In this document: piece by piece, positions 1 through 64,000 of the stretch
Numbering within the stretch: the first letter of the stretch is position 1
Layout of the letters: each line of letters opens with the position of its first letter
DNA from: a virus
Lineage: Duplodnaviria > Caudoviricetes
Direction: 5' to 3' (one strand)
DNA length: 64,000 bases
IMG/VR virus record: IMGVR_UViG_3300020577_010882
Span: 225 to 64,224 of that record
Position numbers and translations under genes: made by a program
The notes under the pieces: model-generated
The model's input: only the letters and a program-made list of their open reading frames with translations
Database searches by the model: none
Told to the model about the DNA's origin: nothing

Positions 1-2
1 CC

Positions 3-3000
3 GCCCCGGGCACGACCATCGACAAGGCGTCCGGCGCCCCGCTCGCGAACCTCGACGCGATCTGGCAGACCGCCACCTCGCGCCCGGCCGTGGTCTCGAC
101 CATCGAGCAAGCGATTGCACAGAGCACCGGGATCTCGCGCGCCGAGAAGGTGGACGCGATCATGCTCGCCCGGGAGATGGAGGCCGACCCGAAGGCCATC
201 CTCGACTTCAAGCAGTTCGTCGCCGCTCGCCCGGCGCTCCTCCAGACCGTCGAGAAGGTAGCGGCGGAGAACGCCAAGCTCGGCGGCACCACGGCCGCCA
301 CGAGCGCGCCTGCCGCCACCCCCGCGGCAACCCCCGCCGACGCGTCCAGCGCCGCGCCTGCGCCCGCCACGCCCGCCGCAGCGGCGCTCGCGGACCTTCC
401 CCCTTCCCCGACCACCGACAAGGCCGCCGCGTTCGAGGCTGCCGAGCGTGCTGCACAGCAGCAGCGTGATCGCGAGATCGACGCCCTGCGCCGCGACGCC
501 GTCGAGACCCGGTACGAGCAGGAGCTTGCGCGCGCGGAAGCCGCAGGCTCCGGGCTTCAGCCCGGGCACCAGACCACGATGGAGGCGGCGCTCGGCGGAG
601 CGAAGATCCTCGGCAAGGACGCCGGCTCCCTGTCGGATGGCTCCCTGAAACTGCTTTCGGAGAAGGGTGCGCCGGAGGCTCGCGCCGCCGCGCGCGCGGA
701 GATCGCGCGCCGGGAGGAGCAGCGCCGAGCGGCCGACGCGATGGCGAACGAGGGCGGCCGTCCGCTCTACTCGCAGGCCGCGGCGTTCGAGCGCCTGCGC
801 GCGCAGCACAGCCGCGCAGACGGCGTGACCGGCGAGGAGTCGGTGCCGATGAACCTCGTGCCGCGCGAGCGCGCGCCGCGGTGGGCACAGCGCGCGGCGG
901 ATCTGCTTGCGGGCGCGTTCGGCAAGCAGGTGGTGTTCGTCGATGCCGACCCGAAGAAGTACGAGGGGTCGATGTTCATGGACGACCCGGGCACGGTCTA
1001 CGTGAACGTGAACGCGAATCGCTCGGTGCGTCGCGTGATCGGGCACGAACTGCTGCACACGCTGCGCCGCACGAACCCCGACGTGTACAAGCGCCTGCTG
1101 AAGGCGGTCTCGCGCGCGGTGGACCCGAAGGCTGCGGGCGAGCGCTACTCGAAGGTGTACGCCGACTACGTGTCGCGCTTCGGCACGGAGAAGGGCGTCG
1201 ATCTTCAGGTGGAGGAGATGGTCGCCGACATCTTCGGCGACCAGATGGACAATCCGCGCTTCTGGTACGACGTGTACCGCGCGATGGGCGAGGGGCGCGC
1301 GAAGTCGCTGATGCGCGCCATCGGCGTTGCGCTCGACGCGATGCGGATGAAGCTGCGCGTCGGCGCGAAGGGCGGCTACGACACGGCGGCGTTCGTGACG
1401 AACATCGAGGCCGTGCGCAAGGCGAGCGCGAGCGCGTACGCCGAATGGACGAAGGACGGCAGCCCCGCGCTCACCGCGGCCGAGGCTGCGGCGCTGGAGT
1501 CGCGCGCCGATGGTGCAGCGCCCGGGCCTTCGAGCGACGGGCTGAAGAAGTTCGCCGAGCGCCTGAAGGGCGAGGTGAAGGAGAAGACGGCCGGCATCCA
1601 CGCCGACGTGGCGATCTTCCGTGCGCAGGGTCGCTACAAGTACGACAAGGGCGACATCGTGATGGGCAGCAACGGTCGCTCGTGGGAGATCGTGACGCAG
1701 TACGCCACGCACGAGGGATCGTCTCGCGGCCCCATCGTGCCGGCCTACATCCTGAAGAGCACGGACGGCGAGGTGACGCGCACGTCCGTGATGGCCGACC
1801 CGTGGAAGAACTTCCGCGGCGAGCGGCGCCCGGGATTCCACGAAACGTCGTCGCTGCTCGTGCGGGCCGGGACGAAGGAGTCGCTCGACTCGAAGCCCGG
1901 ACGGCGTGACGTGACCGAGACGCCGGAGTTCAAGAAGTGGTTCGGCGACTCGAAGGTGGTGGACGCCGAGGGCAGGCCGCTCGTCGTGTATCACGGGACG
2001 CACTCGGACATCACCGCATTCAGCAAGCGGTTCGCCGGGTCCAACACTCCGAACTCTGGAATGTACGGCACGGCTCCGGGGTACTTCACGGCCAGCGCAT
2101 CTCACGCATCCGGGTATGCAGAGGGGCCAACGCATCGGCAACCTATGCACGAAGGCGCGAACGTGATGCCGGTGTACCTGTCGATCAAGAACCCGTTCGT
2201 CGTGGACTCCGGTGTTCTGGACGGGGCGGTGCGGAAGCTGGCGGGGCGCAATGGTGACGCGCTGGTGGCGCAACTAAAGGACGCTGGATACGACGGGGTT
2301 ATCGTCAGCAACACACGCGATCAGCAAGGCGATGCCGGCAAGTTCTTCGAGGTCATCCCGTTCTCTTCTGAGCAGATCAAGTCCGCCACCGGCAACCGCG
2401 GCACGTTCGACGCGGGCGACGACAACATCCTGCACTCGCGTCCGTCCTTCTCGAAGTTCGCGAAGGGTCTTCCGCGTGACGAGGAAGGCAACATCGTCGG
2501 ATCCGGCGGCAGGGACACGCGCAGCCTGTGGAACCTCGTGCAGCGCCTCGAAGCGGACGCACGCGAGGGCGAGCGCGGTCGCGCGTGGTATCGCGAATCG
2601 GCGAAGGAGATCCTCAAGGCGTTCAACGGAGACGTGCGCTCGGCCGAGCGCTTCGCGCAACTGATCGCCATCACATCCGCGCACACCGAGGTGCGGCCGA
2701 ACTTCACCGCTGCCGAGAAGGCGCTGATCCAGTTCGCGGCCGGCGAGCCGATCCACGTCGGCGTGAAGATGGTGGATCAGAAGGTGAACGACCTCCTGTA
2801 CTTCGGTGTCGAGTGGGAGGGCCGGAAGACCAACAACTTCTACAACACGATCATGGCGGAGATCACCGGGCAGAAGTCCGGCGAGACCGTCGTGGACATG
2901 CACCACGCGCGCGACATCGTGGGGCACACCTCGCCGTCGCCGGCCGAGTACGCGTTCATCGACTCCGTCTTCAAGCACGTCGCGAAGCGCATGCGCTGGC

Positions 3001-6000
3001 CGGCGCACGAGACGCAGGCGGCGATTTGGGTGGCGACGAAGGCGCGCTACCTGCTCGACAAGTACAAGGCGCGCGGCTGGCACTCCTCGAAGTCGGAGGC
3101 AGCAAAGCGCGAGATGGCGCTTGCCGAGGCGGGGATCCACTACGGCGACATCGCGCGTGCGCGCTGGTCGATGTTCGGGCCGGACGTGAAGTCGTTCGAG
3201 TCGAGCGAGGAGACGCAGGCGCGCGGCGTGAAGGTCACGGCCGAGGTGAAGCCCACCACGAAGCTCGACATCGGCAAGGCGGTGGCGCACCTGTCGATGA
3301 CGAAGGCGCAGGAGTACCAGAAGGACGCGCTGCGCAGCGTCTTCGGCGCGAAGGGCGTGGATGCGTTCTTCGAGGCAATGGGCCTCGACCGCACGCAGTA
3401 CCGCGTGGTCGAAGGCGCGGGCGGCTACGAAGGCATGACCGCGCCGAACGCGGTGGTCACGCTCAACGTGGACGCCGACACCGCCGAGCGCGTGGCGAAG
3501 GCGTGGATGTACATCTTCCGTCAGGACGCGGTGCCGTTCTTCCGCGCCGACGCGAAGCTGATCGACGACGCCAACGCAGCGCAGGGCGTGCTGATCGAGT
3601 TCAAGGACAAGCTCACGAACCCGAAGCTGCGCGAGGCGTTCGACGCGCTGCGCGCCGAGGTCGATCCGGGCATCGGCTTCACGCGCGTGTCCGAGCGCGA
3701 GATCGCGGTCATCAACTTCCGCGGCGACGACGGCAAGCCGTTCCTCATGGACGACGCTGCGTTCTACAACCGCTTGGACGATGCGCTTGACCGCGGCGTT
3801 CTCGCTGCTAAGATTGCATCGCGTTCGCGATTCGGCGCAGAGACGAGGTATCCCTACCATGACTGGCAAGAAGACAACTCGGGGCAAGGACTCCTTCCCG
3901 CCGCTGCGGGAGGATCACCCGCTGTACAACAGCGGCTTCGTCGTTGGGCAGACGTTTTCGGGCGCTTCGCCGAAGGACGTGCAGAAGATGCGCGACGCGC
4001 AGGCGGCGAACTCCGCTCCGCCCCGGCAGTTGACCGAGGACGAGATTCAGGCGGAACTCAAGAAGATGCGCGAGCAGGGGTTCGGGACGGTCGAGCAGTC
4101 GATGGCCGAGGAGATTCTGCGCGGGCTGGAGGGCAAGCCGAAGGGCAACGCCTAGCCGAGGGCTACGCCGGCAACGCGGCCGAAGGCACGCCGCGGATCT
4201 CCGTCCGGCCGCGCCATCCAGACGCAGTGACCGTGGTGGGCTACCACTACGGCGCAGACACCAACGAGCTTCACGGCGAGCGCTTCGGCACCGGGGCGCC
4301 TTCCGCCGAGTCTCGCGGCGTCGCGATCAAGAAGCGGATCTACTTCTACCCGCAGCGCACTCCCGGCGCGATGCCGGAGTCCGAGCGCGTGGTGACTGGC
4401 GAGCACGTGTCGCGAGCGGTCCTCACGAACCTGTACGACACGTGGGTTGATCCAGTGATCGCGAAGGCGACTAAGGATCTGCATGGTGGCGCATTCAACT
4501 TCAACACTTTCGAGCGCCTCGTGGTGGAGGCTGGATACGACGGGTACATCTCCCGCGGGCGCCCTCCAGATGGCGGCGTCGTCCTGCTCAACGTTGATCG
4601 CGTACCCGTCGAGCCGCTCGGCAAGCGCGCGGACGCGGCGAAGATCGTCGAGCGCATGGACTCTCGTCCGGCGGTTGTGGACGATGTCGCGGTCGCCGCG
4701 CGCGGCCACGCCGCAACCGAAGGTCAGCGCTCGGCCGGCAACTACGAGAAGGCGCACGTCAAGGTCGGCGGCCTCGACATCAGCATCGAGAACCGCGCCG
4801 GCACGAAGCGTCGCCCGGAGTGGCCCACGCTCAACGCGCACTACGGCTACATCAAGCGCACCGAGGATCGCACGGGCGAGCACATCGACGTGTTCGTGAA
4901 GCCGGGCACGCCGCTCGACTACAAGGGCGACGTGTTCGTCGTGGACACCAACACGCAGTCGAATCGCCCGGACGAGTACAAGGTGCTGGTCGGATGGGAC
5001 GATCTGCGCGCGGCGAAGAAGGACTTCCTCGCCAACTACACGAAGGACTGGAACGGCCTGCACGCGATCACGCGCTTTGACTCGATGGACGAGTTCAAGG
5101 CGTGGCTCGCCAACGGCGACACGAAGAGGCGCGTCGAGGGGCAGGCGCTCGACTCGCGCTCGACGGTGACGAGCACGCCGGAGTTCAAGCGCTGGTTCGG
5201 CGACTCGAAGGTGGTGGACGCCGAGGGCAGGCCGCTCGTCGTCTACCACGGCACCGGGGACGACTTCGGCGCGTTCAAGGTCTGGAGCCACTTCGGCTCG
5301 ACCGGCGCCGCGAACGAGCGCGCGATGCTGCCCTCGAACGAGCGGCGCAACGCGAACGTGATGCCGGTGTACCTGTCGATCAAGAACCCGCTGCGTATCA
5401 AGGACGTGGATGCGGACCCGAGCCGTTTCATCGCGGCGTGGGCCGGCGGCAAGATGCCGGAACTCGGGCCTCTGCCCAAGGAGTTGTCCGTGTCCGGCCG
5501 GCGCGAGCGGTACGCCGCGTGGAACAACTCGACCGACAGTCTCGTGCGCTTCTTGGAGGAGCGCGGATACGACGGTCTCGTGTACCAGAACGAGATCGAG
5601 GACGCAGGCCACGAGTCGTGGGTGGCGTTCCGTCCGTCGCAGGTGAAGTCCGTCTTCAACCGCGGCTCGTTCGATGCGGGAAGCGACAACGCGCTGGACT
5701 CGCGCGCGCGCGCGGTTGACGTGCCGATGAGCGTGGACGACCTGACCGACCTCGACTTCACGGATCCCAACAGCGATTTTGTGTCCAATCCTAGCCCATT
5801 CGAGGCGCAGTACCTTCCGTTCGACGACGAACTCGGCAACGAGGGTCCGTACACGATCACGTGGGCGCAGCAGCCGCGCAATGGGACGTGGATCTCCGAG
5901 ACCGCCGATGGTCGCTACCAGATCGTGCCGGACAACGGCTACTACATGGCCGAGGTGGATGGCCGCGAGGTAAGCTCGCACCGCACGCGCCGCGCCGCGA

Positions 6001-9000
6001 TCCAAGCGCTGAACCAGCGCCTCCAGAAGGACATCGCTGCCGGCACCGTGCGCGACCCGTTCGCCGCCAAGCTCGTCACGCTCCAGTACGAGCGAGATGC
6101 CGTCGAGCGCGTCGTCAGCGGGTGGGAGCGCATCGCCAAGATCCCGAGCATCTTCCGCAACCGCTTCTCGGTGAGCAAGAAGCTCGCCGATGTCATTCAG
6201 GCATTCGACAAGCAGAATCGTCTCGTCAGCGTGGACGTGGCGCAGGCCGATCAGGAGGGCATGCAGTACGAGATCAAGTTCAAGTCGATGCCCGGAGACG
6301 ACAAGACGATCAGCGCATTCCTGCACGTGTCGCACGTGCACAAGGAGGCGTACCTCGACATCTCCGCTGCCGATAAGGGTACGCAGGCGGGGTCGTTCAT
6401 CTACCCGGCGGTGTTTAATTGGGTGAAGAACAACGACTACAAGCTCGTGCCAGACCCGAACGGGCTGTCGAACATCAACACCTATCGCCGCACCGAGCAG
6501 ATGATCTCCGCCACGCTGAAGCTCGGCGGCACGGACTTCATGCGCCCGCACCCTGACCAGCGCCTCTACGGATGGGTGGACGACGTGAAGTCGAGGAACG
6601 ATCACGAGAAGAACGTCGCGATCATGCTCATCACCTCGATGCGCTCGGTGCAGGAGAAGATCCCGAAGGTGAAGGACTACGAGTTCGACTTCGACCGCAT
6701 GCGGTTCACGAAGAACGGATACGTCGTCCCGGCGAAGGAGATCCAAGCCTTCGCCACGGAGCGCGTGCGCTACAACTACGGCATGGGGCCTGCGACCATC
6801 GCGCGCGCCATCATCACGCAGTCGCTCATCGACAACCCGCAAGCGCTCAAGGAGATGAACGCGTCTAAGGCGCTGCCCTCGATCCTGACGAAGCCGGAGG
6901 AGGTCGCGCCGCTCGCGCTGTACTCGCAGCCTGCCGGCGCTGAAGGTGATCGCCCCGGCGCGGCGAAGCGCGCTGCGCTCGGCGCCGCGCGCGCGGCCGT
7001 GACCGCCGGTCGCCCGGTCGGCATGGCGCTCGACCTGACGAACCGCGTCATGGATCTGGCCGCGCAGATCCCCGGGCGCGTGGTGCTGCCGATCACCTCC
7101 CGGGCCTACGACCGCGTGACGGCGTGGAACCGAGACTTCTGGAAGGGCGGCGAGATCCGCCAGCAGATCGCGCACGGCATGGTCGCGGACTACGGCTTGC
7201 CCGAGCCGTACCTCGAACGCCGTGACGACCGCGAGATCGAGATCCAGAAGGTGCTGCGGCGCTCGAAGGAGGTCGTGGACCGCATCGCCTCGCTCGATCA
7301 CGCCGAGTCGCGCGTCGCGTACCTGTGGATGAACGAGAAGCCGGACACCGCCGAGGAGCAGCGGCTCCTCGCGATGCTGCCGGCGGAGTCGCGCGCGACG
7401 CTGGCCGAGATGAAGCAGATGATCGACGACCTCGGGCAGGAAGCGGTGCGCCTCGGCCTCCTCTCGCAGGAGTCCTACGAGCGCAACCACATGGCGTACC
7501 TGCATCGCTCGTACAAGAAGTACGAGGTCGAGAACCCGCAGGCGGTGGCGTCCTCCGCGCGCGCGAAGGCGCTGCGCGCCGAGACCTACCGCGGTCGTGG
7601 CTTGCGCGACGACGTGTCGCTGGAGCGCGTGCCCGGTGCGCAGAGGGGCGACCACTACGTGCGGCTGGAGAAGCGAAAGGGCGGCACCGCGGAGAAGCTC
7701 GGCATGCTGGAGCGTGTCGTCTACATCGCCGCCGGGCATCCGATCCCGCCCGCGTACGCCGGCTGGAGGAACGACGGCGTGTGGGAGGCGCGCTTCACCG
7801 ACCGCGAGGGCAGCGTCGGCATGTGGCGCGACCTCACGCCGGATGAGCGCCAGCGCCTCGGCGAGATCGAGGAGGTGCGCTACGCATTCGCGCGCACGAT
7901 GATCGCGCAGATTCAGGACATCGAGACGGCGAAGTTCCTCGCGTGGGTCGGGGCCAACTACTCCGTCGCCGACGAGGCGGCAGTGGCGGAGAAGGGCGGC
8001 GTCGTCGCCGACACGTCCGACAGCATGGTCACGCTGAAGACCTACGCCGACAACGAGTGGGTGCAGGTGCCGGGCACCGTGGCGCAGGGCACGCGCCTCT
8101 ACAAGTACGGCGCGATCCAGAGCCGCTACATCCCGGGGCACATCTGGAACGACATCCGCGCGACGATCAACTCGCGCTCGTCGTCGAACGTGTGGCGTCT
8201 CTACGACGAGTTGCTGAAGGGCTGGAAGGTCGCGAAGACCGCGCTCTCGCCTGCCGTGCACACGAACAACGTGATGTCGAACTTCATCCTCGCGGATCTG
8301 GCCGAGGTGTCGCACAAGAACCTCGCGCAAGCGCTGCGCACGATGATCGACGCAGAAGCCGGAAACGAGACCGCGCGCGCCGTACTCACGCGCTATCTAG
8401 ACTCCGGCGCCGAACTCGGTACGCCAGCGCTGCACGAGCTTCGTCGCGAGGTGATCGAGCCGATCCTCGCCAAGCTGCAAGGCGAGGAGAGCGAGACGCT
8501 CGCGAGCCTGTCCCTGATCCAAGCGCTCGCCCTTGCCGCGCGCGGCAACGTGCGGCAGGCGCTCGCCGGGGCCTCGAACTGGAAGATGTCGAAGGCGGCC
8601 AAGTGGCCCTTCGAGGTGATGATGTCGGCGTACGGGCTGGAGGATTCGGTCTTCCGCTTCGCCAAGTGGCTGAAGGAAACCGATGGCGGCAAGGACGACC
8701 GCACCGCCGCGAAGGAGGCGCGCGCCGCGTTCCTCGACTACCGCATCAACGCGCCGTGGATCCAAGCGCTGCGCCGCGGACCGTTCCCGTTCCTCGCGTT
8801 CACCTACCGCGTGGTGCCCATCCTCGCGGACGCGGCGGCCAACAAGCCGTGGAAGCTGATGAAGTACGCCGCCGCCGGCTACGCCGTGAACGCGCTCGCG
8901 TACGCGATGCTCGGCCTCGGCGGAAGCGACGAGGACAAGGAGCGCGCACTGCTGCCCGACGAGAAGCAGGGCGTCACCATCCTCGGCACGCCGCGCCTCG

Positions 9001-9656
9001 TACGCATGCCGTGGAACGACGAGCACGGCTCCCCCGTCTTCCTCGACATCCGCCGCTGGATCCCGGGCGGAGACCTGATCGACGTGAACGGATCGCACTC
9101 GGCGATCCCGCTGCCGCAGTGGCTCTCGCTCGGCGGCTTCTTCGGCCTCGGCATGGAGATGATGTCGAACAAGAACTCCTTCACCGGCAAGGAAATCTGG
9201 AAGGAGTCCGACACCATCGCCGAGCGTACGTCGAAGGTGTTCGATCACCTGTTCCGCTTTATGGCGCCGAACGTGCCGCTCCCGAACCCGCTCGGGTACG
9301 CTCTCGACGCAGCGGTGGTGGAGAACGGCATGCTCCAGACCTACTCGTGGCGCGCGATCCAAGCCGCGGACACGGGCGTCACCGACGACTTCGGCCGCGA
9401 GAAGAGCCTGCCGCAGTCGGTGGCGTCGGCGGTGGGCGTGAAGCTCTCGGCCTACCCGGAAGATCAGCTTCGCCGCAACCTCATCCAGAAGCGCGACGCG
9501 GAACTGCGCGACAACTCCGAGACCACCAGCCGCTACAAGCGCGAGGCGCGACGCGGCGGCCTCACGATGGAGGAACTGGAGGCACGGCTCAAGAAGCAGA
9601 ACGACAAGGCGCAGGAGATCCGCGAGCGCTACGGCAAGCGGATCAGCCAGCCCTGA
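3..9656 (+). CDS. Giant polyvalent virion/ejection protein, 5'-partial: zincin peptidase (HELLH..EE, ~880-1400), ART-PolyVal-like x2 (~1910-2440, ~5160-5700), HhH-GPD-like domain (~2570-3050), third ART-like domain (~4225-4600), inorganic pyrophosphatase (~4720-5140), GNAT-like domain (~6250-6600), helical C-terminal region
   Basis: Frame is open from nt 3 to TGA at 9656 (>3200 codons). Motifs: VIGHELLH; WFGDSKVVDAEGRPLVVYHGT twice; GNYEKAHV...HYGYIKRT...EHIDVFV...DEYKVLVG. Confidence 0.9.
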   Translation, partial: APGTTIDKASGAPLANLDAIWQTATSRPAVVSTIEQAIAQSTGISRAEKVDAIMLAREMEADPKAILDFKQFVAARPALLQTVEKVAAENAKLGGTTAATSAPAATPAATPADASSAAPAPATPAAAALADLPPSPTTDKAAAFEAAERAAQQQRDREIDALRRDAVETRYEQELARAEAAGSGLQPGHQTTMEAALGGAKILGKDAGSLSDGSLKLLSEKGAPEARAAARAEIARREEQRRAADAMANEGGRPLYSQAAAFERLRAQHSRADGVTGEESVPMNLVPRERAPRWAQRAADLLAGAFGKQVVFVDADPKKYEGSMFMDDPGTVYVNVNANRSVRRVIGHELLHTLRRTNPDVYKRLLKAVSRAVDPKAAGERYSKVYADYVSRFGTEKGVDLQVEEMVADIFGDQMDNPRFWYDVYRAMGEGRAKSLMRAIGVALDAMRMKLRVGAKGGYDTAAFVTNIEAVRKASASAYAEWTKDGSPALTAAEAAALESRADGAAPGPSSDGLKKFAERLKGEVKEKTAGIHADVAIFRAQGRYKYDKGDIVMGSNGRSWEIVTQYATHEGSSRGPIVPAYILKSTDGEVTRTSVMADPWKNFRGERRPGFHETSSLLVRAGTKESLDSKPGRRDVTETPEFKKWFGDSKVVDAEGRPLVVYHGTHSDITAFSKRFAGSNTPNSGMYGTAPGYFTASASHASGYAEGPTHRQPMHEGANVMPVYLSIKNPFVVDSGVLDGAVRKLAGRNGDALVAQLKDAGYDGVIVSNTRDQQGDAGKFFEVIPFSSEQIKSATGNRGTFDAGDDNILHSRPSFSKFAKGLPRDEEGNIVGSGGRDTRSLWNLVQRLEADAREGERGRAWYRESAKEILKAFNGDVRSAERFAQLIAITSAHTEVRPNFTAAEKALIQFAAGEPIHVGVKMVDQKVNDLLYFGVEWEGRKTNNFYNTIMAEITGQKSGETVVDMHHARDIVGHTSPSPAEYAFIDSVFKHVAKRMRWPAHETQAAIWVATKARYLLDKYKARGWHSSKSEAAKREMALAEAGIHYGDIARARWSMFGPDVKSFESSEETQARGVKVTAEVKPTTKLDIGKAVAHLSMTKAQEYQKDALRSVFGAKGVDAFFEAMGLDRTQYRVVEGAGGYEGMTAPNAVVTLNVDADTAERVAKAWMYIFRQDAVPFFRADAKLIDDANAAQGVLIEFKDKLTNPKLREAFDALRAEVDPGIGFTRVSEREIAVINFRGDDGKPFLMDDAAFYNRLDDALDRGVLAAKIASRSRFGAETRYPYHDWQEDNSGQGLLPAAAGGSPAVQQRLRRWADVFGRFAEGRAEDARRAGGELRSAPAVDRGRDSGGTQEDARAGVRDGRAVDGRGDSARAGGQAEGQRLAEGYAGNAAEGTPRISVRPRHPDAVTVVGYHYGADTNELHGERFGTGAPSAESRGVAIKKRIYFYPQRTPGAMPESERVVTGEHVSRAVLTNLYDTWVDPVIAKATKDLHGGAFNFNTFERLVVEAGYDGYISRGRPPDGGVVLLNVDRVPVEPLGKRADAAKIVERMDSRPAVVDDVAVAARGHAATEGQRSAGNYEKAHVKVGGLDISIENRAGTKRRPEWPTLNAHYGYIKRTEDRTGEHIDVFVKPGTPLDYKGDVFVVDTNTQSNRPDEYKVLVGWDDLRAAKKDFLANYTKDWNGLHAITRFDSMDEFKAWLANGDTKRRVEGQALDSRSTVTSTPEFKRWFGDSKVVDAEGRPLVVYHGTGDDFGAFKVWSHFGSTGAANERAMLPSNERRNANVMPVYLSIKNPLRIKDVDADPSRFIAAWAGGKMPELGPLPKELSVSGRRERYAAWNNSTDSLVRFLEERGYDGLVYQNEIEDAGHESWVAFRPSQVKSVFNRGSFDAGSDNALDSRARAVDVPMSVDDLTDLDFTDPNSDFVSNPSPFEAQYLPFDDELGNEGPYTITWAQQPRNGTWISETADGRYQIVPDNGYYMAEVDGREVSSHRTRRAAIQALNQRLQKDIAAGTVRDPFAAKLVTLQYERDAVERVVSGWERIAKIPSIFRNRFSVSKKLADVIQAFDKQNRLVSVDVAQADQEGMQYEIKFKSMPGDDKTISAFLHVSHVHKEAYLDISAADKGTQAGSFIYPAVFNWVKNNDYKLVPDPNGLSNINTYRRTEQMISATLKLGGTDFMRPHPDQRLYGWVDDVKSRNDHEKNVAIMLITSMRSVQEKIPKVKDYEFDFDRMRFTKNGYVVPAKEIQAFATERVRYNYGMGPATIARAIITQSLIDNPQALKEMNASKALPSILTKPEEVAPLALYSQPAGAEGDRPGAAKRAALGAARAAVTAGRPVGMALDLTNRVMDLAAQIPGRVVLPITSRAYDRVTAWNRDFWKGGEIRQQIAHGMVADYGLPEPYLERRDDREIEIQKVLRRSKEVVDRIASLDHAESRVAYLWMNEKPDTAEEQRLLAMLPAESRATLAEMKQMIDDLGQEAVRLGLLSQESYERNHMAYLHRSYKKYEVENPQAVASSARAKALRAETYRGRGLRDDVSLERVPGAQRGDHYVRLEKRKGGTAEKLGMLERVVYIAAGHPIPPAYAGWRNDGVWEARFTDREGSVGMWRDLTPDERQRLGEIEEVRYAFARTMIAQIQDIETAKFLAWVGANYSVADEAAVAEKGGVVADTSDSMVTLKTYADNEWVQVPGTVAQGTRLYKYGAIQSRYIPGHIWNDIRATINSRSSSNVWRLYDELLKGWKVAKTALSPAVHTNNVMSNFILADLAEVSHKNLAQALRTMIDAEAGNETARAVLTRYLDSGAELGTPALHELRREVIEPILAKLQGEESETLASLSLIQALALAARGNVRQALAGASNWKMSKAAKWPFEVMMSAYGLEDSVFRFAKWLKETDGGKDDRTAAKEARAAFLDYRINAPWIQALRRGPFPFLAFTYRVVPILADAAANKPWKLMKYAAAGYAVNALAYAMLGLGGSDEDKERALLPDEKQGVTILGTPRLVRMPWNDEHGSPVFLDIRRWIPGGDLIDVNGSHSAIPLPQWLSLGGFFGLGMEMMSNKNSFTGKEIWKESDTIAERTSKVFDHLFRFMAPNVPLPNPLGYALDAAVVENGMLQTYSWRAIQAADTGVTDDFGREKSLPQSVASAVGVKLSAYPEDQLRRNLIQKRDAELRDNSETTSRYKREARRGGLTMEELEARLKKQNDKAQEIRERYGKRISQP
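1920..2195 (+). repeat. ART cassette 1 flanks, identical to ART cassette 2 flanks
   Basis: 1938-1987 = 5193-5242 (50 nt); 1920-1934 = 5175-5189 (15 nt); 2156-2195 = 5351-5390 (40 nt). Confidence 0.95.
3859..4155 (+). CDS. 98-aa gene overprinted in the +1 frame inside the giant gene
   Basis: GAGGT at 3845-3849 lies 9 nt before ATG 3859. Codons are phage-typical (aag/gac/gag/ttc/ccg), while the host frame becomes A-ending and R/G/A/D-rich. Confidence 0.75.
   Translation: MTGKKTTRGKDSFPPLREDHPLYNSGFVVGQTFSGASPKDVQKMRDAQAANSAPPRQLTEDEIQAELKKMREQGFGTVEQSMAEEILRGLEGKPKGNA
5175..5390 (+). repeat. ART cassette 2 flanks, identical to ART cassette 1 flanks
   Basis: Same blocks as 1920-2195; the enclosed cores are 108 nt vs 168 nt and dissimilar. 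Confidence 0.95.
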
Positions 9657-9972
9657 GCGCGCGGTCGAGGAAGAAGAGCCTCACCTCCTCGACCGTCAGC
9701 GGAGCGGGAGGGAGCGTCATCGCTCCGGCGACGTGCGGGTCTCTGAGGCGCCACGCCTCGAAGATGTTGGCGGCGAGAATGCCGTCCATCATCTTCTTCT
9801 GCTCTTGCGACAAGAACGCCACGCGCGCGACGTGATTGTTGGCGCGCACGAACAGGGAGTCGCCGCTAATGCAATACTTGAGCGACGCCTCGTTGTCGTC
9901 GCGCATCTGGTTGATCCTGATGTCGTACTCCGCCGCGGTGAGCGCGGCCGACGATGCCCCGAAGTCCATCAC
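9643..9972 (-). CDS. hypothetical protein, convergent with the giant gene
   Basis: Protein-like ORF, 4-nt overlap with 9969..10235. Confidence 0.6.
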   Translation of the reverse strand: MMDFGASSAALTAAEYDIRINQMRDDNEASLKYCISGDSLFVRANNHVARVAFLSQEQKKMMDGILAANIFEAWRLRDPHVAGAMTLPPAPLTVEEVRLFFLDRALRAG

Positions 9973-10235
9973 CCACCTCCCATCGCTGCGTCCAGCAGAA
10001 TCAAGTCCACCTCCTCACGCTTCAGGGTTCTCCTGAGCGTCACCCACGATTCGTAGAGCAACTGCAACTGCGCCTCGGACAGGCTCTCGTGCCGCACGTG
10101 CGCGACCCTGAACATAGTGCCGCCCGGCTCCCACGGAGCCGCCGAGCGCGGCACGATGACCCACACCGTCCCGCCGGCAAGCCACGGCTTGTTGGCGCCA
10201 TTCATCGCGGTCGCTCGTTGTTTCCCGAGGTTCAC
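9969..10235 (-). CDS. hypothetical protein next to attP
   Basis: Protein-like ORF coupled to 9643..9972; start could be 10205. Confidence 0.55.
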   Translation of the reverse strand: MNLGKQRATAMNGANKPWLAGGTVWVIVPRSAAPWEPGGTMFRVAHVRHESLSEAQLQLLYESWVTLRRTLKREEVDLILLDAAMGGG

Positions 10236-10446
10236 AATTCCAAGTCTGTCCCTAGCGAACGACGATCACGATCTCGTGTAGGATTGTTAACTAGATCACT
10301 CTCAACTCGTTGATCTACTGAGCTTCGTCGCGAAATTCCAACTGCTTCGTAATCAGTAGGTCCGCGGTTCGAGTCCGCGCACCAGCACCAAATTCAACGA
10401 CTTAGGTCGTCGGAGATGGTTCACAAATCGAGGCGGCTCCACAATT
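10229..10446 (+). repeat. Candidate integrase arm-type sites flanking the core
   Basis: GGTTCACAATT 10229-10239, GGTTCACAAAT 10418-10428, TCCACAATT 10438-10446. Confidence 0.55.
10339..10390 (+). other. attP core: 3' half of tRNA-Thr(CGT), from the anticodon arm to CCA
   Basis: ACTGC-TTCGTAA-TCAGT-AGGT-CCGCG-GTTCGAGT-CCGCG-CACCAGC-A-CCA; the expected 5' GCTGGTG and D-arm are absent; integrase ~0.9 kb away; phage genes on both sides. Confidence 0.85.
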
Positions 10447-10998
10447 ATCGCTGTCTTCTACGCAATGCGGGTTGGGTATCCGTCCGATGCTTAACGCGTG
10501 CATCACGTACGAAGTCACGGCGCGCGATCTCGCGAACCACTCGCCGCTGACGCGATGATGTTCAAGTGCTCGGTGCGCGGATTGTTCGTCCATCATGGAG
10601 CCGCGCACCGCGCCGATCAGGATGATGGGCAGCGGAGATCCGATTTGTAGGCTGGAGATCCTCTTCTTCAGGTGTCGGCTAGAAGATGAGAATCCGATCT
10701 TGATGTTCCCCCGCTTCCCCGCCCTGACGAAGTAGACCAGCGGCCCGTCGATATTGACGGCCACCGCCTCGCTGTGCAGCACGGACGAGTGACGCGCAGG
10801 GTGCTTCTCGTCGAGTTCCCTCCACTTCATCCATACCGAACGCCTGTCGCTTTCGGGGCCGAGCGGGACCGTGAGAGATTCTCCAGTTGCAGCGCGTCGA
10901 GCGCGCTCGTGCGCTGACGTTGGCTGCCAATAGCACCTTCCGTTCTTCACGCGAACGCCGGGAGGCAGGTGGTGATTCTTCGTGCGAGGGCGTCCCAT
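10402..10998 (-). CDS. Integrase N-terminal (arm-binding-like) domain fused to a GIY-YIG T5orf172/MUG113-like nuclease domain
   Basis: N-terminus matches the integrase N-terminus at 32/47 residues; C-terminus VYFVRAG..KIGFS..RISSLQ..EQSAHRAL..RVSGEWF. Confidence 0.8.
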   Translation of the reverse strand: MGRPRTKNHHLPPGVRVKNGRCYWQPTSAHERARRAATGESLTVPLGPESDRRSVWMKWRELDEKHPARHSSVLHSEAVAVNIDGPLVYFVRAGKRGNIKIGFSSSSRHLKKRISSLQIGSPLPIILIGAVRGSMMDEQSAHRALEHHRVSGEWFARSRAVTSYVMHALSIGRIPNPHCVEDSDNCGAASICEPSPTT

Positions 10999-11000
10999 CG

Positions 11001-11276
11001 CTACCCCCAAATCCTCTCCGCCACCGACAGCAGCGTGTCGCTCGAATCGGCATCCACTCCGTAGTCGTCGTGCAGCTTGCGAAGATCCTCGGCGGTGCAC
11101 GCGAAGTCGTCGAGCGTGGACTCGTCGGTGATGAGCGCGCCGCCGATCCCGAACACGTCCTCCAGTAGGTCTTGCAGTCGCGCGTCGTACTTGTCGATCT
11201 TGTCCTGCGACGCGATGTACAGCGTGCTGCCGGCGAACGGACCGTCCTTCAGCTTTCCGATTTTCGTGTTGCTCAC
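11001..11276 (-). CDS. small acidic protein (91 aa)
   Basis: GTG overlaps the integrase stop (GTGA); about 19 D/E vs 9 K/R. Confidence 0.7.
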   Translation of the reverse strand: MSNTKIGKLKDGPFAGSTLYIASQDKIDKYDARLQDLLEDVFGIGGALITDESTLDDFACTAEDLRKLHDDYGVDADSSDTLLSVAERIWG

Positions 11277-12391
11277 TTCAGCGGCCTCATCTTCTCCTCG
11301 CGCCGCGCGTACACGCGCCGCGCCACGTCCGGGTCGTTGCCGAGGAACCCGGCCCCGTCCTCTCCAGCATCCACTGCATCGTCGTGCGCCTTCGAGCGCA
11401 GATCGTGGAAGTGCAGATCCTCGATCACGAGCGCGATCTCCTCGCGCGCGAGCAGCGCGTTCGTCTCGCGCTTCAGCTTCGCCCACCGCTTCTCGAACGC
11501 GTCGAGCGTGATCGCCTCTCCACGACGCGTTGGGAAAACGTACGCCGCCCGGTCGAGGCGCTCGACGTTCGCGCCGGGCAGGGCAGCCGCCTCGGCCACG
11601 ATCCGCCGCAGGCCCGGCGTCCACTCCCACACCTGCCGCCGGCCGCGCTTCGCCTGCCGCAGGTGCACGCCGTCCGCTTGCATGGCGCTCCGCTGGAGCA
11701 GGCGCATGTCCGACACCCGCCACCCGCAGATCCCCTCGAAGTCCATCATCAGGCCCATCAGGGCGTCGCCGGCTGCGTCCGCCACGGCGCGCAGGCACTC
11801 GACCTCCCACGGCAGCGGGGCGCGCGTGCGCGGCTCCTCCGCGTTCCGGGCGACCCCGAGGCAGGGGTTGTACGTGGTGAGGCCCCGGCGGATGGCGTGC
11901 GCGAACGCCGCCGACATCACCGACAGGTGGCGGTTCGCCGCCACCGGGCTGTCGGCCTCGGCCACGAAGCGCTGGAGATCGACGACCCCGAGCGCCTGCC
12001 CGCGGCTCGCCTCGAACTCCGTCTTCCCGTAGCGGCAACTCCCGAACCGCTTGCGGAGAACGGTGATCGAGCGCTCGTACTCGGCGACGGTCTTCGCCGC
12101 GCGCGGTCGGCCGTTGGGCTTCTTCGCGAGGCCGTGCGTCTCGAACTCGGCGAGGATCTCCTCAACCGTTCCGGGAGAGGAGGGCGCGGGGTCGGCGTAG
12201 CCGGCGACCTCGGCCCATCGCTTCCTTGCCTCGGTGCCGGCGGGGCCGAGCGGCACGGTGCACGCCAAGCCCTTCGCGCGCCGCTCGGCGCGCTCGCGCG
12301 CGGACGTGGGCTGCCAGTACCAGCGGCCGTCCTTCTCGCGGACGCCGGGCGGCAGGTGCATCCCGGTCTTGCGCTTCCTCCCCACGGGCAT
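11273..12391 (-). CDS. int: tyrosine integrase
   Basis: GWRVSDM (R), FHDLRSK (HxxR), LGN..RRVY (Y); adjacent to attP. Confidence 0.93.
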   Translation of the reverse strand: MPVGRKRKTGMHLPPGVREKDGRWYWQPTSARERAERRAKGLACTVPLGPAGTEARKRWAEVAGYADPAPSSPGTVEEILAEFETHGLAKKPNGRPRAAKTVAEYERSITVLRKRFGSCRYGKTEFEASRGQALGVVDLQRFVAEADSPVAANRHLSVMSAAFAHAIRRGLTTYNPCLGVARNAEEPRTRAPLPWEVECLRAVADAAGDALMGLMMDFEGICGWRVSDMRLLQRSAMQADGVHLRQAKRGRRQVWEWTPGLRRIVAEAAALPGANVERLDRAAYVFPTRRGEAITLDAFEKRWAKLKRETNALLAREEIALVIEDLHFHDLRSKAHDDAVDAGEDGAGFLGNDPDVARRVYARREEKMRPLK

Positions 12392-12394
12392 AGC

Positions 12395-12577
12395 TTACCC
12401 CTTCTCCACGTCGTGCACCCCCGAGTTCCACCCGGTGACGAAGGCCACGCGCGCGTACGCCACGACGCGCCTCCAGTCACGGTGGGAGAAGCTCTCCGGC
12501 ATGCGCGGCGGGTTCGCCTTCACGAACAGCGTGAAGGCTTTGGCTCGACGCCGTTGCTCGGCGCGCGTGTGTTTCAC
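12395..12577 (-). CDS. hypothetical protein
   Basis: GTGA-coupled basic 60-aa ORF upstream of int. Confidence 0.5.
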   Translation of the reverse strand: MKHTRAEQRRRAKAFTLFVKANPPRMPESFSHRDWRRVVAYARVAFVTGWNSGVHDVEKG

Positions 12578-12936
12578 GCCAGCACCTTCGCGTCCAGATC
12601 CTCGCGCCTGCGGTCGAGTTCCTCGTCCATGCCATCGGGGTCGTACGCGTCGAACGAGTCGTCGCGCTCCTCGTACACGATGTGCTGGAACTGGCGGTAG
12701 CGCACGGCGAGCACCGCGGCCTCGGGGGCGACGACGGCAACCTCCTTCGGATCTCGCTCGTCCTTCACGTACTTGTTCGCCTCGTAGCAGATCGCGCTCG
12801 CGTCGGCATACGTGTACCTGCCGGCCTCGTGCACGAGCGGCGTGTAGCCGCACCGCGCCGGCCTCCAGAACGCGTTGTGCTCGCGGCTGTAGATCAGCCA
12901 GATCGCCGGGTCAGGTACGTACTTGGGGATTTCCAT
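12574..12936 (-). CDS. conserved phage hypothetical protein
   Basis: WLIYSREHNAFWRP..CGYT...EAGRY motif. Confidence 0.7.
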   Translation of the reverse strand: MEIPKYVPDPAIWLIYSREHNAFWRPARCGYTPLVHEAGRYTYADASAICYEANKYVKDERDPKEVAVVAPEAAVLAVRYRQFQHIVYEERDDSFDAYDPDGMDEELDRRREDLDAKVLA

Positions 12937-13045
12937 TGCCTTCCTCCTTGCGTCGGCAAAAGACGTTCATATCCTCGTCTGTTGCGTGGACGAATCGCTC
13001 GTTAGGAATCCACGGCATTGCGTCGGTTCTCGGCGTGTCGCTCAC
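12911..13045 (-). CDS. hypothetical protein (MSDTPRTDA N-terminus)
   Basis: GTGA coupling; common phage N-terminal motif. Confidence 0.45.
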   Translation of the reverse strand: MSDTPRTDAMPWIPNERFVHATDEDMNVFCRRKEEGNGNPQVRT

Positions 13046-13356
13046 GGCTTCCCCCTTCGTCGTATGGCAGCGGCGCACTCCTGCGCGGACACCTTGGAGA
13101 CTTCCCGTTTCTCGGAGTTCATCCACCAGCTAATCGGGCGGCTGAACGAATGGGATTCGCACACCTTCGCGCACTCCTCCCGTTCCAACTCCTGCTGGAG
13201 CGCGGAGATGCGGCGGGCGAATTCCTCTGGGGTTTCGCGCTTCGTTGGGAATCCCGTACCCTCTCTATAGGCGACTATCGGAACTTCTTGCGGCCCCGCC
13301 TCGATTTCCTTCAGCACTTCGGGGTGGATGTCAGCCACGGTAGTGCCTCGCGGCAT
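13042..13356 (-). CDS. hypothetical protein
   Basis: Protein-like ORF within the operon. Confidence 0.55.
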   Translation of the reverse strand: MPRGTTVADIHPEVLKEIEAGPQEVPIVAYREGTGFPTKRETPEEFARRISALQQELEREECAKVCESHSFSRPISWWMNSEKREVSKVSAQECAAAIRRRGKP

Positions 13357-13507
13357 CTGTCAGCGCGGATTGCGCGTTGCTGATGGCCTTGTCGAAATCG
13401 CGGCGGCTCCAAAGCTGGTTGTTCTCCACATCGTTCGCCAGCTTCTCCGCTTGCGCGGCAGCAAGGCGAAGCGTGATTACGACTAGCCTCGTGTTGGAAT
13501 CAGCCAT
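13331..13507 (-). CDS. hypothetical protein
   Basis: MADSNTRLVV... helical ORF with SD-like GAAG upstream. Confidence 0.5.
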   Translation of the reverse strand: MADSNTRLVVITLRLAAAQAEKLANDVENNQLWSRRDFDKAISNAQSALTDAARHYRG

Positions 13508-13512
13508 TTTCT

Positions 13513-13881
13513 TCAGCGGTGTGCATGCGTGTCCCCCTTCGATTTGTCCGCAATCACCTTCCGTCTCCACGCCCCGAACAGCAGGCCCGGCGCCTCGTGC
13601 GCGTAATGCCGCGCCGTCTCGATGGCGTCGTCGTGCAGGCTGCCGTGCATCAGGCAGAAGCACGGCACGTGCGCCTTCACGTACTCGCGAAGATCGAGGC
13701 AGCGCGAGCACGTCCGCACCGTCTGCTTGTCGCCGTCCCACGAGGCGAACACGCGCTCGTACTTCTCGCCGGGCTTGATGTGCCCGTTGCACTCGTAGCA
13801 ACGGTACGCCTTGCGCGCGACGGGCGTGGTCACGAAGTAGAACTCGGCCGGGTCGAAGTCGCAGAAGCAGGCGTCAGACAC
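13513..13881 (-). CDS. zinc-binding phage protein
   Basis: CxC, CxxC, CxxC and CxC motifs; ARKAYRCYEC..IKPGEKYER. Confidence 0.75.
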   Translation of the reverse strand: MSDACFCDFDPAEFYFVTTPVARKAYRCYECNGHIKPGEKYERVFASWDGDKQTVRTCSRCLDLREYVKAHVPCFCLMHGSLHDDAIETARHYAHEAPGLLFGAWRRKVIADKSKGDTHAHR

Positions 13882-14038
13882 GACGCACGTCCTTCTTCGG
13901 GAACGGCCACGCGGCCGAGGGATTGAGGGCAGACTTGTCGGGCTTGGGGTAGCACCGGAATCCGGTTAGCTCGATGTCTTCACCGCATCGAACGCAGTGC
14001 GTGCCCTCGTCGTTCACCTCGTGATTTACCGCTTTCAC
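13874..14038 (-). CDS. small Cys-containing protein
   Basis: HCVRCG; GTGA coupling. Confidence 0.45.
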   Translation of the reverse strand: MKAVNHEVNDEGTHCVRCGEDIELTGFRCYPKPDKSALNPSAAWPFPKKDVRRV

Positions 14039-14313
14039 TCCAGCGCGTTCGCCAGCCTCTTCGACTTCGCGATCTCGATCAGCCATTGACCAATCTCCTC
14101 CAGTTGCTTGTCGCTCACGTGCATGCTCACCTCCTGCGGCGGCACCAGCCCGCCGGAGTCCATCTCGTACGCCGGGGTGGTGACGTGCAGGTATCCGTCC
14201 GCGGGTTGAACGCCTCGTTGCGTGACCGGCCTCGCCCTGTACTTCAGGATCGTGTGAGCCATCACGAACACGGCAGTGCCTTCGGGGATGTGCGAGCGCA
14301 TCGCTACCTGCAC
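14035..14313 (-). CDS. hypothetical protein
   Basis: Protein-like ORF in operon. Confidence 0.55.
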   Translation of the reverse strand: MQVAMRSHIPEGTAVFVMAHTILKYRARPVTQRGVQPADGYLHVTTPAYEMDSGGLVPPQEVSMHVSDKQLEEIGQWLIEIAKSKRLANALE

Positions 14314-14474
14314 ACCACGATGCCGCTCTGCGCCGCGTACACCAGCCCGAGCACGACAGAGAACCCAATGCCTGACAGGAAGCAGACCGCGCAGGTGATG
14401 GCCGTGCCGCCCGCGCTCGGCAGCGCGTCGCTACTCACCACGACGTGATCTCCGCCCTTCGCCGGCCGGTTCAT
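14304..14474 (-). CDS. small membrane protein
   Basis: C-terminal hydrophobic segment; ATGA coupling. Confidence 0.5.
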   Translation of the reverse strand: MNRPAKGGDHVVVSSDALPSAGGTAITCAVCFLSGIGFSVVLGLVYAAQSGIVVCR

Positions 14475-15013
14475 GCCGCGACTCTTATCGGCTTGGGCTG
14501 CACGTCGTACCCGATGTAGAGCGGATGCCCCGGATGACCCCCCTTCGTGATGCGCAGCGCGTGCGGCACGATGCCGTTGAAGCGCAACATCGAAAGCACG
14601 GTCATGCCGCGCCTCATGTGCTTGCCGTGCGCGCCCCATCCGCAGATGACGATGTCCGCATTCCCCGCCACCTCCAAGATCGCCTCGTCGTTCTTCTCGC
14701 CGATGGGAGACTGCTCCACTTCGTACAGCCGATTGGGGTCAGTGGAGCGTAGGGCGAAGATGTTCGTCACGAACAGGCCGTCGTAGCCCATCGCCCGCGC
14801 GCGGCGCTCGCAGCGCTCGACCGTGGGGTCGTTCTGCTTCTCGTCCGCCGTGCTCGGGTTGAGCATGAGGAAGTTGGCGTACCGGCGCGGCTTCGCTTGC
14901 ACCTCTCCTAGGTACGCACCCCACGAACGCCACAGGCTGTACCTGTACCGCTCGCAGTCGGAGAACGCGGCTCCGAGGTGCATGCCCGGCAGGATGGTGG
15001 TTCGGGTCTTCAT
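14471..15013 (-). CDS. DUF1643 family protein
   Basis: RYRYSLWR..MLNPSTAD...DPT...NIFALRSTDP...WG...HPLY. Confidence 0.9.
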   Translation of the reverse strand: MKTRTTILPGMHLGAAFSDCERYRYSLWRSWGAYLGEVQAKPRRYANFLMLNPSTADEKQNDPTVERCERRARAMGYDGLFVTNIFALRSTDPNRLYEVEQSPIGEKNDEAILEVAGNADIVICGWGAHGKHMRRGMTVLSMLRFNGIVPHALRITKGGHPGHPLYIGYDVQPKPIRVAA

Positions 15014-15240
15014 CGCGCCACCCCGATGTGCTCGGCGTTCGCCACCCACTTGTCCCGCTGCTCCTTCGTGCGCTGGCGGATCTCGTCCACCACGTGCACG
15101 ACGCCGTACGAGTCGAGCGTCAACTCGACGCGCGTGAACTTGCCGCCAACCTTCTCCTCGAAGAGGAGTACGATCTCGCCGTCGCCCTTCGTCTTGGAGC
15201 CGAGGCAGTAGCTCTTCAGCCGGATCACGCGATCAGCCAT
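15010..15240 (-). CDS. hypothetical protein
   Basis: ATGA-coupled ORF. Confidence 0.65.
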   Translation of the reverse strand: MADRVIRLKSYCLGSKTKGDGEIVLLFEEKVGGKFTRVELTLDSYGVVHVVDEIRQRTKEQRDKWVANAEHIGVAR

Positions 15241-15796
15241 CTTTCCTCCCCGTTCGTAGCTCGAATTCGTTGGTCGTGATCTCCCCCGCCTGAAGGCTGC
15301 GCAGCACGTTCGAGCCGTACGTCACGCCCTCGTTGTATGCGTGCCTGAGTGCGATGGCGGTGTGGTTCAGCACCTCGACGAACGCCTGCGCGAACTCGGG
15401 CCGCATCACGCGGCACTCGCTCGAAAGTCCGTGCGTGTTTTCTCGATAGGCGGCCAGTTGGTCGGCCTTCTTGTTCCACATCGACGCGGACTCGGCGCTG
15501 TCGTCCGGCTCGCTGCCGGCGATCATCAGTGCGTACAGCCTCGGCAGAAGCTCTCCATCCGCGATCTGCCCGATGGGTTGGTGCGGCTGGTGCGGCAGCC
15601 ACTTCAGGTCGTAGTGGCGACCCGGAACGCGGTATGCCTTGACCGTGCCGCGCTTGCTCAACTCCTCGCGCGCACGCTTGGCGTGCTCCAGCACGAGGCG
15701 GCACTCGTCGCACACGCCATTCGCAGGGCGATAGTTGAACCTGCAATCGGCGCCGCACCCCGGGCAGGGCTTCTTCGTCATCCCCTCTTTCATCAT
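15233..15796 (-). CDS. Zn-finger hypothetical protein
   Basis: CPGC...CDEC near the N-terminus. Confidence 0.65.
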   Translation of the reverse strand: MMKEGMTKKPCPGCGADCRFNYRPANGVCDECRLVLEHAKRAREELSKRGTVKAYRVPGRHYDLKWLPHQPHQPIGQIADGELLPRLYALMIAGSEPDDSAESASMWNKKADQLAAYRENTHGLSSECRVMRPEFAQAFVEVLNHTAIALRHAYNEGVTYGSNVLRSLQAGEITTNEFELRTGRKDG

Positions 15797-15978
15797 CGCT
15801 CCAGTACGTCGTGCGCCAGTTCCTTCACCCGCTCCACCACGCGCGCCTGCTGCTCGTGCTGCTCGCGCGGGATCTCGACCGTCGTCCAGCGGTGCTTGCA
15901 GGATCCGCACTCGCGTCGGCGAACGCCGTCGTCCGTGCGCAGCACCCTCGACTCACGGTTGCAGAGAGGGCAGTTCAC
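15793..15978 (-). CDS. NrdR-like Zn-ribbon protein
   Basis: MNCPLC..SRVLRT...RRRECGSCKHRWTTVE. Confidence 0.8.
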   Translation of the reverse strand: MNCPLCNRESRVLRTDDGVRRRECGSCKHRWTTVEIPREQHEQQARVVERVKELAHDVLER

Positions 15979-16172
15979 TTCGTCAACTCCTTGATGCGCC
16001 GCTGCACACGCATCTCGAAGATCAGGTTGCGCGCTTGGAAGCAGCGCGCCTCGATCTCGTGCAGGGCGGCGAGCGCGGCGTCGATGTCAGGGTTGTTGAC
16101 CGGAGCCATCGCCTGCACGTACTTGTCGTACAGGCGCGGGATGCCGGTCGTGTGGAAGGACGGGTCGTCCAT
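15975..16172 (-). CDS. hypothetical protein
   Basis: Coupled ORF, helical. Confidence 0.55.
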   Translation of the reverse strand: MDDPSFHTTGIPRLYDKYVQAMAPVNNPDIDAALAALHEIEARCFQARNLIFEMRVQRRIKELTK

Positions 16173-16432
16173 CACACGCCCCCGGGGATGTTGTCGAACC
16201 CGACCTCGTTCGCGACGGTGTAGTACACGTCGCGCTCGCCCTCGACGGGCTTCACGCTTCTTTCGCACAGCGCCTTGAAGTCTTCGGCCGCCGAGCGCGC
16301 GGTGAAGGTCTTCGAGACGCGCTTGTTCTTCGCGCGCGCCTTCTTCTCGTCGCCCTCGGTCCAGAACTTCAGCACGTAGAAGCCCGTCACCACAGGGGTC
16401 TGCACGGCCTTCGGTTCAGAATGTCCCATCAT
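16172..16432 (-). CDS. hypothetical protein
   Basis: GGAGG SD before the start. Confidence 0.65.
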   Translation of the reverse strand: MMGHSEPKAVQTPVVTGFYVLKFWTEGDEKKARAKNKRVSKTFTARSAAEDFKALCERSVKPVEGERDVYYTVANEVGFDNIPGGV

Positions 16433-16607
16433 TCCTCCATTCGTCGGTGGTCCGGGCTACATCGCATTCAGCGCCCCGGGAAACGCTGTTTGTGGATGGT
16501 GCGCAGGGTAGATGCCGTTTCACCCGCCGCCCTACGCACCGACAGGACACGTCAGATGCGACGACCTAGTGCTCCCATCGCCTATGTCCGGCGGGTATCT
16601 TTCGTTC

Positions 16608-17063
16608 TCAGAAGGGGATGTCGTCTTCCATGTCGTCGAACTCGCCCGAGGGCTTCTTCGCCGCAGTCGCCGGGCGCGACTCGCCGCGCGCCGGAGCGCT
16701 GCGCTCGGCGCGCTGCTCGCCATCGGGACGCGAGCCGAGCATCTTCATCTCGTCGGCGCGGATCTCGGTCGTGTAGCGGTCCTGCCCCGTCTCCTTGTCC
16801 TGCCACTTGCGGGTGACGAGCTTGCCCTCGACGTACACGGCGGAACCCTTCTTCAGGTACTCGCCCACGACCTCGGCCAGCCGGTTGAAGAAGACGATCC
16901 GGTGCCACTCGGTCTGCTCCTTCTTCTCGCCGGACTCCTTGTCCTTCCACGTCTCGGTGGTGGCGACGCGGATGTTGGCGACGGCGTTCCCGTTGGGCGC
17001 GTAGCGCACCTCCGGGTCGGCGCCGAGGTGGCCGATGATGATGACCTTGTTGACGGAGGCCAT
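16608..17063 (-). CDS. ssb: single-stranded DNA-binding protein
   Basis: [21 protein letters not shown]...TEWHRIV...C-terminal DDMEDDIPF. Confidence 0.97.
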
Positions 17064-17302
17064 CAGCCCGACGCCTTCGCAGCCTCGTGCACCGCGATGC
17101 CGGCGAGCTTGATGAGGTCGTCGGCGCTCGCCACCTCGGCCTTGTGGATGGCGCTGGCGATCACGGCCACCGCGCCCGCCTTCGTCTTCGCCCTCACGTA
17201 CGCCACGTGCTCGGCGACGCTGCTGCCCGGCGTGGTGCCGGGGATGGTGGTCGTGACCTTGTAGATGTTCTCGCGCTTCGACTTGCCGCCTGCCTTTGCC
17301 AT
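17063..17302 (-). CDS. hypothetical protein
   Basis: AGGAG SD; coupled to ssb. Confidence 0.7.
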
Positions 17303-17329
17303 ACTCTTCTCCTTCGGTTGTAGGGACTG

Positions 17330-18229
17330 CTACCGGATGACCGGGAACTTCTCGCCCTCGACGATGCGCAGGGTCTTCGTCACCTCTGCGCCGCGCCGCT
17401 GGTTCCACGCCTTGATGGTGAGCGCGAGGATTGCCCACTTGGTGAGCTTCGCCTTGTCGCCCTTCGACGCGATGAGCTTTTCGCGCAGCATGTACACCGG
17501 GTCGGACTTCATCAGCCCGACGCCCTCGCCGAGATCCGTGAAGAAGCGGTCGGCGTCGGCGCGCGACTTGTCGCGGAAGAGGAAGTAGAGCGCCGCGATG
17601 TTCGACGCGCTGGTGAGGCGCGTAGCCTTCGACCCGGAGGCGAAGCGCACAGCGGCGTTCAGTTCCTCCTTCACCGTCTCGCCGAAGTTGACGATCTCCT
17701 CGCGGGTGTACGCGCTGGTGATGGGACGGCGCTTCATCTTGTCGGCGAGCGCCGTGTCCACCATCATGCGACGGCCCGTGAGTCCGCCGAGCGCGATGCG
17801 GTGATCGCGGTACGCCATGATGAGCATTGCCGCGCCGCTCGCCGTCTTGTTGTTCTGCCAGCCGGCGATGGCGAACACGTCGGATGTGGTGCGGCCCTTG
17901 CCGGTGTCCACGGTGGCGAACGCGTTCGGGTCGTCGATGCCGCGCACCACGTACGTCACCATCGTCTTCTCGGCGAGGATGACGGCGAGGCAACGGTGCT
18001 GGCCGTCGAAGAGGCGGCCCTGATCGTCGAACTTGATCGACTCGCCGTTGAGCGCCCACCGCCCCTGATCGAGCGCGATGGCGTACTCCCACTGCTTCTG
18101 CTCCGAGACGGGGCGGTTTCCGACCATCGTCGAGAGGTACTTCTCGGCGAGTTGCGGAGTGATGTGCTCGACCTTCGCGGCCGGGTGCGGGTTCGTGCCC
18201 GGCACGGACTTCAGCGTTGCGGTGTTCAT
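17330..18229 (-). CDS. ParB-like/DGQHR-domain protein
   Basis: [10 protein letters not shown]...NRPVS...W.LNGESI...[11 protein letters not shown]. Confidence 0.8.
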
Positions 18230-18263
18230 GTGGCTTCCCTTTTTCTCCACGGGTTGTTGAGGA

Positions 18264-18938
18264 CTACGGTTCCATCAGGAGGGTGTACCCGTCCTGCACT
18301 TCTTCGAGGAACTTCTCGGTCGCCTCGGCGAGGCGCTGGATGTACGCCTCGTCGCGCGGCACGCGGCGCACGTACAGGCGCAGGTGCTCGGGCATGCGGG
18401 GGTCGTACGAGATGAAGTCGCACCACTCGCGCTTGAGCACCCACAGGTTCCCCTGCACCTGCGGCATGTGCTCCTCGGGGATGGGTGAGGTTTCCCCCTT
18501 GCCGAGGAGCGCGTTCGAGAGCGCCTGCGTGCCGTGGATGATGGTGAGCACGTGGTTCAGGCTGTTGGCCGGGCACTTCACCTCGATCATCCCGTTCTCG
18601 CCGACGAGGCCATCGGGCGACACGCCGATCCACTCGTTCGCGTCGTCCTGCACGAAGTCGCTCTTCTCCACCAGCACTTCGTGGCGCATCTCGTACAGGG
18701 CGATGGCGTGGTCTTCGTGCTCCTTGCCCCACTCCAGCGCCGCCGCGGTGATGTTCTCCTTCGCGTTGCCGGTGAGGCGCTCCACGATGAGTTGCATGCG
18801 GTAGTTCGCGCGCGCCGCAAGCTCCTTGCCGCCCCTGCCGAACGCGAGCACGTCGGCGAACCCCGAGCCGGTCACGCACCCGGCGCGGGCCTGCCGCCAC
18901 AGGGTCGTGCGCTGGCCCCCGGTGTCGATCTCAGCCAT
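18264..18938 (-). CDS. YqaJ-like (lambda exo family) exonuclease
   Basis: W.QARAG.VTGS...WGKEHE...SPDGLV..GMIEVKCP...QVQGNLWV...CDFISYDPR. Confidence 0.92.
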   Translation of the reverse strand: MAEIDTGGQRTTLWRQARAGCVTGSGFADVLAFGRGGKELAARANYRMQLIVERLTGNAKENITAAALEWGKEHEDHAIALYEMRHEVLVEKSDFVQDDANEWIGVSPDGLVGENGMIEVKCPANSLNHVLTIIHGTQALSNALLGKGETSPIPEEHMPQVQGNLWVLKREWCDFISYDPRMPEHLRLYVRRVPRDEAYIQRLAEATEKFLEEVQDGYTLLMEP

Positions 18939-19611
18939 TGGTCGCGTCCTCCGCGGCCGGCTTCGCGGCAGCCGCCTGCTTGGCGGCGCGACGCAGCGCT
19001 TCGTTGCGCGCCGAGAGGCGGGCCTTCAGGCGCAGGACGGCGGACTCGTCGCCGCACTTGTTGCAGGCGGCGATGATCTGCTTCCAGAGCTTGCGCCCTT
19101 CCTCGCCGTCCTTCACCGCGTCGATGGCCGCGTTCCAGTCGGCGTACTCCTTCGGGTCCATGCCCTGCGCGTTGAGGCCCTCGTGCCGGCGCTCCTCGTC
19201 TTCGCCCGTGACGAGGGCGAACACCTTCAGCATCGCCGACTTCGAGGCGTACGTGACCACCTTGCCGGGCGCCTTGTCGCCCGTGTCGAGGGCGTGCGCC
19301 GAAACCCGGGTGATCGCGCGGTCCAGCGGCTCGTCGATGTTCACGAAGTTGATGTCGTACACCGACTCGACGCGGATGATCGGCGCCTTCGTCGTCTTCA
19401 TCAGCGTGTCCTGCACGACTTTCTCGCTCACGAGGTGCGGCTCGATCACGATGCCGTGCTCGACCATCGCGTTGCGGATCTGGTCGAGCACCTGATCGTG
19501 CGTGACGACCTTGTACTTGCCGTCCACGTCCTTTTCCTTCTGGACGTAATCGACCGCCCGGCGGACTTCGTTGATGCGCTGGTAGATGTTCTTGCTCGGT
19601 GCCTGCGTCAT
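18931..19611 (-). CDS. ERF-family ssDNA-annealing protein
   Basis: IYQRINEVRR.VDYVQK...YKVVTHD...DTGDKAPGK..TYA.K; next to the exonuclease and SSB. Confidence 0.8.
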   Translation of the reverse strand: MTQAPSKNIYQRINEVRRAVDYVQKEKDVDGKYKVVTHDQVLDQIRNAMVEHGIVIEPHLVSEKVVQDTLMKTTKAPIIRVESVYDINFVNIDEPLDRAITRVSAHALDTGDKAPGKVVTYASKSAMLKVFALVTGEDEERRHEGLNAQGMDPKEYADWNAAIDAVKDGEEGRKLWKQIIAACNKCGDESAVLRLKARLSARNEALRRAAKQAAAAKPAAEDATNG

Positions 19612-19802
19612 TGCGTGGTCTCCACGTTGAACTGCATGGTTCGCTCTCGCGCTCGCCGGATGTGCTGCCCGGTCAAGCGGTTGATGTGCTCGATGGCATC
19701 CCTCGCCATCTCGCGGATCTCCTGCAACGCCGCCATCGCCATCAGTTCGATGCGCTGGTCGAGCGTCCATTGGTAGCCGTCGAAGACGTTCTGCTGCTTC
19801 AC
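19608..19802 (-). CDS. hypothetical protein
   Basis: GTGA/ATGA-coupled. Confidence 0.55.
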   Translation of the reverse strand: MKQQNVFDGYQWTLDQRIELMAMAALQEIREMARDAIEHINRLTGQHIRRARERTMQFNVETTQ

Positions 19803-20341
19803 GCCTCGACCTCGTGTACGTTGATGCCGGCGTCGCGCGCGGTGCGCGGAGTCCGCACATCTATGGCCCAATCGGAGCCGATCTTCACCTTCGGCTTCGC
19901 GTCGCCGAGGCGCTCGCGCGCCCGCACCCACCGCTTGCACAGGGCGGGTCTGCGAAAGAGGCGCATGCCGCGCTCGATCAGCGCTCGCCTGCGGATACGG
20001 GAGTGCGCCACGTCGTACGGCTCGGCGCCGTACTTGAACGTCACCACGACGGCGCTAGACGTGCTGCCAACCTCCGCGAGCGCGTCGTTCGAGGGGATCT
20101 TCTTGATCGCCGACGACTCGATGCAGAGCGCCACGTCGCCGTTGTTCTTCATGTCGGCCGCGCGAATCGCACCGCATCGCCGGCATGCGATGCGCCAGCG
20201 CCCATCCGCCCCGTCGTCGTAGCTCCCGCCCGGGTGGTTGAAGAACGCGTACAGGTTCCTCTTGGAGCCGCAGCAGTCGAGCGCGTCGGCGAGATCCAAG
20301 ATCCTTTGCCCGAGCGCCTGTTCGTGCGTGATCGTTCCCAT
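19799..20341 (-). CDS. hypothetical protein, first gene of the PL operon
   Basis: GAGG SD, directly downstream of PL. Confidence 0.65.
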   Translation of the reverse strand: MGTITHEQALGQRILDLADALDCCGSKRNLYAFFNHPGGSYDDGADGRWRIACRRCGAIRAADMKNNGDVALCIESSAIKKIPSNDALAEVGSTSSAVVVTFKYGAEPYDVAHSRIRRRALIERGMRLFRRPALCKRWVRARERLGDAKPKVKIGSDWAIDVRTPRTARDAGINVHEVEA

Positions 20342-20362
20342 GACTTCCTCTCTCGATATCGA

Positions 20363-20392
20363 AGCCTATCGCAAAAGCGATGAACGAGTCAA
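20363..20392 (-). promoter_or_regulatory. PL-like sigma70 promoter with operator
   Basis: TTGACT-N18-TAGGCT; ATCGC-AAAA-GCGAT at 20368-20381. Confidence 0.75.
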
Positions 20393-20435
20393 CACCCGGG
20401 CGCTGCGGGCAGCGCTTAGGGGTGCGACTCGGGTT

Positions 20436-20693
20436 CTAGATGCGGCGTGTTGCGGCCGGGGCCGCGGACTCTTCGATGGCGTCCATCTTCGGCAGGGCGC
20501 CGAAGAGCTTCATGCCGGCGAAGGCGATGCCGGTAGCGATGGCGCAGGCGATGGCGATGCGGGTGCCCGCCACCCTTTCCACAAGTGGCAGCAGGAAGAA
20601 CCAGCCGCCGAGCAGGCCGAGCCAGAAGTAGAGCGCCGCGCCCGCCGCCGCGCCGAACCCGAAGACTGCCGAGGCCAGCGCGACGAGCGCCAC
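20436..20693 (-). CDS. multi-TM membrane protein downstream of cI (possible exclusion protein)
   Basis: Three hydrophobic segments; start uncertain. Confidence 0.5.
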   Translation of the reverse strand: MALVALASAVFGFGAAAGAALYFWLGLLGGWFFLLPLVERVAGTRIAIACAIATGIAFAGMKLFGALPKMDAIEESAAPAATRRI

Positions 20694-20716
20694 GTGGGCG
20701 CCGACGATCAGGACGA

Positions 20717-21388
20717 TCAGAGCGACTTCCCGCTCCAGACGAAGACCACTCGACCGACCACCACGGCGCGCGCGCACTCGCGCTCGCTCATGGTGTAGGG
20801 GTCGTACATCGCGCGGTTGTCGGAGATCACGCGCACGCCACCATCCGGTAGCCGCTGGATGCGCTTCACGAACGCGCCGTCGCGCAGGTAGAAGGCGTAC
20901 ACGCCATCGGACTCGAAGCGCCTCTCCGAGGTGTCGATCATCAGCGCGTCGTTGCGCTTGAAGGTCGGCTCCATCGAGTCGTCCTGACAGGCCACGATCT
21001 TGAGCGAGTCGTGCTGCGCGGTCGGGATCTTGCCGTCCATCCATTGCTTGCTCACCTCGATGGCGGCAAGCATGGGGATGCCGTCGTCCATTCGTCCCAT
21101 CGGATCGTCGATAACTTCGATACGTGTTATCGCACGATCTTGCCCAATGGCGATGCTTTCGGCAAGCCTTCGCGGCGCGTCGCGTGAATTTTCACGTCCG
21201 GTGGAGAGGTACTCCACGGAGGTGTGCAGCGCGTTCGCAAGCTGCAACAGTTCGCGGCTGCCCTTATTCCTTCCCCTCTCGATGTCCGAGATCGTCACCT
21301 GAGACAGGCCAGCGCGCCGGCCGACCTCGGACTGCGTTAGGTCAAGTTCAGCGCGCAATCGCTTCACGCGTTGTGCCACCGTTTCCAC
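20717..21388 (-). CDS. cI: CI-like repressor (HTH-XRE + S24 peptidase)
   Basis: RVKRLRAELDLTQSEV.RRAGLSQVTISDIERG; DDSMEPTF...VKRIQ. Confidence 0.93.
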   Translation of the reverse strand: METVAQRVKRLRAELDLTQSEVGRRAGLSQVTISDIERGRNKGSRELLQLANALHTSVEYLSTGRENSRDAPRRLAESIAIGQDRAITRIEVIDDPMGRMDDGIPMLAAIEVSKQWMDGKIPTAQHDSLKIVACQDDSMEPTFKRNDALMIDTSERRFESDGVYAFYLRDGAFVKRIQRLPDGGVRVISDNRAMYDPYTMSERECARAVVVGRVVFVWSGKSL

Positions 21389-21437
21389 GAAGAGATTGTC
21401 CGTCAACGTGGCATTGCCCGGGCGATCTGATGCGATA

Positions 21438-21465
21438 TTGACATGCATCGCTTGGGCGATATACT
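21438..21465 (+). promoter_or_regulatory. PR-like promoter with operator
   Basis: TTGACA-N16-TATACT; ATCGC-TTGG-GCGAT at 21447-21460. Confidence 0.8.
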
Positions 21466-21472
21466 CCGGCCC

Positions 21473-21739
21473 GTGACGATCCATATCCCCAAGCCGGCCG
21501 ACATGATCGCGGCCCTCGAACGCACGATGACGCAGGGCGAGATCCGCAAGCAGACCGGGATCTCGCAGCCCTTCATCTCCGACCTCAAGCGCGGCCACCG
21601 CCGCGACCTTCGTCTGGAGAAGGGCTTCCCGCTCTACGTGTTGTACGCGGAGCGAGTGCTGAATCGACGGCTCGCGCTCGTGCCCGTGCAAGCAGCGCAG
21701 CGGCGTAAACCTACGCAAGCGGCTCGGAGATGTGCATGA
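21473..21739 (+). CDS. cro: Cro-like HTH protein
   Basis: MTQGEIRKQTGISQPFISDLKRG; divergent from cI. Confidence 0.8.
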   Translation: MTIHIPKPADMIAALERTMTQGEIRKQTGISQPFISDLKRGHRRDLRLEKGFPLYVLYAERVLNRRLALVPVQAAQRRKPTQAARRCA

Positions 21740-21969
21740 ACGACGCGCTCGACTCCCGGCCCGACGCACTCGGCGCCTGCGACGAGCGGCTAGACACGCC
21801 GTTGCCGGCGCAGGTGAAGCTCGACTTCGCCACCGTCGCCAACGTGCTCGGGTACGGCAGTTCTGCGGCCTTGAATCGCAAGCTCATCGAGGACTTCCTC
21901 TACGGGAATCTGCACTCGATCAGGATGGCCGTGTCCATGAACCGCGTCGATGGGAGGAAAAGGGGATAG
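21736..21969 (+). CDS. small regulator (CII-position)
   Basis: ATGA coupling to cro; position in the cassette. Confidence 0.55.
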   Translation: MNDALDSRPDALGACDERLDTPLPAQVKLDFATVANVLGYGSSAALNRKLIEDFLYGNLHSIRMAVSMNRVDGRKRG

Positions 21970-22234
21970 GGATCGGATGTGCCCGGCCCCCGAGCGACAG
22001 CGGATAGGGGCCAGCGCTGCGAGCACGGCGCTCCGCGGACGACGGCGGCTTGGAGAACCACCCGTGGTCGTGCGGCTGCAAAGCCGGGGGAGTGCTCAGG
22101 GGTAAGCCAAAGGGACTCAGGTCTTGGGCATACCGGCCTCACCTACTTCCACTCGTGGGGGGTAGGGGGGGCTTCGGGGATCACCGGGATCTAGGTCCGA
22201 GCATAGGGAAGTAGCACAGAAACAGGAGATAGGG

Positions 22235-22687
22235 ATGGAAGACCAAGAGCAACGCCACAAGATCGCCGAACGCATCTTCGAGTATTGGAAAGTCCGCACC
22301 GGACATCCGCGAGCACGGCTCGACGTGAAGCGCCGGCAGAAGATCAACCAGCGACTCGCGGACGGCTACACCGAGCAGGACATCATCGACGCCATCGAGG
22401 GCTGCGTGATCTCCCCGTTCCACAACGGGACCGAGCGTCGCGTGACGAGCGAGCGCTACTCGCCGACCGCGGTGTACAACGACCTCGAACTCATCCTGCG
22501 CGACGCGAAGCACGTCGATCAGTTCATCAAGATCCACGACCGCCACGTCGCGCACCAGAAGCAGCAGGCCGCGCTGGCTCGGCAGAAGGCCGAAGAAGAT
22601 GCGCGTCTCGTGCGTGAGCGCGAGGAGCGTGCGCGGACCCCGTTCCGCCACGGGTCGATGCAGAAGCCCGGGACTTGGCTCCAATGA
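22235..22687 (+). CDS. short replication-initiator-like protein (phage Rep C-terminal-type domain)
   Basis: IFEYWK...R.KINQRLADGYT..DI..AI.G.......DLELILRD..HVDQFI. Confidence 0.65.
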   Translation: MEDQEQRHKIAERIFEYWKVRTGHPRARLDVKRRQKINQRLADGYTEQDIIDAIEGCVISPFHNGTERRVTSERYSPTAVYNDLELILRDAKHVDQFIKIHDRHVAHQKQQAALARQKAEEDARLVREREERARTPFRHGSMQKPGTWLQ

Positions 22688-23007
22688 ACCAGCCGAGCCT
22701 CTTCTCTGCTGCGCGCGCGGCGCGTGACGACGGCGTCGCGAAGACCTCGGCGAAGAACTCCGAGTGGATGGAGCGCGCGCTCGATCTCGTGACCTCGATG
22801 AAGGGTTCGCTCGAAGAGTTCACGGGCGAGATGCTGCGCATGAAGCTGAGGGCTGCTGGACTGAGCGATCCGTCCAAGCCTCACGCGTGGGGTGCGCTGA
22901 CGATCACGCTGGTGAAGAAGGGCGTGATCGTGGACACCGGCAAGGTGTCGCAGATGTTCACCGAGAAGTCGCACGCCCGGCGCACGCCGGTCTGGAGGTT
23001 CGCATGA
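22684..23007 (+). CDS. conserved phage wHTH-like protein
   Basis: FTGEMLR...PSKPHAWGAL...G.I..TG...SHAR. Confidence 0.7.
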   Translation: MNQPSLFSAARAARDDGVAKTSAKNSEWMERALDLVTSMKGSLEEFTGEMLRMKLRAAGLSDPSKPHAWGALTITLVKKGVIVDTGKVSQMFTEKSHARRTPVWRFA

Positions 23008-23435
23008 GCGAGGAGATGCCGGTGCTGCAAGCCACGCGCCGCGCCATGAAGGAACTCGTCGATGGAACGCTGCGCGTGCAGATCGACATCGAGCCGAAGT
23101 TCAAGCAGAGATTCATGGAACTCTTCGGGCAGATCGACATGCCGCTCGCCGTCGCGCCGCTCGGTGGTCTCGTGCAGTGCAGCGAGCGCGAGAGCGGGTG
23201 GTCGAAGCTCGGGCCGCTCGCGCAGTCGGCGATCCAACTCTGCAAGGAGCCGAAGTTCCAGACATACGTCGGCGAGATGGAGGGCGTGGACGCGCAGCAA
23301 TCCGAAGACTCGTGCGCAGCGTACATCAAGACGTACTGCCGAGTCGGAAGCCGAAGGGATCTCGATACCGCGGACGGCGCGCGAGAGCGCTTCGGTTCGC
23401 TGATGTCGCACTACCGGGAGTGGGCGCGTGGGTAA
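23004..23435 (+). CDS. conserved phage hypothetical protein
   Basis: DGTLRVQIDIEP...LCKEPKFQ...C.V.SR.DLD. Confidence 0.75.
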   Translation: MSEEMPVLQATRRAMKELVDGTLRVQIDIEPKFKQRFMELFGQIDMPLAVAPLGGLVQCSERESGWSKLGPLAQSAIQLCKEPKFQTYVGEMEGVDAQQSEDSCAAYIKTYCRVGSRRDLDTADGARERFGSLMSHYREWARG

Positions 23436-23799
23436 GCGAATCATCCCTCCCGGCATGACGTTCGAGCACGCGCTCAGGCTCGGCTACGCCGGAAAGATCG
23501 AGTGCCGCCCGTACCTCGACTGGCTGAAGACGTTGCCGTGCGACACCTGCGGTGCGCCGCCGCCTTCCGATCCCTCTCATCTCGACAACGCGTTCAAGGG
23601 AATGGGCACGAAGGCGCCGGACATTTGGGCGATCCCCGAGTGCCGCACCTGCCACGAGTTGTACGAGCAGCGTCGCGTGATCGAGCACGGCGCTCGCATC
23701 CGCCTGAACGTGAAGGACGAGTCGGTGGTGCGCTTGTCGCGCGCCGCCATCTACCTCGCGCAGGGATTCTACGTGGGGAGGTTGAAGTGGATTTCCTGA
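23428..23799 (+). CDS. DUF968-like (HNH-related) protein
   Basis: YLDWLKTLPC..CG...DPSH...GMG.K..D.WAIP.C..CH. Confidence 0.85.
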   Translation: MGKRIIPPGMTFEHALRLGYAGKIECRPYLDWLKTLPCDTCGAPPPSDPSHLDNAFKGMGTKAPDIWAIPECRTCHELYEQRRVIEHGARIRLNVKDESVVRLSRAAIYLAQGFYVGRLKWIS

Positions 23800-24194
23800 A
23801 CTGCAATCTTCTGGATCTGTTCGCCGCCGCCCGCGTCTCACGCATGCTCGAAGAGCGTGCTCGCGCCGAGAGGTTGCGCGATGCCCGCAGTAGAGCAGGT
23901 AAGGCGAGCGCCGCTGCTCGACGTGCCAAGTACGGAGAGAACGGCGTGGCCGCGCACATGCGCTCCATCGCAAGGTCGGGCGGCATCGAGCGGCAGAAGA
24001 CCATCACGCAAGCCGAGAGGTTGCGCGGGCTGTCCGCAGGGGGTCGAGCGTCGTGGGCGAAGCTCACGCCGGAGCAGGCACGCGAGAAGCGGCGGCGCGC
24101 TGGCGAGGCGGCAAAGCTCGTGATCTCCCACGAACAGCGTGTGGAGAACGGCAAGAAGGGGGCCGCGAAGCGATGGCCGCGAAGCGCAGTGTAG
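23787..24194 (+). CDS. basic low-complexity protein with KGG-like repeats
   Basis: AGKASAAAR, SAGGRASW, NGKKGAAKRW. Confidence 0.55.
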   Translation: MDFLNCNLLDLFAAARVSRMLEERARAERLRDARSRAGKASAAARRAKYGENGVAAHMRSIARSGGIERQKTITQAERLRGLSAGGRASWAKLTPEQAREKRRRAGEAAKLVISHEQRVENGKKGAAKRWPRSAV

Positions 24195-24634
24195 GGTTCA
24201 TCCGCAGGCGCGGCATGGCGCTGACGCACGAGACGCAGCACTGCATCTGGCTCATGCAGTGGGCTGAACTCAACCAGCGTCGCATCCCCGTGTTGCGCCA
24301 TCTCTTCCACATCCCGAACGAAGGTAAGCGATCACCAGCGGCCGGCGCGATCCTGAAGGCGATGGGCTTGAAGCCCGGGGTGTGGGACTACTTCCTGCCT
24401 GTGCCGCGCCACCTGAACAGCACGTGGTACGCAGGCATGTGGCTGGAGATGAAGTCGCCGACGAAGAGCCTCACGAAAGAGCAGCGCGAGTTCGGCGCGT
24501 CGATGTCCGACATTGGATACAGGACCGAGGTCTGCTTCTCGTGGTATCAGGCGGCAGCCGCGGTGATGAAGTACCTAGAAAAAGAAGAAGGTCAGGCGCT
24601 ATGGCCCACCATCCCGAAGACCGTGTCACCCTGA
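24173..24634 (+). CDS. VRR-NUC nuclease
   Basis: LFHIPNEGKR...G.KPGV.D...WLEMK...EQ.EF...GY...V. Confidence 0.88.
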   Translation: MAAKRSVGFIRRRGMALTHETQHCIWLMQWAELNQRRIPVLRHLFHIPNEGKRSPAAGAILKAMGLKPGVWDYFLPVPRHLNSTWYAGMWLEMKSPTKSLTKEQREFGASMSDIGYRTEVCFSWYQAAAAVMKYLEKEEGQALWPTIPKTVSP

Positions 24635-25209
24635 TCGAGCGCGTGTCCGTTGCGCTTGCGGACGGAAACCTGCGGCAGAGTCCCGGGCCATGCGCGCTCG
24701 ACACCGTGATGGCCCTCGGCGTGGTCGGCATCAGCGAGCGCATGTCCGACGCCGTGCTGCGCCTGAAGGGGGCGAACGACCACTCAGCCTACGGCGATGC
24801 GGTCGATGGCGTGTACGGGATCGCGCGATCTCTGGACCGGCGCGAGAACTGGCGGCTGAAGCGCTGGCGCCTGCGCCTCATGGCGTCGAGCGTGATCGAC
24901 TTCTGGCTCAACGAGTTGTGCAGAACGTGCCACGGCGTGAAGTTCGAGGTCGCCGGCAGCACCGGGAGGCTGTCGAGCCACGTGTGCAAGGCGTGCCACG
25001 GAACGGGCCGGCGCCGTGCGCCGTGGGACCGCAAGATCCCTGCGAAGCCTGAAGGCAGGCGTGCCCGTGGCGGCAGGGTAGAGCGGTGGAAGAAGGTGGC
25101 CGAGAGGCTGCGTACGTCAGCCGAGCGCCACCGCCGCCTCCTGATCGAACTGGAGGCGACGGAGGCTCGGGTCGAGGTTGAGATGCGACGCCGGCTGACC
25201 GGCGGCTAG
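24601..25209 (+). CDS. Q-like late antiterminator
   Basis: CRTCHG...CKACHGTG Zn finger; last gene of the PR operon. Confidence 0.65.
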   Translation: MAHHPEDRVTLIERVSVALADGNLRQSPGPCALDTVMALGVVGISERMSDAVLRLKGANDHSAYGDAVDGVYGIARSLDRRENWRLKRWRLRLMASSVIDFWLNELCRTCHGVKFEVAGSTGRLSSHVCKACHGTGRRRAPWDRKIPAKPEGRRARGGRVERWKKVAERLRTSAERHRRLLIELEATEARVEVEMRRRLTGG

Positions 25210-25451
25210 AGGCGCGACTTCATCCACTCCAGCAGCGCGCGGATCTCCGTCTCGGTGGAGCGCGAGAGGATGCCGCAGAGCACGCCGGACGGGCCGGGGT
25301 GCATGTAGCCGGTGCGCTCGGCGTGCTCCTGCACGGCGGCTTGCAGATTGCCCGGCTCGACGCCGGGCTGCTCTGCCAGCACCTCGCGCAGCAGCCACTC
25401 GTGGGTGTGAAGCAGGGGAATGGGCGGTTGGGGGATTTCGAGTTCGGTCAT
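25206..25451 (-). CDS. hypothetical protein
   Basis: Last gene of the inverted operon; ATGA-coupled. Confidence 0.65.
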   Translation of the reverse strand: MTELEIPQPPIPLLHTHEWLLREVLAEQPGVEPGNLQAAVQEHAERTGYMHPGPSGVLCGILSRSTETEIRALLEWMKSRL

Positions 25452-25822
25452 TGGCTCTCCAGTTCTTCGATGAGCACGCAGCGCGCTGCGTACCCTATGT
25501 TCCTCACGTCGTACTCCGCCCTCAACATGTCGCCCGTGTAGTCGGGCTTCGACTCGACGTACGTCTTCACGATCACGTCGAGCGTGGCGATCTCGTGGCT
25601 CGACATCGGCCGGCGGTTGCGCTTTCTGAAGTCCTTCGCCGCCTCACGGATCACGTGCATCGTCGTTTCGCTGAAGTGCACCCACGGCTTACCCACGTGC
25701 AGGCGCATCGCCATGTACCGCTCGACGATGCAGTTCACGCGGCCCGACAGGGAGTCGGGCGACCCCTCAAGCGCCTCGCGAATCGGCAGGCCGATGTAGA
25801 TCGGCTTCTTCCCGTCCTTCAT
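25448..25822 (-). CDS. possible ribbon-helix-helix protein
   Basis: PIYIG...SLSGRVNCIVERY. Confidence 0.55.
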   Translation of the reverse strand: MKDGKKPIYIGLPIREALEGSPDSLSGRVNCIVERYMAMRLHVGKPWVHFSETTMHVIREAAKDFRKRNRRPMSSHEIATLDVIVKTYVESKPDYTGDMLRAEYDVRNIGYAARCVLIEELESQ

Positions 25823-25848
25823 GGCCGCCAATGGTATCGCAGTCGAGA

Positions 25849-26256
25849 TCACTTGCGCGGCTCCAGCGCCCATGCCAGCGCAGCGTTCGTCGGCTCGGAC
25901 CTGATGTCGGCGTTCTCGAAGTCGATGGCGTCGAGCGTGTAGCGCTTGCGCTTGTCCGCCGAGTCGTACGACCACACATCCACCGTCTTCAGGCGTGGGT
26001 GCGTCGAGATCACCTCGATGGGTTTGCCGAACATCGGCTTGAACGCGCCGCTCGATCCGTACTTCTCCTTGTGGATGTAGATCATCTGCCCGGGTCGCAG
26101 GCCCACGCACCGCTCTGTGAACGCTGCGGCCGAGCGCTTCTCCCGAGCCGCCTTGTTGATGAACGAGAGCCGAGCCTCCGCCGTGTTGATGACGCGGTTG
26201 AGCGCCTTCTCGTCACGCATGCGGGAGACGCGCTCGATGAGTTGGTCGTTGGTCAC
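25849..26256 (-). CDS. hypothetical protein
   Basis: GTGA-coupled. Confidence 0.65.
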   Translation of the reverse strand: MTNDQLIERVSRMRDEKALNRVINTAEARLSFINKAAREKRSAAAFTERCVGLRPGQMIYIHKEKYGSSGAFKPMFGKPIEVISTHPRLKTVDVWSYDSADKRKRYTLDAIDFENADIRSEPTNAALAWALEPRK

Positions 26257-26942
26257 GTCGGATCCTTCTTCTCGATGAGCTTCACCTCCGGCATCGCCTT
26301 GAGCGCGGCGATGCCGGCTTTCTGCACGACGCTGGTGAGCATGGCCTCGATCTCCGCCTTCGCGCTGCTCGTCGTGTCGTCCATGTGGCGCTGGAACTGT
26401 TCGCCGACGAAGCCGAGGTTGGGGCCGAGGTCTTGCAGCGCCCGCTCGATCATGCCGGCGATCTCCTTCCTCTTGCCGGCCGGGATCTTCGAGTCTTCGC
26501 TGACCGACTTCATCAGTTCGCCGAGCCGGGTGACGACGCCTTCGAGCTTCGACTTGATCTCGGACTCGAACTCCTCGCGCTTCGTCTCCTCGACGAGGAT
26601 GTCCGGCCGTTGCTCGCCCTGCACATGCTTGATCGTGCAGCACGTGCCGCTGCCGTAGTTGAGCGTCGAGATGAATGACGCCCATTGCGCCCCCGACAGT
26701 TCGACCTCGATCAAACTTTTCCCGTCGTGGTGCCAGTCGAGGTTGAGGTTGCGAACGCGGTGGCTCTCCGTGATCGCGATGCGGATCGTGCTGCGATGCA
26801 CGAGTTCGCTGCCGTACAGGCGCTCGCCACCGCCGCCGATGGTCACTCGGTTGGCGGAGATTTGCCCGTACGCCGGGTGCGTCTCGGTGTAGTCGGCGTG
26901 CAGGCCGTTGCCCTTGACGCGGGTGGGTTTGATGGCGCCCAC
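26253..26942 (-). CDS. conserved phage hypothetical protein
   Basis: HPAYGQISANRV...LYGSE...EVELS.AQWASFIST.N.GSG..CTI. Confidence 0.8.
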   Translation of the reverse strand: MGAIKPTRVKGNGLHADYTETHPAYGQISANRVTIGGGGERLYGSELVHRSTIRIAITESHRVRNLNLDWHHDGKSLIEVELSGAQWASFISTLNYGSGTCCTIKHVQGEQRPDILVEETKREEFESEIKSKLEGVVTRLGELMKSVSEDSKIPAGKRKEIAGMIERALQDLGPNLGFVGEQFQRHMDDTTSSAKAEIEAMLTSVVQKAGIAALKAMPEVKLIEKKDPT

Positions 26943-26943
26943 G

Positions 26944-27495
26944 TCACACCCCCTTCCCGGTGAACAGCGAACGCAGCCACGCCGACTCGTCCTTGACGGC
27001 GCAGATGCTCAAGCGCTCGCCGCTCGCCTTCTCGACGGGGAAGCCGTTGAAGTCGCCGGCATCCACGTTCGGCGAGCGCTCGAAGTCGAGCCACATCACG
27101 CCGTCGTCGGTGCTGTCCGGGTACGTGCCCGAGTTGTCGGCGACGGCGATTCGGCCGTTCGTGCGGTCGATGTAGAAGCGGTGGCCGTCCGCGAACTTCT
27201 TCAGCAGGATGAAGCGGTCCTTGCCGGCCATGTATCCGGCGCGGCGGCGCTGGTCGTGGTGCGCCCTCTTCAGGAGGTCGATGCACACCGCGCGCCGGAT
27301 GTACTCGTCGATGTTGCCGGGTCCGTACGGGCCGCCGGACCACGACGAGTTGCAGCTTGCGATCTCACCGATGAAGTATTCGATGCGGCGCTCTTCGCTC
27401 ATGCCGGCGACCGCTTCGTTCACCGCCTTCGTGTACGCGGTGACGGTATCGCAGAACAGGTCGCTGATATTCTTGCACTCTTCACGCAGGTTCAT
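26944..27495 (-). CDS. hypothetical protein
   Basis: AAGGAGA SD. Confidence 0.7.
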   Translation of the reverse strand: MNLREECKNISDLFCDTVTAYTKAVNEAVAGMSEERRIEYFIGEIASCNSSWSGGPYGPGNIDEYIRRAVCIDLLKRAHHDQRRRAGYMAGKDRFILLKKFADGHRFYIDRTNGRIAVADNSGTYPDSTDDGVMWLDFERSPNVDAGDFNGFPVEKASGERLSICAVKDESAWLRSLFTGKGV

Positions 27496-27505
27496 GTCGT
27501 TCTCC

Positions 27506-27778
27506 TTAAAGATCCATCATTGCGGCGGCGACGAGCCAGTCCACCGCCTCGTCTCGCGACACGTCCAAGAGGTCGAATCCAACGGCGAGACGCAGCCGCG
27601 CGGCGGCGCTCCTGTATTGGCGTTCGATTTCCGGCATGCTGGTCGTGAGGAGCAGGTTCCTCTTCGCGACGCCCTGCCACAGCGCGTTGAGCACATGCTG
27701 GCCGAGCACGTGCTTGTTGCTGAAGGTGCGCTCCGCCTCCTCCGCTCCTGCCAGCAGATTCTTCTGGATGATGTTCAT
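27506..27778 (-). CDS. hypothetical protein
   Basis: AAGGAGA SD. Confidence 0.7.
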   Translation of the reverse strand: MNIIQKNLLAGAEEAERTFSNKHVLGQHVLNALWQGVAKRNLLLTTSMPEIERQYRSAAARLRLAVGFDLLDVSRDEAVDWLVAAAMMDL

Positions 27779-27788
27779 GTGGTTCTCC

Positions 27789-29162
27789 TTACTCGTTGAA
27801 GTCGAGGTACACCATCTCGCCGAACGGCGGGAGGTAGTTCTCGGGCACGCGCTTCGTGGTGCTCGCCCACAGCACGGGGTAGGGCGGGATGTCGTTGTGC
27901 TCGTGCGTGCCGTACATGTCCGTCACGACGATCACGCAGGCCGGCTCGATGCCGCACTCCTTCAGCCACTCGAAGCAGGGCACGAAGCTCGTGCCGCCGC
28001 CGCCCGTGGGCTTGTAGTCCAGCACGTCGTACGGCTCGAACTCCTGCACGCCCTGAATCGCGGCGTCGAAGTACACGACGTGCGTGCGCTCCGGCTTCAC
28101 CTCTTCGATGATCGAGGAGACCTCGCCCATCACGACGCCCTGATCGTGCGGGGACATCATCGAGCCGGAGGTGTCCCAAAAGATCACGATGGGAGGCAGG
28201 TGCTCGCTGCGCAGCGCCGGCAGGTACATGCCGAGCGGCATGTAGCGCATCGACGGACGGCTCATGCTGTAGTCGGCACGCGCCACCTGCTGCGCGAACC
28301 GACGCATCACCGCCTTCCAATCGACGCGCGCCTCGACAGCGTCCTCGACGAGGATCGCGATCTCGGCGGGCAGGCTGCCGTGACCCTTGGCGTGCTCGGC
28401 CGCCTGCACGATGGCGCTCTTCCAGTCCATCTTGTCGGCGCTCGCGGTCTCCGCCGGGGCGTCCATCACGTCGCCCTTGGGCTTCACCTCGGGCAGGGCG
28501 CCGGATACCCCTGACTGCTGTTGCTCGCCCTTGCCGCCTTGCTGGCCGGGTTGCTGGCCTGCGCTCGGCTGCTTGCCCGGCTGCTTGCCGGCGCCGCCTT
28601 GCTTGCCCGGCTGCTGGCCGTCCTTCGGGGCGCCGTCGCCGCCTTGCTGGCCGCCGTCCTGCTCGTCCTCGTCTTCGCTGTCGCCCTGCTGCTGGCGCTT
28701 CTCCTCGTTGCGACGCTCGGCCTCGGCGAGGAGCACGTCGTAGATGCGCTCCGCGTTCCACCCGGTCCAGTCCGGGTTGATGAGCGCGTTCGGCACGTCG
28801 AAGCCGTTGCGCACGAGCACTTGGTCGATGGCGTAGTCGCAGGCGAGGTTCCAGATGTACGGATGCCGGCTACCCCTGCGCCACGGGTGCTCGGCGACGA
28901 CGTGCCACACCTCGTGAGCGATCAGCGCGATCAACTGCTTGTCGGTGAGCGCGGCGATGTACGACGGGTTGTAGTACAGGTGCACGGCGTCGGTGCCGGC
29001 GGAGATGACGGACGCCTTCTCCACCACCTTCAGGCGACCGCCGAGCAGTCCCCAAAACGGCAGCGACATGAGCATCGCCATGCGAGAGCGGGAGATGCGC
29101 AACCGCTCGTCGCCCTTGGGGCTGGCGAACTTGAACGGCTCCTGCTTGGGTAGTGCAAGCAT
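27789..29162 (-). CDS. DUF2201-type metallopeptidase + VWA domain protein
   Basis: AGTD...YNP...AHEVWHV..H..R...WN.A.D..I; Q/G linker; DTSGSM MIDAS, GGGGT, V.TD. Confidence 0.9.
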   Translation of the reverse strand: MLALPKQEPFKFASPKGDERLRISRSRMAMLMSLPFWGLLGGRLKVVEKASVISAGTDAVHLYYNPSYIAALTDKQLIALIAHEVWHVVAEHPWRRGSRHPYIWNLACDYAIDQVLVRNGFDVPNALINPDWTGWNAERIYDVLLAEAERRNEEKRQQQGDSEDEDEQDGGQQGGDGAPKDGQQPGKQGGAGKQPGKQPSAGQQPGQQGGKGEQQQSGVSGALPEVKPKGDVMDAPAETASADKMDWKSAIVQAAEHAKGHGSLPAEIAILVEDAVEARVDWKAVMRRFAQQVARADYSMSRPSMRYMPLGMYLPALRSEHLPPIVIFWDTSGSMMSPHDQGVVMGEVSSIIEEVKPERTHVVYFDAAIQGVQEFEPYDVLDYKPTGGGGTSFVPCFEWLKECGIEPACVIVVTDMYGTHEHNDIPPYPVLWASTTKRVPENYLPPFGEMVYLDFNE

Positions 29163-29202
29163 TGCGTTTCCTTTCGTGGCCCGGCTGATCGCGGGCCTTC
29201 GA

Positions 29203-29538
29203 TTACTTGCGGGTGCGGGTGAGTTCGGCGACGCGTCGCTTCGCCACCTCGATCAGGGTGTCGTACGTGCCGATGAACCCATCTTCGGTGCCGATGGCCT
29301 CGCTGTAGGGCAGGCGCATGGCCTGCGCTGCGGTGAGGTCTTCGACGACGATGGGCGTCTCGCCAAGCATCTGCGTGCCCGCCTGACTGAACATCGAGAG
29401 CGCCTTGTCGAGGGTGTCGAGATCGCTCTCGCCCACGACGTACACCGCGCGCCGCTTGGAGATTCTGCTGCCCATCAGCGCGCTCGACAGGGTGGAGTCC
29501 TTCCCCACCCTGTCGATGACGAGGATGCCGTACTTCAC
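29203..29538 (-). CDS. hypothetical protein
   Basis: GTGA-coupled. Confidence 0.65.
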   Translation of the reverse strand: MKYGILVIDRVGKDSTLSSALMGSRISKRRAVYVVGESDLDTLDKALSMFSQAGTQMLGETPIVVEDLTAAQAMRLPYSEAIGTEDGFIGTYDTLIEVAKRRVAELTRTRK

Positions 29539-30398
29539 GGCTGCCTCTTGTACATGCCGGCCATCATCTTCGCGATCTTGTCGGCACGCTTCGCCTGCTC
29601 GGCACGCACGTCGGCGTCGTCGCGCAAGGTCTGCGGCGACACCTTAGTGAGCGACTCGCGCACCTCCTGCGTCATGCGGATGAGGTCCGGGTCGTCGGTC
29701 ATGTTGAGCTTGGGCAGGATCGAGACGATGTCGATCACGTTGCCCACGAGCGAGTCGTGGAAGCGGCGGTTCGGATCCTTCAGTGCCGCCGCCATCTTGA
29801 CCACCGAGTCGTGCAGGCGCTCCCACAGATCGCGCATCGCATCGGCGGTCGCCTGCTCGACGCTCTGCGTGATCTGCCTGCGGATGCGGTCCACCTCGCG
29901 CTCGCTCATCTCGACGCGGAAGTCGTTCGCGCTCGGCACCGGGAAGTACACGACCTCGATGCCGTACTTCGCGCGCAGTTCGCCGGGCGCCGGGTAATCC
30001 TCCTCGTTGTACAGCCCGTTGAGCGCCTTCTTTGCGGCGGCCTTCAGGTCGTCGTACTCGTCGAGGAAGGTCTCGACCGCGTCGTCGAACTTGCGGCGAT
30101 ACTTCAGCACCTCGGAGTTGAAGTCGAGGTACATCGCCGCCGGCAGGATGCGAGCGCCCGTCTGCGTCCACGGCAGCGAGTGCTCGTAGATCCACGTGCG
30201 GACCTCGTTGGCGATCTTCGAGATCCGCACGAACGAGTCGGCCTTCACGTCGATGAGGCACTTGTTGTAGCGCCCCATGTCCTTCTCGTTGTGGTGCTCC
30301 TTCGCGACCGTGGCGGTGGCGGTGGCGTCGTAGCGGCGCGCGCTCCACGTGCGGATCGACGGGGAGGCGAGCATCGCTTGCGTGCTGATGGTCGTCAT
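29535..30398 (-). CDS. DUF3150-like protein
   Basis: W.ARRYD...SLPW...GARILP...F..EYD...YP...K.......PVP...DFR; sits between ATPase and VWA genes. Confidence 0.75.
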   Translation of the reverse strand: MTTISTQAMLASPSIRTWSARRYDATATATVAKEHHNEKDMGRYNKCLIDVKADSFVRISKIANEVRTWIYEHSLPWTQTGARILPAAMYLDFNSEVLKYRRKFDDAVETFLDEYDDLKAAAKKALNGLYNEEDYPAPGELRAKYGIEVVYFPVPSANDFRVEMSEREVDRIRRQITQSVEQATADAMRDLWERLHDSVVKMAAALKDPNRRFHDSLVGNVIDIVSILPKLNMTDDPDLIRMTQEVRESLTKVSPQTLRDDADVRAEQAKRADKIAKMMAGMYKRQP

Positions 30399-30400
30399 GT

Positions 30401-31455
30401 TCAGGCTGCCTTCTTCATGGTGTCGGAGAGGTTCGCCGCCTGCACCACCAGATCCCCGAGGGGGTGGGACGCGAGCTTGGCGAACGCCGGGTGCTTCATC
30501 AGCGTGCGGCCGATCTTGCGGTACACGTCCGAGACCATGATCGCGGACAGGTCCGTGGAGTCGGCGTTGTCGTACATGCGGATGCCGTACTTCACGACGG
30601 CGGCGAACTCCTTCTCGGTGGCGTAGTGCGCGACCGAGGTGCACACGGCGTACACGAGGTCGAGCTTCGTCGGGATCGGCGTGCCCATCGGGTCGTTGAA
30701 GATTTCCTCCGGCGTCGGGCAGTCCTCGACCATCTTCAGGTAGCCGCTGCGCCTTCGCCGACCGCGCCCATCATGGCGACCATGCGCATGTCGTCGGGGA
30801 GGTTCATGCCGAGGATCTTGTTCACCGCGTTCCACGTGCGGGGGCACGGCTGGTTCACGATGTCGGCGGACGCCTCGAACTTGTGCAGCGCCGCCGCTTG
30901 CACGTCACGCAGGTACGCCACGAGACGCGGATCGACTCCCTTCCTCTGCGCCCACAGCGACCACGACTTCGCGTCGGTCGTGAGTTCGACGATGCTGTCG
31001 AAGCGCGACTTCACCGGCTCCAGCAAGCCCTGCACGTTGGCGCGGTGCTTGCGGTCGTTCGTCGCCGCGAAGAACACCACGTTCGGGTTGCCGCGGTAGC
31101 GGTCGAGCATCTGCATGACGCCGGCCTGCGTGGCGGGGAGCGCCTGACCGAGGTCGTCGATGAAGACGAGCGTGAGCGAGGTGGCTTCCTCGATCTCGCG
31201 CAGTTGACCGAAGGGCAGGAACTCGGCGCGCGGGCCGTGCTCGGTCTGCACCACCCACGGGGCGCCCTTGTAGTCGGTCGGCTCGCCCACGGAGGGGTGC
31301 ATGATGACGAGCTTGGCGCCGGCCGGAGCGGCGATGTCGTTCTCGATGATCTCGGTCTTGCCGATGCCGGGGGCGCCCTTCACGAGCAGGCGGGAGTGGG
31401 AAGCGAGGAAGGCGGTGCCGAGGACGGCGAGTTGCTGCGGATTGACGGTGGACAT
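30401..31455 (-). pseudogene. MoxR/AAA_5-like ATPase split by a frameshift near 30745
   Basis: GAPGIGKT, LVFIDDL, ATN, SRF in 30736..31455; C-terminal half SGYLKMVEDCPTPEEI... continues in another frame to 30401. Confidence 0.8.
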
Positions 31456-31542
31456 GGTTCCCTTTCGTGGCCCGGCGATGCGGGCCTTCGATGCGCGGCG
31501 AAGCCGTCGCCGCTGCGGTTTGTGCTGCGATACCTCTGACTG

Positions 31543-31773
31543 CTATTGCTGGACCGGCATCTCGTCGAGCACGCTCCACCCGAGCGCAGCGAACACTCGC
31601 TCGGTCGCGTGGTCGGGCATGGCCCTGCGCAGCGCGATCTTCTTCGCGTGGTGGATCTCGTAGATCGCCATCGAGCGCGGCACGATCCAGCAGCCGCCCG
31701 GCGAGATGATGCTCACGAAGAACTCCAGCCACTCCTTCGCTTCGGCCATGCCTTCGGGGGTGTCGATGTTCAT
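31543..31773 (-). CDS. hypothetical protein
   Basis: ATGA-coupled. Confidence 0.65.
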   Translation of the reverse strand: MNIDTPEGMAEAKEWLEFFVSIISPGGCWIVPRSMAIYEIHHAKKIALRRAMPDHATERVFAALGWSVLDEMPVQQ

Positions 31774-32432
31774 GCCGTCACCACGTCGCGCTCGTTCCAG
31801 TAGCGGCGCTCGGCCTGCTCACGCAGGTACGACTTGTGCGCGCCCTCGGCCATCTCCTTTCCGCACTCGACGGCGTACTCCATGCCGATGTATCCGCCGC
31901 ACGAGTCGAGCACCTCGCCCTTGTCGTCCAGCACCTCGACGAAGTAGCACTCGCCGTTGCGCCAGCGCCCGAACTCCTCGACGATGGCGGAGAGCGTGAC
32001 CTTCATCACGTTCGCCAGCTTCGGCGTCATGCGCTTGCGGCCTTGCCATTCGAGCGCGTCCTTCGGCGTGATGTACACGTACCCGGAGCGACCGCTGTCC
32101 CACTGGCAGTGGAAGGGATGCGTGCGCATCGCCATGCCGGAGTGCATGTACGTGTAGACCGGCAGGCCGATCAGCGGATCGAGCAGTTCCTCCTTGCGCA
32201 TCGCGCGGTCGAGGTTGATGCTCTTGTCGCTGAACGCCTCGATGCGCTGGCCGATCTCCTCGTCTCCGTCGCTGTCGAGCGGCTCGTTGCCGAGAGTGTG
32301 GCGGCTGCCCTTGCGGTAGCTGATCTTCACGGGGCCGGCGCCGTCGAGCGGCGAGTCTGTGTGCTCGTCGTGCGAGAGGCGGATCTTGTAGGTGCGACCG
32401 TCGTGGGTGACGGTCTCGCTGTGCGGTTCCAT
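31770..32432 (-). CDS. conserved phage/ICE hypothetical protein
   Basis: LPVY.Y.HSG......F.CQWDSG..GYVY...DSCGGY.G. Confidence 0.8.
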   Translation of the reverse strand: MEPHSETVTHDGRTYKIRLSHDEHTDSPLDGAGPVKISYRKGSRHTLGNEPLDSDGDEEIGQRIEAFSDKSINLDRAMRKEELLDPLIGLPVYTYMHSGMAMRTHPFHCQWDSGRSGYVYITPKDALEWQGRKRMTPKLANVMKVTLSAIVEEFGRWRNGECYFVEVLDDKGEVLDSCGGYIGMEYAVECGKEMAEGAHKSYLREQAERRYWNERDVVTA

Positions 32433-32434
32433 GT

Positions 32435-32716
32435 TCAGACTCCCTTCTTGCAGGGTTCGTCGAGCGCGGGGTTGACCTCGTGGTTGAGGCCGGTGAACGC
32501 GGTGGCGTTGCAGGTCACGCACCACGCAACGTGGTAGTAGACGACGCCGTTCTTGCGCAGGCTTCTCGCGTTGACGCGGGGTCGCGCCTCGAACATGCCG
32601 AGGCGGTGCCCGAGTTCCTCTGCGATGCGCCTGACCGTTTTCTTCGTCTTCGCCCGGCGGCCCGCCGCCTTCGGCAGGCCGCCGAGCGCGTTGGCGAGCA
32701 GCCGGTGATCGGCCAT
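32435..32716 (-). CDS. hypothetical protein
   Basis: Basic ORF with CxxC. Confidence 0.55.
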   Translation of the reverse strand: MADHRLLANALGGLPKAAGRRAKTKKTVRRIAEELGHRLGMFEARPRVNARSLRKNGVVYYHVAWCVTCNATAFTGLNHEVNPALDEPCKKGV

Positions 32717-32718
32717 CG

Positions 32719-33360
32719 CTACGCCGCCATCTGCATGAGGCCGCGGTCGAGCGTGGCGAGGCGCACGGCCTCGGCCTCCTCGGCGTTCGTGGGGAAGAGC
32801 ACGAGGTCGCCGAAGAGCGCGGCGAGTCGGTTGCCCATGAGCACGTACTGGCTTGCGAGGTGCAGGTGGGCGCGCTTCGTGTGCTCGGCGCGGCACCGGG
32901 ACGCGTCGTCGAGCGCGATCTTCACGACCGTCTCGTACTCGGCGTAGATTTCCTGCCGCACGCCGAGCATGTTGTCGAGCGTGAGGCCGCCGAGGCTCTT
33001 GATGATCTTGCCCGGCACCTCGAAGACCGCGTGATCCCCGTGCATCTGGTGGATCATGCCGCGCACGTCGCGCTTCTGGCCCTCGGTGGTCGGCGTGCTC
33101 TTCGTGGTGTTCACGAGGATGTAGAGCACCTCGTTCACGTGGAAGATGCGGGCCAGCGGGTAGTGCACGCCGTAGCTGTAGAGCGTGGCGCCGTCGAAGT
33201 ACATGCGGTAGCTGCCGGTATCCTTCGACTTGCCGCCGCCGTAGCCCTCCTTCTGCGTTTGCAGGAGCCACGCCCTGATGCACTCGTTGTAGTGGCGGAA
33301 GACGGTGGTGACGCCGCGCTGGCGGCTGCCCGGGAGTTGGAAGCGGTAGATCGGACCCAT
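32719..33360 (-). CDS. hypothetical protein
   Basis: Preceded by the hairpin-SD motif; LYSYG.HYPLA. Confidence 0.8.
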   Translation of the reverse strand: MGPIYRFQLPGSRQRGVTTVFRHYNECIRAWLLQTQKEGYGGGKSKDTGSYRMYFDGATLYSYGVHYPLARIFHVNEVLYILVNTTKSTPTTEGQKRDVRGMIHQMHGDHAVFEVPGKIIKSLGGLTLDNMLGVRQEIYAEYETVVKIALDDASRCRAEHTKRAHLHLASQYVLMGNRLAALFGDLVLFPTNAEEAEAVRLATLDRGLMQMAA

Positions 33361-33439
33361 GAGGTTTCCTTTCGTGGCTCGGCGTGAAGCGGGCCTTCGA
33401 TGTGCCGCAGACCGTGCGGCGCGGGTGAATCAGGTGCGG

Positions 33440-33766
33440 TCAGGGGTGCCCGTCGCGCACCATCGCGCCGAGCGCAGCCTCGCGGTCGCGCTGCTCGTCG
33501 CTGCGCAATCCGTCTTCGCGTCCCTCGGCCTTCGCGACCGCATCGCGCGCTGCGTGGATGCTCGGAAGGTGCATGACGCCCGGCCGGGCGCCGAGGTCGC
33601 CGAGGAGTTCCTTGAGCGCGGCGAGCATTTCCGGCGCGGCCTCGAAGAGCTTGCCGTAGTGACTCCTCTCGGCGGACTTGATGTGCTGGTTGAAGGTGGC
33701 GATCCGGGTGCGGTACTTGTCCGAACCGTTGATGCCGAAGCCGTCGTAGCTGATTTCGCTCATCAC
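33440..33766 (-). CDS. phage hypothetical protein (AAPEMLAAL motif)
   Basis: Common phage motif L..AAPE.L.AL. Confidence 0.7.
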   Translation of the reverse strand: MMSEISYDGFGINGSDKYRTRIATFNQHIKSAERSHYGKLFEAAPEMLAALKELLGDLGARPGVMHLPSIHAARDAVAKAEGREDGLRSDEQRDREAALGAMVRDGHP

Positions 33767-33828
33767 AGCGCCCCGGACGCGAGGAGCTTGCGCAGGCGCC
33801 GCTCGGCGGCGCGGGTGAGTCGCTTCAT
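33763..33828 (-). CDS. 21-aa basic micro-ORF
   Basis: AGGAGA SD; stop overlaps the next start. Confidence 0.5.
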   Translation of the reverse strand: MKRLTRAAERRLRKLLASGAL

Positions 33829-33838
33829 GGTGGGTCTC

Positions 33839-34039
33839 CTAGAGGATCGGCAGGTTGTGCAGGTTGAGGACGGCGGCGATGTTCTCCACACGCTCGTTTC
33901 CGCAGCACTCGCGTTTCGCCTCGTCGTGGTGGACGAACGTGCGCGCCTTCGCGAGGTCGCTGGTGTACGAGCGCTTGCTGCCGGGCGGGGCGGCGTACAT
34001 GCCGTCCGAGGTGCGGCGGATCACGAAGACGGTGTGCAT
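33839..34039 (-). CDS. hypothetical protein
   Basis: GAGG SD; FVIRR..DG.Y...YTSDL.KARTF. Confidence 0.65.
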   Translation of the reverse strand: MHTVFVIRRTSDGMYAAPPGSKRSYTSDLAKARTFVHHDEAKRECCGNERVENIAAVLNLHNLPIL

Positions 34040-34047
34040 GGCGGCCT

Positions 34048-34206
34048 CTACGCCGGCACCATCGCGGCGCGGCGCATGAGGCGTGCAGTCTCGGCGGTGC
34101 GCTTCTTCTTCCACTGCTCGACGCGCTTCAGGGCATCGGCGTCGGGCAGGCGGATGTGCTTCGCGAAGAGGTCGGCGAGGTGGGCGCGGCGTTGGGCACG
34201 GTTCAT
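34048..34206 (-). CDS. hypothetical protein (MNRAQRR)
   Basis: AGGAGA SD. Confidence 0.65.
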   Translation of the reverse strand: MNRAQRRAHLADLFAKHIRLPDADALKRVEQWKKKRTAETARLMRRAAMVPA

Positions 34207-34226
34207 GGTGGTCTCCTGTCGTGGGT

Positions 34227-34269
34227 GTGGCACCTGCAAGCGCTCGCTCGGAACGCTTGCAGGTGCCAC
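34227..34269. repeat. perfect 16-bp inverted repeat with 11-nt loop
   Basis: GTGGCACCTGCAAGCG / CGCTTGCAGGTGCCAC. Confidence 0.95.
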
Positions 34270-34490
34270 CCTTGCGGGTGGCGTGAGCCAGAGAACCCCT
34301 CAGAACTAGCTCGTTCAATCGTTCGGGGTGTTGGCTCCCTCGGCGGTGAATCGCGTCAGGGTGACGCTATGGATATCGAGACACGGCTCGGTCTCCTCTG
34401 TCATTGGTGGCGCGAGCTATCCCTAGCCCGCAGGAACGGTACGCGTCATGCGTGGTGGGGCACGTGCGCGGTGCATCGTTCTCCTCGCGG

Positions 34491-34820
34491 TCAGAACGGG
34501 ATGTCGTCGTCCTCGCACGCAGCCGGCTTCGTGCTCACGCACTCGGCCGGGAGGCGCGGGAGGATGTACGTCTCGGATTCGTGGTCGCCGTCGTCCATCG
34601 CGTCGGCCTTCGCTTCCGCGCCTTCGCGGGAGTCGCACGTGGCGAGCACGACGTGGCGCGTGCCGATCAGGCCATCGGTGAAGCGGCAGTGCGCGGGCAT
34701 GCGGCAGAGCACGACGAACTTGCCTTCGGCGACCGCGCGTTCCGCGGCGTCGAGCGCGTCGGCGTTCTCGCCGATGAGGCCGATCTGCGAACCCTGAGCG
34801 ACTTGCTGGAACTCGTTCAT
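34491..34820 (-). CDS. acidic protein with SSB-like C-terminal DDDIPF
   Basis: AAAGGA SD; ends ACEDDDIPF; no OB-fold motifs recognised. Confidence 0.75.
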   Translation of the reverse strand: MNEFQQVAQGSQIGLIGENADALDAAERAVAEGKFVVLCRMPAHCRFTDGLIGTRHVVLATCDSREGAEAKADAMDDGDHESETYILPRLPAECVSTKPAACEDDDIPF

Positions 34821-34839
34821 GGAATTCCTTTCGTGGTGG

Positions 34840-35653
34840 CGTGGCGCACGGGAGGGCCGGGCACGGAATTGAGCAGGCGTCGCTTGCGCGGCCCCGTTAG
34901 TCCAATCTCACCGTGTTTGTCCCGACCCTCTCGTGCGCCCCCTCGTACGGGAGGGGAGCGCACTTCGTACACGCTGTAGGCCCGCAAGTGTTTGGCCGTG
35001 GCGTTGGTTCACCGCTTTTCCCTTCAGTTGCGCGATGCTGGTGAGGCACCGCCGATGCTCTCGTGCGCTTCTAAGCGTGGATGTGCGGCGGCCTTGCGCG
35101 GCCGGCACGAGGAGGATGACGACACGTGAACCGTTCCTTCGGGGTTAGGTCGCCCCGTGCGCCATGACGTGCGGCATGCAAGCCGCGCGCTTTAGGCGCT
35201 ACGTGTCGTTGCAGGGTGCATCCCGAGAGTGCTCGGGTCCGGCGAGACTTTCTGTTCCGGGCGGGCGCTTCAGCGTTCACGGCTATGCCGTTCGTCGTGG
35301 CCCCCACTCCGCCGTTCGTACCTCGTCGCTGGTGCAGTCGTGGTGGGTGGTGCTCTCCAGCATCCTCGGGTCACGCAGGGGCAGCCTTGCGCTGCGTCCG
35401 TGCCCTCGTCCCGTCCGTCGCGCCCCCGTCAAACTGATCTTTCGCGGGAAACGCGCCTCGCAGGCGGTGCGTCAGGAGAGTCCTTTCCTGCCCCGCTGCG
35501 CCGTCCAACTGGCGAGCAGACTCGGATGGTCTCGTCCGGTGTTCGGGCACAGGTCTCATCGGCTTTCGCCTGATCGGCCTTCCGGCCATGTTGCCTGTTG
35601 AGCGCTTTCGCGGTCCCTACCACCCCGTTCGGCCCGTTGCTGCAACCGAACAG
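34840..35653 (-). ncRNA. candidate large structured RNA / leader (~810 nt)
   Basis: No credible ORF; many helices and at least five GNRA-capped hairpins, all on the transcribed strand. Confidence 0.55.
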
Positions 35654-35659
35654 GACTCC

Positions 35660-35689
35660 ATTATCGCACAAGCGATGAGCGTTTGTCAA
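35660..35689 (-). promoter_or_regulatory. leftward sigma70 promoter with operator
   Basis: TTGACA-N18-GATAAT; ATCGC-ACAA-GCGAT at 35663-35676. Confidence 0.8.
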
Positions 35690-35774
35690 GCGGTTATGGA
35701 AAGTGAGGAGGGGGTAGGGGGGAGGAGCGCGGGCGCACGCTCGTGCACGTGACCCACGCGTCGCTCGCGAGCGC

Positions 35775-35815
35775 ATCGCATGGGCGATTGACAGACCCCG
35801 GGGGACCGATATACT
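35775..35815 (+). promoter_or_regulatory. rightward (late) promoter with operator overlapping -35
   Basis: ATCGC-ATGG-GCGAT 35775-35788; TTGACA-N16-TATACT 35788-35815. Confidence 0.8.
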
Positions 35816-36055
35816 CGCGGTCCAAGAAGAACAACAAGCACAAGATGCAGTGGGGTAGGGGGAGCTTTGCCCTAGCCCTAGTAGCACCGAATGCGTTCCC
35901 ACGCCGCGCCGCTGTCGTTGCCGTCTGCTCGGGCGGCGCCGTTTCCCTGCGGTCTCCAGACGACAGCGGAATCCCTCGCGGCGGGGGAACGCGACTATCA
36001 CCACCCCGCCAGCGCGCAGCGGCGGGCCGACGCCTCGTAAGTGGCGTCTCTCATT
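35816..36055 (+). ncRNA. structured late leader
   Basis: 10-bp helix 35909-35918/35960-35969 enclosing two hairpins, plus three flanking hairpins. Confidence 0.45.
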
Positions 36056-36130
36056 GCGGGCGTGGTCGAGCGGTCAGGCGTCAGCCTTCCAAGCTGTTCC
36101 ACGCAGGTTCGATTCCTGTCGCCCGCTCCA
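36056..36130 (+). tRNA. tRNA-Gly(TCC)
   Basis: GCGGGCG/CGCCCGC-T-CCA acceptor; CT-TCC-AA loop; GGTTCGATTCC T-arm. Confidence 0.9.
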
Positions 36131-36226
36131 GCGCCAACGAGCGTCATCCGGTAGACGGCGCGTGCGCCACTCCGGCGCGGCCCGCTCGCCAACGTAGGCC
36201 GTGAATCATTCAGCGCGAGGACCGAA

Positions 36227-36472
36227 ATGACGAAGCGCGTGCGGATCGAGAACGCCGACAACTCCAACTTCGGCGTGCTCGTCGAGGTGTGGGACAAGGG
36301 GCAGAACGGCGAGCCGGATCGGATCGCCTTCACGCGCGATCTGCGCAACCCGACCGAGATGACCGGCGACGAGATGTTCATCACGAGCACGCGCTACATC
36401 GTGATCCGCGAACTGCCGCCGATGCCGCCCGCGCCGAGCGCGCCGGCTCCGCTCTCGCCGACGCCGCAGTGA
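36227..36472 (+). CDS. hypothetical protein
   Basis: GAGG SD; MTKRVRIENAD. Confidence 0.7.
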   Translation: MTKRVRIENADNSNFGVLVEVWDKGQNGEPDRIAFTRDLRNPTEMTGDEMFITSTRYIVIRELPPMPPAPSAPAPLSPTPQ

Positions 36473-37077
36473 AGCTCGACGACCTCAAGCGCATCGTCCC
36501 CACGGCCTCGGAGCCGTGGGCGATTGCGCTCGTCGAGACCATGCCGTACTGGCAGATCGCCGGCATGAAGCGCGAGGCCATGTTCATCGCGAACGTGGCG
36601 CACGAAACGCAGGGGCTTCGCGTCTTCGACGAGTGCCTCTACTACACCGACGCCGAGCGCGTGAGGAAAATCTTCGCGCCGCGCTTCGACCCGCTCGACG
36701 TGGACGACGCGTGGGGCTACCTCGCGCAGCCCGAGCGCTTCGCCAATCGCGTGTACGCGAACCGGCTCGGCAACGGCAGCGAGGGCAGCGGCGACGGCTG
36801 GAAGTTCCGCGGCAAGGGGCCGGCGCAACTCACGGGGCGCGAGACCTACACCGCCTGCGCGCACGGCACGGGGCTGCCGCTGATCGAGCAGCCCGAGCTT
36901 CTGCTCAAGCCGCGCGAGGGCGCGATCAGCGCGTGCTGGTTCTGGAAGTGGAAGGGCCTTGCCGCCGTTGCGGACGCGGGCGACATCGAACTCGGACGGC
37001 GCAAGTGGAACGGCACGACGCTCGGCCTCTCGGAGGTCGAGGACGTGTACGGGCGGGCGCTGGAGGTGCTGTCGTGA
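36469..37077 (+). CDS. GH19-family endolysin
   Basis: FIANVAHET...ANRVYANR.GN...DGWKFRG.G..QLTGR..Y...SACWFW. Confidence 0.92.
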   Translation: MKLDDLKRIVPTASEPWAIALVETMPYWQIAGMKREAMFIANVAHETQGLRVFDECLYYTDAERVRKIFAPRFDPLDVDDAWGYLAQPERFANRVYANRLGNGSEGSGDGWKFRGKGPAQLTGRETYTACAHGTGLPLIEQPELLLKPREGAISACWFWKWKGLAAVADAGDIELGRRKWNGTTLGLSEVEDVYGRALEVLS

Positions 37078-37226
37078 TGCTGCGCATCGTGGCACCGCAC
37101 TTCGTCGCCGGCATCGTCAGGGGCGGAATGGTCGCGCCGATCATCCGCTACATGAAGGGCTGGACGCGCGCGAAGATCGAGGCGTACTGCCGGCGCAAGG
37201 GCTGGACGGTCGAGGTGATGGCGTGA
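37077..37226 (+). CDS. small conserved phage protein
   Basis: APHFVAGI...APII.YM.GW...Y...KGW. Confidence 0.65.
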   Translation: MLRIVAPHFVAGIVRGGMVAPIIRYMKGWTRAKIEAYCRRKGWTVEVMA

Positions 37227-37438
37227 CGCGAGACGAGATCGACACGGTGATCCTGCACGACGAGATCATGCAGACGGCGCGCGAGATTCCCGCCGGGAGC
37301 ATCGACGTGGATCAGTTGATCCGAAACCTCTTCAACGCGAAGGACGTGTCGGAGCTTCGCGTGTTCAAGCGCAGTCTGCTGACGAGCCTCGGGCGCCACG
37401 AAGAGGCGCTCGCCGACGCGCTGGAGTCGTTCCAGTAA
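37223..37438 (+). CDS. hypothetical protein
   Basis: GTGA-coupled. Confidence 0.55.
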   Translation: MTRDEIDTVILHDEIMQTAREIPAGSIDVDQLIRNLFNAKDVSELRVFKRSLLTSLGRHEEALADALESFQ

Positions 37439-37453
37439 ACACCGGGGGTAAGC

Positions 37454-38047
37454 ATGCAGGCCATCTTCATCCGTTGGGCCGTGCTCGCGCTCATGGTGGT
37501 GGCCGCTGCGGTCGGCGGCTACGTGCACGGCGTGCGCTACGAGGAAGGCCGGCAGTCGGTCGAGAAGCTCGCGCAGGCGAACGCCTTCATCGAGAAGCAG
37601 GCGAAGCGAGCCGCGGAGGACCGTGCGGAGAACGCGCGCGTCTCGAAGGCGCTGGACGAGGAGCGCGATGCGCGCGGCAAGGACAAGGAAAAGTTCGACA
37701 GGAGGCTCGCCAATGTTCCACGTGGATCACTCGTCGAGGTGGCGTGCCCCTCGCAACAGACCGGGATCGCTACGGGCAGCGAATCGCGCGCGCAAGCGCC
37801 TGCTGCGGGCAGCGCTGACGTTCGCCTTAGCGGCGTCGCTTGCAGCCTGTGGAACGACGCCCTCTCTGCCGGACTCCTCGCCGAGGAGCGCGCCGGGTGG
37901 CCTGCTGATGCGGACGCCTGCGCCGGCCCCGTTGAGGTCGAGGACGCCCTCCGTAATCTGCGAGACGCCGCTGCGCTGCTCGGGGAATGCCGCACCCGCG
38001 AGCGCGAATCGCAGCGGTGGCTGAAGGCCACGGGACAAGCGGGATGA
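37454..38047 (+). CDS. Rz-like inner-membrane spanin
   Basis: N-terminal TM followed by a coiled coil, in the lysis cassette. Confidence 0.75.
   Translation: MQAIFIRWAVLALMVVAAAVGGYVHGVRYEEGRQSVEKLAQANAFIEKQAKRAAEDRAENARVSKALDEERDARGKDKEKFDRRLANVPRGSLVEVACPSQQTGIATGSESRAQAPAAGSADVRLSGVACSLWNDALSAGLLAEERAGWPADADACAGPVEVEDALRNLRDAAALLGECRTRERESQRWLKATGQAG
37713..38024 (+). CDS. Rz1-like outer-membrane lipoprotein spanin embedded in Rz
   Basis: AGGAGG SD; lipobox LAAC; Pro-rich; alternate frame. Confidence 0.6.
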   Translation: MFHVDHSSRWRAPRNRPGSLRAANRARKRLLRAALTFALAASLAACGTTPSLPDSSPRSAPGGLLMRTPAPAPLRSRTPSVICETPLRCSGNAAPASANRSGG

Positions 38048-38313
38048 GCGGGGTGGACCACGAGGAGCTTGCGCGACTGATTGCGCAGGCGATCATCGAG
38101 CAGTCCGGGCTTCCGGCCGAGGAGCACAAGCGGCACCACGATGCGCTGGAGCGCTTCATCGAGCGCGAGGACCGGCGCACGGCGTTCTACGAGAAGGTGA
38201 AGGCGCAGGTGGGCGGGTGGGCGGTGATCGCCGTTCTCGGCACGCTCGGCGCGGGTGCGTGGTACGCGGCGAAGGAGTTCATCAGGGCGCTCGCGAAGGG
38301 AATCGCGTCCTGA
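38044..38313 (+). CDS. single-TM holin/antiholin-like protein
   Basis: C-terminal TM. Confidence 0.55.
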   Translation: MSGVDHEELARLIAQAIIEQSGLPAEEHKRHHDALERFIEREDRRTAFYEKVKAQVGGWAVIAVLGTLGAGAWYAAKEFIRALAKGIAS

Positions 38314-38627
38314 TGTTCGAGCAGGAGCCGAAGATCGGCAGCGAGGACGGCGGCTTCTGGTGCCGCGTCGCGCTGCGCACGCATCAGTTCTGGAATTGGG
38401 TGGACGAGCGGCAGATCGACGCGCACCTCTACTCGCTTGCGATCCTCTACGGCACGTACTTCGCGATGCGCTGGTGCATGCACTACGCCGACCTCAACGC
38501 CGGGCGTCCGGGGTTGGAAGTGGCGGCGGTGATCGGCGCCGTGATGGCTCCGGTGAGCGTGCTCCAGTCGGCGGCGATCAAGTTCCTCTTCGAGGCCCGG
38601 CAGGGGACGTTCAGGCCGAAAGGGTAG
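38313..38627 (+). CDS. two-TM holin-like protein
   Basis: Two hydrophobic segments, basic C-terminus. Confidence 0.55.
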   Translation: MFEQEPKIGSEDGGFWCRVALRTHQFWNWVDERQIDAHLYSLAILYGTYFAMRWCMHYADLNAGRPGLEVAAVIGAVMAPVSVLQSAAIKFLFEARQGTFRPKG

Positions 38628-38631
38628 GGCT

Positions 38632-39213
38632 ATGCCCGCACTGAAGAATTCAACCTACGAGCGCATGGCGCAACTGATGGCCGGCGGCAAGTCGGCCGCA
38701 GCGGCGTATGGCGAGCTTCACCCGAAGACGAAGTACCCGGAGAGGAACGTCGGGCGCTACCTGAAGATGCACCCGGAGATCGAGGTGCGGGTGAAGGAGA
38801 TCGTCGAGCACAAGGTGGACACGAACGCGGTCGTCGTCACGAAGGCGATGGAGCAGGCGGCCGTGGACAAGGCGTACATCATCGGGAACCTGAAGGAGGT
38901 CGTCGAGCGCTGCATGCAGTCCAAGCCCGTCTTCGACGCGATGGGTAAGCAGGTGTACGTCGAGACGAAGGACGGGCGCGTGGCGGCGGAGTACGGCTTC
39001 GACCCGCGCGCCGCGACGCGTGCCCTGCACCTCATGGGGCTGGAGGTCGGGATGTTCACGCAGCGGGTGAAGTTCGTTCGAGGCCCGCTCGATGGCCTGC
39101 CGGCGCCGGTTCTCCAGATGATGCAGCAAGCCCTCGACTCGATGGTGAACGGACGAGTGATCGAGCATGAGCCTTCCGCAGCATCTCCAGTGGCTCCAAG
39201 CACTCCCGCCTGA
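38632..39213 (+). CDS. terS: terminase small subunit
   Basis: N-terminal HTH; position directly before TerL. Confidence 0.75.
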   Translation: MPALKNSTYERMAQLMAGGKSAAAAYGELHPKTKYPERNVGRYLKMHPEIEVRVKEIVEHKVDTNAVVVTKAMEQAAVDKAYIIGNLKEVVERCMQSKPVFDAMGKQVYVETKDGRVAAEYGFDPRAATRALHLMGLEVGMFTQRVKFVRGPLDGLPAPVLQMMQQALDSMVNGRVIEHEPSAASPVAPSTPA

Positions 39214-41725
39214 CGCTCGCGTCAAACTGCTTCGGGAGGTCGAGCGCGCGCTAGGCGAGCGCAAGCTGGAGACCTACAAGCCTTACTCGAAGCAGCGCGA
39301 GTTCCACGAGGCGGGCGCCACGTACCGCGAGCGCATGCTCGCTGCCGGCAACCGATTGGGGAAGGCGCTTCAGGACGACACGCCGGTACTCACTCCGGGC
39401 GGATGGGTGCGGATAGCTGATCTTGGGCCGGGCGATCTGGTGGTCGCTGGCGATGGCTCGATCACGCGCGTTTCCGCCGTGTACCCGCAGGGAGTGGTGC
39501 CGCTGTACCGCGCTACGTTCGATTGCGGAGAGGAGATTCTCTGCTGCGGGGACCACTTGTGGGTGGTGCAGTGGCCGAATGATCGCTTCCCGAAGCGATG
39601 GTCGCGCGGTCGCGCGGAGAGCAATCCGAACTTCGGGCGATGGTCGGTGTCGAGTGCGGCGCAGATTGTGGATCGCGTCGGCGAGCGGCCCAAGCCGAGG
39701 CGGCGCGTCACCATCCCGGCCGCGCCCGTGGTGCGTTTCGAGGGTGGAGAGGTGCCCGTTGATCCGTGGCTTCTCGGGTTCCTGATCGGGGATGGGTGCT
39801 TCCGAGGTGGTTCCGTGGCGTTCGCGACGCTGGACGCGGAGATTGTGGACCGGGTGCGCGGAATCGTTCGTGGCGCGTACGAGGTGCGGCACCACGGAGG
39901 CTGCAACTACAGCATCTCGCTTCCCGGCGGCAGGGGGCACGGGAAGGGCGGAAGAGGGGCCGGCAACGCGCTGATCGCGGCGATTCGCAGGCTTGGTCTG
40001 TGGGGCAAGGCTTCATGCGAGAAGCGGGTGCCGAGCGAGTACCTGCTGAATTCACCGGGCGTGCGGCTTGCGATGCTGCAAGGGCTGATGGATTCGGATG
40101 GCAGCGCGGGCGCTACTTCGGAGTTCTCGTCGTCGTCCGAGGGGTTGGCGAACGACGTGGCGTTTCTCGTCCGCAGCCTTGGCGGAAAGTGTCGAGTTTC
40201 GAGCCGCGTCACGAGCTTCACGTACAAGGGTGAGAGGAAGCGCGGTGGGCGCAGTTTCCGTGTGCGGCTAAGTCTTCCGGGCGCGTTCTGGTTGCCGAGG
40301 AAATCGGCGGCTGTTCGTGAGCGCCGCGTGACGGCCGACCGCATCTTGGTCTCGCTGACGCCTGCCGGTGCCGGTAGCGCAACGTGCATTTCGGTGGATC
40401 ACCCGTCCCGCACGTTCGTCACGAAGGACTTCATCGTGACGCACAACACGTGGAGCGCCGGCGCCGAGGCGGCGATGCACCTCACGGGGCGCTACCCGGA
40501 TTGGTGGCGCGGCAAGCGCTTCCACAGGGGGCAGCAGGCCGCGTGCGCGAGCGAGACGGGCCTGCTCACGCGGGACGGCTTGCAGCGCATCCTCTTCGGC
40601 TACCCGGCGTTCACGCTCGGGACCGGGATGGTGCCGAAGGACGCGATCAAGGAGACGGTGCCTTCGGCGCACGGCCCGAAGGGGTTGTTCGAGCACGTTC
40701 GTATCGCGCATGGCGGTGGCGGCGACGTGCAGGCCGACGAATCGGTGCTGTACCTGCGCTCGTACGATCAGGGTCGCGAGCGCATTCAGGCGATGGAGCT
40801 TGGCTGGTTCTGGATGGACGAGGAGCCGGATGAGGGCTACTACCTCGAAGCGATGACCCGGACGAACATCACCCTCGGCCCGGTGATGCTGACGTACACG
40901 CCGCTGAAGGGCATGTCCACGGTCACGAAGCGGTTCTTCATGGACAAGGTGCCCGGCACGCACCTCGTGCAGATGGGGATAGAGGACGCCGAGCACATTC
41001 CGGCGGACGTGAGGGCAGCGATCATCGCGTCCTACCCGGCGCACGAGAGGGAGGCCCGGGTGCACGGCGTGCCGGTGCTCGGATCTGGCCGGGTGTTCAC
41101 GGTGCCGGAGGAGCAGTTCGTGATCGACCCGATCCCGCTCTCGCCGCTGTGGCCGAGGATCGTGGGCATCGACTTCGGGTTCGATCACCCGACCGCCGCG
41201 GTGTGGATGGCGTGGGATCGCGACACGGACACGGTGTACGTGTACGACTGCTATAGGTCGCGCGAAGCGCTCGTGCCGGTGCACGCCGCGGTGCTCAGGT
41301 CGAAGGGCGAGTGGATCCCGGTCGCGTGGCCGGCGGACGGCGAGAGCGAGACGGCCGCAGGCCCCGCGCTCGCCAAGCAGTACAGGGCGCAGGGCATCAA
41401 CTTCCTGCCGGAGAGCGCGAAGTTCCCCGAGTACCCGGGCACGAGCACCGAGAACACGCAGAAGAGCCGGCGCAGCGTCGAAGGCGGCGTGGCGGTGATT
41501 CAGGACCGCGCCATCGAGTCGAAGCTGAAGGTCTTCCGCACGCTCTCGCCGTGGCTGGAGGAGTACCGCCTGTACCACCGCAAGGACGGCGTGATCGTGA
41601 AGAAGGATGACGACCTGATCTCGGCGACGCGGTACGCGCTGATGTGCCTCTTGCAGGCCGCGCTGCCGCCGAGCGCGTCGATGAGGTTGAACCCGCATCG
41701 CAGGACGAACTGGAGAGCAGGATGA
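39167..41725 (+). CDS. terL: terminase large subunit containing an intein
   Basis: AGNRLGK..T Walker A, WMDEEP Walker B, GIDFG nuclease motif, DDLISATRY. Confidence 0.95.
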   Translation: MSLPQHLQWLQALPPDARVKLLREVERALGERKLETYKPYSKQREFHEAGATYRERMLAAGNRLGKALQDDTPVLTPGGWVRIADLGPGDLVVAGDGSITRVSAVYPQGVVPLYRATFDCGEEILCCGDHLWVVQWPNDRFPKRWSRGRAESNPNFGRWSVSSAAQIVDRVGERPKPRRRVTIPAAPVVRFEGGEVPVDPWLLGFLIGDGCFRGGSVAFATLDAEIVDRVRGIVRGAYEVRHHGGCNYSISLPGGRGHGKGGRGAGNALIAAIRRLGLWGKASCEKRVPSEYLLNSPGVRLAMLQGLMDSDGSAGATSEFSSSSEGLANDVAFLVRSLGGKCRVSSRVTSFTYKGERKRGGRSFRVRLSLPGAFWLPRKSAAVRERRVTADRILVSLTPAGAGSATCISVDHPSRTFVTKDFIVTHNTWSAGAEAAMHLTGRYPDWWRGKRFHRGQQAACASETGLLTRDGLQRILFGYPAFTLGTGMVPKDAIKETVPSAHGPKGLFEHVRIAHGGGGDVQADESVLYLRSYDQGRERIQAMELGWFWMDEEPDEGYYLEAMTRTNITLGPVMLTYTPLKGMSTVTKRFFMDKVPGTHLVQMGIEDAEHIPADVRAAIIASYPAHEREARVHGVPVLGSGRVFTVPEEQFVIDPIPLSPLWPRIVGIDFGFDHPTAAVWMAWDRDTDTVYVYDCYRSREALVPVHAAVLRSKGEWIPVAWPADGESETAAGPALAKQYRAQGINFLPESAKFPEYPGTSTENTQKSRRSVEGGVAVIQDRAIESKLKVFRTLSPWLEEYRLYHRKDGVIVKKDDDLISATRYALMCLLQAALPPSASMRLNPHRRTNWRAG
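39365..40447 (+). mobile_element. 361-aa class 3 intein with LAGLIDADG endonuclease, inserted at Walker A GK/T
   Basis: Ala1 (ALQDDTPV), block B HLW, block F TCISV, block G VTHN/T; LGFLIGDG and LQGLMDSDG; atypical codon use. Confidence 0.92.
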
Positions 41726-41865
41726 CGAGGAGCTTGCTGGCGTGGCACGTGGCCCGGTGTTTCCCGCCGATGGAGCCGGCGTGGCACATGCAGCCGTACG
41801 TGCACGAGGTGATGGCGCTGGCGATGGCGTACCGCATGGCGCAGGCGCAGGGGATCATCCGGTGA
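41722..41865 (+). CDS. small hypothetical protein
   Basis: ATGA-coupled to terL. Confidence 0.5.
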   Translation: MTRSLLAWHVARCFPPMEPAWHMQPYVHEVMALAMAYRMAQAQGIIR

Positions 41866-42161
41866 GCGGGTACTTGATCGCAGTCTTCGGGGTTCTCGCG
41901 GTCCTGCTGGTGGGCGAGGTGTACTCGGCCTACATCGGGCCGCGCCTCGAAGCCCGGCGCAGGAATCGCGAGGAGCGCGTCTCCGGTCTCGCCGACGCGC
42001 TCGACAAGCTGAATGAGCCGAAGGCGCGCAGATTCGATCCGAACTCGAACGCGGTCGGCGTGCAGACCCCGTACGGCCCGATCTCGCGCTACGCCAGCGG
42101 GAAGAGCAACGTCGCCGCTGCGGTGCCGTGGACGAACGGCACGACGAGCGCGCAGCCGTGA
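41862..42161 (+). CDS. membrane-anchored hypothetical protein
   Basis: N-terminal TM. Confidence 0.6.
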   Translation: MSGYLIAVFGVLAVLLVGEVYSAYIGPRLEARRRNREERVSGLADALDKLNEPKARRFDPNSNAVGVQTPYGPISRYASGKSNVAAAVPWTNGTTSAQP

Positions 42162-42205
42162 TTCGACGGCCTCATCCGAGTCCGTCACAACGAGGAGAGG
42201 TGAAC

Positions 42206-42637
42206 ATGGAAAGCAAGGTGATCGTCCCGACCGTGGGACGCGTGGTCTGGTACTGGCCGAGCGCGGCCGACATCGTCGGCGGCATGCGCTTGGCGAGCGC
42301 TTCGCAGCCCTTCATGGCGCAGGTGGTGTTCGTGCACCACGAGCGCCTCGTGAACGTGATCGTGCACGACCATTCCGGGAAACCGCACGCTCGCGGCGCG
42401 GTGCGACTCGTGCAGGAGAGCGACGTGTACGTCGCCGCCGAACCCCGCTGCGAGTGGATGCCGTACCAGAAGGGGCAGGCGGCGAAGACCGAGGAGGCGC
42501 TGCGCTCGCAATCCCATACCGCGTCCATGTTCACGATGCCGATCTCGGAGGTCGCGGCGCCGGCGGCGCCGGAGTTCTCCCACGGCGCGGTCGAACCCGG
42601 GCTGGCGCGCGAGTCCGCAAAGGACATCGCGCCGTGA
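42206..42637 (+). CDS. conserved phage protein
   Basis: PTVGRVVWY...QP..A.V...VN..V.D..G...W. Confidence 0.8.
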   Translation: MESKVIVPTVGRVVWYWPSAADIVGGMRLASASQPFMAQVVFVHHERLVNVIVHDHSGKPHARGAVRLVQESDVYVAAEPRCEWMPYQKGQAAKTEEALRSQSHTASMFTMPISEVAAPAAPEFSHGAVEPGLARESAKDIAP

Positions 42638-43038
42638 ACCGCCGCGGCTTTTTGCTGGCGGCAGCAGCGCTCTCCGCGAGCGCATCGCTGCCGGCAGCGG
42701 TTGCGGCGGCGGCGGAGCATGCGGCCGAGCCGACTGCCACGCTGTTCCGTGGCGAGATCGGGAAGTGGGCCGGCGTGCGTCTCGTCGTGGCGTTCCCTGC
42801 CGAGGAGTTCGTCCACGGCAGGCGGTTCGAGCGCGAGGTGCAGGTGGTGGCTGGCTTCGGCGCCGAGATCCCGCTCAACGACGAGATCGTGGGGATCGTG
42901 CAGGACGACTACCGCGCCGGCTTCATCGAGAGCTACCACTTCGAGATCGCTCGTGATGCGGCGGTGGATCTTGCCGCTCTGCCGCCTCTCGATGAGCGCT
43001 TCGACATCGTGGGCGCAGTGGTTCGGCGCTCGCCGTAG
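42634..43038 (+). CDS. protein with twin-arginine-like signal
   Basis: NRRGFLLAAAAL...AAA. Confidence 0.65.
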   Translation: MNRRGFLLAAAALSASASLPAAVAAAAEHAAEPTATLFRGEIGKWAGVRLVVAFPAEEFVHGRRFEREVQVVAGFGAEIPLNDEIVGIVQDDYRAGFIESYHFEIARDAAVDLAALPPLDERFDIVGAVVRRSP

Positions 43039-43049
43039 AAGGAGACCTG

Positions 43050-43325
43050 ATGTCCGACATCCCTGTCCGCCCGCTTGCCGAGGTGATCGGCCTGCGCTCC
43101 AACCTGCGAGACGTGCCCGAGATGCTGCGCCGCATGGCGCAAGCCATCGAGGACGGTCGCTACGGTCGGGTGCAGGAGATCGCGCTCGTCATGCGCTCGG
43201 ACAGCGAGGGGATCTCGGTGCACGGCTACGGCGAAACCTCGCCGCGCGACACGCTCGTGACGCTCGCGCTCGGGCAGGTACGCATCTCGTCCATCCTGAT
43301 GAACGGGAACGCGACTCGTGGGTGA
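43050..43325 (+). CDS. hypothetical protein
   Basis: AAGGAG SD. Confidence 0.7.
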   Translation: MSDIPVRPLAEVIGLRSNLRDVPEMLRRMAQAIEDGRYGRVQEIALVMRSDSEGISVHGYGETSPRDTLVTLALGQVRISSILMNGNATRG

Positions 43326-46062
43326 CATGACGGTCGTCAGCGACATCGCCTCGTATCAGGAGGCCGGCGCGAGGGTGGTGGAGAAGGGCCTGTCGCTCGC
43401 GCAGATGTCGAAGATCGTGAACGAGTGCCGTCTCCAGCCCTCGTGGCGGAACATGGCCGACAAGTGCGTGGACTACTACGACGGGAACCAACTCGACGGG
43501 GACACGCTCGCGGCGCTCGACCGGAAGGGCATGGGTCCGATCCAGCGCAACATCACCGCGCCGCTGGTGAACGTGGTGCTCGGCATGGAGGCGAAGACCC
43601 GCACCGACTGGATCGTGTCCGCCGATGGCGACGAGATGCAGGACGTGGCCGAGGCGATGAGCGAGAAGCTGCACGAGGCCGAGCGCGAGGCCCGTGCCGA
43701 CAGGGCTTGCGCCGACGCGTACGCCGGAGAGATCAAGGCCGGTCTCGGATGGGTCGAGGTGTCGCGCTCGAACGATCCGTTCTCGTACCCGTACCGCGTG
43801 ATGAACACGCACCGCCGGGAGATGTGGTGGGACTGGCGCGACCAGACGCCGGACCTCTCGAACTCTGGCTTCCTTCTCCGCAAGCGCTGGTACGACGTGG
43901 ATCAGGTCTGCGCGTACTTCCCGCAGCACCACGACATCCTGAAGGCGTCGCTCGGCGACCCGCTCCAGTACCAACTCATTCAGGCGCAGCGCGGCATGGA
44001 TCTCGGGCAGTCGCTCGAAGAGGACCGCGGCTACGCCTTCGAGGACTACGAGGCGTGGCGCAACTTCGAGCGCGAGCGCATCTGCCTGTACGAGACGTGG
44101 TATCGCCGCTTCGTGCGCGGCTACGTCGCGAAGTCGCCCAACGGCGAGGTGATCGAGATCAGCGTGCAGAACCCGCTGCACCTCGCGCTCATCTCGCGCG
44201 GGCTGCTCCGGCCGCAACTGGCGGTCTACTCGAAGCTCGCGATGTCGCTGTGGGCCGGGCCGCACAAGCTGATGGACGCCCCGGTGAAGAAGCGCTACCT
44301 GCCGTACGTCCCGTTTTGGGGCTACCGCGAGGATCGCACGGGCGTGCCATACGGCCTCGTGCGCGCGATGCTCACGCCGCAGGACGAGGTGAACGCGCGG
44401 CTCCAGAAGATGATGTGGCTGCTCGGCGCAAAGCGCGTCGTGATGGACTCCGACGCGCTCGACTTGGAGATGCAGTCGCCGCAGGACTTGCTCGACGAAC
44501 TCGCGCGCCCGGACGCCGTCGTGTTCCTGAACCGCAGCCGCCTGAACAAGGACGGCTTCAACATCGACGACAACCTCGCTCTCGCCGATGCGCAGTTCAA
44601 GGTGCTTCAGGACGCGATGCAGTCGGCGCAGCAGGTGGTGGGCGTGTTCAACGCCATGCTCGGGCGCGACTCTTCGACGACCGCGGCGAGCGCGATCAAC
44701 TCGCTCGTCGAGCAGGGCATGACGGCGCTGGCGGAGATCAACGACAACTACCGCTTCGCGCGCCGGCTCGTGGGCGAGCGGCTCCTCGACCTGATCCGCG
44801 ACGACATGATCGGCCAGCCCGTGCAGGTGATTGTGGGCGAGGTGGGTCGCAAGCGCGTCATCTCTCTGAACCAGCGCGTCGCCGCGAACTCTCCAGAGGC
44901 GCAGGCTGCGATGCAGGCCACGCCGGAAGAGCAGGCGGTGATGCAGTTGAAGAACAACGTCGCCGCCGCGCGCCTGAAGGTGTCGCTGGACGACGTGCAG
45001 TCCTCGGCGTCGTACCGCGAGCAGCAGTTCACGATGCTGGCCGAACTCACGAAGGGCCTGCCGCCGAACCTGCAAGCCGCCATCGCGCCGTTCATCATGG
45101 AGGCGAGCAACCTGCGCGACCGCCGCAAGATCGCCGACACCCTGCGCAAGACGATGGGTCAGGCGATCCCGCGCACGCCCGAGGAGGAGAGGGCCGCCGA
45201 GGCGCAGCAGCAGCAGGCGATGGCCGAGATGCAGCAGATCCAGCGCGAAGGCATCCTCATGGAACTGAGGGAGCGCGAGGCGAAGGTGAACAAGCTGAAC
45301 GCCGAGGCCGAGAAGGTGATGGCCGAGGCGCGCACGATTGGCGCGGGGAACCCCGAACTGGACGGCGCCCGCGGCGAGTACGAGCAGCGCATCCGCGACA
45401 TGGAGATGGCGTCGCGCGAGAGCATCGACAGGCTCGCCGCCGAACTGATGCAGGTGCGCTCCGACTCAGCCGCACGCGAGACGAAGCTGATCGGCGAACT
45501 CGCGAAGGCGGTGGCGACGCTGAAGGCGAACGCCGGCTCGCGCGAGGCCGAGATCCGCAAGGCCGAGATCGAGAAGGAGATCGCCGAGATCGAGGCCAAG
45601 CGCGACCGAGACGTGGCCGAGATCAACGCGCGGCAGGAGAAGGTGGTCGAGTCCCTCGCCGGGGAACTCGCCAAGCTGCGCGAGGAGATGGCGACGCGCA
45701 TCGAGGTGCAGTCCGCGAAGACCGAGAAGCTCGTGGCCGGCGTCGAGAAGAGGGTCGAGCGCGCCGTGTCCGATGCCGAGCGCCGCGAGGAGAAGCGCGA
45801 AGGCAGCGAGCGCAAGGAGTCGCAGCCCATCGTGGTAGACGCCACGGGCGCAGCGGGCAAGGCGCTGGAGAAGGTGGCTGCCGCAGTGGAGCGCTCGAAC
45901 TCCGCGGTGGCCGAGGCCGTGGCGCGCATGGCGGACGCAGAGACGCGCGAGCCGGAAGAGGCGCAGATCGAGATCAAGAAGGTCGGCGACACGTGGGTCG
46001 GCACGAAGACGGTGGGCGGCAAATCGCGCACCGTGAAGGTCGGCCCGAAGAAGAACACGTAA
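43318..46062 (+). CDS. portal protein (P22-like) with long C-terminal coiled coil
   Basis: DYYDGNQL...N...P.VN.V.G.E...YVPFWGYR...YGLVR.M..PQ.E.N. Confidence 0.9.
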   Translation: MGDMTVVSDIASYQEAGARVVEKGLSLAQMSKIVNECRLQPSWRNMADKCVDYYDGNQLDGDTLAALDRKGMGPIQRNITAPLVNVVLGMEAKTRTDWIVSADGDEMQDVAEAMSEKLHEAEREARADRACADAYAGEIKAGLGWVEVSRSNDPFSYPYRVMNTHRREMWWDWRDQTPDLSNSGFLLRKRWYDVDQVCAYFPQHHDILKASLGDPLQYQLIQAQRGMDLGQSLEEDRGYAFEDYEAWRNFERERICLYETWYRRFVRGYVAKSPNGEVIEISVQNPLHLALISRGLLRPQLAVYSKLAMSLWAGPHKLMDAPVKKRYLPYVPFWGYREDRTGVPYGLVRAMLTPQDEVNARLQKMMWLLGAKRVVMDSDALDLEMQSPQDLLDELARPDAVVFLNRSRLNKDGFNIDDNLALADAQFKVLQDAMQSAQQVVGVFNAMLGRDSSTTAASAINSLVEQGMTALAEINDNYRFARRLVGERLLDLIRDDMIGQPVQVIVGEVGRKRVISLNQRVAANSPEAQAAMQATPEEQAVMQLKNNVAAARLKVSLDDVQSSASYREQQFTMLAELTKGLPPNLQAAIAPFIMEASNLRDRRKIADTLRKTMGQAIPRTPEEERAAEAQQQQAMAEMQQIQREGILMELREREAKVNKLNAEAEKVMAEARTIGAGNPELDGARGEYEQRIRDMEMASRESIDRLAAELMQVRSDSAARETKLIGELAKAVATLKANAGSREAEIRKAEIEKEIAEIEAKRDRDVAEINARQEKVVESLAGELAKLREEMATRIEVQSAKTEKLVAGVEKRVERAVSDAERREEKREGSERKESQPIVVDATGAAGKALEKVAAAVERSNSAVAEAVARMADAETREPEEAQIEIKKVGDTWVGTKTVGGKSRTVKVGPKKNT

Positions 46063-46074
46063 GCGGGAGAGATC

Positions 46075-46548
46075 ATGGCGAACTTCGTCTTCAACATCGC
46101 AAAGGGCCGCGTGGCCGAGTACGTGAACCGGGTGAAGTCGAACGACCCGGCGAACTCCGCGCTCATCATGCTCGTGCTCGCGACCTCGGGGCTGGAGTCG
46201 GACGCCACGCTCCTCGACAAGGACGATGTGGCCGCGCTCGTGTCCGGCACGACGAACGAGGTGACGAACTCGGGCTATGCGAGGAAGACGCTCACCGACG
46301 CCGACATCGCGGCCATCGCGCCGGACGACACGAACGACCGCATGGATGTGGACATCCCGGACCAGACGTGGTCGGCGGTGGCGGCTGGCGACGGCTGGTC
46401 GAAGATCGTGATCGCGTACGACCCGGACACGACCGGCGGCACGGACTCGGCGATCATCCCGCTCACCGCGCACGACTTCGTGGTGACTCCGGACGGCTCC
46501 GACATCACCGCGCAGATCGCGGCGGCTGGCTTCTTCCGGGCGGCCTGA
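46075..46548 (+). CDS. putative structural protein
   Basis: TNEV....YARKTL...D..D.TW...; Asp/Thr-rich. Confidence 0.75.
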   Translation: MANFVFNIAKGRVAEYVNRVKSNDPANSALIMLVLATSGLESDATLLDKDDVAALVSGTTNEVTNSGYARKTLTDADIAAIAPDDTNDRMDVDIPDQTWSAVAAGDGWSKIVIAYDPDTTGGTDSAIIPLTAHDFVVTPDGSDITAQIAAAGFFRAA

Positions 46549-46736
46549 TGCCGCTCGCGCACAACTGGACGGTGCTGCGAGAGACCGAGCAGGACGTGGT
46601 CTTCTCGTGCGCCAACTGCCAGAAGGAGATCGGCTTCAACAAGGAAGGCGTCGGCGAGCCGTGCGCGCGCATGGTGGACGGGCAGTGGGTGCCGTCCGAG
46701 AACCCCGAGACGTGGGTGGGTCCGTGCATCGACTAG
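46548..46736 (+). CDS. small Cys-containing protein
   Basis: CANC...C...C; ATGA-coupled. Confidence 0.55.
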   Translation: MPLAHNWTVLRETEQDVVFSCANCQKEIGFNKEGVGEPCARMVDGQWVPSENPETWVGPCID

Positions 46737-47944
46737 CCGACAGCCGCGGCAAGTCCACGCACTCGGGCCAGCTTGCGCGCTGGCTCGGCGAGGAGCACGT
46801 CGCGACGATCTCGCGGCAGATGCGCAACTTCTACTGGCCGGTCGCGCTGCACGGCGTGCCGGGCCGCGTGTACTGCATGCCGGGTGGCGACTTCGCCGGC
46901 AAGATCGAGGGCGGCTCGTTCATGTCCGCCTTCGACCGGGCCGAGGCCACGGTCGCGCGCTGGCAGCGCGAGCAGCGCGCGAAGCTCGCCGCTCACCGCA
47001 TCGCGCAGGACATGGCGCTGCGAGCGAGGATGGACCGCAGGGCGCACGCCTTCGCGTCGCTCTCGGCGCTGGTGGCGGCGGGGTCGAACCCGGGCAAGAC
47101 GTACGACTACAGGTTCCAGAAGACCGGCGTCGCGTCGAACGCGGTCGGCAACGCGAACGATCTCTGGATGCGCGGCGGATTCCCGGGTGCGGGCGCGGCC
47201 GGCTCCGGCGCTCCGGGCGGCAAGGCGTGGAGTTCCGCCGACACCGGGCCGATCCCGGGCTATCGCAACGGCGTGACGACGGACTCGAACCACTTCGCGT
47301 CCGGGTGGGTGACGGCGAGCGTCATCAACAACTCGCTCCTCCTGTACGACCGCCTGTTCAGTGTCGCGAAGACGATGAACAGCACCACGACCGAGGCAGT
47401 GACCGGCGTGCCGACGCGCTACCAGAGCGCGACGACGACGGATGTCGAATACGCGGGCGGCAACTTCATCACGGTCTCGAACCCGACGACGGTGCTCGCG
47501 GCGACGGCGCACAACATCACGGCGGCCTCGACGGCGGTGTGGACGTACACGAATCAGGCCGGCACGACTAGCAAGAACCTGAACCACAACGGCACGGCGA
47601 TCCAGACGCTCGCGGGCGTGTCGGCGTGCGTGGTGGGCGGCGTCGATCTTGCGGTGGGCAATTGGTTCATCCCGCTCGCCGCTGGCGACGTGGGCATCAA
47701 GGCGCTCACGCAGATGCAGCTTTCGGCTGCGGTGGCGACGGGCACGCTCGACGCGGTGATCGGCCATCCCATCGCGGTGTTCCCGTGCCCGGCGGCGAAC
47801 CTCGCGTGCCCGGTGGATGGCGTGAACACCGCGTTCAACTTGACGACGATCCTCGACGATGCGGCGCTCGCGTTCCTCGAACTCCCGAAGCCGGCGACGA
47901 CGGCGACGAACTACAGCGGGCAGGTCACGGTCGTCAGCGAGTAA
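46724..47944 (+). CDS. putative structural/fibre protein
   Basis: T/A/G/N-rich beta-type composition; start uncertain. Confidence 0.75.
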   Translation: MHRLADSRGKSTHSGQLARWLGEEHVATISRQMRNFYWPVALHGVPGRVYCMPGGDFAGKIEGGSFMSAFDRAEATVARWQREQRAKLAAHRIAQDMALRARMDRRAHAFASLSALVAAGSNPGKTYDYRFQKTGVASNAVGNANDLWMRGGFPGAGAAGSGAPGGKAWSSADTGPIPGYRNGVTTDSNHFASGWVTASVINNSLLLYDRLFSVAKTMNSTTTEAVTGVPTRYQSATTTDVEYAGGNFITVSNPTTVLAATAHNITAASTAVWTYTNQAGTTSKNLNHNGTAIQTLAGVSACVVGGVDLAVGNWFIPLAAGDVGIKALTQMQLSAAVATGTLDAVIGHPIAVFPCPAANLACPVDGVNTAFNLTTILDDAALAFLELPKPATTATNYSGQVTVVSE

Positions 47945-47953
47945 GGGCCGCTC

Positions 47954-49141
47954 GTGATCCGCCAGTTCCTGCGGGGCATCCGGTGGAACCCGCTGTCGTT
48001 CAAGCGCCCGGCCGCTGACGGCGGTCTCGACACCGATGGTTTCCTGCCAGCGGAGAACCCATCCACCGGGATCTCCGCATCGCTCGGGCAGGCGAGCGAG
48101 ACCGACACCGCGCAGGCGATCTCGGTCAACCCGAATCGTCGCCTAGTCGTCCAAGCGTCGGAGACGGACACCGCGCAAGCTGTTGCGCGAGTGAAGACGA
48201 AGGCCGTCGCGCAAGCGAGCGAGACGGATACGGCGCAGAGCATCGCGCGCGTGAAGACGAAGGCCGTGGGTCAGGCGAGCGAGACGGAGACTGCGCTCGC
48301 GATCACGGCTCGAAAGACGGTGGCGCTCGGGCAATCGAGCGAGACGGACACTGCGCAGGCGATCACGCGCAAGACGGGGATCTCGGCGACGCTCGGTCAG
48401 GCGTCGGAGACCGACACCGCTCAGGCGCTCGCGAGCACGAAGACGAAGGCGCTCTCGCAGGCGACGGAGACCGACTCCTCGCAGGCGATCACGCGCGTGA
48501 AGTCGAAGGCCGTGGCGCAGGCCACCGAGACCGACGCTGCTCAGGCGATCATGGCGCTGAAGTCGCGCGCGCTCGTGCAGGCGACGGAGACCGACTCCGC
48601 ACAAGCGCTTGCACGGACGAAGACGAAGGGCGTCGCGCAGGCGGTCGAGACGGAGACCGCGCAGCCGATCACGGCGCTGAAGGCGAAGGCCCTCGGGCAG
48701 GCGAGCGAGTCGGATACCGCGCAGACGATCACGAGGTCGGTGGCGACCATCGTGGCGCTCGGCATCGCGACCGAGACGGAGATCGCGCAGGACGTTGTCG
48801 CGCTCATCACGCGCATCCAGACCGGAAGCGCGGGCGGCCCCGACGACGACGAGAAGTTCTTCGAGAGACAACGGGCGCACGGCAAGCATCTCTACGAGAA
48901 GCCTGCGCCGAAGGCTGCACCCCCGGCCCGCGCCGAGGTCGCTTCTCCTCCTCCTCCTCGTGTCGCGGCCGAGGTTGCGGAGCCGGGCGGTGCGCCGGCA
49001 GATCCACGCGTCGGCATCGACGTGCTCCAAGCCTCGCAGCGCTCCGCCGAGATTGCGGCGGAGGCTATCGCGAAGGCGGCGCGCGACGCCGAGGACGAGC
49101 AGATCGCCGCGGTGATCGCCGCGCTGCTGATCGAAGACTGA
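47954..49141 (+). CDS. protein with 12 tandem ~20-aa QAxETDTAQAI repeats
   Basis: Repeats at ~48085-48790. Confidence 0.85.
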   Translation: MIRQFLRGIRWNPLSFKRPAADGGLDTDGFLPAENPSTGISASLGQASETDTAQAISVNPNRRLVVQASETDTAQAVARVKTKAVAQASETDTAQSIARVKTKAVGQASETETALAITARKTVALGQSSETDTAQAITRKTGISATLGQASETDTAQALASTKTKALSQATETDSSQAITRVKSKAVAQATETDAAQAIMALKSRALVQATETDSAQALARTKTKGVAQAVETETAQPITALKAKALGQASESDTAQTITRSVATIVALGIATETEIAQDVVALITRIQTGSAGGPDDDEKFFERQRAHGKHLYEKPAPKAAPPARAEVASPPPPRVAAEVAEPGGAPADPRVGIDVLQASQRSAEIAAEAIAKAARDAEDEQIAAVIAALLIED

Positions 49142-49142
49142 A

Positions 49143-49240
49143 CCCGGAGTACGGCTCCGGCAACGAGTAGCAGAAAGCCATGCCCGCGCGTGCTCGGCAC
49201 CGCGTGATGCGTGAGTAGCGACACGCCTCGTTGCCGGCGC
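49143..49240 (+). promoter_or_regulatory. structured element upstream of the scaffold gene
   Basis: CCGGCAACGAG 49157-49167 pairs with CTCGTTGCCGG 49227-49237, enclosing two hairpins. Confidence 0.5.
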
Positions 49241-49362
49241 TGCCGGACCACACAGATCAAGTTCGCTTCACCCGAGCGATAGAGGGTGCGCGCTCACGTG
49301 CGCGTAATCGCGTGACGGTCCCGGCCGATCCGGTACGCACTCCTGAGTCGATAGAGGGAAAC

Positions 49363-50544
49363 GTGGCAACCACCGAAGAAGGAATGTCGTTCCAACAACT
49401 GCTTGACAAAGACCCCGCAAGCCTTCCCGAAGACCCCGCCGAGATTGCTGCGCTCCTCGACGCTGGCACCGCCCCCACGGGCGATGCGACGTACGTGGAT
49501 CCAGCGGACGACGGCAAGCTGACGGACGGCGACGACGCTGCGAAAGCGGCGGCGGATGCGGCGGCCAAAGCCGAGGCGGATGCGAAGGCGCAAGCCGACG
49601 CCGATGCGCAGGCGAAGGCCGACGCGGAAGCGAAGGCGAAGGCCGATGCCGATGCGAAGGCGCAAGCCGACGCGCAGGCGAAGGCGCAGGCCGACGCGGA
49701 AGCGGGCAGGGAGAAGGTCGATGGCGTGCTTGCGAAGGACAACAAGCACGTCCTGCCCTACGCGGTGCTGGAGAAGGAGCGCGCTGCTCGCGCGGAAGCC
49801 GAGCGTCGTGCGACGGAACTGGCGGCGCAAGTCGAATCCCTGACCAAGAAGGGCGACGACAAGGGCGGCAACGCCGCGACCGAGACGGAGATCGCCGATC
49901 TCACGGCACAGGCGGAAGCACTCGCCGAGCAGGTGCCCGAGGTCGGAGCGCCGATGAAGGCGATCATCACCAAGCTGCAAGCGCTTGCGGACACCGTGCA
50001 AGACCTCCGCGCCGAGCGTGAACAGCGCGTTGCCGTCGAGACGAAGACGGCGGCGCAGGTGGTGAACGAGGCCATCGAGTCGATCCCGACGCTCCTCTAC
50101 ATCAAGACCGAGAAGCCCGACCTGTACGAGCGGGCCATCGAGATCGACAAGGCTCTTCGGGAAAGCAACCTGCCGTCGCTTCGCAACGCAACGCTCGCGA
50201 AGCGGTTCGAGAAGGTGGTGGAAGAACTCACCGCCGAGGTGGGCGCAATCGAGGTTCCGCCGCAGTACATCAAGACCGAGGTGAAGACGGGCGCGAAGCC
50301 CGCCGAGCCTCCTCCGGCTCCGAAGACGGATCCGGCGAAAGACGTGAAAGCAGGCTCCGAAGCGAAGCCGGGCGCGTCTCCCATGACGCTCTCGGATCTT
50401 CCGGGTGGAGCCTCTCCTACGACCAGCAAGGGCATCAGCGCGCTGTCGAACTACGACGCGGATCAGGCGATCAACCGCCTGATGGATCGTGGAGTCAACG
50501 ATCCGTTCGCGATCTTGGCGGCGCTGGAGCAGCAGCCGGAGTAG
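49363..50544 (+). CDS. capsid scaffolding protein
   Basis: GAGGG SD + GTG; AKAQADA repeats, coiled coil, directly before the capsid gene. Confidence 0.75.
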   Translation: MATTEEGMSFQQLLDKDPASLPEDPAEIAALLDAGTAPTGDATYVDPADDGKLTDGDDAAKAAADAAAKAEADAKAQADADAQAKADAEAKAKADADAKAQADAQAKAQADAEAGREKVDGVLAKDNKHVLPYAVLEKERAARAEAERRATELAAQVESLTKKGDDKGGNAATETEIADLTAQAEALAEQVPEVGAPMKAIITKLQALADTVQDLRAEREQRVAVETKTAAQVVNEAIESIPTLLYIKTEKPDLYERAIEIDKALRESNLPSLRNATLAKRFEKVVEELTAEVGAIEVPPQYIKTEVKTGAKPAEPPPAPKTDPAKDVKAGSEAKPGASPMTLSDLPGGASPTTSKGISALSNYDADQAINRLMDRGVNDPFAILAALEQQPE

Positions 50545-50603
50545 GACGCGTCCGTCACGCGACCCTAGAGCACAACAACCCGAAACCACTCTAGGAGAAC
50601 ACC

Positions 50604-51884
50604 ATGCAGACCAGCGTCCCCAACGGGGCATCCATCGCCGTCAAGAGCTACTCGGTCGCGCTCTTCGCGGTGACGCAGCGTGCGAACTCGCTGCTCAAGA
50701 ACATGACCGGCGAAGCGCCGAAGCAGTCCGCTGCCGAGGCGAAGCTGAAGGGCCAGTCCAGCCCGGACATGCCAGTCGTGCGAGTGACCGACCTGTCGAA
50801 GACGGCGGGCGACACCGTGTCGATGGACATGTTCAACACCATCGGTGGCAAGCCGATGGTGGGCGACGTGAACGCCGAGGGCAAGGGCGACAAGCTCACG
50901 TGGTCGAGCAAGGACGCGAAGATCAACCTGATGACGAAGGTGATCGACGCGGGCGGCAAGATGACGCAGCAGCGCACCGTGCACCAGCTTCGCGGCCTCG
51001 CGATGGCGAACCTGATGGGCTACTTCCCCCGTCTGGAGACGCAGCAGATGCTCGTGCACCTCGCGGGCGCCCGCGGCTTCCAGCAGGGCAACGATTGGGT
51101 CGTTCCGCTCCAGTCCGACGCCGACTTCGCCGACATCATGGTGAACGACGTGCTGGCGCCGTCGTACAACCGGCACTACGTGGTGAACGGCGCCGGCCTC
51201 ACGCAGGGCGGAGCGCAACTCGGCTCCATCGCCACCACCGACGTGCTCAAGCTGTCGCACCTCGACGAACTGCGCGAGATCATCGACGACATGGAGTACC
51301 CGCTCCAGCCGATCAAGATCGCCGACGACCCGGCCGCGGCCGACGAGCCGATGTACATGTTCCTCGTCTCGCCGAAGATGTACGCGTCGCTGCTGGCGGA
51401 CACCACGTCGAACGCGAATGTCCGTGCGTTCCAGCAGAACGCGTGGAACCGCGCAAGCTACGGCTCGAAGCACCCGCTGTTCAAGGGCGAGGTCGGCATG
51501 TGGAACGGGATCCTCGTGCGCAAGATGCCGCGCGCGATCCGCTTCACCACCGGCCAGTCCACGAACATCGTGACCTCGGCCAACCGCCTGACGGCGGCCG
51601 AGTCCTCGCAGTCCATCGCCGGGGCGATCACGTCGTCGTACTACGTCGAGCGCGGCCTGCTGCTCGGCGCGCAGGCCCTCGCCAATGTGTACGGCCGCAA
51701 TCAGTCCTCGGACTGGTACGCGTCGTTCATGGAGCGCCGCTACAACTTCGAGCGGAACTTCGAGGCGGCGGGCGACGTGATGAACGGGAAGGCGAAGGTG
51801 CGCTTCTCGATCCCGGACGGCAGCGGCAACTTCGAGCCGACCGACCTCGGCGTCATGGTGGTGGACGCCACCGTCGCGGCCTAA
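50604..51884 (+). CDS. major capsid protein (N4-gp56/DUF4043-like)
   Basis: DLSKTAGDTV...EG.G...HPLFKGEVGMWNGILV...LLGAQAL. Confidence 0.9.
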   Translation: MQTSVPNGASIAVKSYSVALFAVTQRANSLLKNMTGEAPKQSAAEAKLKGQSSPDMPVVRVTDLSKTAGDTVSMDMFNTIGGKPMVGDVNAEGKGDKLTWSSKDAKINLMTKVIDAGGKMTQQRTVHQLRGLAMANLMGYFPRLETQQMLVHLAGARGFQQGNDWVVPLQSDADFADIMVNDVLAPSYNRHYVVNGAGLTQGGAQLGSIATTDVLKLSHLDELREIIDDMEYPLQPIKIADDPAAADEPMYMFLVSPKMYASLLADTTSNANVRAFQQNAWNRASYGSKHPLFKGEVGMWNGILVRKMPRAIRFTTGQSTNIVTSANRLTAAESSQSIAGAITSSYYVERGLLLGAQALANVYGRNQSSDWYASFMERRYNFERNFEAAGDVMNGKAKVRFSIPDGSGNFEPTDLGVMVVDATVAA

Positions 51885-51982
51885 GCGCAAGCGACAACCG
51901 CTCGGCCGATCTAGCGGTCGGCCGGGCACCCACGAAATCGCAGTAATCGGGCATCCCCCGAACATCGTAAGGAGAAGTACAC

Positions 51983-52438
51983 ATGACGACCCACAGCGCA
52001 AGCGATCTGCTGACCAAGCCGAAGCACCTCGGCCAGTACGGCGAGGCGAACATCGCGCACGGCAAGGTGGCGCCCTCGGCGGCGGCGCTCAACGACGTGA
52101 TCCGGCCCTGCATCATCCCGGCCGGCTCGGAGGTGAGCGCCATCATCCTCGCGAACGACGACCTCGACTCGAACGGCACCCCGCTGCTCGCGGTCAAGAT
52201 CGGCTACACGCCCGTGAACTCGGGCGACGGTTCGCTGGTGGCGGACGACGACTACTTCGTCGCGGCCGGCGACACCACGCTGCAAGCCGCCAACGGCGGC
52301 AAGGTGTTCGCGAAGTTCACGCCGAAGAAGTTCGAGCAGGACGTGTACCTCGACATCACCGTCTCGGCCGCCGCGGCGACGTTCGCTGCCGGCACGGTGT
52401 ACGCGCAGGCGCTCGGCCGCAACGTCGGCGTGAAGTAA
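51983..52438 (+). CDS. capsid decoration/cement-like protein
   Basis: AAGGAG SD; IPAGS.V....DDLD..G.P.L...IG. Confidence 0.65.
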   Translation: MTTHSASDLLTKPKHLGQYGEANIAHGKVAPSAAALNDVIRPCIIPAGSEVSAIILANDDLDSNGTPLLAVKIGYTPVNSGDGSLVADDDYFVAAGDTTLQAANGGKVFAKFTPKKFEQDVYLDITVSAAAATFAAGTVYAQALGRNVGVK

Positions 52439-52510
52439 ACCGGGCCACCCGGAGAGGGCGCGGCCAGTGAACGCCGCGCCCCGTACGCTGCACAACGCAG
52501 CCCTCAAGGC

Positions 52511-52541
52511 TCCTCCGGTCCAGTGCCGGAGGGTCTTTTTT
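52511..52541 (+). terminator. intrinsic terminator
   Basis: TCCTCCGG/CCGGAGGG stem followed by TC-T6. Confidence 0.65.
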
Positions 52542-52552
52542 CGGAGCAACGC

Positions 52553-52936
52553 ATGGACACTGTGAAGATCCGCTACGTCGGCAAGAGCGCCCCCTACACC
52601 GACAGCCTCTTCGACACGGGCACGTGGTCGAAGCGCGGCGAGGTGAAGGAGGTGCCGCGCGAGGTGGCGCCGTTCATGCTCTACCACGACGACGTGTACC
52701 GCGATGCGCGTCCGGTGGTTGCTCGGAACAAGGATCCCATCGAGCCGAAGAAACGCGAGCGCAACTACCACGTGAAGAAGGACTTCGAGCCGCCGCTGCC
52801 GGCGCTCGCGTACATGACGAAGGGCGACATGGCGCGCTACAACTCCGTGAACTTCGGGGAGCAACTCGACCCCTCGAAGATGACGGCGCCGCAGATGCGA
52901 CAGAAGATCGTGTCGAACATGCGGGAGCGCGGCTGA
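52553..52936 (+). CDS. conserved phage head-region protein
   Basis: VKIRYVGK..PY.D.LF.TG.W. Confidence 0.7.
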   Translation: MDTVKIRYVGKSAPYTDSLFDTGTWSKRGEVKEVPREVAPFMLYHDDVYRDARPVVARNKDPIEPKKRERNYHVKKDFEPPLPALAYMTKGDMARYNSVNFGEQLDPSKMTAPQMRQKIVSNMRERG

Positions 52937-52937
52937 C

Positions 52938-54299
52938 GTGCTGAACGGGATCGGCATCTCGCCGGTTATTGCGCGCCGCGGCGGCGGCGTGGCGACCGAC
53001 CCGTATTGGGCGAGCGTGGTGTCGTTGCTGCAACTGAACTCCAGCCTAGCCGACGCGAAGGGGCGCGTGTGGACCGCGCAGGGCAACGCTGCGATCAGCG
53101 CCGGCAAGCTCGCCCTCGACGGAACGGGCGATGGTCTGTTGACGCCGCAGAGCGCGCAATTTAATTGGGGAACGAACGATTTCACCATCGAGGGATTCGT
53201 TCGCTTCGCGTCCGTATCAGGCACGCAATACCTGTTCGGATGCGGCGACAACTTCGGTGTCGGCAACCTGTACGTCGCGTGGAACTCTGGCGCCGGGAAG
53301 CTGCGCGTCGTGATGAACAACGCCTCGGTGATCGTTGACCAAACGTGGTCGCCAAGCGCCGGCGTCGATTACCACATCGAGATCACGCGGGTCGGCGGGA
53401 AGATTTACCACTTCATCAACGGCGTGAAGCTCGGCACCGAGGTCGCGGACGCGACGAACATCAACGCCCTCGGCGCGCAGATGGGCGTCGGCATCGGCAC
53501 GGATGGATCGAGCGGCGTAAACGGATCCGTTTGGGGCGTGCGCTACACGAACGGTGTCGGGCGACACAGCGCAGGCTTCACTCCGCCCGCGTTCCCGCTA
53601 CCGACGACAGACGGGCAGACCGACCCGTATTGGGCGAACGTCGTTGCGCTCCTCTACAACCAGCCGTTCGCCAACGGTACGACTGCGCTGGTGGATGGCA
53701 AGGGGCACATCTTCACGCCCACGGGGAACGCGCAGAACTCTACCTCGAATCCGCCGACTGGACTTGCCTCCTCGCGCCTATTCGATGGCGCGGGCGACTA
53801 CGACGAAACGCCGGACTCCTCCGATTGGGTGCTGAACGCTGGCGCGTGGACGATAGAGGCATACGTCAGGCCCGCGTCTGTCGTGGCAGGGCAAAAGTTG
53901 ATCTGGAACCAATGGGCGGTCGGTGCGCAGCACAGCCAATATCTGTCGTGGTCGCCGGGAACGACACTCGGCAAGTTTGAATGGATCGGAGACACGGCTC
54001 TTAGCGGCTCCGGCTATACCGTGACGATTGCTGACAACGTAGCGGCGAACGCGTGGCACCACATCGCCGTTTGCAGCGATGGCACGACCATCACCACGTT
54101 CTATGACGGCGCGGTTGCTGGCAGCACGACGCCAGCAAACATGCCGCCGGACTCCTCGCGTCCTCTTGCTATCGGCGGTTGGAGCGCTCTCGGTGGTTTC
54201 GACTTCAACGGACAAGTCGCCGGCTTCCGCTGGACGAAAGGCGTGCGCCGCTATACGGGCGCGTTCACCCCTCCCGCACTTCCCTATCCGATGGCGTGA
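52938..54299 (+). CDS. fibre with two LamG/concanavalin-like domains
   Basis: TDPYWAxVVxLL twice; FTIEGFV / WTIEAYV; R.T.GV.R...FTPP twice; lower GC3. Confidence 0.85.
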   Translation: MLNGIGISPVIARRGGGVATDPYWASVVSLLQLNSSLADAKGRVWTAQGNAAISAGKLALDGTGDGLLTPQSAQFNWGTNDFTIEGFVRFASVSGTQYLFGCGDNFGVGNLYVAWNSGAGKLRVVMNNASVIVDQTWSPSAGVDYHIEITRVGGKIYHFINGVKLGTEVADATNINALGAQMGVGIGTDGSSGVNGSVWGVRYTNGVGRHSAGFTPPAFPLPTTDGQTDPYWANVVALLYNQPFANGTTALVDGKGHIFTPTGNAQNSTSNPPTGLASSRLFDGAGDYDETPDSSDWVLNAGAWTIEAYVRPASVVAGQKLIWNQWAVGAQHSQYLSWSPGTTLGKFEWIGDTALSGSGYTVTIADNVAANAWHHIAVCSDGTTITTFYDGAVAGSTTPANMPPDSSRPLAIGGWSALGGFDFNGQVAGFRWTKGVRRYTGAFTPPALPYPMA

Positions 54300-54301
54300 C
54301 C

Positions 54302-54508
54302 ATGACCAACTACACGACGTATTGGGTGCCGCAAGCCGGCGCCGACCTCGAAGCGCTGCGCGCGCAGCACCAGCGCGCGTTCCCCGGGAATCAACTCGCC
54401 GTGGTGGGCGGCCACGTGAAGGTCGCCGTGCTCGACGGCGAGACGCCGCCGCCCGGCGCGGTGCAGGCTATCCCCGTTCAACTGCCGACCGGCAACGTGC
54501 CGGTGTAA
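54302..54508 (+). CDS. hypothetical protein
   Basis: Coupled ORF. Confidence 0.6.
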   Translation: MTNYTTYWVPQAGADLEALRAQHQRAFPGNQLAVVGGHVKVAVLDGETPPPGAVQAIPVQLPTGNVPV

Positions 54509-54517
54509 GGAGAGACC

Positions 54518-54781
54518 ATGCCCGACAAGTTCAAGCGCGCAGGATTCGGCGACATCGCCCCGGCCCGCGGCGGATTCGCGATCACGCCGCACGCCTCGAA
54601 CCCCGTGACTCGCGTGACGCGCGCGGTGTGGGTCGGCGGTGCCGGCGACCTCGTGGTCCGGATGGAGGCCGACGACGCCGACGTGACGTTCACGGGCGTT
54701 CCGGCCGGCACGCTGCTCCCCATCGCCGTGACGCACGTGCGCGCCACCTCCACCGCCACGAGCATCGTCGGCATCGACTGA
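54518..54781 (+). CDS. head spike base-like protein (RcGTA Rcc01079 type)
   Basis: FAITP....V.RAVWVGGAGDL.V...VTF..VPAGTLLPI.V..V.AT.TAT.IV. Confidence 0.75.
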   Translation: MPDKFKRAGFGDIAPARGGFAITPHASNPVTRVTRAVWVGGAGDLVVRMEADDADVTFTGVPAGTLLPIAVTHVRATSTATSIVGID

Positions 54782-54782
54782 C

Positions 54783-55121
54783 ATGGCGCTCACCATCGGC
54801 AGCGCGATTGACCTCGCGCGCATCGACCTGAACGACACCGAGAGCGACGGCTATCGCAACTCGGACCCCGACATGTTGAAGCACGCGAACGCGGCGCTGC
54901 TGATGGTCTTCAACCGAGCGCCGCACCTGTGGCACGGCCAGTGGGACAACGAGCCGACTGGCGAGCTTGCCGCCGATGCTGCGTGGCCGATCCACCAGAT
55001 GTACCTCAAGCCCGTGGCCGACATCATCACGGCGCTCGCGGAGACGAAGGATGACGAGCACGTGGACTCCGGCCGTGTCGGTGCGCTCATCGAGCGCGCA
55101 ATGGCGCAGGTGATCGCCTGA
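54783..55121 (+). CDS. putative head-tail adaptor
   Basis: LARIDLND...R.SD..L...N; position. Confidence 0.55.
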   Translation: MALTIGSAIDLARIDLNDTESDGYRNSDPDMLKHANAALLMVFNRAPHLWHGQWDNEPTGELAADAAWPIHQMYLKPVADIITALAETKDDEHVDSGRVGALIERAMAQVIA

Positions 55122-55783
55122 TGCCGCAGATCACCTACACGCTCGTCGATCTCGACGGCTTCTACGACCACATCCTCCCCGAGATCCCGGGCTACGTTCG
55201 CACGCTCGTGGATCAGGAGATCCTCTCGGTCTGCAACGACTTCTGCATGCGTACGCGGCTGTGGCGCGAGACGACGACGCTCGACGTGGTGGAAGGCGAC
55301 GCGACGTACGTCGTCACCCCGGCGAGCACGGCGCTCTTCATGGAGGTGCGCTACGCCGAGTACAACGGCAAGAAGCTCGACGTGTTCACGGTGGAGCAGA
55401 TCGACAGCGACCCGACCTTCGAGGGCTGGCGCACGAAGACCGGAGAGCCGGAGGCGGTCGTCGTGGTGGACGAGGACGAGGTGCTGCTCTATCCGATCCC
55501 GAACGCCGACCTCGCGAGCGGACTCGTGATCGAGTCGATCATGGCGACGGCGCCGGACGCAACGCAGGTGCCGAACTTCCTCGTGACGCGGCACCACGAC
55601 ACCATCGCGGCAGGCGTCAAGGCGAACCTCATGGCGATGGGCAAGAAGCCGTGGACGGATCGCGACATGTCGCAGAAGTACGCCGCCGACTACGAGGGCG
55701 GCGTGAGCAAGGCCGCGTGGCGTCAGGCCCTCGGCCGCACCCGCATGCCGGCCCGCACAACCGTTTGCCACAAGGTGAGGTGA
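55121..55783 (+). CDS. putative adaptor/tail tubular protein A
   Basis: FC.RT.LW...LYP.P...I..G....L..M..KPW.D. Confidence 0.7.
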   Translation: MPQITYTLVDLDGFYDHILPEIPGYVRTLVDQEILSVCNDFCMRTRLWRETTTLDVVEGDATYVVTPASTALFMEVRYAEYNGKKLDVFTVEQIDSDPTFEGWRTKTGEPEAVVVVDEDEVLLYPIPNADLASGLVIESIMATAPDATQVPNFLVTRHHDTIAAGVKANLMAMGKKPWTDRDMSQKYAADYEGGVSKAAWRQALGRTRMPARTTVCHKVR

Positions 55784-55784
55784 C

Positions 55785-56876
55785 ATGGGACTCCTCTGGT
55801 CGAACTTCGCGCGCGCGACCGTCGCAAGCCCGCCGTCCGGCACGGGCGGCCTGAGCTTCTCCGTCGCCGCCGGCAAGGGCGCGCTCTTCCCGAACCCCGG
55901 CGCGGGGGAATACTTCTACGGCGTCTTCACGAACTCCGCGAAGAGCGCGTACGAGATCGTGAAGATCGAGTCGCGCTCGACCGACTCGTTCACCATCGCC
56001 GCCTCCGGCCGCGGACTCGACGGCACGACCGCGCAGACGTGGGCCGCGAACGACATCTTCTACGTGCCGATGACGAAGGTGGCGCTCGACGAAGTGCCGT
56101 TCGCCGCCGCGAACAAGGCCATCGCCGCGCTCACGCCGGCCGCGGACAAGGTGCCGTACTTCACGGGCGCTGCCGCCGCCGCGCTCGCGACGCTGACCTC
56201 GTTCGGTCGTTCGCTCATCGCGCTGGCCGACATCTCGGCGCTCGCCTCGCTCATAGGCATCTTCACCACGGGGGACGTGAAGCTCACGCTGAAGACCACG
56301 GCCGACGCCGGGTGGGTGCTGATGGACGACAAGACCATCGGCGACGCATCGAGCGGTGCGACCGGGCGCGCGAACGCGGACACCGAGGCGCTGTACACGC
56401 TGTTGTGGAACAACACGACGAACGCGTGGTGTCCAGTGAGCACCGGGCGCGGCGCGAGCGCGGCAGCGGACTTTGCCGCCCACAAGACGATCACCCTTCC
56501 GCGCACCCTCGGCCGCGCGCTCGCGGTGGCGGGTTCTGGCTCCAGCCTTACCGCGCGAGCGCTGGCGGAGTACCTCGGCACGGAGACCCACACGCTGACC
56601 ACGGCGCAGATCCCGCCGCACCAGCACTCGGGGACGACGGGCAGCGAGAACGCGTCGCACGACCACAACCTGCCGGATGTCGCGTGGCGCAGCGACGGCG
56701 AGGGCCTGTCGTGGGTTGGCGGCACGAGCATCTTCTCCGGCACTCGTGGCGGCACCACCTACGGCCAGAACCAGAACCACCAACACGCCTTCACGACCAA
56801 CAACGACGGCGGCAGCGGCGGCTCGCACCCGAACATGCAGCCGTCGCTGTTCCTCAACGTGATGGTCAAGCTGTAG
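55785..56876 (+). CDS. tail fibre with tail-collar-like domain
   Basis: GDVK...GWVLMD...LY..LW...LP...GR...E.HTLT.AQ.P.H.H...H.N.QPS. Confidence 0.8.
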   Translation: MGLLWSNFARATVASPPSGTGGLSFSVAAGKGALFPNPGAGEYFYGVFTNSAKSAYEIVKIESRSTDSFTIAASGRGLDGTTAQTWAANDIFYVPMTKVALDEVPFAAANKAIAALTPAADKVPYFTGAAAAALATLTSFGRSLIALADISALASLIGIFTTGDVKLTLKTTADAGWVLMDDKTIGDASSGATGRANADTEALYTLLWNNTTNAWCPVSTGRGASAAADFAAHKTITLPRTLGRALAVAGSGSSLTARALAEYLGTETHTLTTAQIPPHQHSGTTGSENASHDHNLPDVAWRSDGEGLSWVGGTSIFSGTRGGTTYGQNQNHQHAFTTNNDGGSGGSHPNMQPSLFLNVMVKL

Positions 56877-56884
56877 GAGGGGCG

Positions 56885-57247
56885 ATGCAGGTCAACGTCG
56901 TCTACAGGAACGATCCCGAGCGCGACCTCGACGATCCGGTGCTGGAGCCGAATGGGCGGTGCTTCGTCGCGCGCGTCTACAGCGGCGACTACTGCGATCC
57001 GTTCATGGACCCGGACGGGTGGTTCGGGCCGAAGGTGCCCGCGATCCTCGTTCGCCTGAAGCTCTCGTGGATGCCGTTCATCGCGTGGAAGTGGCCGCTG
57101 CTCAACCGCGCCGGCTACATCGGCTTCAAGCGCTACGGCGTGGACTCCGAGAACTACAGGCTCGCGCTCCCGACGTTCGATGTCTACCCGGGATCGAAGG
57201 CGTGCCACTTCTCGATCCGCCCGTTCGCCAACATCGAGAAGGGCTGA
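56885..57247 (+). CDS. hypothetical protein
   Basis: GGAGG SD. Confidence 0.65.
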   Translation: MQVNVVYRNDPERDLDDPVLEPNGRCFVARVYSGDYCDPFMDPDGWFGPKVPAILVRLKLSWMPFIAWKWPLLNRAGYIGFKRYGVDSENYRLALPTFDVYPGSKACHFSIRPFANIEKG

Positions 57248-57251
57248 TCGC

Positions 57252-59258
57252 TTGACCGCCATCGCCGTCAACTCGTTTGCGGGAATGGTGCCGCGCACGA
57301 GCAAGCGGCTGCTTCAGGACTCTCAGGCTCAGATCGCGAGCGGCGCGCGACTGACATCCGGCGTGCTCGTGCCGTTGCACGACTGCAAGACGATCTACCT
57401 GCCAGTCATCGACACCGTTGCGATGCACCGCATCTACAACGGCACGGACGAATACTTCCTCACGTGGGACGTGGACGTGGATGCGGTGCGCGGCCCGATT
57501 GCCGGCGACACCACGTACCGCACCTACTACACCGGGGACAACGAGCCGCGCGTCACGAACCTCGCGATGGCGACGGGCGCGGCGCCGTACCCGGACGACT
57601 TCTACGTGCTCGGCGTCTTCCCGCCAGCCACCGCCCCGGGCGCGTCGCACGCGGGCGGCGTTGGGGCGGCGATCAGCAGGGCGTTCGTCTACACGTTCGT
57701 CACGCAGTGGGGCGAGGAGTCGCAGCCCTCTCCGGCCAGCGCGGTCACGACCGGCAAGGTCGATGGCACGTGGACGGTGAACAGCATGGACGTGGCGCCA
57801 GCGAACACGTTCGCGACGACGGGCGGATCGTGGGCGAGCGGCATTGCCACCATCACCGTCGCATCGACCTTCGGCCTGCGCGTGGGCGAGGAGATCAGCG
57901 TCTCGGGCGTGTCGCCGGCCGGGTACAACACGGCGAGCGCAGTCATCACGGAACTTGCCGCGGGGTCCATCAAGTACGCCGTCACCTCGGACCCGGGCGC
58001 GTACGCGAGCGCCGGCACGGTGACGAAGACCGCGCCGCACAACACGACCAGCATGATGAAGAACATCTACTGGACGGAGACGACGGCGAGCGGCACGGAG
58101 TACCAATACGTGAAGCAGGTTTCTGTGGCGACCACGAGCACGACCGTCGCAGGGAACACCGTGGCAGGCGAGGTTCTCCCGTCAACCGATTGGCCGATGC
58201 CGCCGGTCGGCCTTCGTGGTCTGTGCCAGCACCCGAGCGGCGCGATGGTCGGATTCGACGGCAACCAGCTTTGCTTCTCCGAGGTGTACAAGCCGTACGC
58301 GTGGCCGAACGCGTACCGCGACACGACGAACCACAAGATCGTGGGCCTCGGCGTGTTCGGCACGAGCGTGCTCGTCGCGACGGAGGGGATCCCGTACGTC
58401 TCCTCCGGCGTCGATCCTTCGACGATGTCGCTCACGAAGGTGGATCAGCCGTGGCCGTGCCTGTCCAAGCGCGGCATCGTGTCGCTCGGCTTCGGCGTCG
58501 TGTACCCGTGCCCGCAAGGGCTGGCGCTGATCGGCAGCACGGGATCCAGCCTCGCCACCGAAGGGCTGTACACGCTGGAAGAGTGGCGCGAGATCAACCC
58601 GGAGACGATCATCGCCGCCGCGTACGGCGGGCGATACGTCTTCTCGTACGACCCGGGCAGCGGCATCCGTCAGATGATCGTGATCGACAAGGCGGAGTTC
58701 GCATCCGTCGTGGCGGTGAACAAGCGCGCGGACGCGCTCTACGGCGACCCGTCGAACGGCAAGCTCTACCTCGTGATCGACAACGAGATCGTGGAGTGGG
58801 ACTCGGAGGATAGCCCGTTCATCTCGTTCGACTGGATGTCGAAGCTCTTCGTGGTGCCCAAGCCGATGAACCTCGGCGCGGCGAAGGTGGACGCCGACTT
58901 CACGCTGTCGGAGAGCGAGCAGGCGGCGCTAGACGCGGCGGTGGAGGCGGCCATCGCGGCGAACGAGGCGCTCGTGGCGTCGGGAGACTACGAGGTCGCG
59001 AGCGCGATGACGGACCTCGGCGAACTGGAGATCGGCGGCGTCGATCTGCCGGACATCCCGTCCGGTTCCGCCGACCAACTCCTCTTCATGCTCTACGTCG
59101 GCGACACGCTGAAGTTCACCAAGCAGGTGCGATCCGACCGCGCGTTCGCGTTGCCCGCCGGGTTCAAGTCCGACAAGTACGCCATTCGCCTCGCTGGCAC
59201 CGTGAAGGTGAACGCGGCGAAGTGCGCCGAGACGTTCCGAGAACTGGAGAAGGTGTGA
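57252..59258 (+). CDS. tail nozzle / tail tubular protein B-like
   Basis: F.GM.PR...L...AQ...; FSE.Y.PYAWP; PCLSKR.IV. Confidence 0.8.
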   Translation: MTAIAVNSFAGMVPRTSKRLLQDSQAQIASGARLTSGVLVPLHDCKTIYLPVIDTVAMHRIYNGTDEYFLTWDVDVDAVRGPIAGDTTYRTYYTGDNEPRVTNLAMATGAAPYPDDFYVLGVFPPATAPGASHAGGVGAAISRAFVYTFVTQWGEESQPSPASAVTTGKVDGTWTVNSMDVAPANTFATTGGSWASGIATITVASTFGLRVGEEISVSGVSPAGYNTASAVITELAAGSIKYAVTSDPGAYASAGTVTKTAPHNTTSMMKNIYWTETTASGTEYQYVKQVSVATTSTTVAGNTVAGEVLPSTDWPMPPVGLRGLCQHPSGAMVGFDGNQLCFSEVYKPYAWPNAYRDTTNHKIVGLGVFGTSVLVATEGIPYVSSGVDPSTMSLTKVDQPWPCLSKRGIVSLGFGVVYPCPQGLALIGSTGSSLATEGLYTLEEWREINPETIIAAAYGGRYVFSYDPGSGIRQMIVIDKAEFASVVAVNKRADALYGDPSNGKLYLVIDNEIVEWDSEDSPFISFDWMSKLFVVPKPMNLGAAKVDADFTLSESEQAALDAAVEAAIAANEALVASGDYEVASAMTDLGELEIGGVDLPDIPSGSADQLLFMLYVGDTLKFTKQVRSDRAFALPAGFKSDKYAIRLAGTVKVNAAKCAETFRELEKV

Positions 59259-59473
59259 GCGCGAAGAGGCCGTCGATTGCCGGGACGTTCCCGCAGACGC
59301 GCGAGGATGTGTCAGCGGTGAAGGAGAACATCGAGATCATCACCGGGCGGCGCGGGCAGAAGAACGACCTCGACGGGCTGGATTCCATGCAGGTGAGCGC
59401 GGCGCCGACGCAGGCCGAGGTCGAGTTCCTGCGCGCGCAACTGGCGCTTCTCGTGAGGAGGCTGCAAGCGTGA
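59255..59473 (+). CDS. hypothetical protein
   Basis: KENIEIITGRRG; GTGA-coupled. Confidence 0.65.
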   Translation: MSAKRPSIAGTFPQTREDVSAVKENIEIITGRRGQKNDLDGLDSMQVSAAPTQAEVEFLRAQLALLVRRLQA

Positions 59474-59925
59474 GGGACGACGAGTACCTGATGCACGCGT
59501 GCAGGGGGAACGAGAGCGCGTTCCACCTGTGCAAGCTCATCATCGAAATCTCGGGCACGTGGGATGACCTCGTGGACCGGGACGTGGACGTGCCCGTGGA
59601 GCACGTGAACCGGATGATGCACGCCGCGCTGATCTCGATCCCGCGCAACGCGTTCTACCGCAAGCACCTCACCGACCTCCAGCCGGTGATCGAGCAGTCG
59701 ATCATCAACTGGCACCTCGCGAACTCGCTGGAGCCGAAGGCTGGCATCGGCCGCGAGATCGCGCACGTGCAGCGCTACGCCGCCGCCGACATCCTCATAT
59801 ACGTCACCGCGCTGTGCGGCGGGGTGTCTTGGGCGCGCGAGGTCGGCCCCGAGATTCGGCTGCGCTGCCAGCGCGATTGCTTCCTCAACTACCACGCCGA
59901 GATGGAGAAGAAACATGCTGCGTAA
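59470..59925 (+). CDS. helical protein with DDxxD motif (isoprenoid-synthase-like)
   Basis: TWDDLVDRD...P.N.FY. Confidence 0.6.
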   Translation: MRDDEYLMHACRGNESAFHLCKLIIEISGTWDDLVDRDVDVPVEHVNRMMHAALISIPRNAFYRKHLTDLQPVIEQSIINWHLANSLEPKAGIGREIAHVQRYAAADILIYVTALCGGVSWAREVGPEIRLRCQRDCFLNYHAEMEKKHAA

Positions 59926-61120
59926 TTTGCTCGCGATCATCTGCCCGGCGATCTCGTGGTGCGTGCTGCGCCTCGACATGGGTGGCGACTCGTCTCCCGC
60001 TCCCGCCCCCGACCCGAACATCGGCGACGCCGCGAAGGTCAACGCCGAGACCGGCCGGGAGATGGTGAAGCTCGGGCGCGAGCAGTTCGACGACTACAAG
60101 GCGCGCGCCGACCGCATCGAGCCGTTCCTCACCGAGCAGATGGGGTTGCAGAACGCGGTCGCGAAGGACAATCAGGCGCGCTCGTCAGCGCAGTGGGACG
60201 ACTACGTCAAGACCTACCGCCCCATCGAGCAGCGCATGGCGAGCGACGCGTCGTCGTGGGACTCCGCGGAGAACCTCGACCGCGCCGCGCAGCAGGCCGG
60301 CGCCGACGTGGCGAAGGGCTACTCGGGCGCGCGAGCCTCGGCCATGCGCGACCTCGCGCGCAGCGGCGTGAACCCGAACTCGGGGCGCTTCGCCGCGACC
60401 GCCGCGACGTTGGGCCTTGCAGAGGCGAAGGACACGGCCGGCGCGATGAACACCGCGCGCGACACGAGGAAGCTGCAAGGCGTGTCGATGCGCGAGAACG
60501 TCGCGAAGTTCGGCCGCAACATGCCGAGCACCGGCATCGCCGCCGACCAGCTTGCGCTCTCGGGCGCGGCTGGCGCCGCCTCCGGCGCGAACAACGCGCT
60601 CCTCACGCGCGCGCAGGCGCAGAACTCGGCGCTGCCGTGGATGACGGGCGGTGTGAGCGCGACCAACGCGGCCGGCAACCTAGCGCTCGGCCAGTACCAG
60701 ACGCAGGTGAACGCGTGGGGCCAGCAGCAGCAGGCCGATGCGCAGTCGAACGCGGGCTTCGGGCAACTGCTCGGCACGGGCCTCGGCCTCGGCGCGAAGT
60801 ACCTGATGTCGTCCTCCGAGGAGGTGAAGGAGGACAAGGTGCCGGTGCAGGGCGAACTCATCCTCGCCGGCCTCGACTCGATCCCGGTCGAGGCGTGGAA
60901 GTACAAGGAAGGCGAGGGCGACGGCGGCGAGCACATCGGCCCGTACGCCGAGGACATGCAGGAGCAGTTCGGCGACGGTGTCGCCCCGGGCGGCAAGGCC
61001 ATCGACCTCGTGTCGATGAACGGCATCACGCTCGCGGCGATCAAGGAACTCTCGAAGAAGGTGAAGCGCATCGAGTCCGAGATGGGTCTCGGTGACGAAC
61101 GCGTGCGGAGGGTCGCATAA
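59915..61120 (+). CDS. internal virion (ejection) protein with C-terminal S74-like chaperone domain
   Basis: A/Q/N-rich helical body; SSEEVK...W.YK......HIGP.AED......ID.....G..LAAIKEL. Confidence 0.75.
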   Translation: MLRNLLAIICPAISWCVLRLDMGGDSSPAPAPDPNIGDAAKVNAETGREMVKLGREQFDDYKARADRIEPFLTEQMGLQNAVAKDNQARSSAQWDDYVKTYRPIEQRMASDASSWDSAENLDRAAQQAGADVAKGYSGARASAMRDLARSGVNPNSGRFAATAATLGLAEAKDTAGAMNTARDTRKLQGVSMRENVAKFGRNMPSTGIAADQLALSGAAGAASGANNALLTRAQAQNSALPWMTGGVSATNAAGNLALGQYQTQVNAWGQQQQADAQSNAGFGQLLGTGLGLGAKYLMSSSEEVKEDKVPVQGELILAGLDSIPVEAWKYKEGEGDGGEHIGPYAEDMQEQFGDGVAPGGKAIDLVSMNGITLAAIKELSKKVKRIESEMGLGDERVRRVA

Positions 61121-62262
61121 TGGCATTCGGCGGACGCGGTTTCGCAGGTGGCCTCGCTGGCGGGATGGTCACGGGATACAAGCTCGGCATGGAGATGGAG
61201 GACGCGCAGACGCGCCGCCAAACCGCCGAGCTTGAGCAGGAGCGCATGCGGATGGAGAACGACGCGCGTCGTCGCGACAACGACATCCTCGCGCAGCGTC
61301 GCTCGATCATCGACAGGTACACCACCGAAGACGCTCCGGTCGAGGACGCTGCGGGGAACGTGACGCAGGGGCGCCGCCCGAAGCAGTCGCTCTCCCTCAC
61401 CGACGAGATCGCGATGAACCGCGAACTCGGTCGCCTCGACTTCGAGAACGGGAAGATGTCGCAGGCCGACTTCATGTCGCTGCCCAAGCGCCTCGACGCG
61501 TATCGCAAGGAAGGCGTGTTCGATGCGCTGAACGAGATGGCGACTTCCGGGAACCCGGACGCCGGCATCAAGCGCTTCAACAGCCTCGGCGGCACGAAGA
61601 TCAAGGCGTACACCACGCGGCAGGTGAAGGACGCCGTGACCGGACTGCCGACCACGGAGTTCACCGTCCGCACCGACGACGACAACCACCAGACGTTCAA
61701 CCTCGCGGACATGGCGCGCAGCGTCGGAGGCATCGACAAGTACATCGAGTGGGCGAAGCTCGGTGAGTCCGCGCGTGCGCGCGCCACCGCCGAGCGCAAG
61801 AACGACCTCATCGAACAGCGCAACGACCAGCAGTTCCAACTCGGCATGGAGCGCTCGGATCGCGAGGGCCGTCGCCTCGAAGCGATGATCGCTGGCGTGA
61901 TCGGAGGGCGCCGCGGCGGCACTGGCACGGAGGGCGGCGTCTTCGGCTACAAGATGAAGTGGCTGGAGGACAACCTGCCCGACCTCAGTTCCGAGCAGCG
62001 CTACGCCCTCGCGAGCGGGCAGAAGTCGGTGCCCGACGCGCAGATCCGGCAGTGGGCCGAGACCGCGGTGTCGCGTGACGAGAAGACGCGCGGCATCCCG
62101 TACAAGAAGGAGGAGCGCCCCGCAGTCGTGGCGGAGAAGCTCCAGTTCCTTCGCGGCATGGCGGGCGGGGCGAACGCGCCGGGGCCGGGAGGCACCCCTC
62201 CGACCACGACCCCCGGTGGTGGCGACAAGGGCAGGAACTTCCGCAACCTGTGGGGAGGCTGA
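61120..62262 (+). CDS. internal virion (ejection) protein
   Basis: GFAGGL.GG N-terminus; position. Confidence 0.7.
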   Translation: MAFGGRGFAGGLAGGMVTGYKLGMEMEDAQTRRQTAELEQERMRMENDARRRDNDILAQRRSIIDRYTTEDAPVEDAAGNVTQGRRPKQSLSLTDEIAMNRELGRLDFENGKMSQADFMSLPKRLDAYRKEGVFDALNEMATSGNPDAGIKRFNSLGGTKIKAYTTRQVKDAVTGLPTTEFTVRTDDDNHQTFNLADMARSVGGIDKYIEWAKLGESARARATAERKNDLIEQRNDQQFQLGMERSDREGRRLEAMIAGVIGGRRGGTGTEGGVFGYKMKWLEDNLPDLSSEQRYALASGQKSVPDAQIRQWAETAVSRDEKTRGIPYKKEERPAVVAEKLQFLRGMAGGANAPGPGGTPPTTTPGGGDKGRNFRNLWGG

Positions 62263-62268
62263 TCGTCA

Positions 62269-64000
62269 ATGGCAGCGAAGCCGTGGTCTGAAGTTGCATC
62301 GTCGCCCGACTTCCTCTCGCTCTCGGAGGGAGATCGCGCCGCCGCACGCAAGCAGTATTTCGACGAGGTCGTGTCGCCGCAGGTTCCCACCGACACGGAT
62401 CGCGTCGAGGCGTGGCGCCAGTTCGACGACGACACGCGCGCATCGCTGTCGGTGAAGCAGCCGGGACTCCTGTCTCGCGCCGCTACCGCCGTGAAGGGCG
62501 CGGTCGTGGATGCCGCGACGGGGATCGCGAGCGAGGCGAAGAAGGACGTGGCCCGCTTCTTCGGCGCTTCTGTGATGGACGACGTGAAGCCGAAGGAGAA
62601 CCCGAACAAGGCCGCCCCCGCGGATCTCGCGCCGATGCGCGAGTCGGCGTACCGCCGAGTGCAGGAGACCGAACGCGCGGCGCCGGACGCCGCGCTCGTG
62701 CGCTCGACCGCGCCGGACCTCACCGGGCGCGCGTTCGCGAAGGCGCGAGAGGATCGCACCGGCAAGCTGATCGACGGCCTTTCGATGGAGCAGACGCCGG
62801 ACGGCGCTCGCATCACGCAGACGAAGCCGATTACTGCCGAGCAGAACCTCGACCTCGCGCCGGACAAGACGCTTCTCGACAAGCGCTTGGACGAGATCCG
62901 CGCCGCGCCGCGCCGCTCGCACGATGAGCGCTTCACCGAATACCGGAAGAACTACCCGGCGCTCACCGACGCCGACATCCTGCGCAAGATCCGCGAGGAC
63001 CGCCTCGATGGCGTGGACCGCTCCTCGCCGGAGGCGAAGGCGAAGCCGGGCGAGTACCAGCCCGACATCGCCGACTTCACCGAGCGCTCGATCCAGAAGT
63101 GGCGCTCAGGCAAGAGCCTCACCGCGTCGATGGTGTCGGCTGCCGAGCGCGGCACGGGCGACATGCTTGGCGGCATGTCGGAGTTCGTGACCGGCCTCGT
63201 GCCGAGCACGCTCAACTACATCTACACCGACAAGCCGATGGTCGAGTCCATCGGGGCGCGGCGCGGCACGCGGGCCGGAATGGATCGCCTGTCGTACCTC
63301 AACCCGAAGTCCGACATCGCGTCGAAGAAGTGGGACGACCTGAAGGGCATCGACCAGCACGCGCGCTGGATCGGGGAGAACGTGGCCGAGCAGGCGCCGC
63401 AGGTGGCCGGCATGTTCACCGCCGGCTTCGCGCCGCGCGCGCTCGGCGCGCTGTACCTCGGCAGCATGGGCGCGTCCACCGCTGGTCGCCAGTGGGCGGA
63501 GAACCTCTCCAAGCACAAGGATCAGGTCGGCAACGCGATGCTCGAAGCGTGGGTCGAGGGCGGCATCGAGACGCTCTCGGAGGCGCTGCCGCTCGGCGTG
63601 TTCCAGAAGCTCCAGAAGACCATCGCCGGCATGACCGTCGCCGAGAAGGCCGGCGTGATCGGACGCGCGATGCGCGCAGCCGGCGTCACCGTCGCGGCCG
63701 TGGGCACGCAGGGCGCGGTCGAGGGCATCGAGGAGATCGTCGCGCAGGTGGGGCAGAACCTCGCCAAGCGCCACATCCTCGGCGAGAACGTGAAGTGGGA
63801 CGAGGGCGTGAAGGACGCCGCGATCATCGGCGCGCTCTCCGGCGCGGCGATGGGCGCTCCGCACGGCGTGGCCGCCGGCCGGCGCGCGATGATGACGCGC
63901 GACGAGATCGAGGCCGAGGCGCGTCGCCGTGCGGGTGGCGCGGACACGGGCGCGATCCCCGCCGCCGACGTGCTCGGCGCCGAGCAGCCCGCGGAGCCGG
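62269..64000 (+). CDS. N-terminal part of a giant virion protein (3'-partial), probably the same gene as 3..9656
   Basis: MAAKPWSEVASSPDF.SLS...R..YF..VV; 577 codons with no stop to the window end (not in the ORF track). Confidence 0.85.
   Translation, partial: MAAKPWSEVASSPDFLSLSEGDRAAARKQYFDEVVSPQVPTDTDRVEAWRQFDDDTRASLSVKQPGLLSRAATAVKGAVVDAATGIASEAKKDVARFFGASVMDDVKPKENPNKAAPADLAPMRESAYRRVQETERAAPDAALVRSTAPDLTGRAFAKAREDRTGKLIDGLSMEQTPDGARITQTKPITAEQNLDLAPDKTLLDKRLDEIRAAPRRSHDERFTEYRKNYPALTDADILRKIREDRLDGVDRSSPEAKAKPGEYQPDIADFTERSIQKWRSGKSLTASMVSAAERGTGDMLGGMSEFVTGLVPSTLNYIYTDKPMVESIGARRGTRAGMDRLSYLNPKSDIASKKWDDLKGIDQHARWIGENVAEQAPQVAGMFTAGFAPRALGALYLGSMGASTAGRQWAENLSKHKDQVGNAMLEAWVEGGIETLSEALPLGVFQKLQKTIAGMTVAEKAGVIGRAMRAAGVTVAAVGTQGAVEGIEEIVAQVGQNLAKRHILGENVKWDEGVKDAAIIGALSGAAMGAPHGVAAGRRAMMTRDEIEAEARRRAGGADTGAIPAADVLGAEQPAEP

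What the first reader, a model, noticed from the sequence alone, without database searches (positions are those of the whole stretch)
3845..4155. Hidden gene overprinted inside the giant gene, between effector domains
SD GAGGT plus ATG 3859 open a 98-aa +1-frame ORF (MTGKK...PLREDHPLYNSG...LTEDEIQAELKKMREQG...). Its codons match the phage's usual bias. The giant frame over the same stretch turns into A-ending, R/G/A/D-rich linker-like sequence yet stays open. Both frames therefore look selected. A small separately translated protein nested next to toxin-like domains could be an immunity, antidote or chaperone partner (inference).
Basis: partly seen in the sequence, partly recalled or inferred. 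Interest (0 to 1): 0.78.

Follow-up and report, generated by a model that had tools for sequence, protein, structure and literature searches.

The report
Conserved small gene inside giant phage gene
A 98-residue protein is really encoded in a second reading frame inside a 3,292-residue phage "polyvalent" effector gene. It is conserved in every relative examined, also exists as a free-standing gene elsewhere, and is predicted to bind the two domains of the giant protein that flank its own coding site.

Summary
Across the 9.65-kb giant gene, 3813-4230 is the only stretch where another frame fits the phage's codon usage better than the giant frame. GC3 there is 0.89 in the +1 frame and 0.43 in the giant frame.

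The ORF at 3859-4155 ("N") has a GAGG Shine-Dalgarno 10 nt before its ATG.

Both frames are selected. The giant frame encodes a conserved tail of the upstream domain ("U": YPYHDW...GRPDLQxRLxRWADxFxRFAE). The same bases encode the N motif PPLPxDxP[IL][YF]xxG[FW]xxGQTF.

+1-frame identity exceeds a synonymous-codon null (z=7.2, 0/1000; control segments z 0.5-1.5). All 15 distinct U-domain loci carry the nested motif.

Free-standing homologues exist with their own start and N-frame substitution pattern (pos2<pos1<pos3). In L011 the giant-like frame is broken by a stop.

N has no Pfam, PDB or named relative; about 20 relatives exist, all from metagenomes.

A controlled complex prediction supports N binding U and the downstream domain "D" (0.88; controls 0.00, 0.00, 0.67).

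Translation and function are untested. An immunity, chaperone or strap role is inference. The scan had not noted this on other DNA.

The parts
3..9656 (+). Giant polyvalent-protein gene. Its 5' end lies outside the window; the full product is 3292 aa (P0004).
   Evidence: Open frame. Pfam hits: ART-PolyVal x2, DUF7178, InPase, LPD37. P0004 identified.
3294..3848 (+). Core of domain U in the giant frame. It is a tandem ferredoxin-like (beta-alpha-beta-beta-alpha-beta) fold with no known family.
   Evidence: AF2 pLDDT 80-92. Only generic ferredoxin-like matches, Z<=7.1. Conserved in the giant homologues.
3845..3849 (+). Shine-Dalgarno-like GAGG(T), 10 nt before the N start. It is made by giant codons ACG AGG.
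   Evidence: Sequence. A 4-nt SD core at the same spacing is present in 5/5 loci that have the ATG and absent in 3/3 that lack it.
3849..3866 (+). Invariant giant-frame motif YPYHDW. Its His-Asp codons CAT GAC create the N start ATG (3859-3861).
   Evidence: Relatives with CAC GAC lack this ATG and use other starts.
3859..4155 (+). Nested gene N: 98 aa in the +1 frame, with TAG stop at 4153-4155.
   Evidence: Homologues.
3892..3981 (+). N-module (N residues 12-41: FPPLREDHPLYNSGFVVGQTFSGASPKD). This is the dual-coding core; the same bases encode the giant-frame tail GLLPAAAGGSPAVQQRLRRWADVFGRFAEG.
   Evidence: Rare giant codons are conserved (GGA CGA CCC GAT CTA CAA in relatives). z=7.7 against the synonymous null. 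HMM hits in the U loci. Predicted contacts with U.
3909..4005 (+). Giant-frame tail helix of U (GGSPAVQQRLRRWADVFGRFAEGRAEDARR).
   Evidence: Conserved in giant homologues. Helix 209-236 of model A4, pLDDT about 80.
4011..4160 (+). Disordered giant-frame linker between U and D. It is overprinted on the second half of N.
   Evidence: pLDDT 25-43 for model residues 240-289. Giant GC3 0.35-0.47.
4027..4152 (+). C-module of N (residues 57-98: LTEDEIQAELKKMREQGFGTVEQSMAEEILRGLEGKPKGNA), a helical hairpin.
   Evidence: Helices 60-72 and 77-89. N-frame substitution pattern pos2<pos1<pos3 in comparisons that include a free-standing copy; in the nested pair win-L008 pos2 is lowest but pos1 is highest. 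The same module ends the unrelated proteins P0031, P0034 and P0035. Predicted contacts with D.
4185..4682 (+). Domain D in the giant frame (GYHYG...RIYFYP...GYDGY). Possibly a divergent ART-like domain.
   Evidence: Conserved. 73 IMG/VR loci carry it. Only weak ART hints: hhalign E 0.0016, prob 16%; MbcT Z 5.6.

Best explanation
N (3859-4155) is a genuine protein-coding gene nested in the +1 frame of the polyvalent-protein gene.

How it is made: it is translated from its own SD and ATG. That ATG is formed by the His-Asp codons of the giant protein's invariant YPYHDW motif.

What it overlaps: its first half is true dual coding. The same bases specify the N motif PPLPxDxP[IL][YF]xxG[FW]xxGQTF and the conserved tail helix of the upstream domain U. 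Its second half, a helical hairpin, lies over a disordered linker of the giant protein. There N alone sets the codon choice.

What it most likely does (inference): the small, mostly disordered product binds the giant protein next to where it is encoded. The N-module lies along domain U; its GFVV residues sit against U residues 82-85, which form a strand in the separate AF2 model, so I read this as strand addition. The C-terminal hairpin packs on domain D. N would therefore be a cis-encoded partner. It would either help this part of the 3,292-aa protein fold, assemble or be packaged, or it would mask conserved surfaces of U and D until the protein is ejected into a new host.

My odds: real selected gene about 0.85; binds U about 0.5; a specific role (mask versus chaperone) at most 0.3 each. 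The overall confidence given (0.6) is for the combined statement 'real nested gene whose product partners with the giant protein'.
For: Codon signal:
- The flip to the +1 frame occurs only here in 9.65 kb.
- Giant-frame synonymous sites are held at rare A/T-ending codons that are preferred codons in the +1 frame.
- Same codon given same amino acid: 0.63 in the overlap core (0.42 expected) against 0.50 in U (0.46 expected).

Conservation:
- +1-frame identity is 0.376 against a null of 0.266 +/- 0.015, z=7.2, 0/1000.
- The signal is localised: z=7.7 in the core, z 0.5-1.5 in four control segments.
- A nested ORF with the motif is present in all 15 distinct U-domain loci, down to ~30% U identity and 47% GC.

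Start site:
- An SD core co-occurs with the ATG in 5/5 loci and is absent in the 3/3 loci without it.
- L005 has two +1-frame stops immediately before its own SD and ATG.

Free-standing genes:
- L009 and L010 have their own GC3 signal (~0.78-0.80).
- In L011 the ATG overlaps the stop of an unrelated upstream ORF, a GGAG SD precedes it, and the giant-like frame is broken (YPC*DW).
- P0044 carries two N-modules in an unrelated gene.
- The N-frame substitution pattern in the C-module is pos2<pos1<pos3, e.g. 0.24/0.18/0.48 and 0.43/0.21/0.62.

Binding (prediction only):
- ipSAE 0.88 in three runs. Controls with N replaced scored 0.00 and 0.00. With U replaced the score was 0.67 (N still predicted against D).
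- The mark was reached by 58 of 80 solved complexes and 2 of 110 mismatched pairs.
- Runs agree in at least 78% of contacts; partner pLDDT is at least 75.
- N residues 12-41 touch U and residues 66-92 touch D.
Against: - There is no direct evidence of translation. The phage is uncultured.
- Open frames by themselves are not significant.
- N alone folds with low confidence: pLDDT 61.
- The complex pass is marginal on the difference criterion (+0.21 against a required 0.20). It used my own shallow alignments and a three-chain set-up unlike the calibration.
- Free-standing N genes sit in contexts with no U or D domain nearby. That fits a target other than the giant protein.
- The C-module is not found upstream of D in any of 73 other D-domain loci, so the N-D link is lineage-specific at best.
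- Neither U nor D is shown to be toxic or enzymatic.
Confidence: 0.6

Rival explanations
1. N is a real, separately translated protein, but its target is a host or other phage component (for example a takeover or anti-defence peptide). Its place inside the giant gene is only genome compression or co-expression, not a physical partnership.
For: Free-standing homologues and N-module or C-module fusions occur with no polyvalent gene in the stretches fetched (6.3 kb in L009, 8.3 kb in L010, only 638 bp in L011). Examples: L009/L010, L011, P0044 next to SAM synthetase and HigB/HTH, and P0031 with a faint PcfJ-like region. The N-module looks like a short linear motif and is repeated twice in P0043 and P0044. 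The C-module is absent from 73 other D-domain loci.
Against: The N-module co-occurs with U in 15/15 distinct loci, although the overlap itself forces this. The complex prediction passes its controls. The fetched free-standing contigs cover only 0.6-8 kb, so a U-type protein elsewhere in those genomes is not excluded.
Confidence: 0.22
2. The N sequence is not made from its own start. It is made by +1 ribosomal frameshifting from the giant frame, giving a truncated U-N fusion that ends at TAG 4155.
For: The +1 frame is open from 3595, upstream of the ATG. C-modules end several longer proteins: P0026, P0031, P0035.
Against: The SD core covaries with the ATG. In L005 two +1-frame stops lie immediately before the ATG. 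Free-standing copies start at their own ATG. I saw no obvious slippery site by eye; no formal search was run.
Confidence: 0.05
3. The +1 ORF is not translated. Its conservation is a by-product of selection on the giant protein, or on an RNA or DNA element in this stretch.
For: Open +1 frames are common in this 67% GC gene. Openness is not significant. YPYHDW forces T-M/T-T-G in the +1 frame. Synonymous conservation also raises +2-frame identity (z=5.4).
Against: +1 identity exceeds the null that keeps the giant proteins fixed. The codon usage fits the +1 frame, not the giant frame. Free-standing copies keep the N frame intact while the giant-like frame decays, and they show a coding-type substitution pattern in the N frame. 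There is no notable RNA structure at the start.
Confidence: 0.07
4. It is an assembly error, or a recent pair of compensating frameshifts has put an ordinary in-frame segment of the giant protein out of frame.
For: The abrupt phase flip with return to frame looks like two indels. Close relatives do carry a compensating +1/-1 indel pair 7 nt apart, after 3874 and at 3881.
Against: The same two-frame layout occurs in independent assemblies from many samples. The giant-frame reading of the overlap is conserved at 45-59% identity in the closer homologues. N has its own stop, and free-standing copies end at the same ...GNA*.
Confidence: 0.01

Closest known systems
Rz/Rz1 of phage lambda: a gene wholly embedded in the +1 frame of another, with products that act together (my own knowledge, not tested here)
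   Same: A same-strand, +1-frame, fully nested small gene in a phage. The embedded product is proposed to bind the product of the gene that contains it.
   Different: Rz1 is a lipoprotein with a signal sequence and lipobox; N has neither. Rz/Rz1 is a lysis spanin. Here the host gene is a 3,292-aa polyvalent effector, and there is no sequence relation.
Hepatitis B virus polymerase spacer overprinted on the preS/S gene (modular-overlap model reviewed in PMC8227390)
   Same: A large multidomain protein reads through a smaller gene in another frame, and the large protein's part there is a tolerant spacer. By the codon-usage criterion described in PMC8227390, the small gene's frame looks ancestral in that part. 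This matches the C-module/linker half of N.
   Different: This is a bacterial dsDNA phage, not a reverse-transcribing animal virus. In the other half of N both frames are conserved, so the direction of origin is unresolved. The relic YPC*DW inside free-standing L011 points rather to escape from a nested state.
Polyvalent proteins of phages and conjugative elements (Iyer et al. 2017, PMC5512222)
   Same: The host gene is a member: it has ART-PolyVal, InPase and LPD37 domains. The paper predicts that phage-encoded polyvalent proteins are packaged in the capsid and delivered with the DNA.
   Different: A term search of that paper found no occurrence of 'overlapping' and no passage about nested or cis-encoded partner genes. 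U, D and N match no Pfam model.
Phage P1 DarB and its small helper proteins (Hdf, DarA, DdrA) needed to package the giant antirestriction protein (my own knowledge; DarA/DarB are mentioned in PMC5512222)
   Same: A giant injected effector depends on small partner proteins. This is a model for the 'assembly or packaging partner' reading.
   Different: The P1 helpers are separate, non-overlapping genes. No homology to N was found, and nothing here tests packaging.
MbcT-MbcA toxin-antitoxin (PDB 6fkg)
   Same: D gives a weak structural match to the ART-like toxin MbcT (Z 5.6, rmsd 5.0, 126 aligned residues). N's C-terminal helices are predicted to pack on conserved D residues. This would resemble an antitoxin covering a toxin.
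   Different: The match is within the noise range for this search. No toxicity is shown. N has no similarity to MbcA. The C-module is absent from most D-domain loci.

Membership tests
Same-strand nested (overprinted) gene pair | The second frame is open, with a plausible start and ribosome-binding site. | tested here: met
   ATG 3859, GAGG 10 nt upstream, 98 codons. The SD covaries with the ATG across loci.
Same-strand nested (overprinted) gene pair | Both frames are under purifying selection. | tested here: met
   Giant frame conserved. +1-frame excess conservation z=7.2-7.7 against controls at 0.5-1.5. N-frame substitution pattern in free-standing and nested copies.
Same-strand nested (overprinted) gene pair | The second product is actually translated. 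| not testable with these tools
   Translation needs ribosome profiling or mass spectrometry, which these tools do not offer, and the phage is uncultured.
Polyvalent proteins (PMC5512222), for the host gene | Many effector and LPD domains in one polypeptide of a phage or conjugative element. | tested here: met
   ART-PolyVal x2, DUF7178, InPase and LPD37 above Pfam cut-offs. The record is a 64-kb virus genome with terminal repeats.
Toxin-immunity / toxin-antitoxin pair | The neighbouring domain is a toxin. | tested here: inconclusive
   D has only weak ART-like hints: hhalign E 0.0016, prob 16%; MbcT Z 5.6. U is a generic ferredoxin-like fold. No toxicity assay was possible.
Toxin-immunity / toxin-antitoxin pair | The small protein binds and neutralises the toxin. 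| tested here: inconclusive
   The prediction supports binding (0.88; best control 0.67; mark reached by 58/80 solved and 2/110 mismatched pairs). Neutralisation was not tested.
Rz1-type embedded lipoprotein | Signal peptide and lipobox cysteine. | tested here: not met
   N has no cysteine and no hydrophobic N-terminus.
Any curated protein family, for N | A match to a Pfam or PHROG model or to a solved structure. | tested here: not met
   No Pfam or PHROG hit. PDB profile search gave E>1 only. The Atlas gave no usable hit.

The most novel reading that the evidence does not exclude
Polyvalent proteins that carry domain U come with a built-in partner gene written in a second frame. The nucleotides that encode the tail helix of U also encode the peptide that binds U, and the invariant YPYHDW motif both contacts N and supplies its start codon. 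N would strap or mask U (and, in this lineage, D) in the producing cell and virion. It would be lost when the giant protein is threaded into the next host, which would activate the effector. The gene has also escaped several times to become a free-standing gene.
Probability: 0.25. Interest if true: 0.85.

Novelty: new variant of a known kind. Interest (0 to 1): 0.68.

Why it matters
Gene callers miss this gene. It is called only on short fragments where the giant ORF is cut (L008). Its roughly 20 relatives among about 5.8 billion protein clusters all come from metagenomes and have no annotation.

It is an unusually clean case of long-conserved dual coding in a dsDNA phage. Natural controls are available: free-standing copies in which the other frame has decayed.

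If the predicted binding holds, giant injected effectors can carry their own chaperone or mask inside their coding sequence. That bears on how such proteins are kept folded, harmless or packageable.

It also offers a neat experimental handle. His CAT-to-CAC is silent in the giant protein and removes N's start codon.

Tried and rejected
- Pattern searches for N in IMG/VR and in GTDB genomes found no relatives. The metagenome scan gave one locus, L010.
- A first search for D in IMG/VR with single-sequence patterns found nothing. The alignment query later gave 73 loci.
- GenBank phages contain no U, no N and no similar DNA. Plasmids gave one weak, secreted U-like protein without a nested ORF.
- The Atlas gave no usable hit.
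- PDB sequence profiles for N, U and D gave nothing. Foldseek gave no match at E<=0.001. VIA-align gave only generic ferredoxin-like matches, Z<=7.1.
- Pfam on the neighbours of free-standing N genes was uninformative.
- The record behind L010 is not held, so I could not ask whether that 63-kb contig also has a polyvalent gene.
- The C-module HMM found no hit upstream of D in 73 loci. I therefore dropped the idea that the C-module travels with D.
- Open reading frames as evidence: rejected, not significant.
- No RNA holder is listed among the sequencing runs. Laid contigs were fragmentary and the table of differences was truncated, so there was no formal polymorphism test.
- DNA for P0009 and P0031 was not retrievable.
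- RNA folding of the start region shows no special structure.
Full report
**Setting**

The window is almost the whole of a 64,224-bp IMG/VR virus record with direct terminal repeats, at 66.6% GC. The frame 3..9656 is the 3' 3,217 codons of a 3,292-aa protein (P0004). Pfam hits above cut-off are ART-PolyVal (two stretches), DUF7178, InPase and LPD37. This makes it a polyvalent protein in the sense of PMC5512222.

**The observation**

GAGGT (3845-3849), ATG (3859) and TAG (4153-4155) are present and bound a 98-codon ORF in the +1 frame.

The giant gene overall has GC1/2/3 = 0.66/0.46/0.89. Over 3859-4155 the nested frame shows 0.63/0.43/0.89, while the giant frame's third positions fall to 0.43. 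I scored all three forward frames in 120-nt windows along the whole giant gene with a codon-usage log-likelihood. Only 3813-4230 has another frame (+1) beating the giant frame. So the codon signal is real, strong and unique within 9.65 kb.

Open frames alone say little here:
- +1-frame stop-to-stop stretches of 128-186 codons occur six times in this gene.
- The giant frame would stay open over N by chance with P=0.22.

**The giant frame is also selected**

Twenty-one giant homologues were found. Their alignment shows that the giant-frame reading of 3849 to about 4005 is conserved. P0005, for example, is 59% identical across ...GAETxYPYHDW...G..LL.....GRPDLQxRLxRWAxxFxRFAEGRA.

This is a tail of the upstream domain U. 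In an AlphaFold model, U is a confident tandem ferredoxin-like fold (pLDDT 80-92) followed by a helix at model residues 209-236. A disordered linker follows at residues 240-289 (pLDDT 25-43), then domain D. The linker is the part overprinted by the second half of N.

**The +1 frame is selected beyond what the giant frame imposes**

I fetched the DNA of six giant homologues (L002-L007) and one fragment (L008).
- Seven of the eight loci (the window included) have an open +1 frame of 70-186 codons from this spot. In L005 two stops precede its own ATG, and the ORF after them is 70 codons.
- All eight encode a shared motif, (F)PPLPxD[DH]P[IL][YF]xxG[FW][IV]VGQTFSGASP.
- The codon alignment shows why giant GC3 collapses. 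G-R-P-D-L-Q is spelled GGA CGA CCC GAT CTA CAA in GC-rich genomes. These are rare codons in the giant frame, but they read GAC GAC CCG ATC TAC AA (DDPIY) in the +1 frame.
- Given an identical amino acid, the same codon is used in 0.63 of cases in the overlap core (0.42 expected from codon usage), against 0.50 (0.46 expected) in U.
- I kept every giant protein fixed and redrew synonymous codons from each gene's own usage. This gives a mean pairwise +1-frame identity of 0.266 +/- 0.015, against 0.376 observed (z=7.2, 0 of 1000).
- By segment, the excess sits in columns +25 to +47 after YPYHDW (z=7.7). Four control segments in U give z 0.5-1.5.

Searching IMG/VR and GTDB with the U alignment added more loci. 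In all, 15 distinct U-domain sequences were examined, down to about 30% identity and 47% GC. Every one carries a +1-frame ORF with the motif. Thirteen are detected by an N-module HMM at E<0.01. Two (L007 and L015) are visible only as DPIY.EG.

**Start site**

The invariant His-Asp of YPYHDW gives ATG in the +1 frame when His is CAT.
- The five loci of the first set that use CAT GAC (window, L008, L004, L006, L007) all have a 4-nt SD core (GAGG, AGGA or GGAG) exactly 10 nt upstream. The lower-GC IMG/VR loci L015-L017, L019-L022, L024, L025 and L027 show the same GGAG and spacing.
- The three loci with CAC GAC lack both the ATG and the SD core. L029 also has CAC GAC and no SD core.
- Of those three, L005 instead has two +1-frame stops followed at once by AAGGA-N8-ATG and the motif. 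This argues for initiation rather than frameshifting.
- The start region is not unusually structured.

**N is a protein family with free-standing members**

An exhaustive HMMER search of 1.84 billion representative proteins with N gave 20 hits at E<=0.001. A profile search of the 5.8-billion-cluster collection gave 18 small proteins plus one longer one. None has a name beyond 'hypothetical' or any Pfam domain. The family has two modules:
- The N-module. It is also repeated twice in P0043 and P0044.
- A C-module, TEEEIQAELxRMRxxGYGTxExSFAEEAxRGLEGKPxGNA. It also ends the unrelated proteins P0031 (664 aa, faintly PcfJ-like), P0034 and P0035.

Contexts of the relatives:
- L008 is a 1.9-kb fragment of a related giant gene with the same nested layout. 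The gene caller called N there.
- L009 and the near-identical L010 (on a 63-kb contig) carry a free-standing 118-119-aa homologue. It has its own GC3 signal (~0.78-0.80) and stops closing the other frame just outside it. No U or D lies within the 6-8 kb fetched.
- L011 has a 103-aa homologue whose ATG overlaps the stop of an unrelated upstream ORF (ATGA), with a GGAG SD. Its alternative frame still reads ETAYPC*DW...GGRPDLQARLDRWADVLGCFAEA. That is a relic of the giant frame with an in-frame stop.
- P0044 is an unrelated 421-aa gene beside a SAM synthetase gene, with a HigB/HTH pair a few genes away.

In the C-module, nucleotide differences follow pos2<pos1<pos3 of the N frame in every comparison that includes a free-standing copy. 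Examples: window-L009 0.24/0.18/0.48; L009-L011 0.43/0.21/0.62. In the nested pair window-L008 the least variable position is N pos2, which is giant pos3 (0.40/0.21/0.30). That is the opposite of selection on the giant frame alone.

Together these results exclude an artefact or a by-product. They show a protein selected in its own right.

**Origin**

By the codon-usage criterion reviewed in PMC8227390, the N frame looks ancestral over the linker half. This resembles the model in which the HBV polymerase spacer was overprinted on a pre-existing S gene.

Against that, the relic of U's YPYHDW inside free-standing L011 suggests that at least that copy escaped from a nested state. I leave the direction open.

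**Function**

N alone is predicted mostly disordered, with a C-terminal helical hairpin (pLDDT 61).

I ran one controlled complex prediction with U (window 3294-3992, 8-row alignment), D (4185-4682, 4 rows) and N as the partner (10 rows). Results:
- Score 0.88 in all three runs.
- Controls with N replaced: 0.00 and 0.00.
- Control with U replaced but N kept: 0.67, with 68 confident contacts remaining; by elimination N is still placed on D.
- The mark (score at least 0.32 and at least 0.20 above every control) was reached by 58 of 80 solved complexes and 2 of 110 mismatched pairs.
- Runs agree in at least 78% of contacts; partner pLDDT is at least 75.
- The tool's verdict is that the model supports binding and does not show it. 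Its counts hold only roughly for my own alignments and a three-chain job.

Predicted contacts:
- N residues 12-41 run along U. GFVV (26-29) lies against U residues 82-85, which form a strand in the separate AF2 model of U. FPPL lies against U 178-180. The interface includes conserved T130, E183, Y186 and D190.
- N residues 66-92 pack on D, including invariant E42, Y53, E110 and Y121.

What U and D are remains unclear:
- U gives only generic ferredoxin-like matches (Z<=7.1).
- D has no Pfam or PDB sequence hit. It has a weak hhalign match to the second half of ART-PolyVal (E 0.0016, prob 16%) and a Z 5.6 match to the ART-like toxin MbcT.
- The C-module is absent upstream of D in 73 other D-domain loci. 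Any N-D relation is therefore specific to this lineage, while the N-module/U association is universal.

**Reading**

N is a real nested gene. The most likely mechanism is a cis-encoded partner that binds U through the N-module and, here, D through the hairpin. Whether it chaperones, helps package or masks these domains is inference.

The main rival is that N acts on something else and merely shares DNA with the giant gene. The free-standing contexts are the main argument for that rival.

**Novelty**

Nested +1-frame genes in phages are a known kind (Rz/Rz1). A term search of PMC5512222 found no passage about nested or partner genes in polyvalent proteins. A two-term literature search returned one paper, an unrelated phage genome description that I did not open. 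No cultured phage carries U or N. I therefore class it as a new variant of a known kind, with an unannotated protein family.

Noticed in passing
window 3874-3881: Contigs from three freshwater-type metagenome runs (X3, X4, X5; relatives, not identical) share a T inserted after 3874 and one base deleted at 3881. This compensating indel pair 7 nt apart restores both reading frames. It falls in the least conserved part of both proteins.
   Followed up: partly
window 4185-4682 (domain D); loci L031-L103: Domain D (GYHYG...RIYFYP...GYDGY) has no Pfam model, yet it occurs in at least 73 IMG/VR contigs. It resembles ART-PolyVal and the ART-like toxin MbcT only weakly, so it may be an undescribed polyvalent-protein domain family.
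   Followed up: partly
window 3294-3848 (domain U); L030 2836-3582: U is a confident tandem ferredoxin-like fold with no family assignment. A weak homologue (34% identity, E 8e-4) exists as a 248-aa secreted hypothetical protein on an Azospirillum sp. TSH58 plasmid. That protein lacks the YPYHDW tail and has no nested ORF.
   Followed up: partly
P0031, P0034, P0035 (no window coordinates): The 40-residue C-module ending ...GLEGKPxGNA is attached to the C-terminus of otherwise unrelated proteins, one of them faintly PcfJ-like. P0031 carries a degenerate copy plus an intact copy. It behaves like a portable C-terminal module of mobile-element proteins.
   Followed up: no
L012 3001-4266 (P0044): A 421-aa protein with two copies of the N-module (PPLPPDDPFFTRGFVIGQTVAG) sits directly after a SAM synthetase gene, with a HigB-like toxin/HTH pair a few genes away. 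The context looks like a mobile element or defence island.
   Followed up: no
P0009 residues ~1757-1819 (no DNA available): The linker before domain D in this topoisomerase-carrying polyvalent protein closely resembles the alternative-frame reading of the free-standing N gene of L009. It probably also hides a nested C-module ORF, even though it lacks domain U.
   Followed up: no
window 4483-4899: Another +1-frame ORF (138 aa) lies inside the giant gene. It shows no codon-usage advantage over the giant frame in the scan, so it is probably a chance open frame.
   Followed up: partly

What the first reader, a model, noticed from the sequence alone, without database searches (positions are those of the whole stretch)
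10402..12391. Integrase arm-binding domain duplicated and fused to a GIY-YIG nuclease, encoded at attP
The 198-aa ORF starts GRPRTKNHHLPPGVRVKNGRCYWQPTSAHERARRAATGESLTVPLGP, 32/47 identical to the integrase N-terminus, and ends in a T5orf172/MUG113-type GIY-YIG domain. It lies in the int operon and its 3' end runs over the candidate arm sites. In lambda-type integrases the N-domain binds arm sites (established). This protein may therefore direct a nuclease or competitor to att arms, acting as a directionality factor (no Xis recognised), a weapon against related phages' attP, or a homing element. I do not know this architecture from described systems.
Basis: partly seen in the sequence, partly recalled or inferred. 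Interest (0 to 1): 0.82.

Follow-up and report, generated by a model that had tools for sequence, protein, structure and literature searches.

The report
Integrase arm-domain fused to nuclease
A temperate phage of Burkholderiales encodes, between its integrase gene and its attachment site, a small protein that joins a copy of the integrase's arm-site DNA-binding domain to a T5orf172/MUG113 (GIY-YIG-type) nuclease; the same two-gene cassette recurs in at least eight diverged phage lineages and has not been described in the papers I could search.

Summary
ORF 10998..10402 (-, 198 aa) shares 32/48 N-terminal residues with the integrase encoded 0.3 kb upstream. It carries a MUG113/T5orf172 domain above Pfam's cut-off. 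It ends 11 nt from a 44-nt exact copy of the 3' end of tRNA-Thr(CGU), the attP core.

The motif TYCACAAWT occurs three times in 64 kb, all at attP. Two copies lie inside the ORF's unconserved tail.

It is not a remnant. Eight further lineages, in two integrase subfamilies, have int followed by this fusion and then attP. In six of them the int stop overlaps the fusion start.

The DNA-reading hairpin stays almost identical to the cognate integrase's while synonymous sites are saturated. The residue matching Odn's catalytic Glu is invariant.

Best reading (about 0.45): an arm-site-directed endonuclease, selfish (homing-like) or aimed at cognate rivals. It parallels ICP1 Odn, a T5orf172 nuclease with a borrowed DNA-binding domain. 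A classical excisionase role is unlikely, because the gene is translationally coupled downstream of int. A non-classical recombination cofactor remains possible.

Binding, cleavage and expression are untested. I rate it a new variant of a known kind.

The parts
11273..12391 (-). Tyrosine integrase (372 aa, P0002). Its N-terminal ~60 residues form the lambda-type arm-binding domain.
   Evidence: PHROG_1 integrase at E 1e-22; Pfam Phage_integrase at E 1.2e-4, below the gathering score. Int homologues at 31-53% identity in L008, L010, L011, L012 and L030.
11001..11276 (-). orf91, an orphan acidic 91-aa ORF wedged between int and the fusion gene. It is coupled at both ends (GTGA overlap with the int stop; its stop lies 2 nt before the fusion ATG). 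It is absent from all relatives.
   Evidence: GC3 0.87. No Pfam or PHROG hit. No homologue other than itself.
10831..10998 (-). Fusion protein residues 1-56: a paralogue of the Int arm-binding domain (beta-beta-alpha-beta-alpha).
   Evidence: 32/48 identity to Int, E 5e-18. dS about 1.0 and dN 0.32; hairpin dN 0.12. In the fold search of the domain alone, the top three of 48,161 chains are the HPI Int arm-binding domain (3jtz, Z 4.4) and lambda Int residues 1-64 on P'2 DNA (2wcc and 1z1b, Z 4.3).
10744..10830 (-). Fusion protein residues 57-85: end of helix 2 plus a low-confidence linker. The linker is missing in the short family members P0007 and P0008.
   Evidence: pLDDT 53-62 over residues 61-80. 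Alignment.
10471..10743 (-). Fusion protein residues 86-176: MUG113/T5orf172 (GIY-YIG clan) nuclease domain. Y89, K100-I-G102, R113, E138, H142 and G-E153-W-F are conserved.
   Evidence: Pfam PF13455 above cut-off. These residues are 90% or more conserved in 76 sequences. E138 aligns with Odn E180. pLDDT 91-97. Fold hits to Slx1, HIGLE, PD-T4-3, I-TevI and UvrC GIY-YIG domains at Z 3.8-5.1.
10402..10470 (-). Fusion protein residues 177-198 and the stop codon: an unconserved tail whose codons overlie the int-proximal arm sites.
   Evidence: GC3 0.43 against 0.76 for the nuclease domain. No conservation in the alignments.
10420..10446 (+). Int-proximal arm: two direct arm-type repeats, TTCACAAAT (10420-10428) and TCCACAATT (10438-10446).
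   Evidence: The same motif (AATTGTGRA in the int sense) lies at the same place in L004, L003, L010 and L011. L008 has the variant TTCCCAAWT.
10347..10390 (+). attP core: an exact copy of the last 44 nt of tRNA-Thr(CGU).
   Evidence: Exact matches in 10 Burkholderiales/Betaproteobacteria MAG contigs, each inside a 76-nt tRNA-Thr(cgt). Host tRNA contigs overlap this stretch in metagenome runs.
10229..10261 (+). Distal arm: arm-type repeat TTCACAATT (10231-10239) plus the conserved box CCCTAGCGAA (10250-10259).
   Evidence: The box-plus-repeat pair recurs in L003, L004 and L008.

Best explanation
The gene encodes an arm-site-directed endonuclease.

How it is built. The N-terminal ~56 residues are an old paralogue of the neighbouring integrase's arm-binding domain. 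Selection keeps its DNA-reading hairpin the same as the integrase's. This domain should therefore dock on the TYCACAAWT arm-type repeats of attP, attL, attR and attP-like DNA. A flexible linker then places a catalytically intact T5orf172/MUG113 (GIY-YIG-clan) domain on nearby DNA, where it would nick or cut.

What it most likely does. The cassette behaves like a free-standing homing or interference nuclease lodged exactly between the int stop codon and the proximal arm sites. It uses a target that cognate phages cannot mutate without losing integration. It would cut the int-attP junction of relatives that have the same integrase type but lack the gene. The outcome would be copying of the gene into them, or exclusion of them as rivals for the same attB. 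Its own genome would be spared because its own coding sequence replaces the cleavage site.

Shown here: the domain homologies, conservation of the cassette, conservation of the catalytic residues, the specificity-matching selection, and the location of the arm sites.

Inferred: DNA binding, cleavage, the target, self-immunity, and the biological role.
For: 1. Domain identity is supported for both halves.
- N-domain.
- Nuclease domain.
- The Glu whose mutation kills Odn (E180A, PMC8263062) aligns with E138, which is invariant in the family.

2. The family is conserved. Thirteen or more 50%-identity clusters contain both domains.

3. Synteny is conserved. The order int, fusion, arm sites, tRNA-derived core is seen in L004, L005-7, L008/9, the P0007 contigs, L012-14, L026/27 and L028.

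4. The hairpin matches the cognate Int in two very different Int subfamilies.
- Window: 15/18 identical by my count of the two translations.
- L028: 13/14 identical.
- Synonymous sites are saturated (dS about 1.0 and above 4) while hairpin dN is 0.12.
- This points to long-term selection for the same DNA specificity rather than recent conversion.

5. The distribution is sporadic, as for selfish or accessory genes. Int relatives L010 (49% identity), L011 (41%) and L030 (53%, a 66-kb phage) lack the fusion. L011 runs from the int stop through 25 nt to the arm sites and then the tRNA core. None of 401 Burkholderiales species genomes holds it.

6. Composition is atypical: GC3 is 0.70 against 0.93 for int. 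The N-domains of fusions diverge faster than those of Ints.

7. There is precedent. T5orf172 proteins are homing endonucleases in ICP1 and other phages, built as one DNA-binding terminus plus one nuclease terminus (10.1101/2023.03.23.533998). Odn is a T5orf172 nuclease whose N-domain is copied from the RepA of its target and cuts at RepA's iterons (PMC8263062).
Against: - No binding, cleavage or expression data exist. No RNA run holds the stretch.
- The phage's own attP carries the presumed binding sites, so self-immunity has to be assumed.
- Fusion and Int divergences run roughly in parallel: window against L008 is 34% and 41%, against L012 35% and 31%. This looks like vertical co-inheritance. 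No near-identical copy was found in a diverged background, so recent mobility is not shown.
- Translational coupling to int in six lineages could equally mean a working partnership with Int.
- In three lineages (L008, L012, L026) the fusion hairpin is only weakly similar to the cognate Int.
- The N-domain tree is unresolved.
- Fold-search Z scores are low (3.8-5.1), so they carry weight only through rank and consistency.
Confidence: 0.45

Rival explanations
1. The protein is a recombination cofactor of a new kind. It would be made in fixed ratio with Int, occupy some of the arm sites and act on the attP architecture. It might nick an arm to relax or hinge the DNA, or block or order Int protomers. 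Either way it would tune the efficiency or direction of integration and excision. It would not be a classical Xis.
For: - The int stop overlaps the fusion start (TGATG or ATGA) in L004, L005-7, L008/9, the P0007 contigs, L026/27 and L028. In the window the coupling runs through orf91.
- The hairpin is kept identical to the cognate Int under purifying selection.
- The gene always lies at attP, with arm sites in or next to its 3' end.
- No Xis-like protein was recognised among the 10 neighbouring ORFs scanned in the window.
- Fusion and Int divergence are roughly parallel.
Against: - Int relatives L010, L011 and L030 do without it.
- Expression coupled to int cannot by itself give directionality.
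- Relatives carry a separate Zn-ribbon gene abutting int that could be the RDF.
- A fully conserved nuclease active site is not needed for an architectural role.
- No known RDF or accessory factor has this design. This last point rests on my own knowledge of RDF families and the negative literature searches.
Confidence: 0.27
2. The protein is a prophage-encoded or early-expressed weapon that is not selfishly mobile. The nuclease would destroy incoming or co-resident elements that carry the same arm-site type. These could be related phages competing for the tRNA-Thr attB, or satellites that exploit this integrase. The logic is that of Odn. This overlaps with the best explanation. It differs in that the benefit goes to the phage, not to the gene.
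For: - The Odn precedent, and repeated independent Odn-like captures (PMC8263062; 10.1101/2023.03.23.533998).
- The slot between int and attP holds variable cargo in this phage group: orf91 here and other genes in L030.
- L012-14 have an AT-rich repeat-bearing region directly upstream of the fusion gene that could be its own promoter.
- The catalytic residues are conserved.
Against: - In most lineages the gene has no promoter of its own and rides on int, which is normally silent in lysogens. That int is silent is general knowledge and was not tested here.
- The resident attL and attR would carry the same sites.
- No target element has been identified.
Confidence: 0.15
3. The protein is a domesticated, non-cleaving DNA-binding protein, as CapR or I-TevI are when they act as repressors. 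It would sit on the arm sites to regulate transcription across attP, for example read-through from int into orf88/orf109.
For: - T5orf172-related proteins have been domesticated as repressors (CapR, 10.1101/2020.11.28.402263).
- I-TevI autorepression is cited.
- The two proximal arm sites coincide with the only sigma-70-like match in the region.
- orf88 starts at the distal arm site.
Against: - All catalytic-motif residues are invariant across the family, which is not expected after loss of nuclease function.
- By the passages read, it is CapR's DNA-binding domain, a Zn-finger, that is related to the HEGs' DNA-binding domains. No passage read shows that CapR keeps a nuclease domain.
- The promoter match is a weak consensus hit.
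Confidence: 0.08
4. The ORF is a non-functional remnant of a partial int duplication that happens to be fused in frame to a decaying nuclease gene.
For: - Lower GC3 than the neighbouring genes.
- The pipeline that annotated the record called only the C-terminal 142 aa.
Against: - The same two-domain protein with an intact frame occurs in eight or more diverged lineages.
- dN/dS is about 0.3 overall and about 0.16 in the hairpin.
- The active-site residues are invariant.
- The identical sequence turns up in runs of three independent studies.
Confidence: 0.02

Closest known systems
Odn (ICP1 gp88), origin-directed nuclease (Barth et al. 2021, PMC8263062)
   Same: - It has a C-terminal T5orf172-type GIY-YIG nuclease.
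- Its N-terminal DNA-binding domain is a copy of the DNA-binding domain of another protein that binds repeated sites (RepA_N and the ori iterons).
- Its catalytic Glu (E180) aligns with E138 here.
- The borrowed domain shows 42% identity to its source in Odn, against 67% here.
   Different: - Odn's domain is borrowed from an enemy element, the PLE satellite, and it cuts that enemy's origin.
- Here the domain is a paralogue of the phage's own integrase, and the presumed sites are in the phage's own attP.
- This gene is tied to int and attP in many lineages.
- Activity is untested here.
- Profile-profile similarity of the nuclease domains is modest (hhalign probability 75%, E 2.4e-5).
Free-standing T5orf172 / GIY-YIG homing endonucleases of phages (ICP1 HEGs, T4 Seg proteins, I-TevI; 10.1101/2023.03.23.533998)
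   Same: - One DNA-binding terminus, a linker and one nuclease terminus.
- Inserted tightly between conserved genes or sites.
- Sporadic distribution.
- Atypical composition.
- A target that is a functionally constrained sequence next to the insertion point.
   Different: - The usual DNA-binding domains are Zn-fingers (CapR, DUF723, DUF4397) or HTH modules. An integrase arm-binding domain was not among those listed.
- Domain order is reversed relative to I-TevI.
- No evidence of recent mobility was found here.
Lambda Int N-terminal arm-binding domain (PDB 2wcc, 1z1b) and HPI Int arm-binding domain (3jtz)
   Same: - Best structural matches of the N-domain (Z 4.3-4.4, ranks 1-3 of 48,161).
- The same position at the extreme N-terminus in the paralogous integrase.
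- Arm-type repeats flank the core on both sides.
   Different: - Here the domain is detached from the recombinase and attached to a nuclease.
- An extra helix lies between strands 2 and 3.
- No Pfam arm-binding model matches at E up to 1.
HNH-AP2 homing endonucleases (cited in 10.1101/2023.03.23.533998)
   Same: A homing nuclease that uses a small three-stranded-sheet DNA-binding domain. From my own knowledge, the AP2 fold is related to the integrase arm-binding fold. An AP2 domain appears at rank 9.
   Different: - The nuclease family differs (HNH).
- The AP2 domain is C-terminal.
- There is no link to an integrase gene or to attP.
Excisionases / recombination directionality factors (lambda Xis and relatives)
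   Same: A small protein encoded beside int that presumably binds the att arms.
   Different: - It lies downstream of int and is coupled to it, rather than upstream and separable.
- It is not a winged-helix protein.
- It carries a nuclease domain.
- It shares the integrase's own DNA-binding domain.

Membership tests
MUG113 / T5orf172 (GIY-YIG clan) | Match to the family HMM above the curated threshold | tested here: met
   PF13455 at 28.0 bits against a cut-off of 22.3, E 3.4e-6, residues 100-156. PHROG 8130, 4284 and 8604 domain hits, and phrog_17889 'endonuclease'.
MUG113 / T5orf172 (GIY-YIG clan) | Conserved motif residues: Tyr in strand 1, K-I-G in strand 2, Arg in helix 1, and the catalytic Glu equivalent to Odn E180 | tested here: met
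   Y89, K100, G102, R113, E138 and H142 are invariant in 11 fusion proteins and 90% or more conserved in 76 sequences. hhalign places Odn E180 on E138.
MUG113 / T5orf172 (GIY-YIG clan) | GIY-YIG alpha/beta fold | tested here: inconclusive
   The model has pLDDT 91-97 over the domain. The best chains are GIY-YIG domains (Slx1 Z 5.1, HIGLE 4.5, PD-T4-3 4.5, I-TevI 3.9, UvrC 3.8), but all Z scores are below 6 and unrelated folds are interleaved.
MUG113 / T5orf172 (GIY-YIG clan) | Metal-dependent endonuclease activity | not testable with these tools
   Needs purified protein and an E138A control.
Lambda-type integrase arm-binding domain | Homology to the N-terminal domain of a tyrosine integrase that has arm-type sites | tested here: met
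   32/48 identity to the cognate Int, E 5e-18. 55-60% identity to the N-termini of Ints P0057, P0076 and P0063. A second subfamily pair occurs in L028.
Lambda-type integrase arm-binding domain | Match to a Pfam arm-binding model (Arm-DNA-bind families) | tested here: not met
   No Pfam family at E up to 1 for the isolated N-domain of either the fusion or the Int. No PDB sequence hit to lambda Int.
Lambda-type integrase arm-binding domain | Three-stranded sheet plus helix fold, as in lambda Int residues 1-64 | tested here: met
   For the domain folded alone (pLDDT 82), ranks 1-3 of 48,161 chains are 3jtz, 2wcc and 1z1b (Z 4.3-4.4; rmsd 2.5-4.1 over 47-55 residues). Lambda Int entries have the best TM scores in Foldseek. 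Z is low because the domain is small.
Lambda-type integrase arm-binding domain | Sequence-specific binding to arm-type repeats | not testable with these tools
   Candidate repeats are at 10231, 10420 and 10438. An EMSA is needed.
Free-standing homing endonuclease | Presence/absence polymorphism at an otherwise homologous locus | tested here: met
   It is present between int and the arm sites in eight lineages plus the window. It is absent in L010, L011 and L030. The comparisons are between distant relatives (41-53% Int identity), not near-isogenic genomes.
Free-standing homing endonuclease | Evidence of horizontal mobility: a gene tree discordant with its flanks, or near-identical copies in diverged backgrounds | tested here: inconclusive
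   Fusion and Int identities are roughly parallel. The N-domain tree is unresolved. No close relatives were found in the phage, viral-contig or genome collections.
Free-standing homing endonuclease | Cleavage of the gene-less allele near the insertion point, with the own allele immune | not testable with these tools
   Requires cleavage assays on L011-like and window-like junctions.
Excisionase / RDF | Expression separable from Int, so that it is absent during integration | tested here: not met
   The gene lies downstream of int with overlapping stop and start in six lineages, and is coupled through orf91 here. This is an inference from gene layout. Expression was not measured.
Excisionase / RDF | Membership of a known Xis/RDF sequence family | tested here: not met
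   No Xis, HTH_17 or AlpA-type hit in Pfam or PHROGs for this protein.

The most novel reading that the evidence does not exclude
The int-fusion pair would be a functional two-protein recombination machine. The fusion would be an arm-site-directed nickase that the integrase needs or exploits. It might relax or hinge attP, or mark the excised circle so that it cannot re-integrate. That would be a nuclease-based way of controlling the efficiency or direction of tyrosine-recombinase site-specific recombination, and a new class of accessory factor.
Probability: 0.2. Interest if true: 0.85.

Novelty: new variant of a known kind. Interest (0 to 1): 0.62.

Why it matters
If the protein binds arm sites and cuts, it would be a second, independent case of a T5orf172 nuclease retargeted by copying another protein's DNA-binding domain, after Odn. 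It would be the first such case aimed at a site-specific recombination site. That would make attP arms a battleground or homing target between temperate phages that share an integrase type and an attB.

It would also give a selective reason for the rapid diversification of arm sites and integrase N-domains.

If instead the protein works with Int, it would add a nuclease to the set of recombination accessory factors.

Either way the cassette is compact (about 200 aa, with defined 9-bp sites and a 44-bp core), so it is directly testable. The conserved pairing of hairpin sequence with arm-site motif across lineages (TTCACAAWT, TTCCCAAWT, TGACAATT) offers a small natural data set on the recognition code of arm-binding domains.

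Tried and rejected
**Searches that found nothing**
- Megablast of the region against 50,697 phage records: no match.
- tblastn of the fusion against phages: only MUG113-domain hits, none with the N-domain.
- The search for related loci with family alignments in viral contigs and genome contigs: nothing, or alignments too diverged.
- Search of 401 Burkholderiales species genomes and 5 tRNA-matching MAGs: no full-length member.
- Word-based search with the N-domain alone (residues 1-66): nothing scored.

**Structure and sequence comparisons that gave little**
- Foldseek on the whole model and on the N-domain: no significant E-values. VIA-align ranks were used instead.
- PDB sequence search with the family profile: only a spurious MutH hit.
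- N-domain phylogeny of fusions against Ints: unresolved, so it cannot say whether there was a single ancient fusion or repeated capture.

**orf91**
- No Pfam, PHROG, atlas or homologue hit.
- Complex prediction of orf91 with the fusion, testing the idea that orf91 is an inhibitor or immunity protein: 'no answer', score 0.00. This is not evidence either way.

**Expression and population variants**
- No RNA holder is listed for the stretch.
- Contigs laid from four runs showed the same sequence in three studies. They showed no variant lacking the gene and no attL or attR junction. Holes in that cover prove nothing.

**Other**
- The promoter/terminator scan gave only a weak sigma-70-like match that coincides with the two proximal arm sites.
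- The longer GTG-initiated 232-aa reading of the ORF was rejected. Homologues start at MGRPR/MSRPR, and an SD-like GGGGG precedes the ATG at 10998.
- The remnant or pseudogene reading was rejected on conservation.
Full report
**1. What is there**

The window is a complete 64,224-bp IMG/VR virus record with terminal repeats. Three tightly packed genes on the minus strand run into the attachment site.
- int, 12391..11273, 372 aa. PHROG_1 integrase at E 1e-22; Pfam Phage_integrase is weak.
- orf91, 11276..11001. Its GTG start overlaps the int stop.
- The gene in question, 10998..10402, 198 aa. Its ATG lies 2 nt after the orf91 stop and is preceded by a GGGGG Shine-Dalgarno-like run.

Eleven nucleotides beyond its stop codon, window 10347-10390 (+) is an exact copy of the last 44 nt of tRNA-Thr(CGU). 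It is identical to that tRNA in 10 Burkholderiales/Betaproteobacteria MAG contigs. This is the attP core, and it points to a Burkholderiales host.

The 9-mer TYCACAAWT occurs three times in 64 kb (0.28 expected), all on the same strand.
- One copy is at 10231, on the far side of the core.
- Two copies, 18 nt apart, are at 10420 and 10438, on the int side.
- The latter two fall in codons 185-193 of the ORF. This is a tail that is not conserved in homologues and has GC3 of 0.43.

I defined the pattern after seeing the repeats. However, the same motif (AATTGTGRA in the int sense) flanks attP in the relatives L003, L004, L010 and L011. A one-base variant (TTCCCAAWT) does so in L008.

**2. The two domains**

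*N-domain.* Residues 1-48 match Int residues 3-50 at 32/48, E 5e-18. The record holds only these two copies.

AlphaFold2 with a 76-row alignment gives a confident two-domain model, mean pLDDT 84.8.
- Residues 1-65 form a beta-beta-alpha-beta-alpha unit.
- A floppy linker covers roughly residues 66-85.
- Residues 86-175 form an alpha/beta domain with pLDDT 91-97.

Folded alone, the N-domain's three best matches among 48,161 PDB representatives are all arm-binding domains.
- The arm-type binding domain of HPI integrase (3jtz, Z 4.4).
- Lambda Int residues 1-64 bound to P'2 DNA (2wcc, Z 4.3).
- Lambda Int (1z1b, Z 4.3).

Z is low, as expected for 66 residues. The argument rests on rank and consistency. 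Pfam's arm-binding models do not match.

*C-domain.* It matches Pfam MUG113 above the curated cut-off. Its best structural neighbours are GIY-YIG domains: Slx1, HIGLE, PD-T4-3, I-TevI and UvrC at Z 3.8-5.1.

Y89, K100-I-G102, R113, E138, H142 and G-E153-W-F are invariant in the fusion family and at least 90% conserved across 76 MUG113 proteins. A profile alignment to ICP1 Odn puts Odn E180 on E138. The E180A change in Odn was used as the nuclease-dead control (PMC8263062). The active site therefore looks intact.

**3. It is a family with fixed synteny, not a one-off**

An exhaustive HMMER search of 1.84 billion representatives found full-length two-domain relatives in many 50%-identity clusters.
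- P0004, P0005, P0007, P0008, P0009, P0011, P0021 and P0027.
- A second subtype: P0042, P0044 and P0117.

Every context I could fetch has the same order: integrase, fusion, arm repeats, core.
- L004
- L005-7
- L008/9
- the two P0007 contigs
- L012-14
- L026/27
- L028

The core is a tRNA 3' fragment in L008, L012, L026 and L028.

In six lineages the int stop and the fusion start overlap (TGATG or ATGA). In the window, orf91 is wedged between the two genes but is coupled at both ends. In L012 a 49-aa ORF and an AT-rich region intervene.

L003 is the exception. It has the fusion and the arm repeats but no integrase in the 1.1 kb upstream.

**4. Selection keeps the borrowed domain matched to the integrase**

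| Pair | Hairpin identity | dS | dN (whole domain) | dN (hairpin) |
|---|---|---|---|---|
| Window | 15/18 (my count from the translations) | about 1.0 | 0.32 | 0.12 |
| L028 | 13/14 | saturated | 0.36 | 0.12 |

L028 belongs to a quite different Int subfamily, whose true N-terminus lies upstream of the called start. Its hairpin PYYRVIRGRG[FY]WK matches between Int and fusion.

So the paralogues are old, and the similarity is maintained by purifying selection rather than by recent conversion. In L008, L012 and L026 the match is weaker. A tree of the 70-column domain is unresolved. I therefore cannot say whether there was one ancient fusion or several captures.

**5. Distribution**

Several Int relatives lack the gene.
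- L011 (41% Int identity) runs from the int stop through 25 nt to the arm sites and then the tRNA core.
- L010 (49%) is a prophage end next to a holB-like host gene, with the arm sites about 110 nt after int.
- L030 (53%, a 66-kb phage) carries other small genes after int.

No member was found in 401 Burkholderiales species genomes or in the isolate-phage database.

In the window the gene has lower GC3 (0.70) than int (0.93) and its other neighbours.

Contigs from runs of three independent studies carry identical pieces of int, orf91 and the fusion. One 299-nt contig spans the attP form. No variant without the gene was seen.

**6. How it most likely works**

Both halves point to a protein that docks on arm-type repeats and cuts or nicks DNA within reach of its linker. 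Three lines of published work frame this.
- T5orf172 proteins are the commonest homing endonucleases of ICP1-like phages. They are built as one DNA-binding terminus plus one nuclease terminus (10.1101/2023.03.23.533998).
- Odn is a T5orf172 nuclease that copied the RepA_N domain of its target and cuts at RepA's iterons (PMC8263062).
- CapR, a PLE-encoded repressor of ICP1 capsid genes, is related to a DNA-binding domain of those T5orf172 HEGs (10.1101/2020.11.28.402263).

The present gene applies the Odn principle to a recombination site.

The features below fit a homing-like or rival-directed nuclease best.
- A position exactly between the int stop and the proximal arm sites.
- Sporadic distribution.
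- Atypical composition.
- Faster divergence than Int.
- An intact active site.

The target would be the int-attP junction of cognate elements that lack the gene. Arm sites are a target that such elements cannot change without losing integration. The phage's own copy would escape because its coding sequence replaces the DNA next to the arm sites.

I give this reading about 0.45. Its weak points are these.
- Self-immunity is assumed.
- No sign of recent mobility was found.
- Divergence roughly parallels that of Int.
- Translational coupling to int could equally mean partnership.

**7. Rivals**

*A non-classical recombination cofactor (about 0.27).* Coupling and specificity matching explain this well. 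It is less well explained by the gene's absence from close Int relatives and by the need for a full nuclease site.

A classical Xis is unlikely. The gene is downstream of int and should be made during integration too. Relatives also have a separate Zn-ribbon gene abutting the int start that could be the RDF. The window lacks that gene and has a 183-nt gap there. No Xis-like hit was found among 10 neighbouring ORFs.

*A phage-beneficial weapon (about 0.15).* This differs from the best reading only in who benefits.

*A domesticated repressor (about 0.08).* The invariant catalytic residues argue against it.

*A remnant.* Excluded by the conservation.

**8. Novelty**

Full-text searches found no description of this fusion. 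The terms tried were:
- 'arm-binding domain' with 'GIY-YIG';
- 'MUG113' with 'integrase';
- 'T5orf172';
- arm-type, integrase, homing endonuclease and AP2.

The survey of T5orf172 DNA-binding domains by Barth et al. lists Zn-fingers and RepA_N, not integrase domains. Because the design principle is known, I class it as a new variant of a known kind. It is a real, conserved and directly testable feature. Nothing about binding, cleavage or expression is shown yet.

I did not test that and nothing here depends on it.

Noticed in passing
window 11001-11276 (-): orf91 is an acidic 91-aa orphan ORF inserted between int and the fusion gene. It is coupled at both ends (GTGA overlap with the int stop; its stop lies 2 nt before the fusion ATG). 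GC3 is 0.87, so it is probably coding. It has no homologue, Pfam, PHROG or atlas hit, and it is absent from all relatives' cassettes.
   Followed up: partly
window 10250-10259 (+); also L003 ~1810, L004 ~850, L008 ~6738: A conserved box TCGCTAG(G/C)G (CCCTAGCGAA on the window + strand) lies about 10 nt from the distal arm-type repeat in four diverged phages. It is a candidate binding site for an accessory factor such as IHF or an Xis-like protein.
   Followed up: no
L008 4642-4845; L012 459-629; L026 72-260: Relatives carry a 56-67-aa Zn-ribbon gene (Pfam PF22811 hit, CxxC...CxxC) abutting the int start. It is a candidate excisionase of an unusual type. The window has no such gene and has a 183-nt gap at 12392-12573.
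   Followed up: partly
window 9643-10235 (-): Two small genes, orf88 and orf109 (GC3 0.83 and 0.89, no family hits), start at the distal arm site and run away from attP. In the free phage they lie downstream of the int operon. In a prophage they would sit at the opposite end, next to host DNA. L004 has the same layout, with a gene starting at its distal arm site.
   Followed up: no
window 10402-10830 (-): The annotation pipeline behind the record called this gene from Met57 (142 aa, P0003), which drops the arm-binding domain. Automated annotation will therefore hide this architecture in some records.
   Followed up: yes
L028 2883-3060: The integrase of L028 is called 343 aa from an internal Met. 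The open frame extends upstream to MAKLRIPYYRVIRGRGFWK..., which restores its arm-binding hairpin.
   Followed up: yes
L003 1-1136 and 1626-1850: One family member (P0005, on a 39-kb contig) has four or five arm-type repeats downstream but no integrase in the 1.1 kb upstream. The rest of the contig could not be fetched.
   Followed up: partly
P0007, P0008 (L005-L007): Short family members (145-154 aa) lack helix 2 and the linker. In them, strand 3 of the arm-binding domain runs almost directly into the first strand of the nuclease domain, so the reach of the nuclease differs between lineages.
   Followed up: no
L012 2040-2138: An AT-rich region lies directly upstream of the fusion gene in L012-14. 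It contains the tandem repeat TATATATCCCTATATATCCCTAT and GTGCAT-type repeats. It may be an independent promoter or operator, unlike the coupled layout elsewhere.
   Followed up: no

Follow-up and report, generated by a model that had tools for sequence, protein, structure and literature searches.

Long operons of mobile elements have to keep RNA polymerase going, and to our knowledge only a few RNA-based solutions to this problem are known, namely put, conAn2 and the EAR-type leaders. In bacteriophage lambda, the leader upstream of gene N contains nutL and an RNase III hairpin. [quoted passage not shown] Acting in cis, it overcomes Rho-dependent as well as intrinsic termination for at least 10 kb (PMC9378689). 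The conAn2 RNA, a few hundred nucleotides long and located in a 383-bp intergenic region, starts a very long mobile-element operon, and its antitermination activity, shown by a terminator read-through assay, is accompanied by poor sequence conservation between elements; the system is found in conjugative plasmids of low-GC Gram-positive bacteria and depends on the protein ConAn1, a processivity factor whose gene lies immediately upstream (PMC8191782). Large RNAs of the GOLLD and ROOL classes are often found in prophages and next to tRNA genes (PMC5737381).

The window, i.e. the whole stretch of 64,000 nt analysed here, corresponds to a single complete copy of an IMG/VR virus record that is 64,224 bp long and has terminal repeats (GC content 66%) and is the complete 64-kb genome of a temperate phage recovered from a metagenome. 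It encodes an integrase (11273–12391, minus strand), a LexA/CI-like repressor (~20717–21400, minus strand; read from the sequence), an Erf-like annealing protein, an exonuclease and an O-like replication initiator, together with a GH19 endolysin, an Rz-like spanin, a large terminase with a LAGLIDADG insert and a virion protein of 3188 aa. The presence of the spanin identifies the host as Gram-negative. Gene calling by third-position GC places a minus-strand operon of ~10 kb between 34820 and ~24400 and the beginning of the plus-strand lysis and structural genes at 36289. Against 5.8 billion proteins, gene 1 of the operon and a 213-aa gene proved to be ORFans, and comparison of the operon genes with the PADLOC defence families produced no convincing match. 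The 1235 bases between the leftward operon and a tRNA gene (34821–36055) are non-coding and contain two divergent promoters. The features of this region are as follows.

36056–36130, plus strand: tRNA-Gly(UCC), identified by Rfam cmscan; rightward transcript, 400 nt away from the leader and on the other strand.
35775–35815, plus strand: divergent rightward promoter TTGACA-16-TATACT (promoter itself 35788–35815) with an operator abutting its −35 element.
35689–35660, minus strand: leftward sigma70 promoter TTGACA-18-GATAAT with a TG extension (score 11/12).
35663–35676, both strands: perfect operator palindrome ATCGC-N4-GCGAT, overlapping the spacer and the −10 element of the leftward promoter.
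34821–35653, minus strand: untranslated leader of ~831 nt.
34491–34832, minus strand: ribosome-binding region GAAAGGAA and first gene, a 109-aa ORFan ending in DDDIPF.

Near-consensus sigma70 sites are expected 0.1 times in shuffled sequences, as compared with the two divergent promoters found at 35660–35815. The ATCGC-N4-GCGAT palindrome has six perfect copies in the genome, four of which are positioned at promoters (20368, 21447, 35663 and 35775). A scan of 24000–34900 revealed no other recognisable promoter and no internal intrinsic terminator. Being the sole recognisable promoter for the 10-kb operon, the leftward promoter most likely drives a transcript with a leader of ~831 nt, the start site of which is placed near 35653; that the leader is transcribed as one RNA we infer from the promoter alone. 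An initial annotation of this DNA, made from the letters and open reading frames, had described a TTGACA promoter under operator control, and this is indeed what is found here. The leader contains little U (A 0.22, U 0.12, C 0.33, G 0.33), and along the leader and the start of the gene the G content never falls below 26%. The other early promoters of the phage (near 20368 and 21438) have short leaders.

The leader does not code for protein. All open reading frames within 34821–36055 have negative codon log-odds (−0.13 to −0.55), as against at least +0.25 in confident genes of at least 100 aa and +0.17 to +0.45 in real genes that were spot-checked, including CI, the low-GC3 repressor gene. The GC2 of the reading frames in the gap is ~0.56–0.70, their translations are Arg-rich and of low complexity, and none of them matched Pfam or PHROGs at an E-value below 0.09. 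Third-position GC periodicity is missing from the gap except for a weak signal in one frame over 35010–35550. The codon scores and the family searches thus bear out the earlier statement that no credible reading frame lies between the promoter and the first gene.

In order to place the leader among related phages, nucleotide and protein searches were performed. Neither blastn of the region against phage and plasmid collections nor protein-based locus searches in IMG/VR (gene 1, a 251-aa gene and a DUF2201 gene) gave a match. Exact-word matches in IMG/VR (L004), in GTDB (L005, a Planktophila MAG of 48% GC) and in a JGI metagenome (L006, 25 nt at a contig end) were set aside as chance hits with dissimilar flanks; further word scans of IMG/VR returned nothing. 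Close relatives are X3 and X8, short contigs from two other studies, the leaders of which are 94–98% identical to that of the window. Divergent relatives (L007, a contig of 49.8 kb; L009/L010; and L013, which holds the 5' end only) were reached via homologues of the neighbouring endolysin. All three lineages are syntenic with the window; L007 and L009 share with it TerL proteins of 65–66% and portal proteins of 63–64% identity, and the AAA ATPase of L007 is 53% identical to that of the window. A divergent promoter pair with an operator is present in each of the relative lineages (the leftward layout of L009 was read by eye), and the rightward promoter is kept in L007 and L009. Gene callers found no gene in the 1.1–1.3-kb gaps of the relatives. 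The leader, 831 nt long in the window, measures 808 and 779 nt in the L007 and L009 lineages, and its A-rich, U-poor composition (A ~0.22, U ~0.12) is common to all three lineages. The first genes of the operons are unrelated among the window, L007 and L009, that of the window being acidic (pI 4.4) and those of L007 and L009 basic (9.4 and 10.3). The tRNA-Gly gene is absent from the relatives, and L007 is devoid of any tRNA gene. Six further endolysin homologues (P0011, P0012, P0013, P0010, P0019 and P0017) are found in other, co-directional layouts without the leader. Since the syntenic relatives possess the leader and the other endolysin relatives do not, the long leader, as judged by sequence comparison, is a conserved trait of one clade and evolutionarily more stable than the cargo behind it. 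The clade consists of temperate phages with P22-type portals and is so far represented by metagenomes alone.

The part of the leader that is conserved amounts to only ~260 of ~830 nt. The overall build is modular: a 5' module (the first ~100 nt) is followed by a variable middle of ~400 nt, by a domain of ~155 nt (domain D) and by a terminal hairpin before the ribosome-binding site. The leader family appears, from the sequences compared here, to be a previously undescribed, modular one of 779–831 nt with a narrow known distribution. The 5' module (35654–35552) comprises, in this order, P1, M1 (GGUGSUAGGRA), P2 with a GGAA loop, P3 with a GAAA loop and M2 (GAUGAGACC).

35624–35654, minus strand: P1 hairpin adjoining the start site, predicted in the minimum free energy structures of the 5' ends of all three lineages.
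35614–35624, minus strand: M1 motif GGUGGUAGGGA, directly 3' of P1; GGUGCUAGGAA in L007; unique in the genome on the minus strand.
35575–35588, minus strand: P2 hairpin with a GGAA loop; stem UGGCC/GGCCG in the window and UCCGGC/GCCGGG in L009.
35558–35574, minus strand: P3 hairpin with a GAAA loop; core GGC/GCC in the window, GCC/GGC in L007, CCGG/CCGG in L009 and L013.
35552–35561, minus strand: M2 motif CGAUGAGACC, 3' of P3; identical in L007, ACGAGAAAC in L009.

MAFFT failed to align the 5' modules of the three lineages; they were aligned by eye on their anchors, and P3 alone was counted computationally. All three pairs of the P3 core change on both sides among four sequences, and 87.5% of the cells are paired, compared with 0–37.5% in slid controls. 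The 5' block as aligned by MAFFT gave z-scores of −1.6 for the sense and −4.3 for the antisense strand, the sense value not being significant. The P1 stem is of 11 bp in the window, 8 bp in L007 and 6 bp in L009 and differs in sequence in each of them. In P2, the X3 variant at position 35588 turns the closing U.G into a C-G pair. GNRA loops occur on the transcribed strand only. A likeness of GGGUGGUA within M1 to the T-box core is not kept (L007 has UGCU), and a long-range pairing of M1 with the region just before the ribosome-binding site turned out to be inconsistent across the lineages.

Domain D was delineated with RNAalifold on an alignment with L007 made via the invariant loops. Its elements, all on the minus strand, are listed below.

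34958–35111, minus strand: domain D, five helices (Ha to He), ~155 nt.
35111–35105/35066–35060, minus strand: Ha helix.
35103–35087, minus strand: Hb hairpin, loop GCAAG.
35051–35033, minus strand: Hc hairpin, loop CUCACCA.
35004–34971, minus strand: Hd hairpin, 11-nt loop AAACACUUGCG.
34970–34960, minus strand: He hairpin.

In this structure, which was derived from the same sequences as those on which it was counted (the covariation counts given here rest on 2–4 sequences), all 34 pairs form in both the window and L007, 14 of them with changes on both sides, and none is broken; slid controls displayed 0–2 both-side changes and 31–48% pairing. The column-shuffle z-score of the alignment is −6.2 on the sense strand and −4.3 to −4.4 on the antisense strand, and the five G.U cells of the domain are found on the sense strand only. 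A double change in X8 (35088/35102) converts the G35102-C35088 pair of the window into C-G at the very Hb pair that is U-A in L007, so that three lineages have three different Watson-Crick pairs at this position. L007 contains a second copy of Hd, with the same loop on a different stem, and a hairpin loop in L009 contains AACACAUUGC (by eye). A covariance model of domain D (R1) retrieves the window and two sites in L007, the second of which is a weak internal copy, and misses L009; therefore, only the 5' module and the Hd-like loop join all three lineages.

The last of the modules is the terminal hairpin.

34843–34939, minus strand: terminal hairpin of 97 nt (arms of 19 nt; z −3.2), the end of which lies 22 nt upstream of the AUG.

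Its base is near-continuous, with ~18 bp. The hairpin is conserved in kind: in L007, a 13-bp hairpin has the same outer stem, GCGCACGA/UCGUGCGC (by eye), with GGCGCACGA as a common word. The terminal hairpin is a candidate processing or stabilising site, likely of the RNase III type. The ribosome-binding site is left unpaired in the predicted folds.

Folding of the single sequence presents a rather different picture from the comparison of lineages. The minimum free energy of the whole leader corresponds to z-scores of −1.64 (minus strand) and −1.59 (plus strand), and the fraction of well-defined positions is within the range of the shuffled sequences; thus, the test proposed in the initial annotation, folding better than shuffled controls, came out negative for the leader as a whole (z ~−1.6 on both strands). 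Only two local elements surpassed the shuffles (200 shuffles), namely the terminal hairpin at 34843–34939 (z −3.2) and a domain at 35119–35209 (z −3.6). Domain D is not unusually stable in the single sequence. Two further domains are predicted in this phage.

35398–35552, minus strand: domain closed by an 8-bp long-range helix, predicted with a pair probability of 0.91; specific to this phage.
35119–35209, minus strand: multibranch domain closed by a 9-bp helix; locally stable (z −3.6), not conserved.

In the closing helix of the former domain, the 35401 A>G change of X3 and X8 keeps the pair as G.U, and comparison of this domain with L007 revealed no conserved structure. The 9-bp helix of the latter (35119–27/35201–09) is present in the sequence as had been annotated, and so are the stem at 35222–37 and the repeat of CTCTCGTGCGC, which was confirmed as an 11-mer. 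The multibranch domain enclosed by this helix, a prominent item of the initial annotation, is not conserved in L007 (alignment z −0.7 to −1.9), and X8 has a 1-nt insertion inside the 9-bp helix. More generally, the ~400-nt middle of the leader aligns with L007 at random level and has no structure conserved with it.

Hairpins with GNRA tetraloops were found on the minus strand at 35603–12, 35575–88, 35561–70, 35147–56 and 34881–90 and nowhere on the plus strand; dinucleotide-shuffled sequences yield 1.7 instead of these five (P ~0.03), and a count of five is reached in 3% of genomic windows. Four of the hairpins previously listed (35603–12, 35575–88, 35561–70 and 34881–90) were recovered, as was their restriction to the transcribed strand. 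The scan detected no GNRA tetraloop hairpin at 35454–66, which by eye is a 4-bp stem with a 5-nt loop; the fifth hairpin, at 35147–56, is absent from the earlier list. GGA (CsrA-type) motifs are not enriched in the leader. Three copies of a GCGCACG-type sequence in the transcript (35163–57, 35068–58 and 34939–21) can all pair with a single complement at 34861–34843, and a competing local hairpin is found at 34963–34933. The 20 substitutions in X3 and X8 leave pairing intact in three of four cases in high-confidence pairs of the minus-strand fold, via G.U pairs, as against one of five on the plus strand, a difference that lacks significance; they are not significantly enriched at unpaired positions (Fisher P 0.36). 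Two of the three indels of these contigs fall in terminal loops, according to our own mapping onto the predicted helices. The notion of a structured RNA on the transcribed strand, from which this analysis started, is thus upheld by P3 and domain D, both of which covary, and does not extend to most of the length of the leader, which is not conserved.

How does this leader compare with the known RNA systems? With the Rfam (15) models, cmscan detected only the tRNA, both in the window at gathering score and in 34300–36300 at E-values up to 10; in L007, L009 and L013 it returned nothing, and none of the riboswitch, T-box or other cis-regulatory RNA models of Rfam 15 matched. Inability to assign a known family, admitted at the outset, therefore persists after the cmscan check, whereas the suggested likeness to GOLLD/ROOL-class RNAs fails, as no such match was obtained even at E-values up to 10. 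The leader does resemble these RNAs in size class (~580–800 nt), in its phage context and, in this genome, in having a tRNA neighbour (PMC5737381; 10.1101/2024.12.08.627333). However, it has no conserved full-length fold, the tRNA neighbour is missing in the relatives, and the leader is the 5' part of an mRNA, whereas GOLLD and ROOL are free-standing genes. A single ornate GOLLD/ROOL RNA of ~810 nt finds no support, in view of the lack of an Rfam match, of a whole-length fold similar to those of shuffled sequences and of conservation of only ~260 nt; the assignment is rejected.

Like put, the leader has stem-loops that follow closely on an early promoter under repressor control in a temperate phage, and its 5' module is placed ahead of a 10-kb operon. 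In contrast to put, the 5' module is ~100 nt long, has three hairpins and two single-stranded motifs, and is followed by ~700 nt of leader with a second conserved domain. Furthermore, the module follows one early promoter only, whereas put is found after both; the early promoters near 20368 and 21438 are without it. The size, the number of hairpins and the promoter placement do not fit membership of the put family. With conAn2 the leader shares the character of a large RNA element at the start of a long mobile-element operon, but no conserved protein gene flanks it, the first genes are unrelated, and the host is Gram-negative. The leader of lambda N is likewise an early leftward leader under CI control, with small GNRA-like hairpins at the 5' end and a long hairpin before the ribosome-binding site of the first gene; the leader studied here is four times longer, and its hairpins carry true tetraloops as opposed to the pentaloops of boxB. 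No boxA (CGCUCUUA-like) sequence was found within one mismatch in the leaders of the window or L007, and the single near-match in the L009 leader (CGCTCTTG, one mismatch, leader position 648) is distant from the 5' module. A lambda-type nut site was rejected, there being no boxA adjoining the hairpins of the 5' module. A conserved N-like first gene, coding for a small arginine-rich antiterminator, was not found either, the first genes being unrelated among the lineages, although N proteins are too divergent to be excluded by sequence.

We tentatively favour the possibility that the leader is a new cis-acting leader RNA that sustains elongation of the operon transcript or brings about its processing. 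This preference is based on its position, which parallels those of put and conAn2, and on the terminal hairpin, which recalls the lambda N leader. Under this model, a transcript would start at the leftward promoter controlled by the CI-type repressor and run into the 10-kb accessory operon; as it emerges, the 5' module, perhaps jointly with domain D, would act in cis on RNA polymerase or Rho and, like the put and conAn RNAs, would allow transcription to pass through 0.8 kb of untranslated RNA and to reach the end of the long operon. The terminal hairpin would be an RNase III-type cut or stabilising site separating the leader from the coding mRNA. A put-like antitermination leader, mentioned as a fallback in the initial annotation, is by analogy the most plausible kind of function; the reading as a regulatory or antitermination leader now has the conservation and covariation of two modules behind it. 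What speaks against antitermination is that no intrinsic terminator is predicted within the operon, and the need for it would consequently come from Rho only. The leader, with its G content, may also simply be a poor Rho substrate. A bolder version, which we regard as doubtful, is an RNA-only device, either a processive antiterminator made of the 5' module and domain D or a large processed RNA capturing a host factor by means of its fixed loops, that would switch on interchangeable cargo operons upon loss of the repressor.

It is rather unlikely that the leader is instead processed into a stable large non-coding RNA acting in trans, for example as a scaffold or sponge for an RNA-binding protein recognising the fixed loops, in a role similar to that of GOLLD or ROOL. 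The conserved length (779–831 nt), the fixed loops on covarying stems, with Hd duplicated in L007, the long RNase III-like hairpin at the 3' end and the A-rich, U-poor composition in all lineages would be in line with such an RNA. However, only about one third of the length is conserved, with a middle that cannot be aligned; the stability and definition of the whole leader do not exceed those of shuffled sequences; no Rfam family matches; and the conserved loops have no complement elsewhere in the genome.

A sensing attenuator, in which domain D and the GCGCACG repeats switch pairings in response to a ligand, a protein or temperature and thereby control either Rho-dependent termination or the translation of gene 1, is improbable. 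The unpaired ribosome-binding site, the lack of an intrinsic terminator and the lack of a match to riboswitch or T-box models all argue against this reading, to which the three repeat copies sharing one complement (34861–34843), the competing hairpin at 34963–34933 and the aptamer-like size of the multi-hairpin domain D had lent some appeal.

Slightly less credible still is a role at the level of DNA (for instance as binding sites for proteins or as hot spots of recombination between modules), or a spacer left by gene decay, with the RNA folds being incidental. The inverted repeats exist in the DNA just as much, the z-score of the antisense alignment is negative as well (−4.3), and the thermodynamics of the single sequence are weak, domain D not being unusually stable. 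Nevertheless, compensatory changes keep pairing in five separate hairpins without a single broken pair, G.U pairs and GNRA loops are confined to the transcribed strand, blocks are kept while adjacent genes are replaced outright, and there is neither a residual coding signal nor a protein-family match.

Finally, a hidden protein gene of atypical composition, such as a 145-aa reading frame at 35164–35601 (plus strand), is hardly tenable: the weak GC periodicity in one frame over 35010–35550 and the 3-nt and 6-nt indels of the relatives that lie within the frame are outweighed by its codon log-odds of −0.28, GC1/2/3 of 0.66/0.64/0.70, an Arg/Ser/Pro-rich translation of low complexity without a Pfam or PHROGs family match, an even 4/4/4 split of 12 substitutions over the codon positions (our own count) and its lack of conservation in L007 and L009, where no gene is called.

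The contrast between the two ways of looking at this leader holds a caution for GC-rich DNA, in which thermodynamically striking elements are not the conserved ones; domain D, the conserved one, could not be seen by single-sequence folding. As for the phages themselves, a leader of ~0.8 kb remains joined to its promoter, which is under repressor control, while the genes that follow are exchanged from one phage to the next. This points to a portable cassette for the expression of accessory cargo, perhaps genes of host takeover or anti-defence. If the cis-acting activity proposed above is confirmed, the leader would represent a new structured RNA family with a testable model of cargo expression, and would provide a marker for annotating this clade of phages.

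In the leftward leader of L007, a syntenic relative of the window phage, part of the conserved five-hairpin domain (domain D) recurs as a weak second internal copy at L007 6053-6183 (CM E-value 0.012). This copy carries an exact second AAACACUUGCG loop, borne on a different stem, and a duplication within the L007 leader is suggested.

The first gene of the operon that follows the leader (window 34491-34820, minus strand) encodes an acidic product of 109 aa (pI 4.4) ending in DDDIPF, a motif of SSB C-terminal tips. The product is an ORFan, a homologue search among 5.8 billion proteins having returned none. A 285-nt non-coding spacer (34207-34490) separates this gene from the second one, and a module consisting of a hairpin and a CCACGAAAGGRAA ribosome-binding region is repeated immediately 5' of three operon genes. 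These elements of the leftward operon are as follows:

34281-34266, hairpin of 6 bp with a GCAA loop, within the 285-nt spacer
34227-34269, near-perfect 19-bp hairpin, immediately after the GCAA-loop hairpin
ATG at 34206, preceded by a GGAGA ribosome-binding site, after the 19-bp hairpin
29165-29203, 31456-31477 and 33363-33401, copies of the hairpin and CCACGAAAGGRAA module
34821-34832, partial copy of the CCACGAAAGGRAA module, 5' of the first gene

Elsewhere in the window, the large terminase gene (39167-41725) encodes a product of 852 aa in which a LAGLIDADG domain is inserted ahead of the Terminase_6N domain. The terminases of L007 and L009, a second syntenic relative, are 492-495 aa long and lack this domain; therefore, the extra domain probably represents an intein or the insertion of a homing endonuclease. 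The virion module ends with an ORF of 3188 aa (90-9656), for which PHROG matches fell solely within a ~150-residue domain, around residues 1530-1690, common to large virion, DarB-like and endolysin-annotated proteins.

Repeats were also found around the two divergent promoters. Two copies of the word GGGGTAGGGGG flank the rightward promoter (35711-35721 and 35852-35862), the former lying inside a G-run (35707-35727) between both promoters. An imperfect 41-nt inverted repeat (24089-24129 / 35983-36023; 71% complementary) encloses both promoters and the entire inverted accessory operon. It could have arisen by chance, the DNA being GC-rich, or be the remnant of an inversion or insertion.

Just past the rightward promoter, the transcript starts of all three phages share an A-rich word, AGAAGAAC, which reads CAAGAAGAAC in the window and L009 but CAGAAGAAC in L007. 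GC-rich hairpins come after this word:

window 35822-36055, L007 6504-6837 and L009 1929-2081, 5' region of the rightward transcript
window 35909-18/35960-69 and 35893-908/35977-92, GC-rich hairpins (among others)

The 35909-18/35960-69 hairpin carries 11 substitutions in X3, a short-contig relative. This rightward region may represent a second conserved leader, serving the lysis and structural operon.
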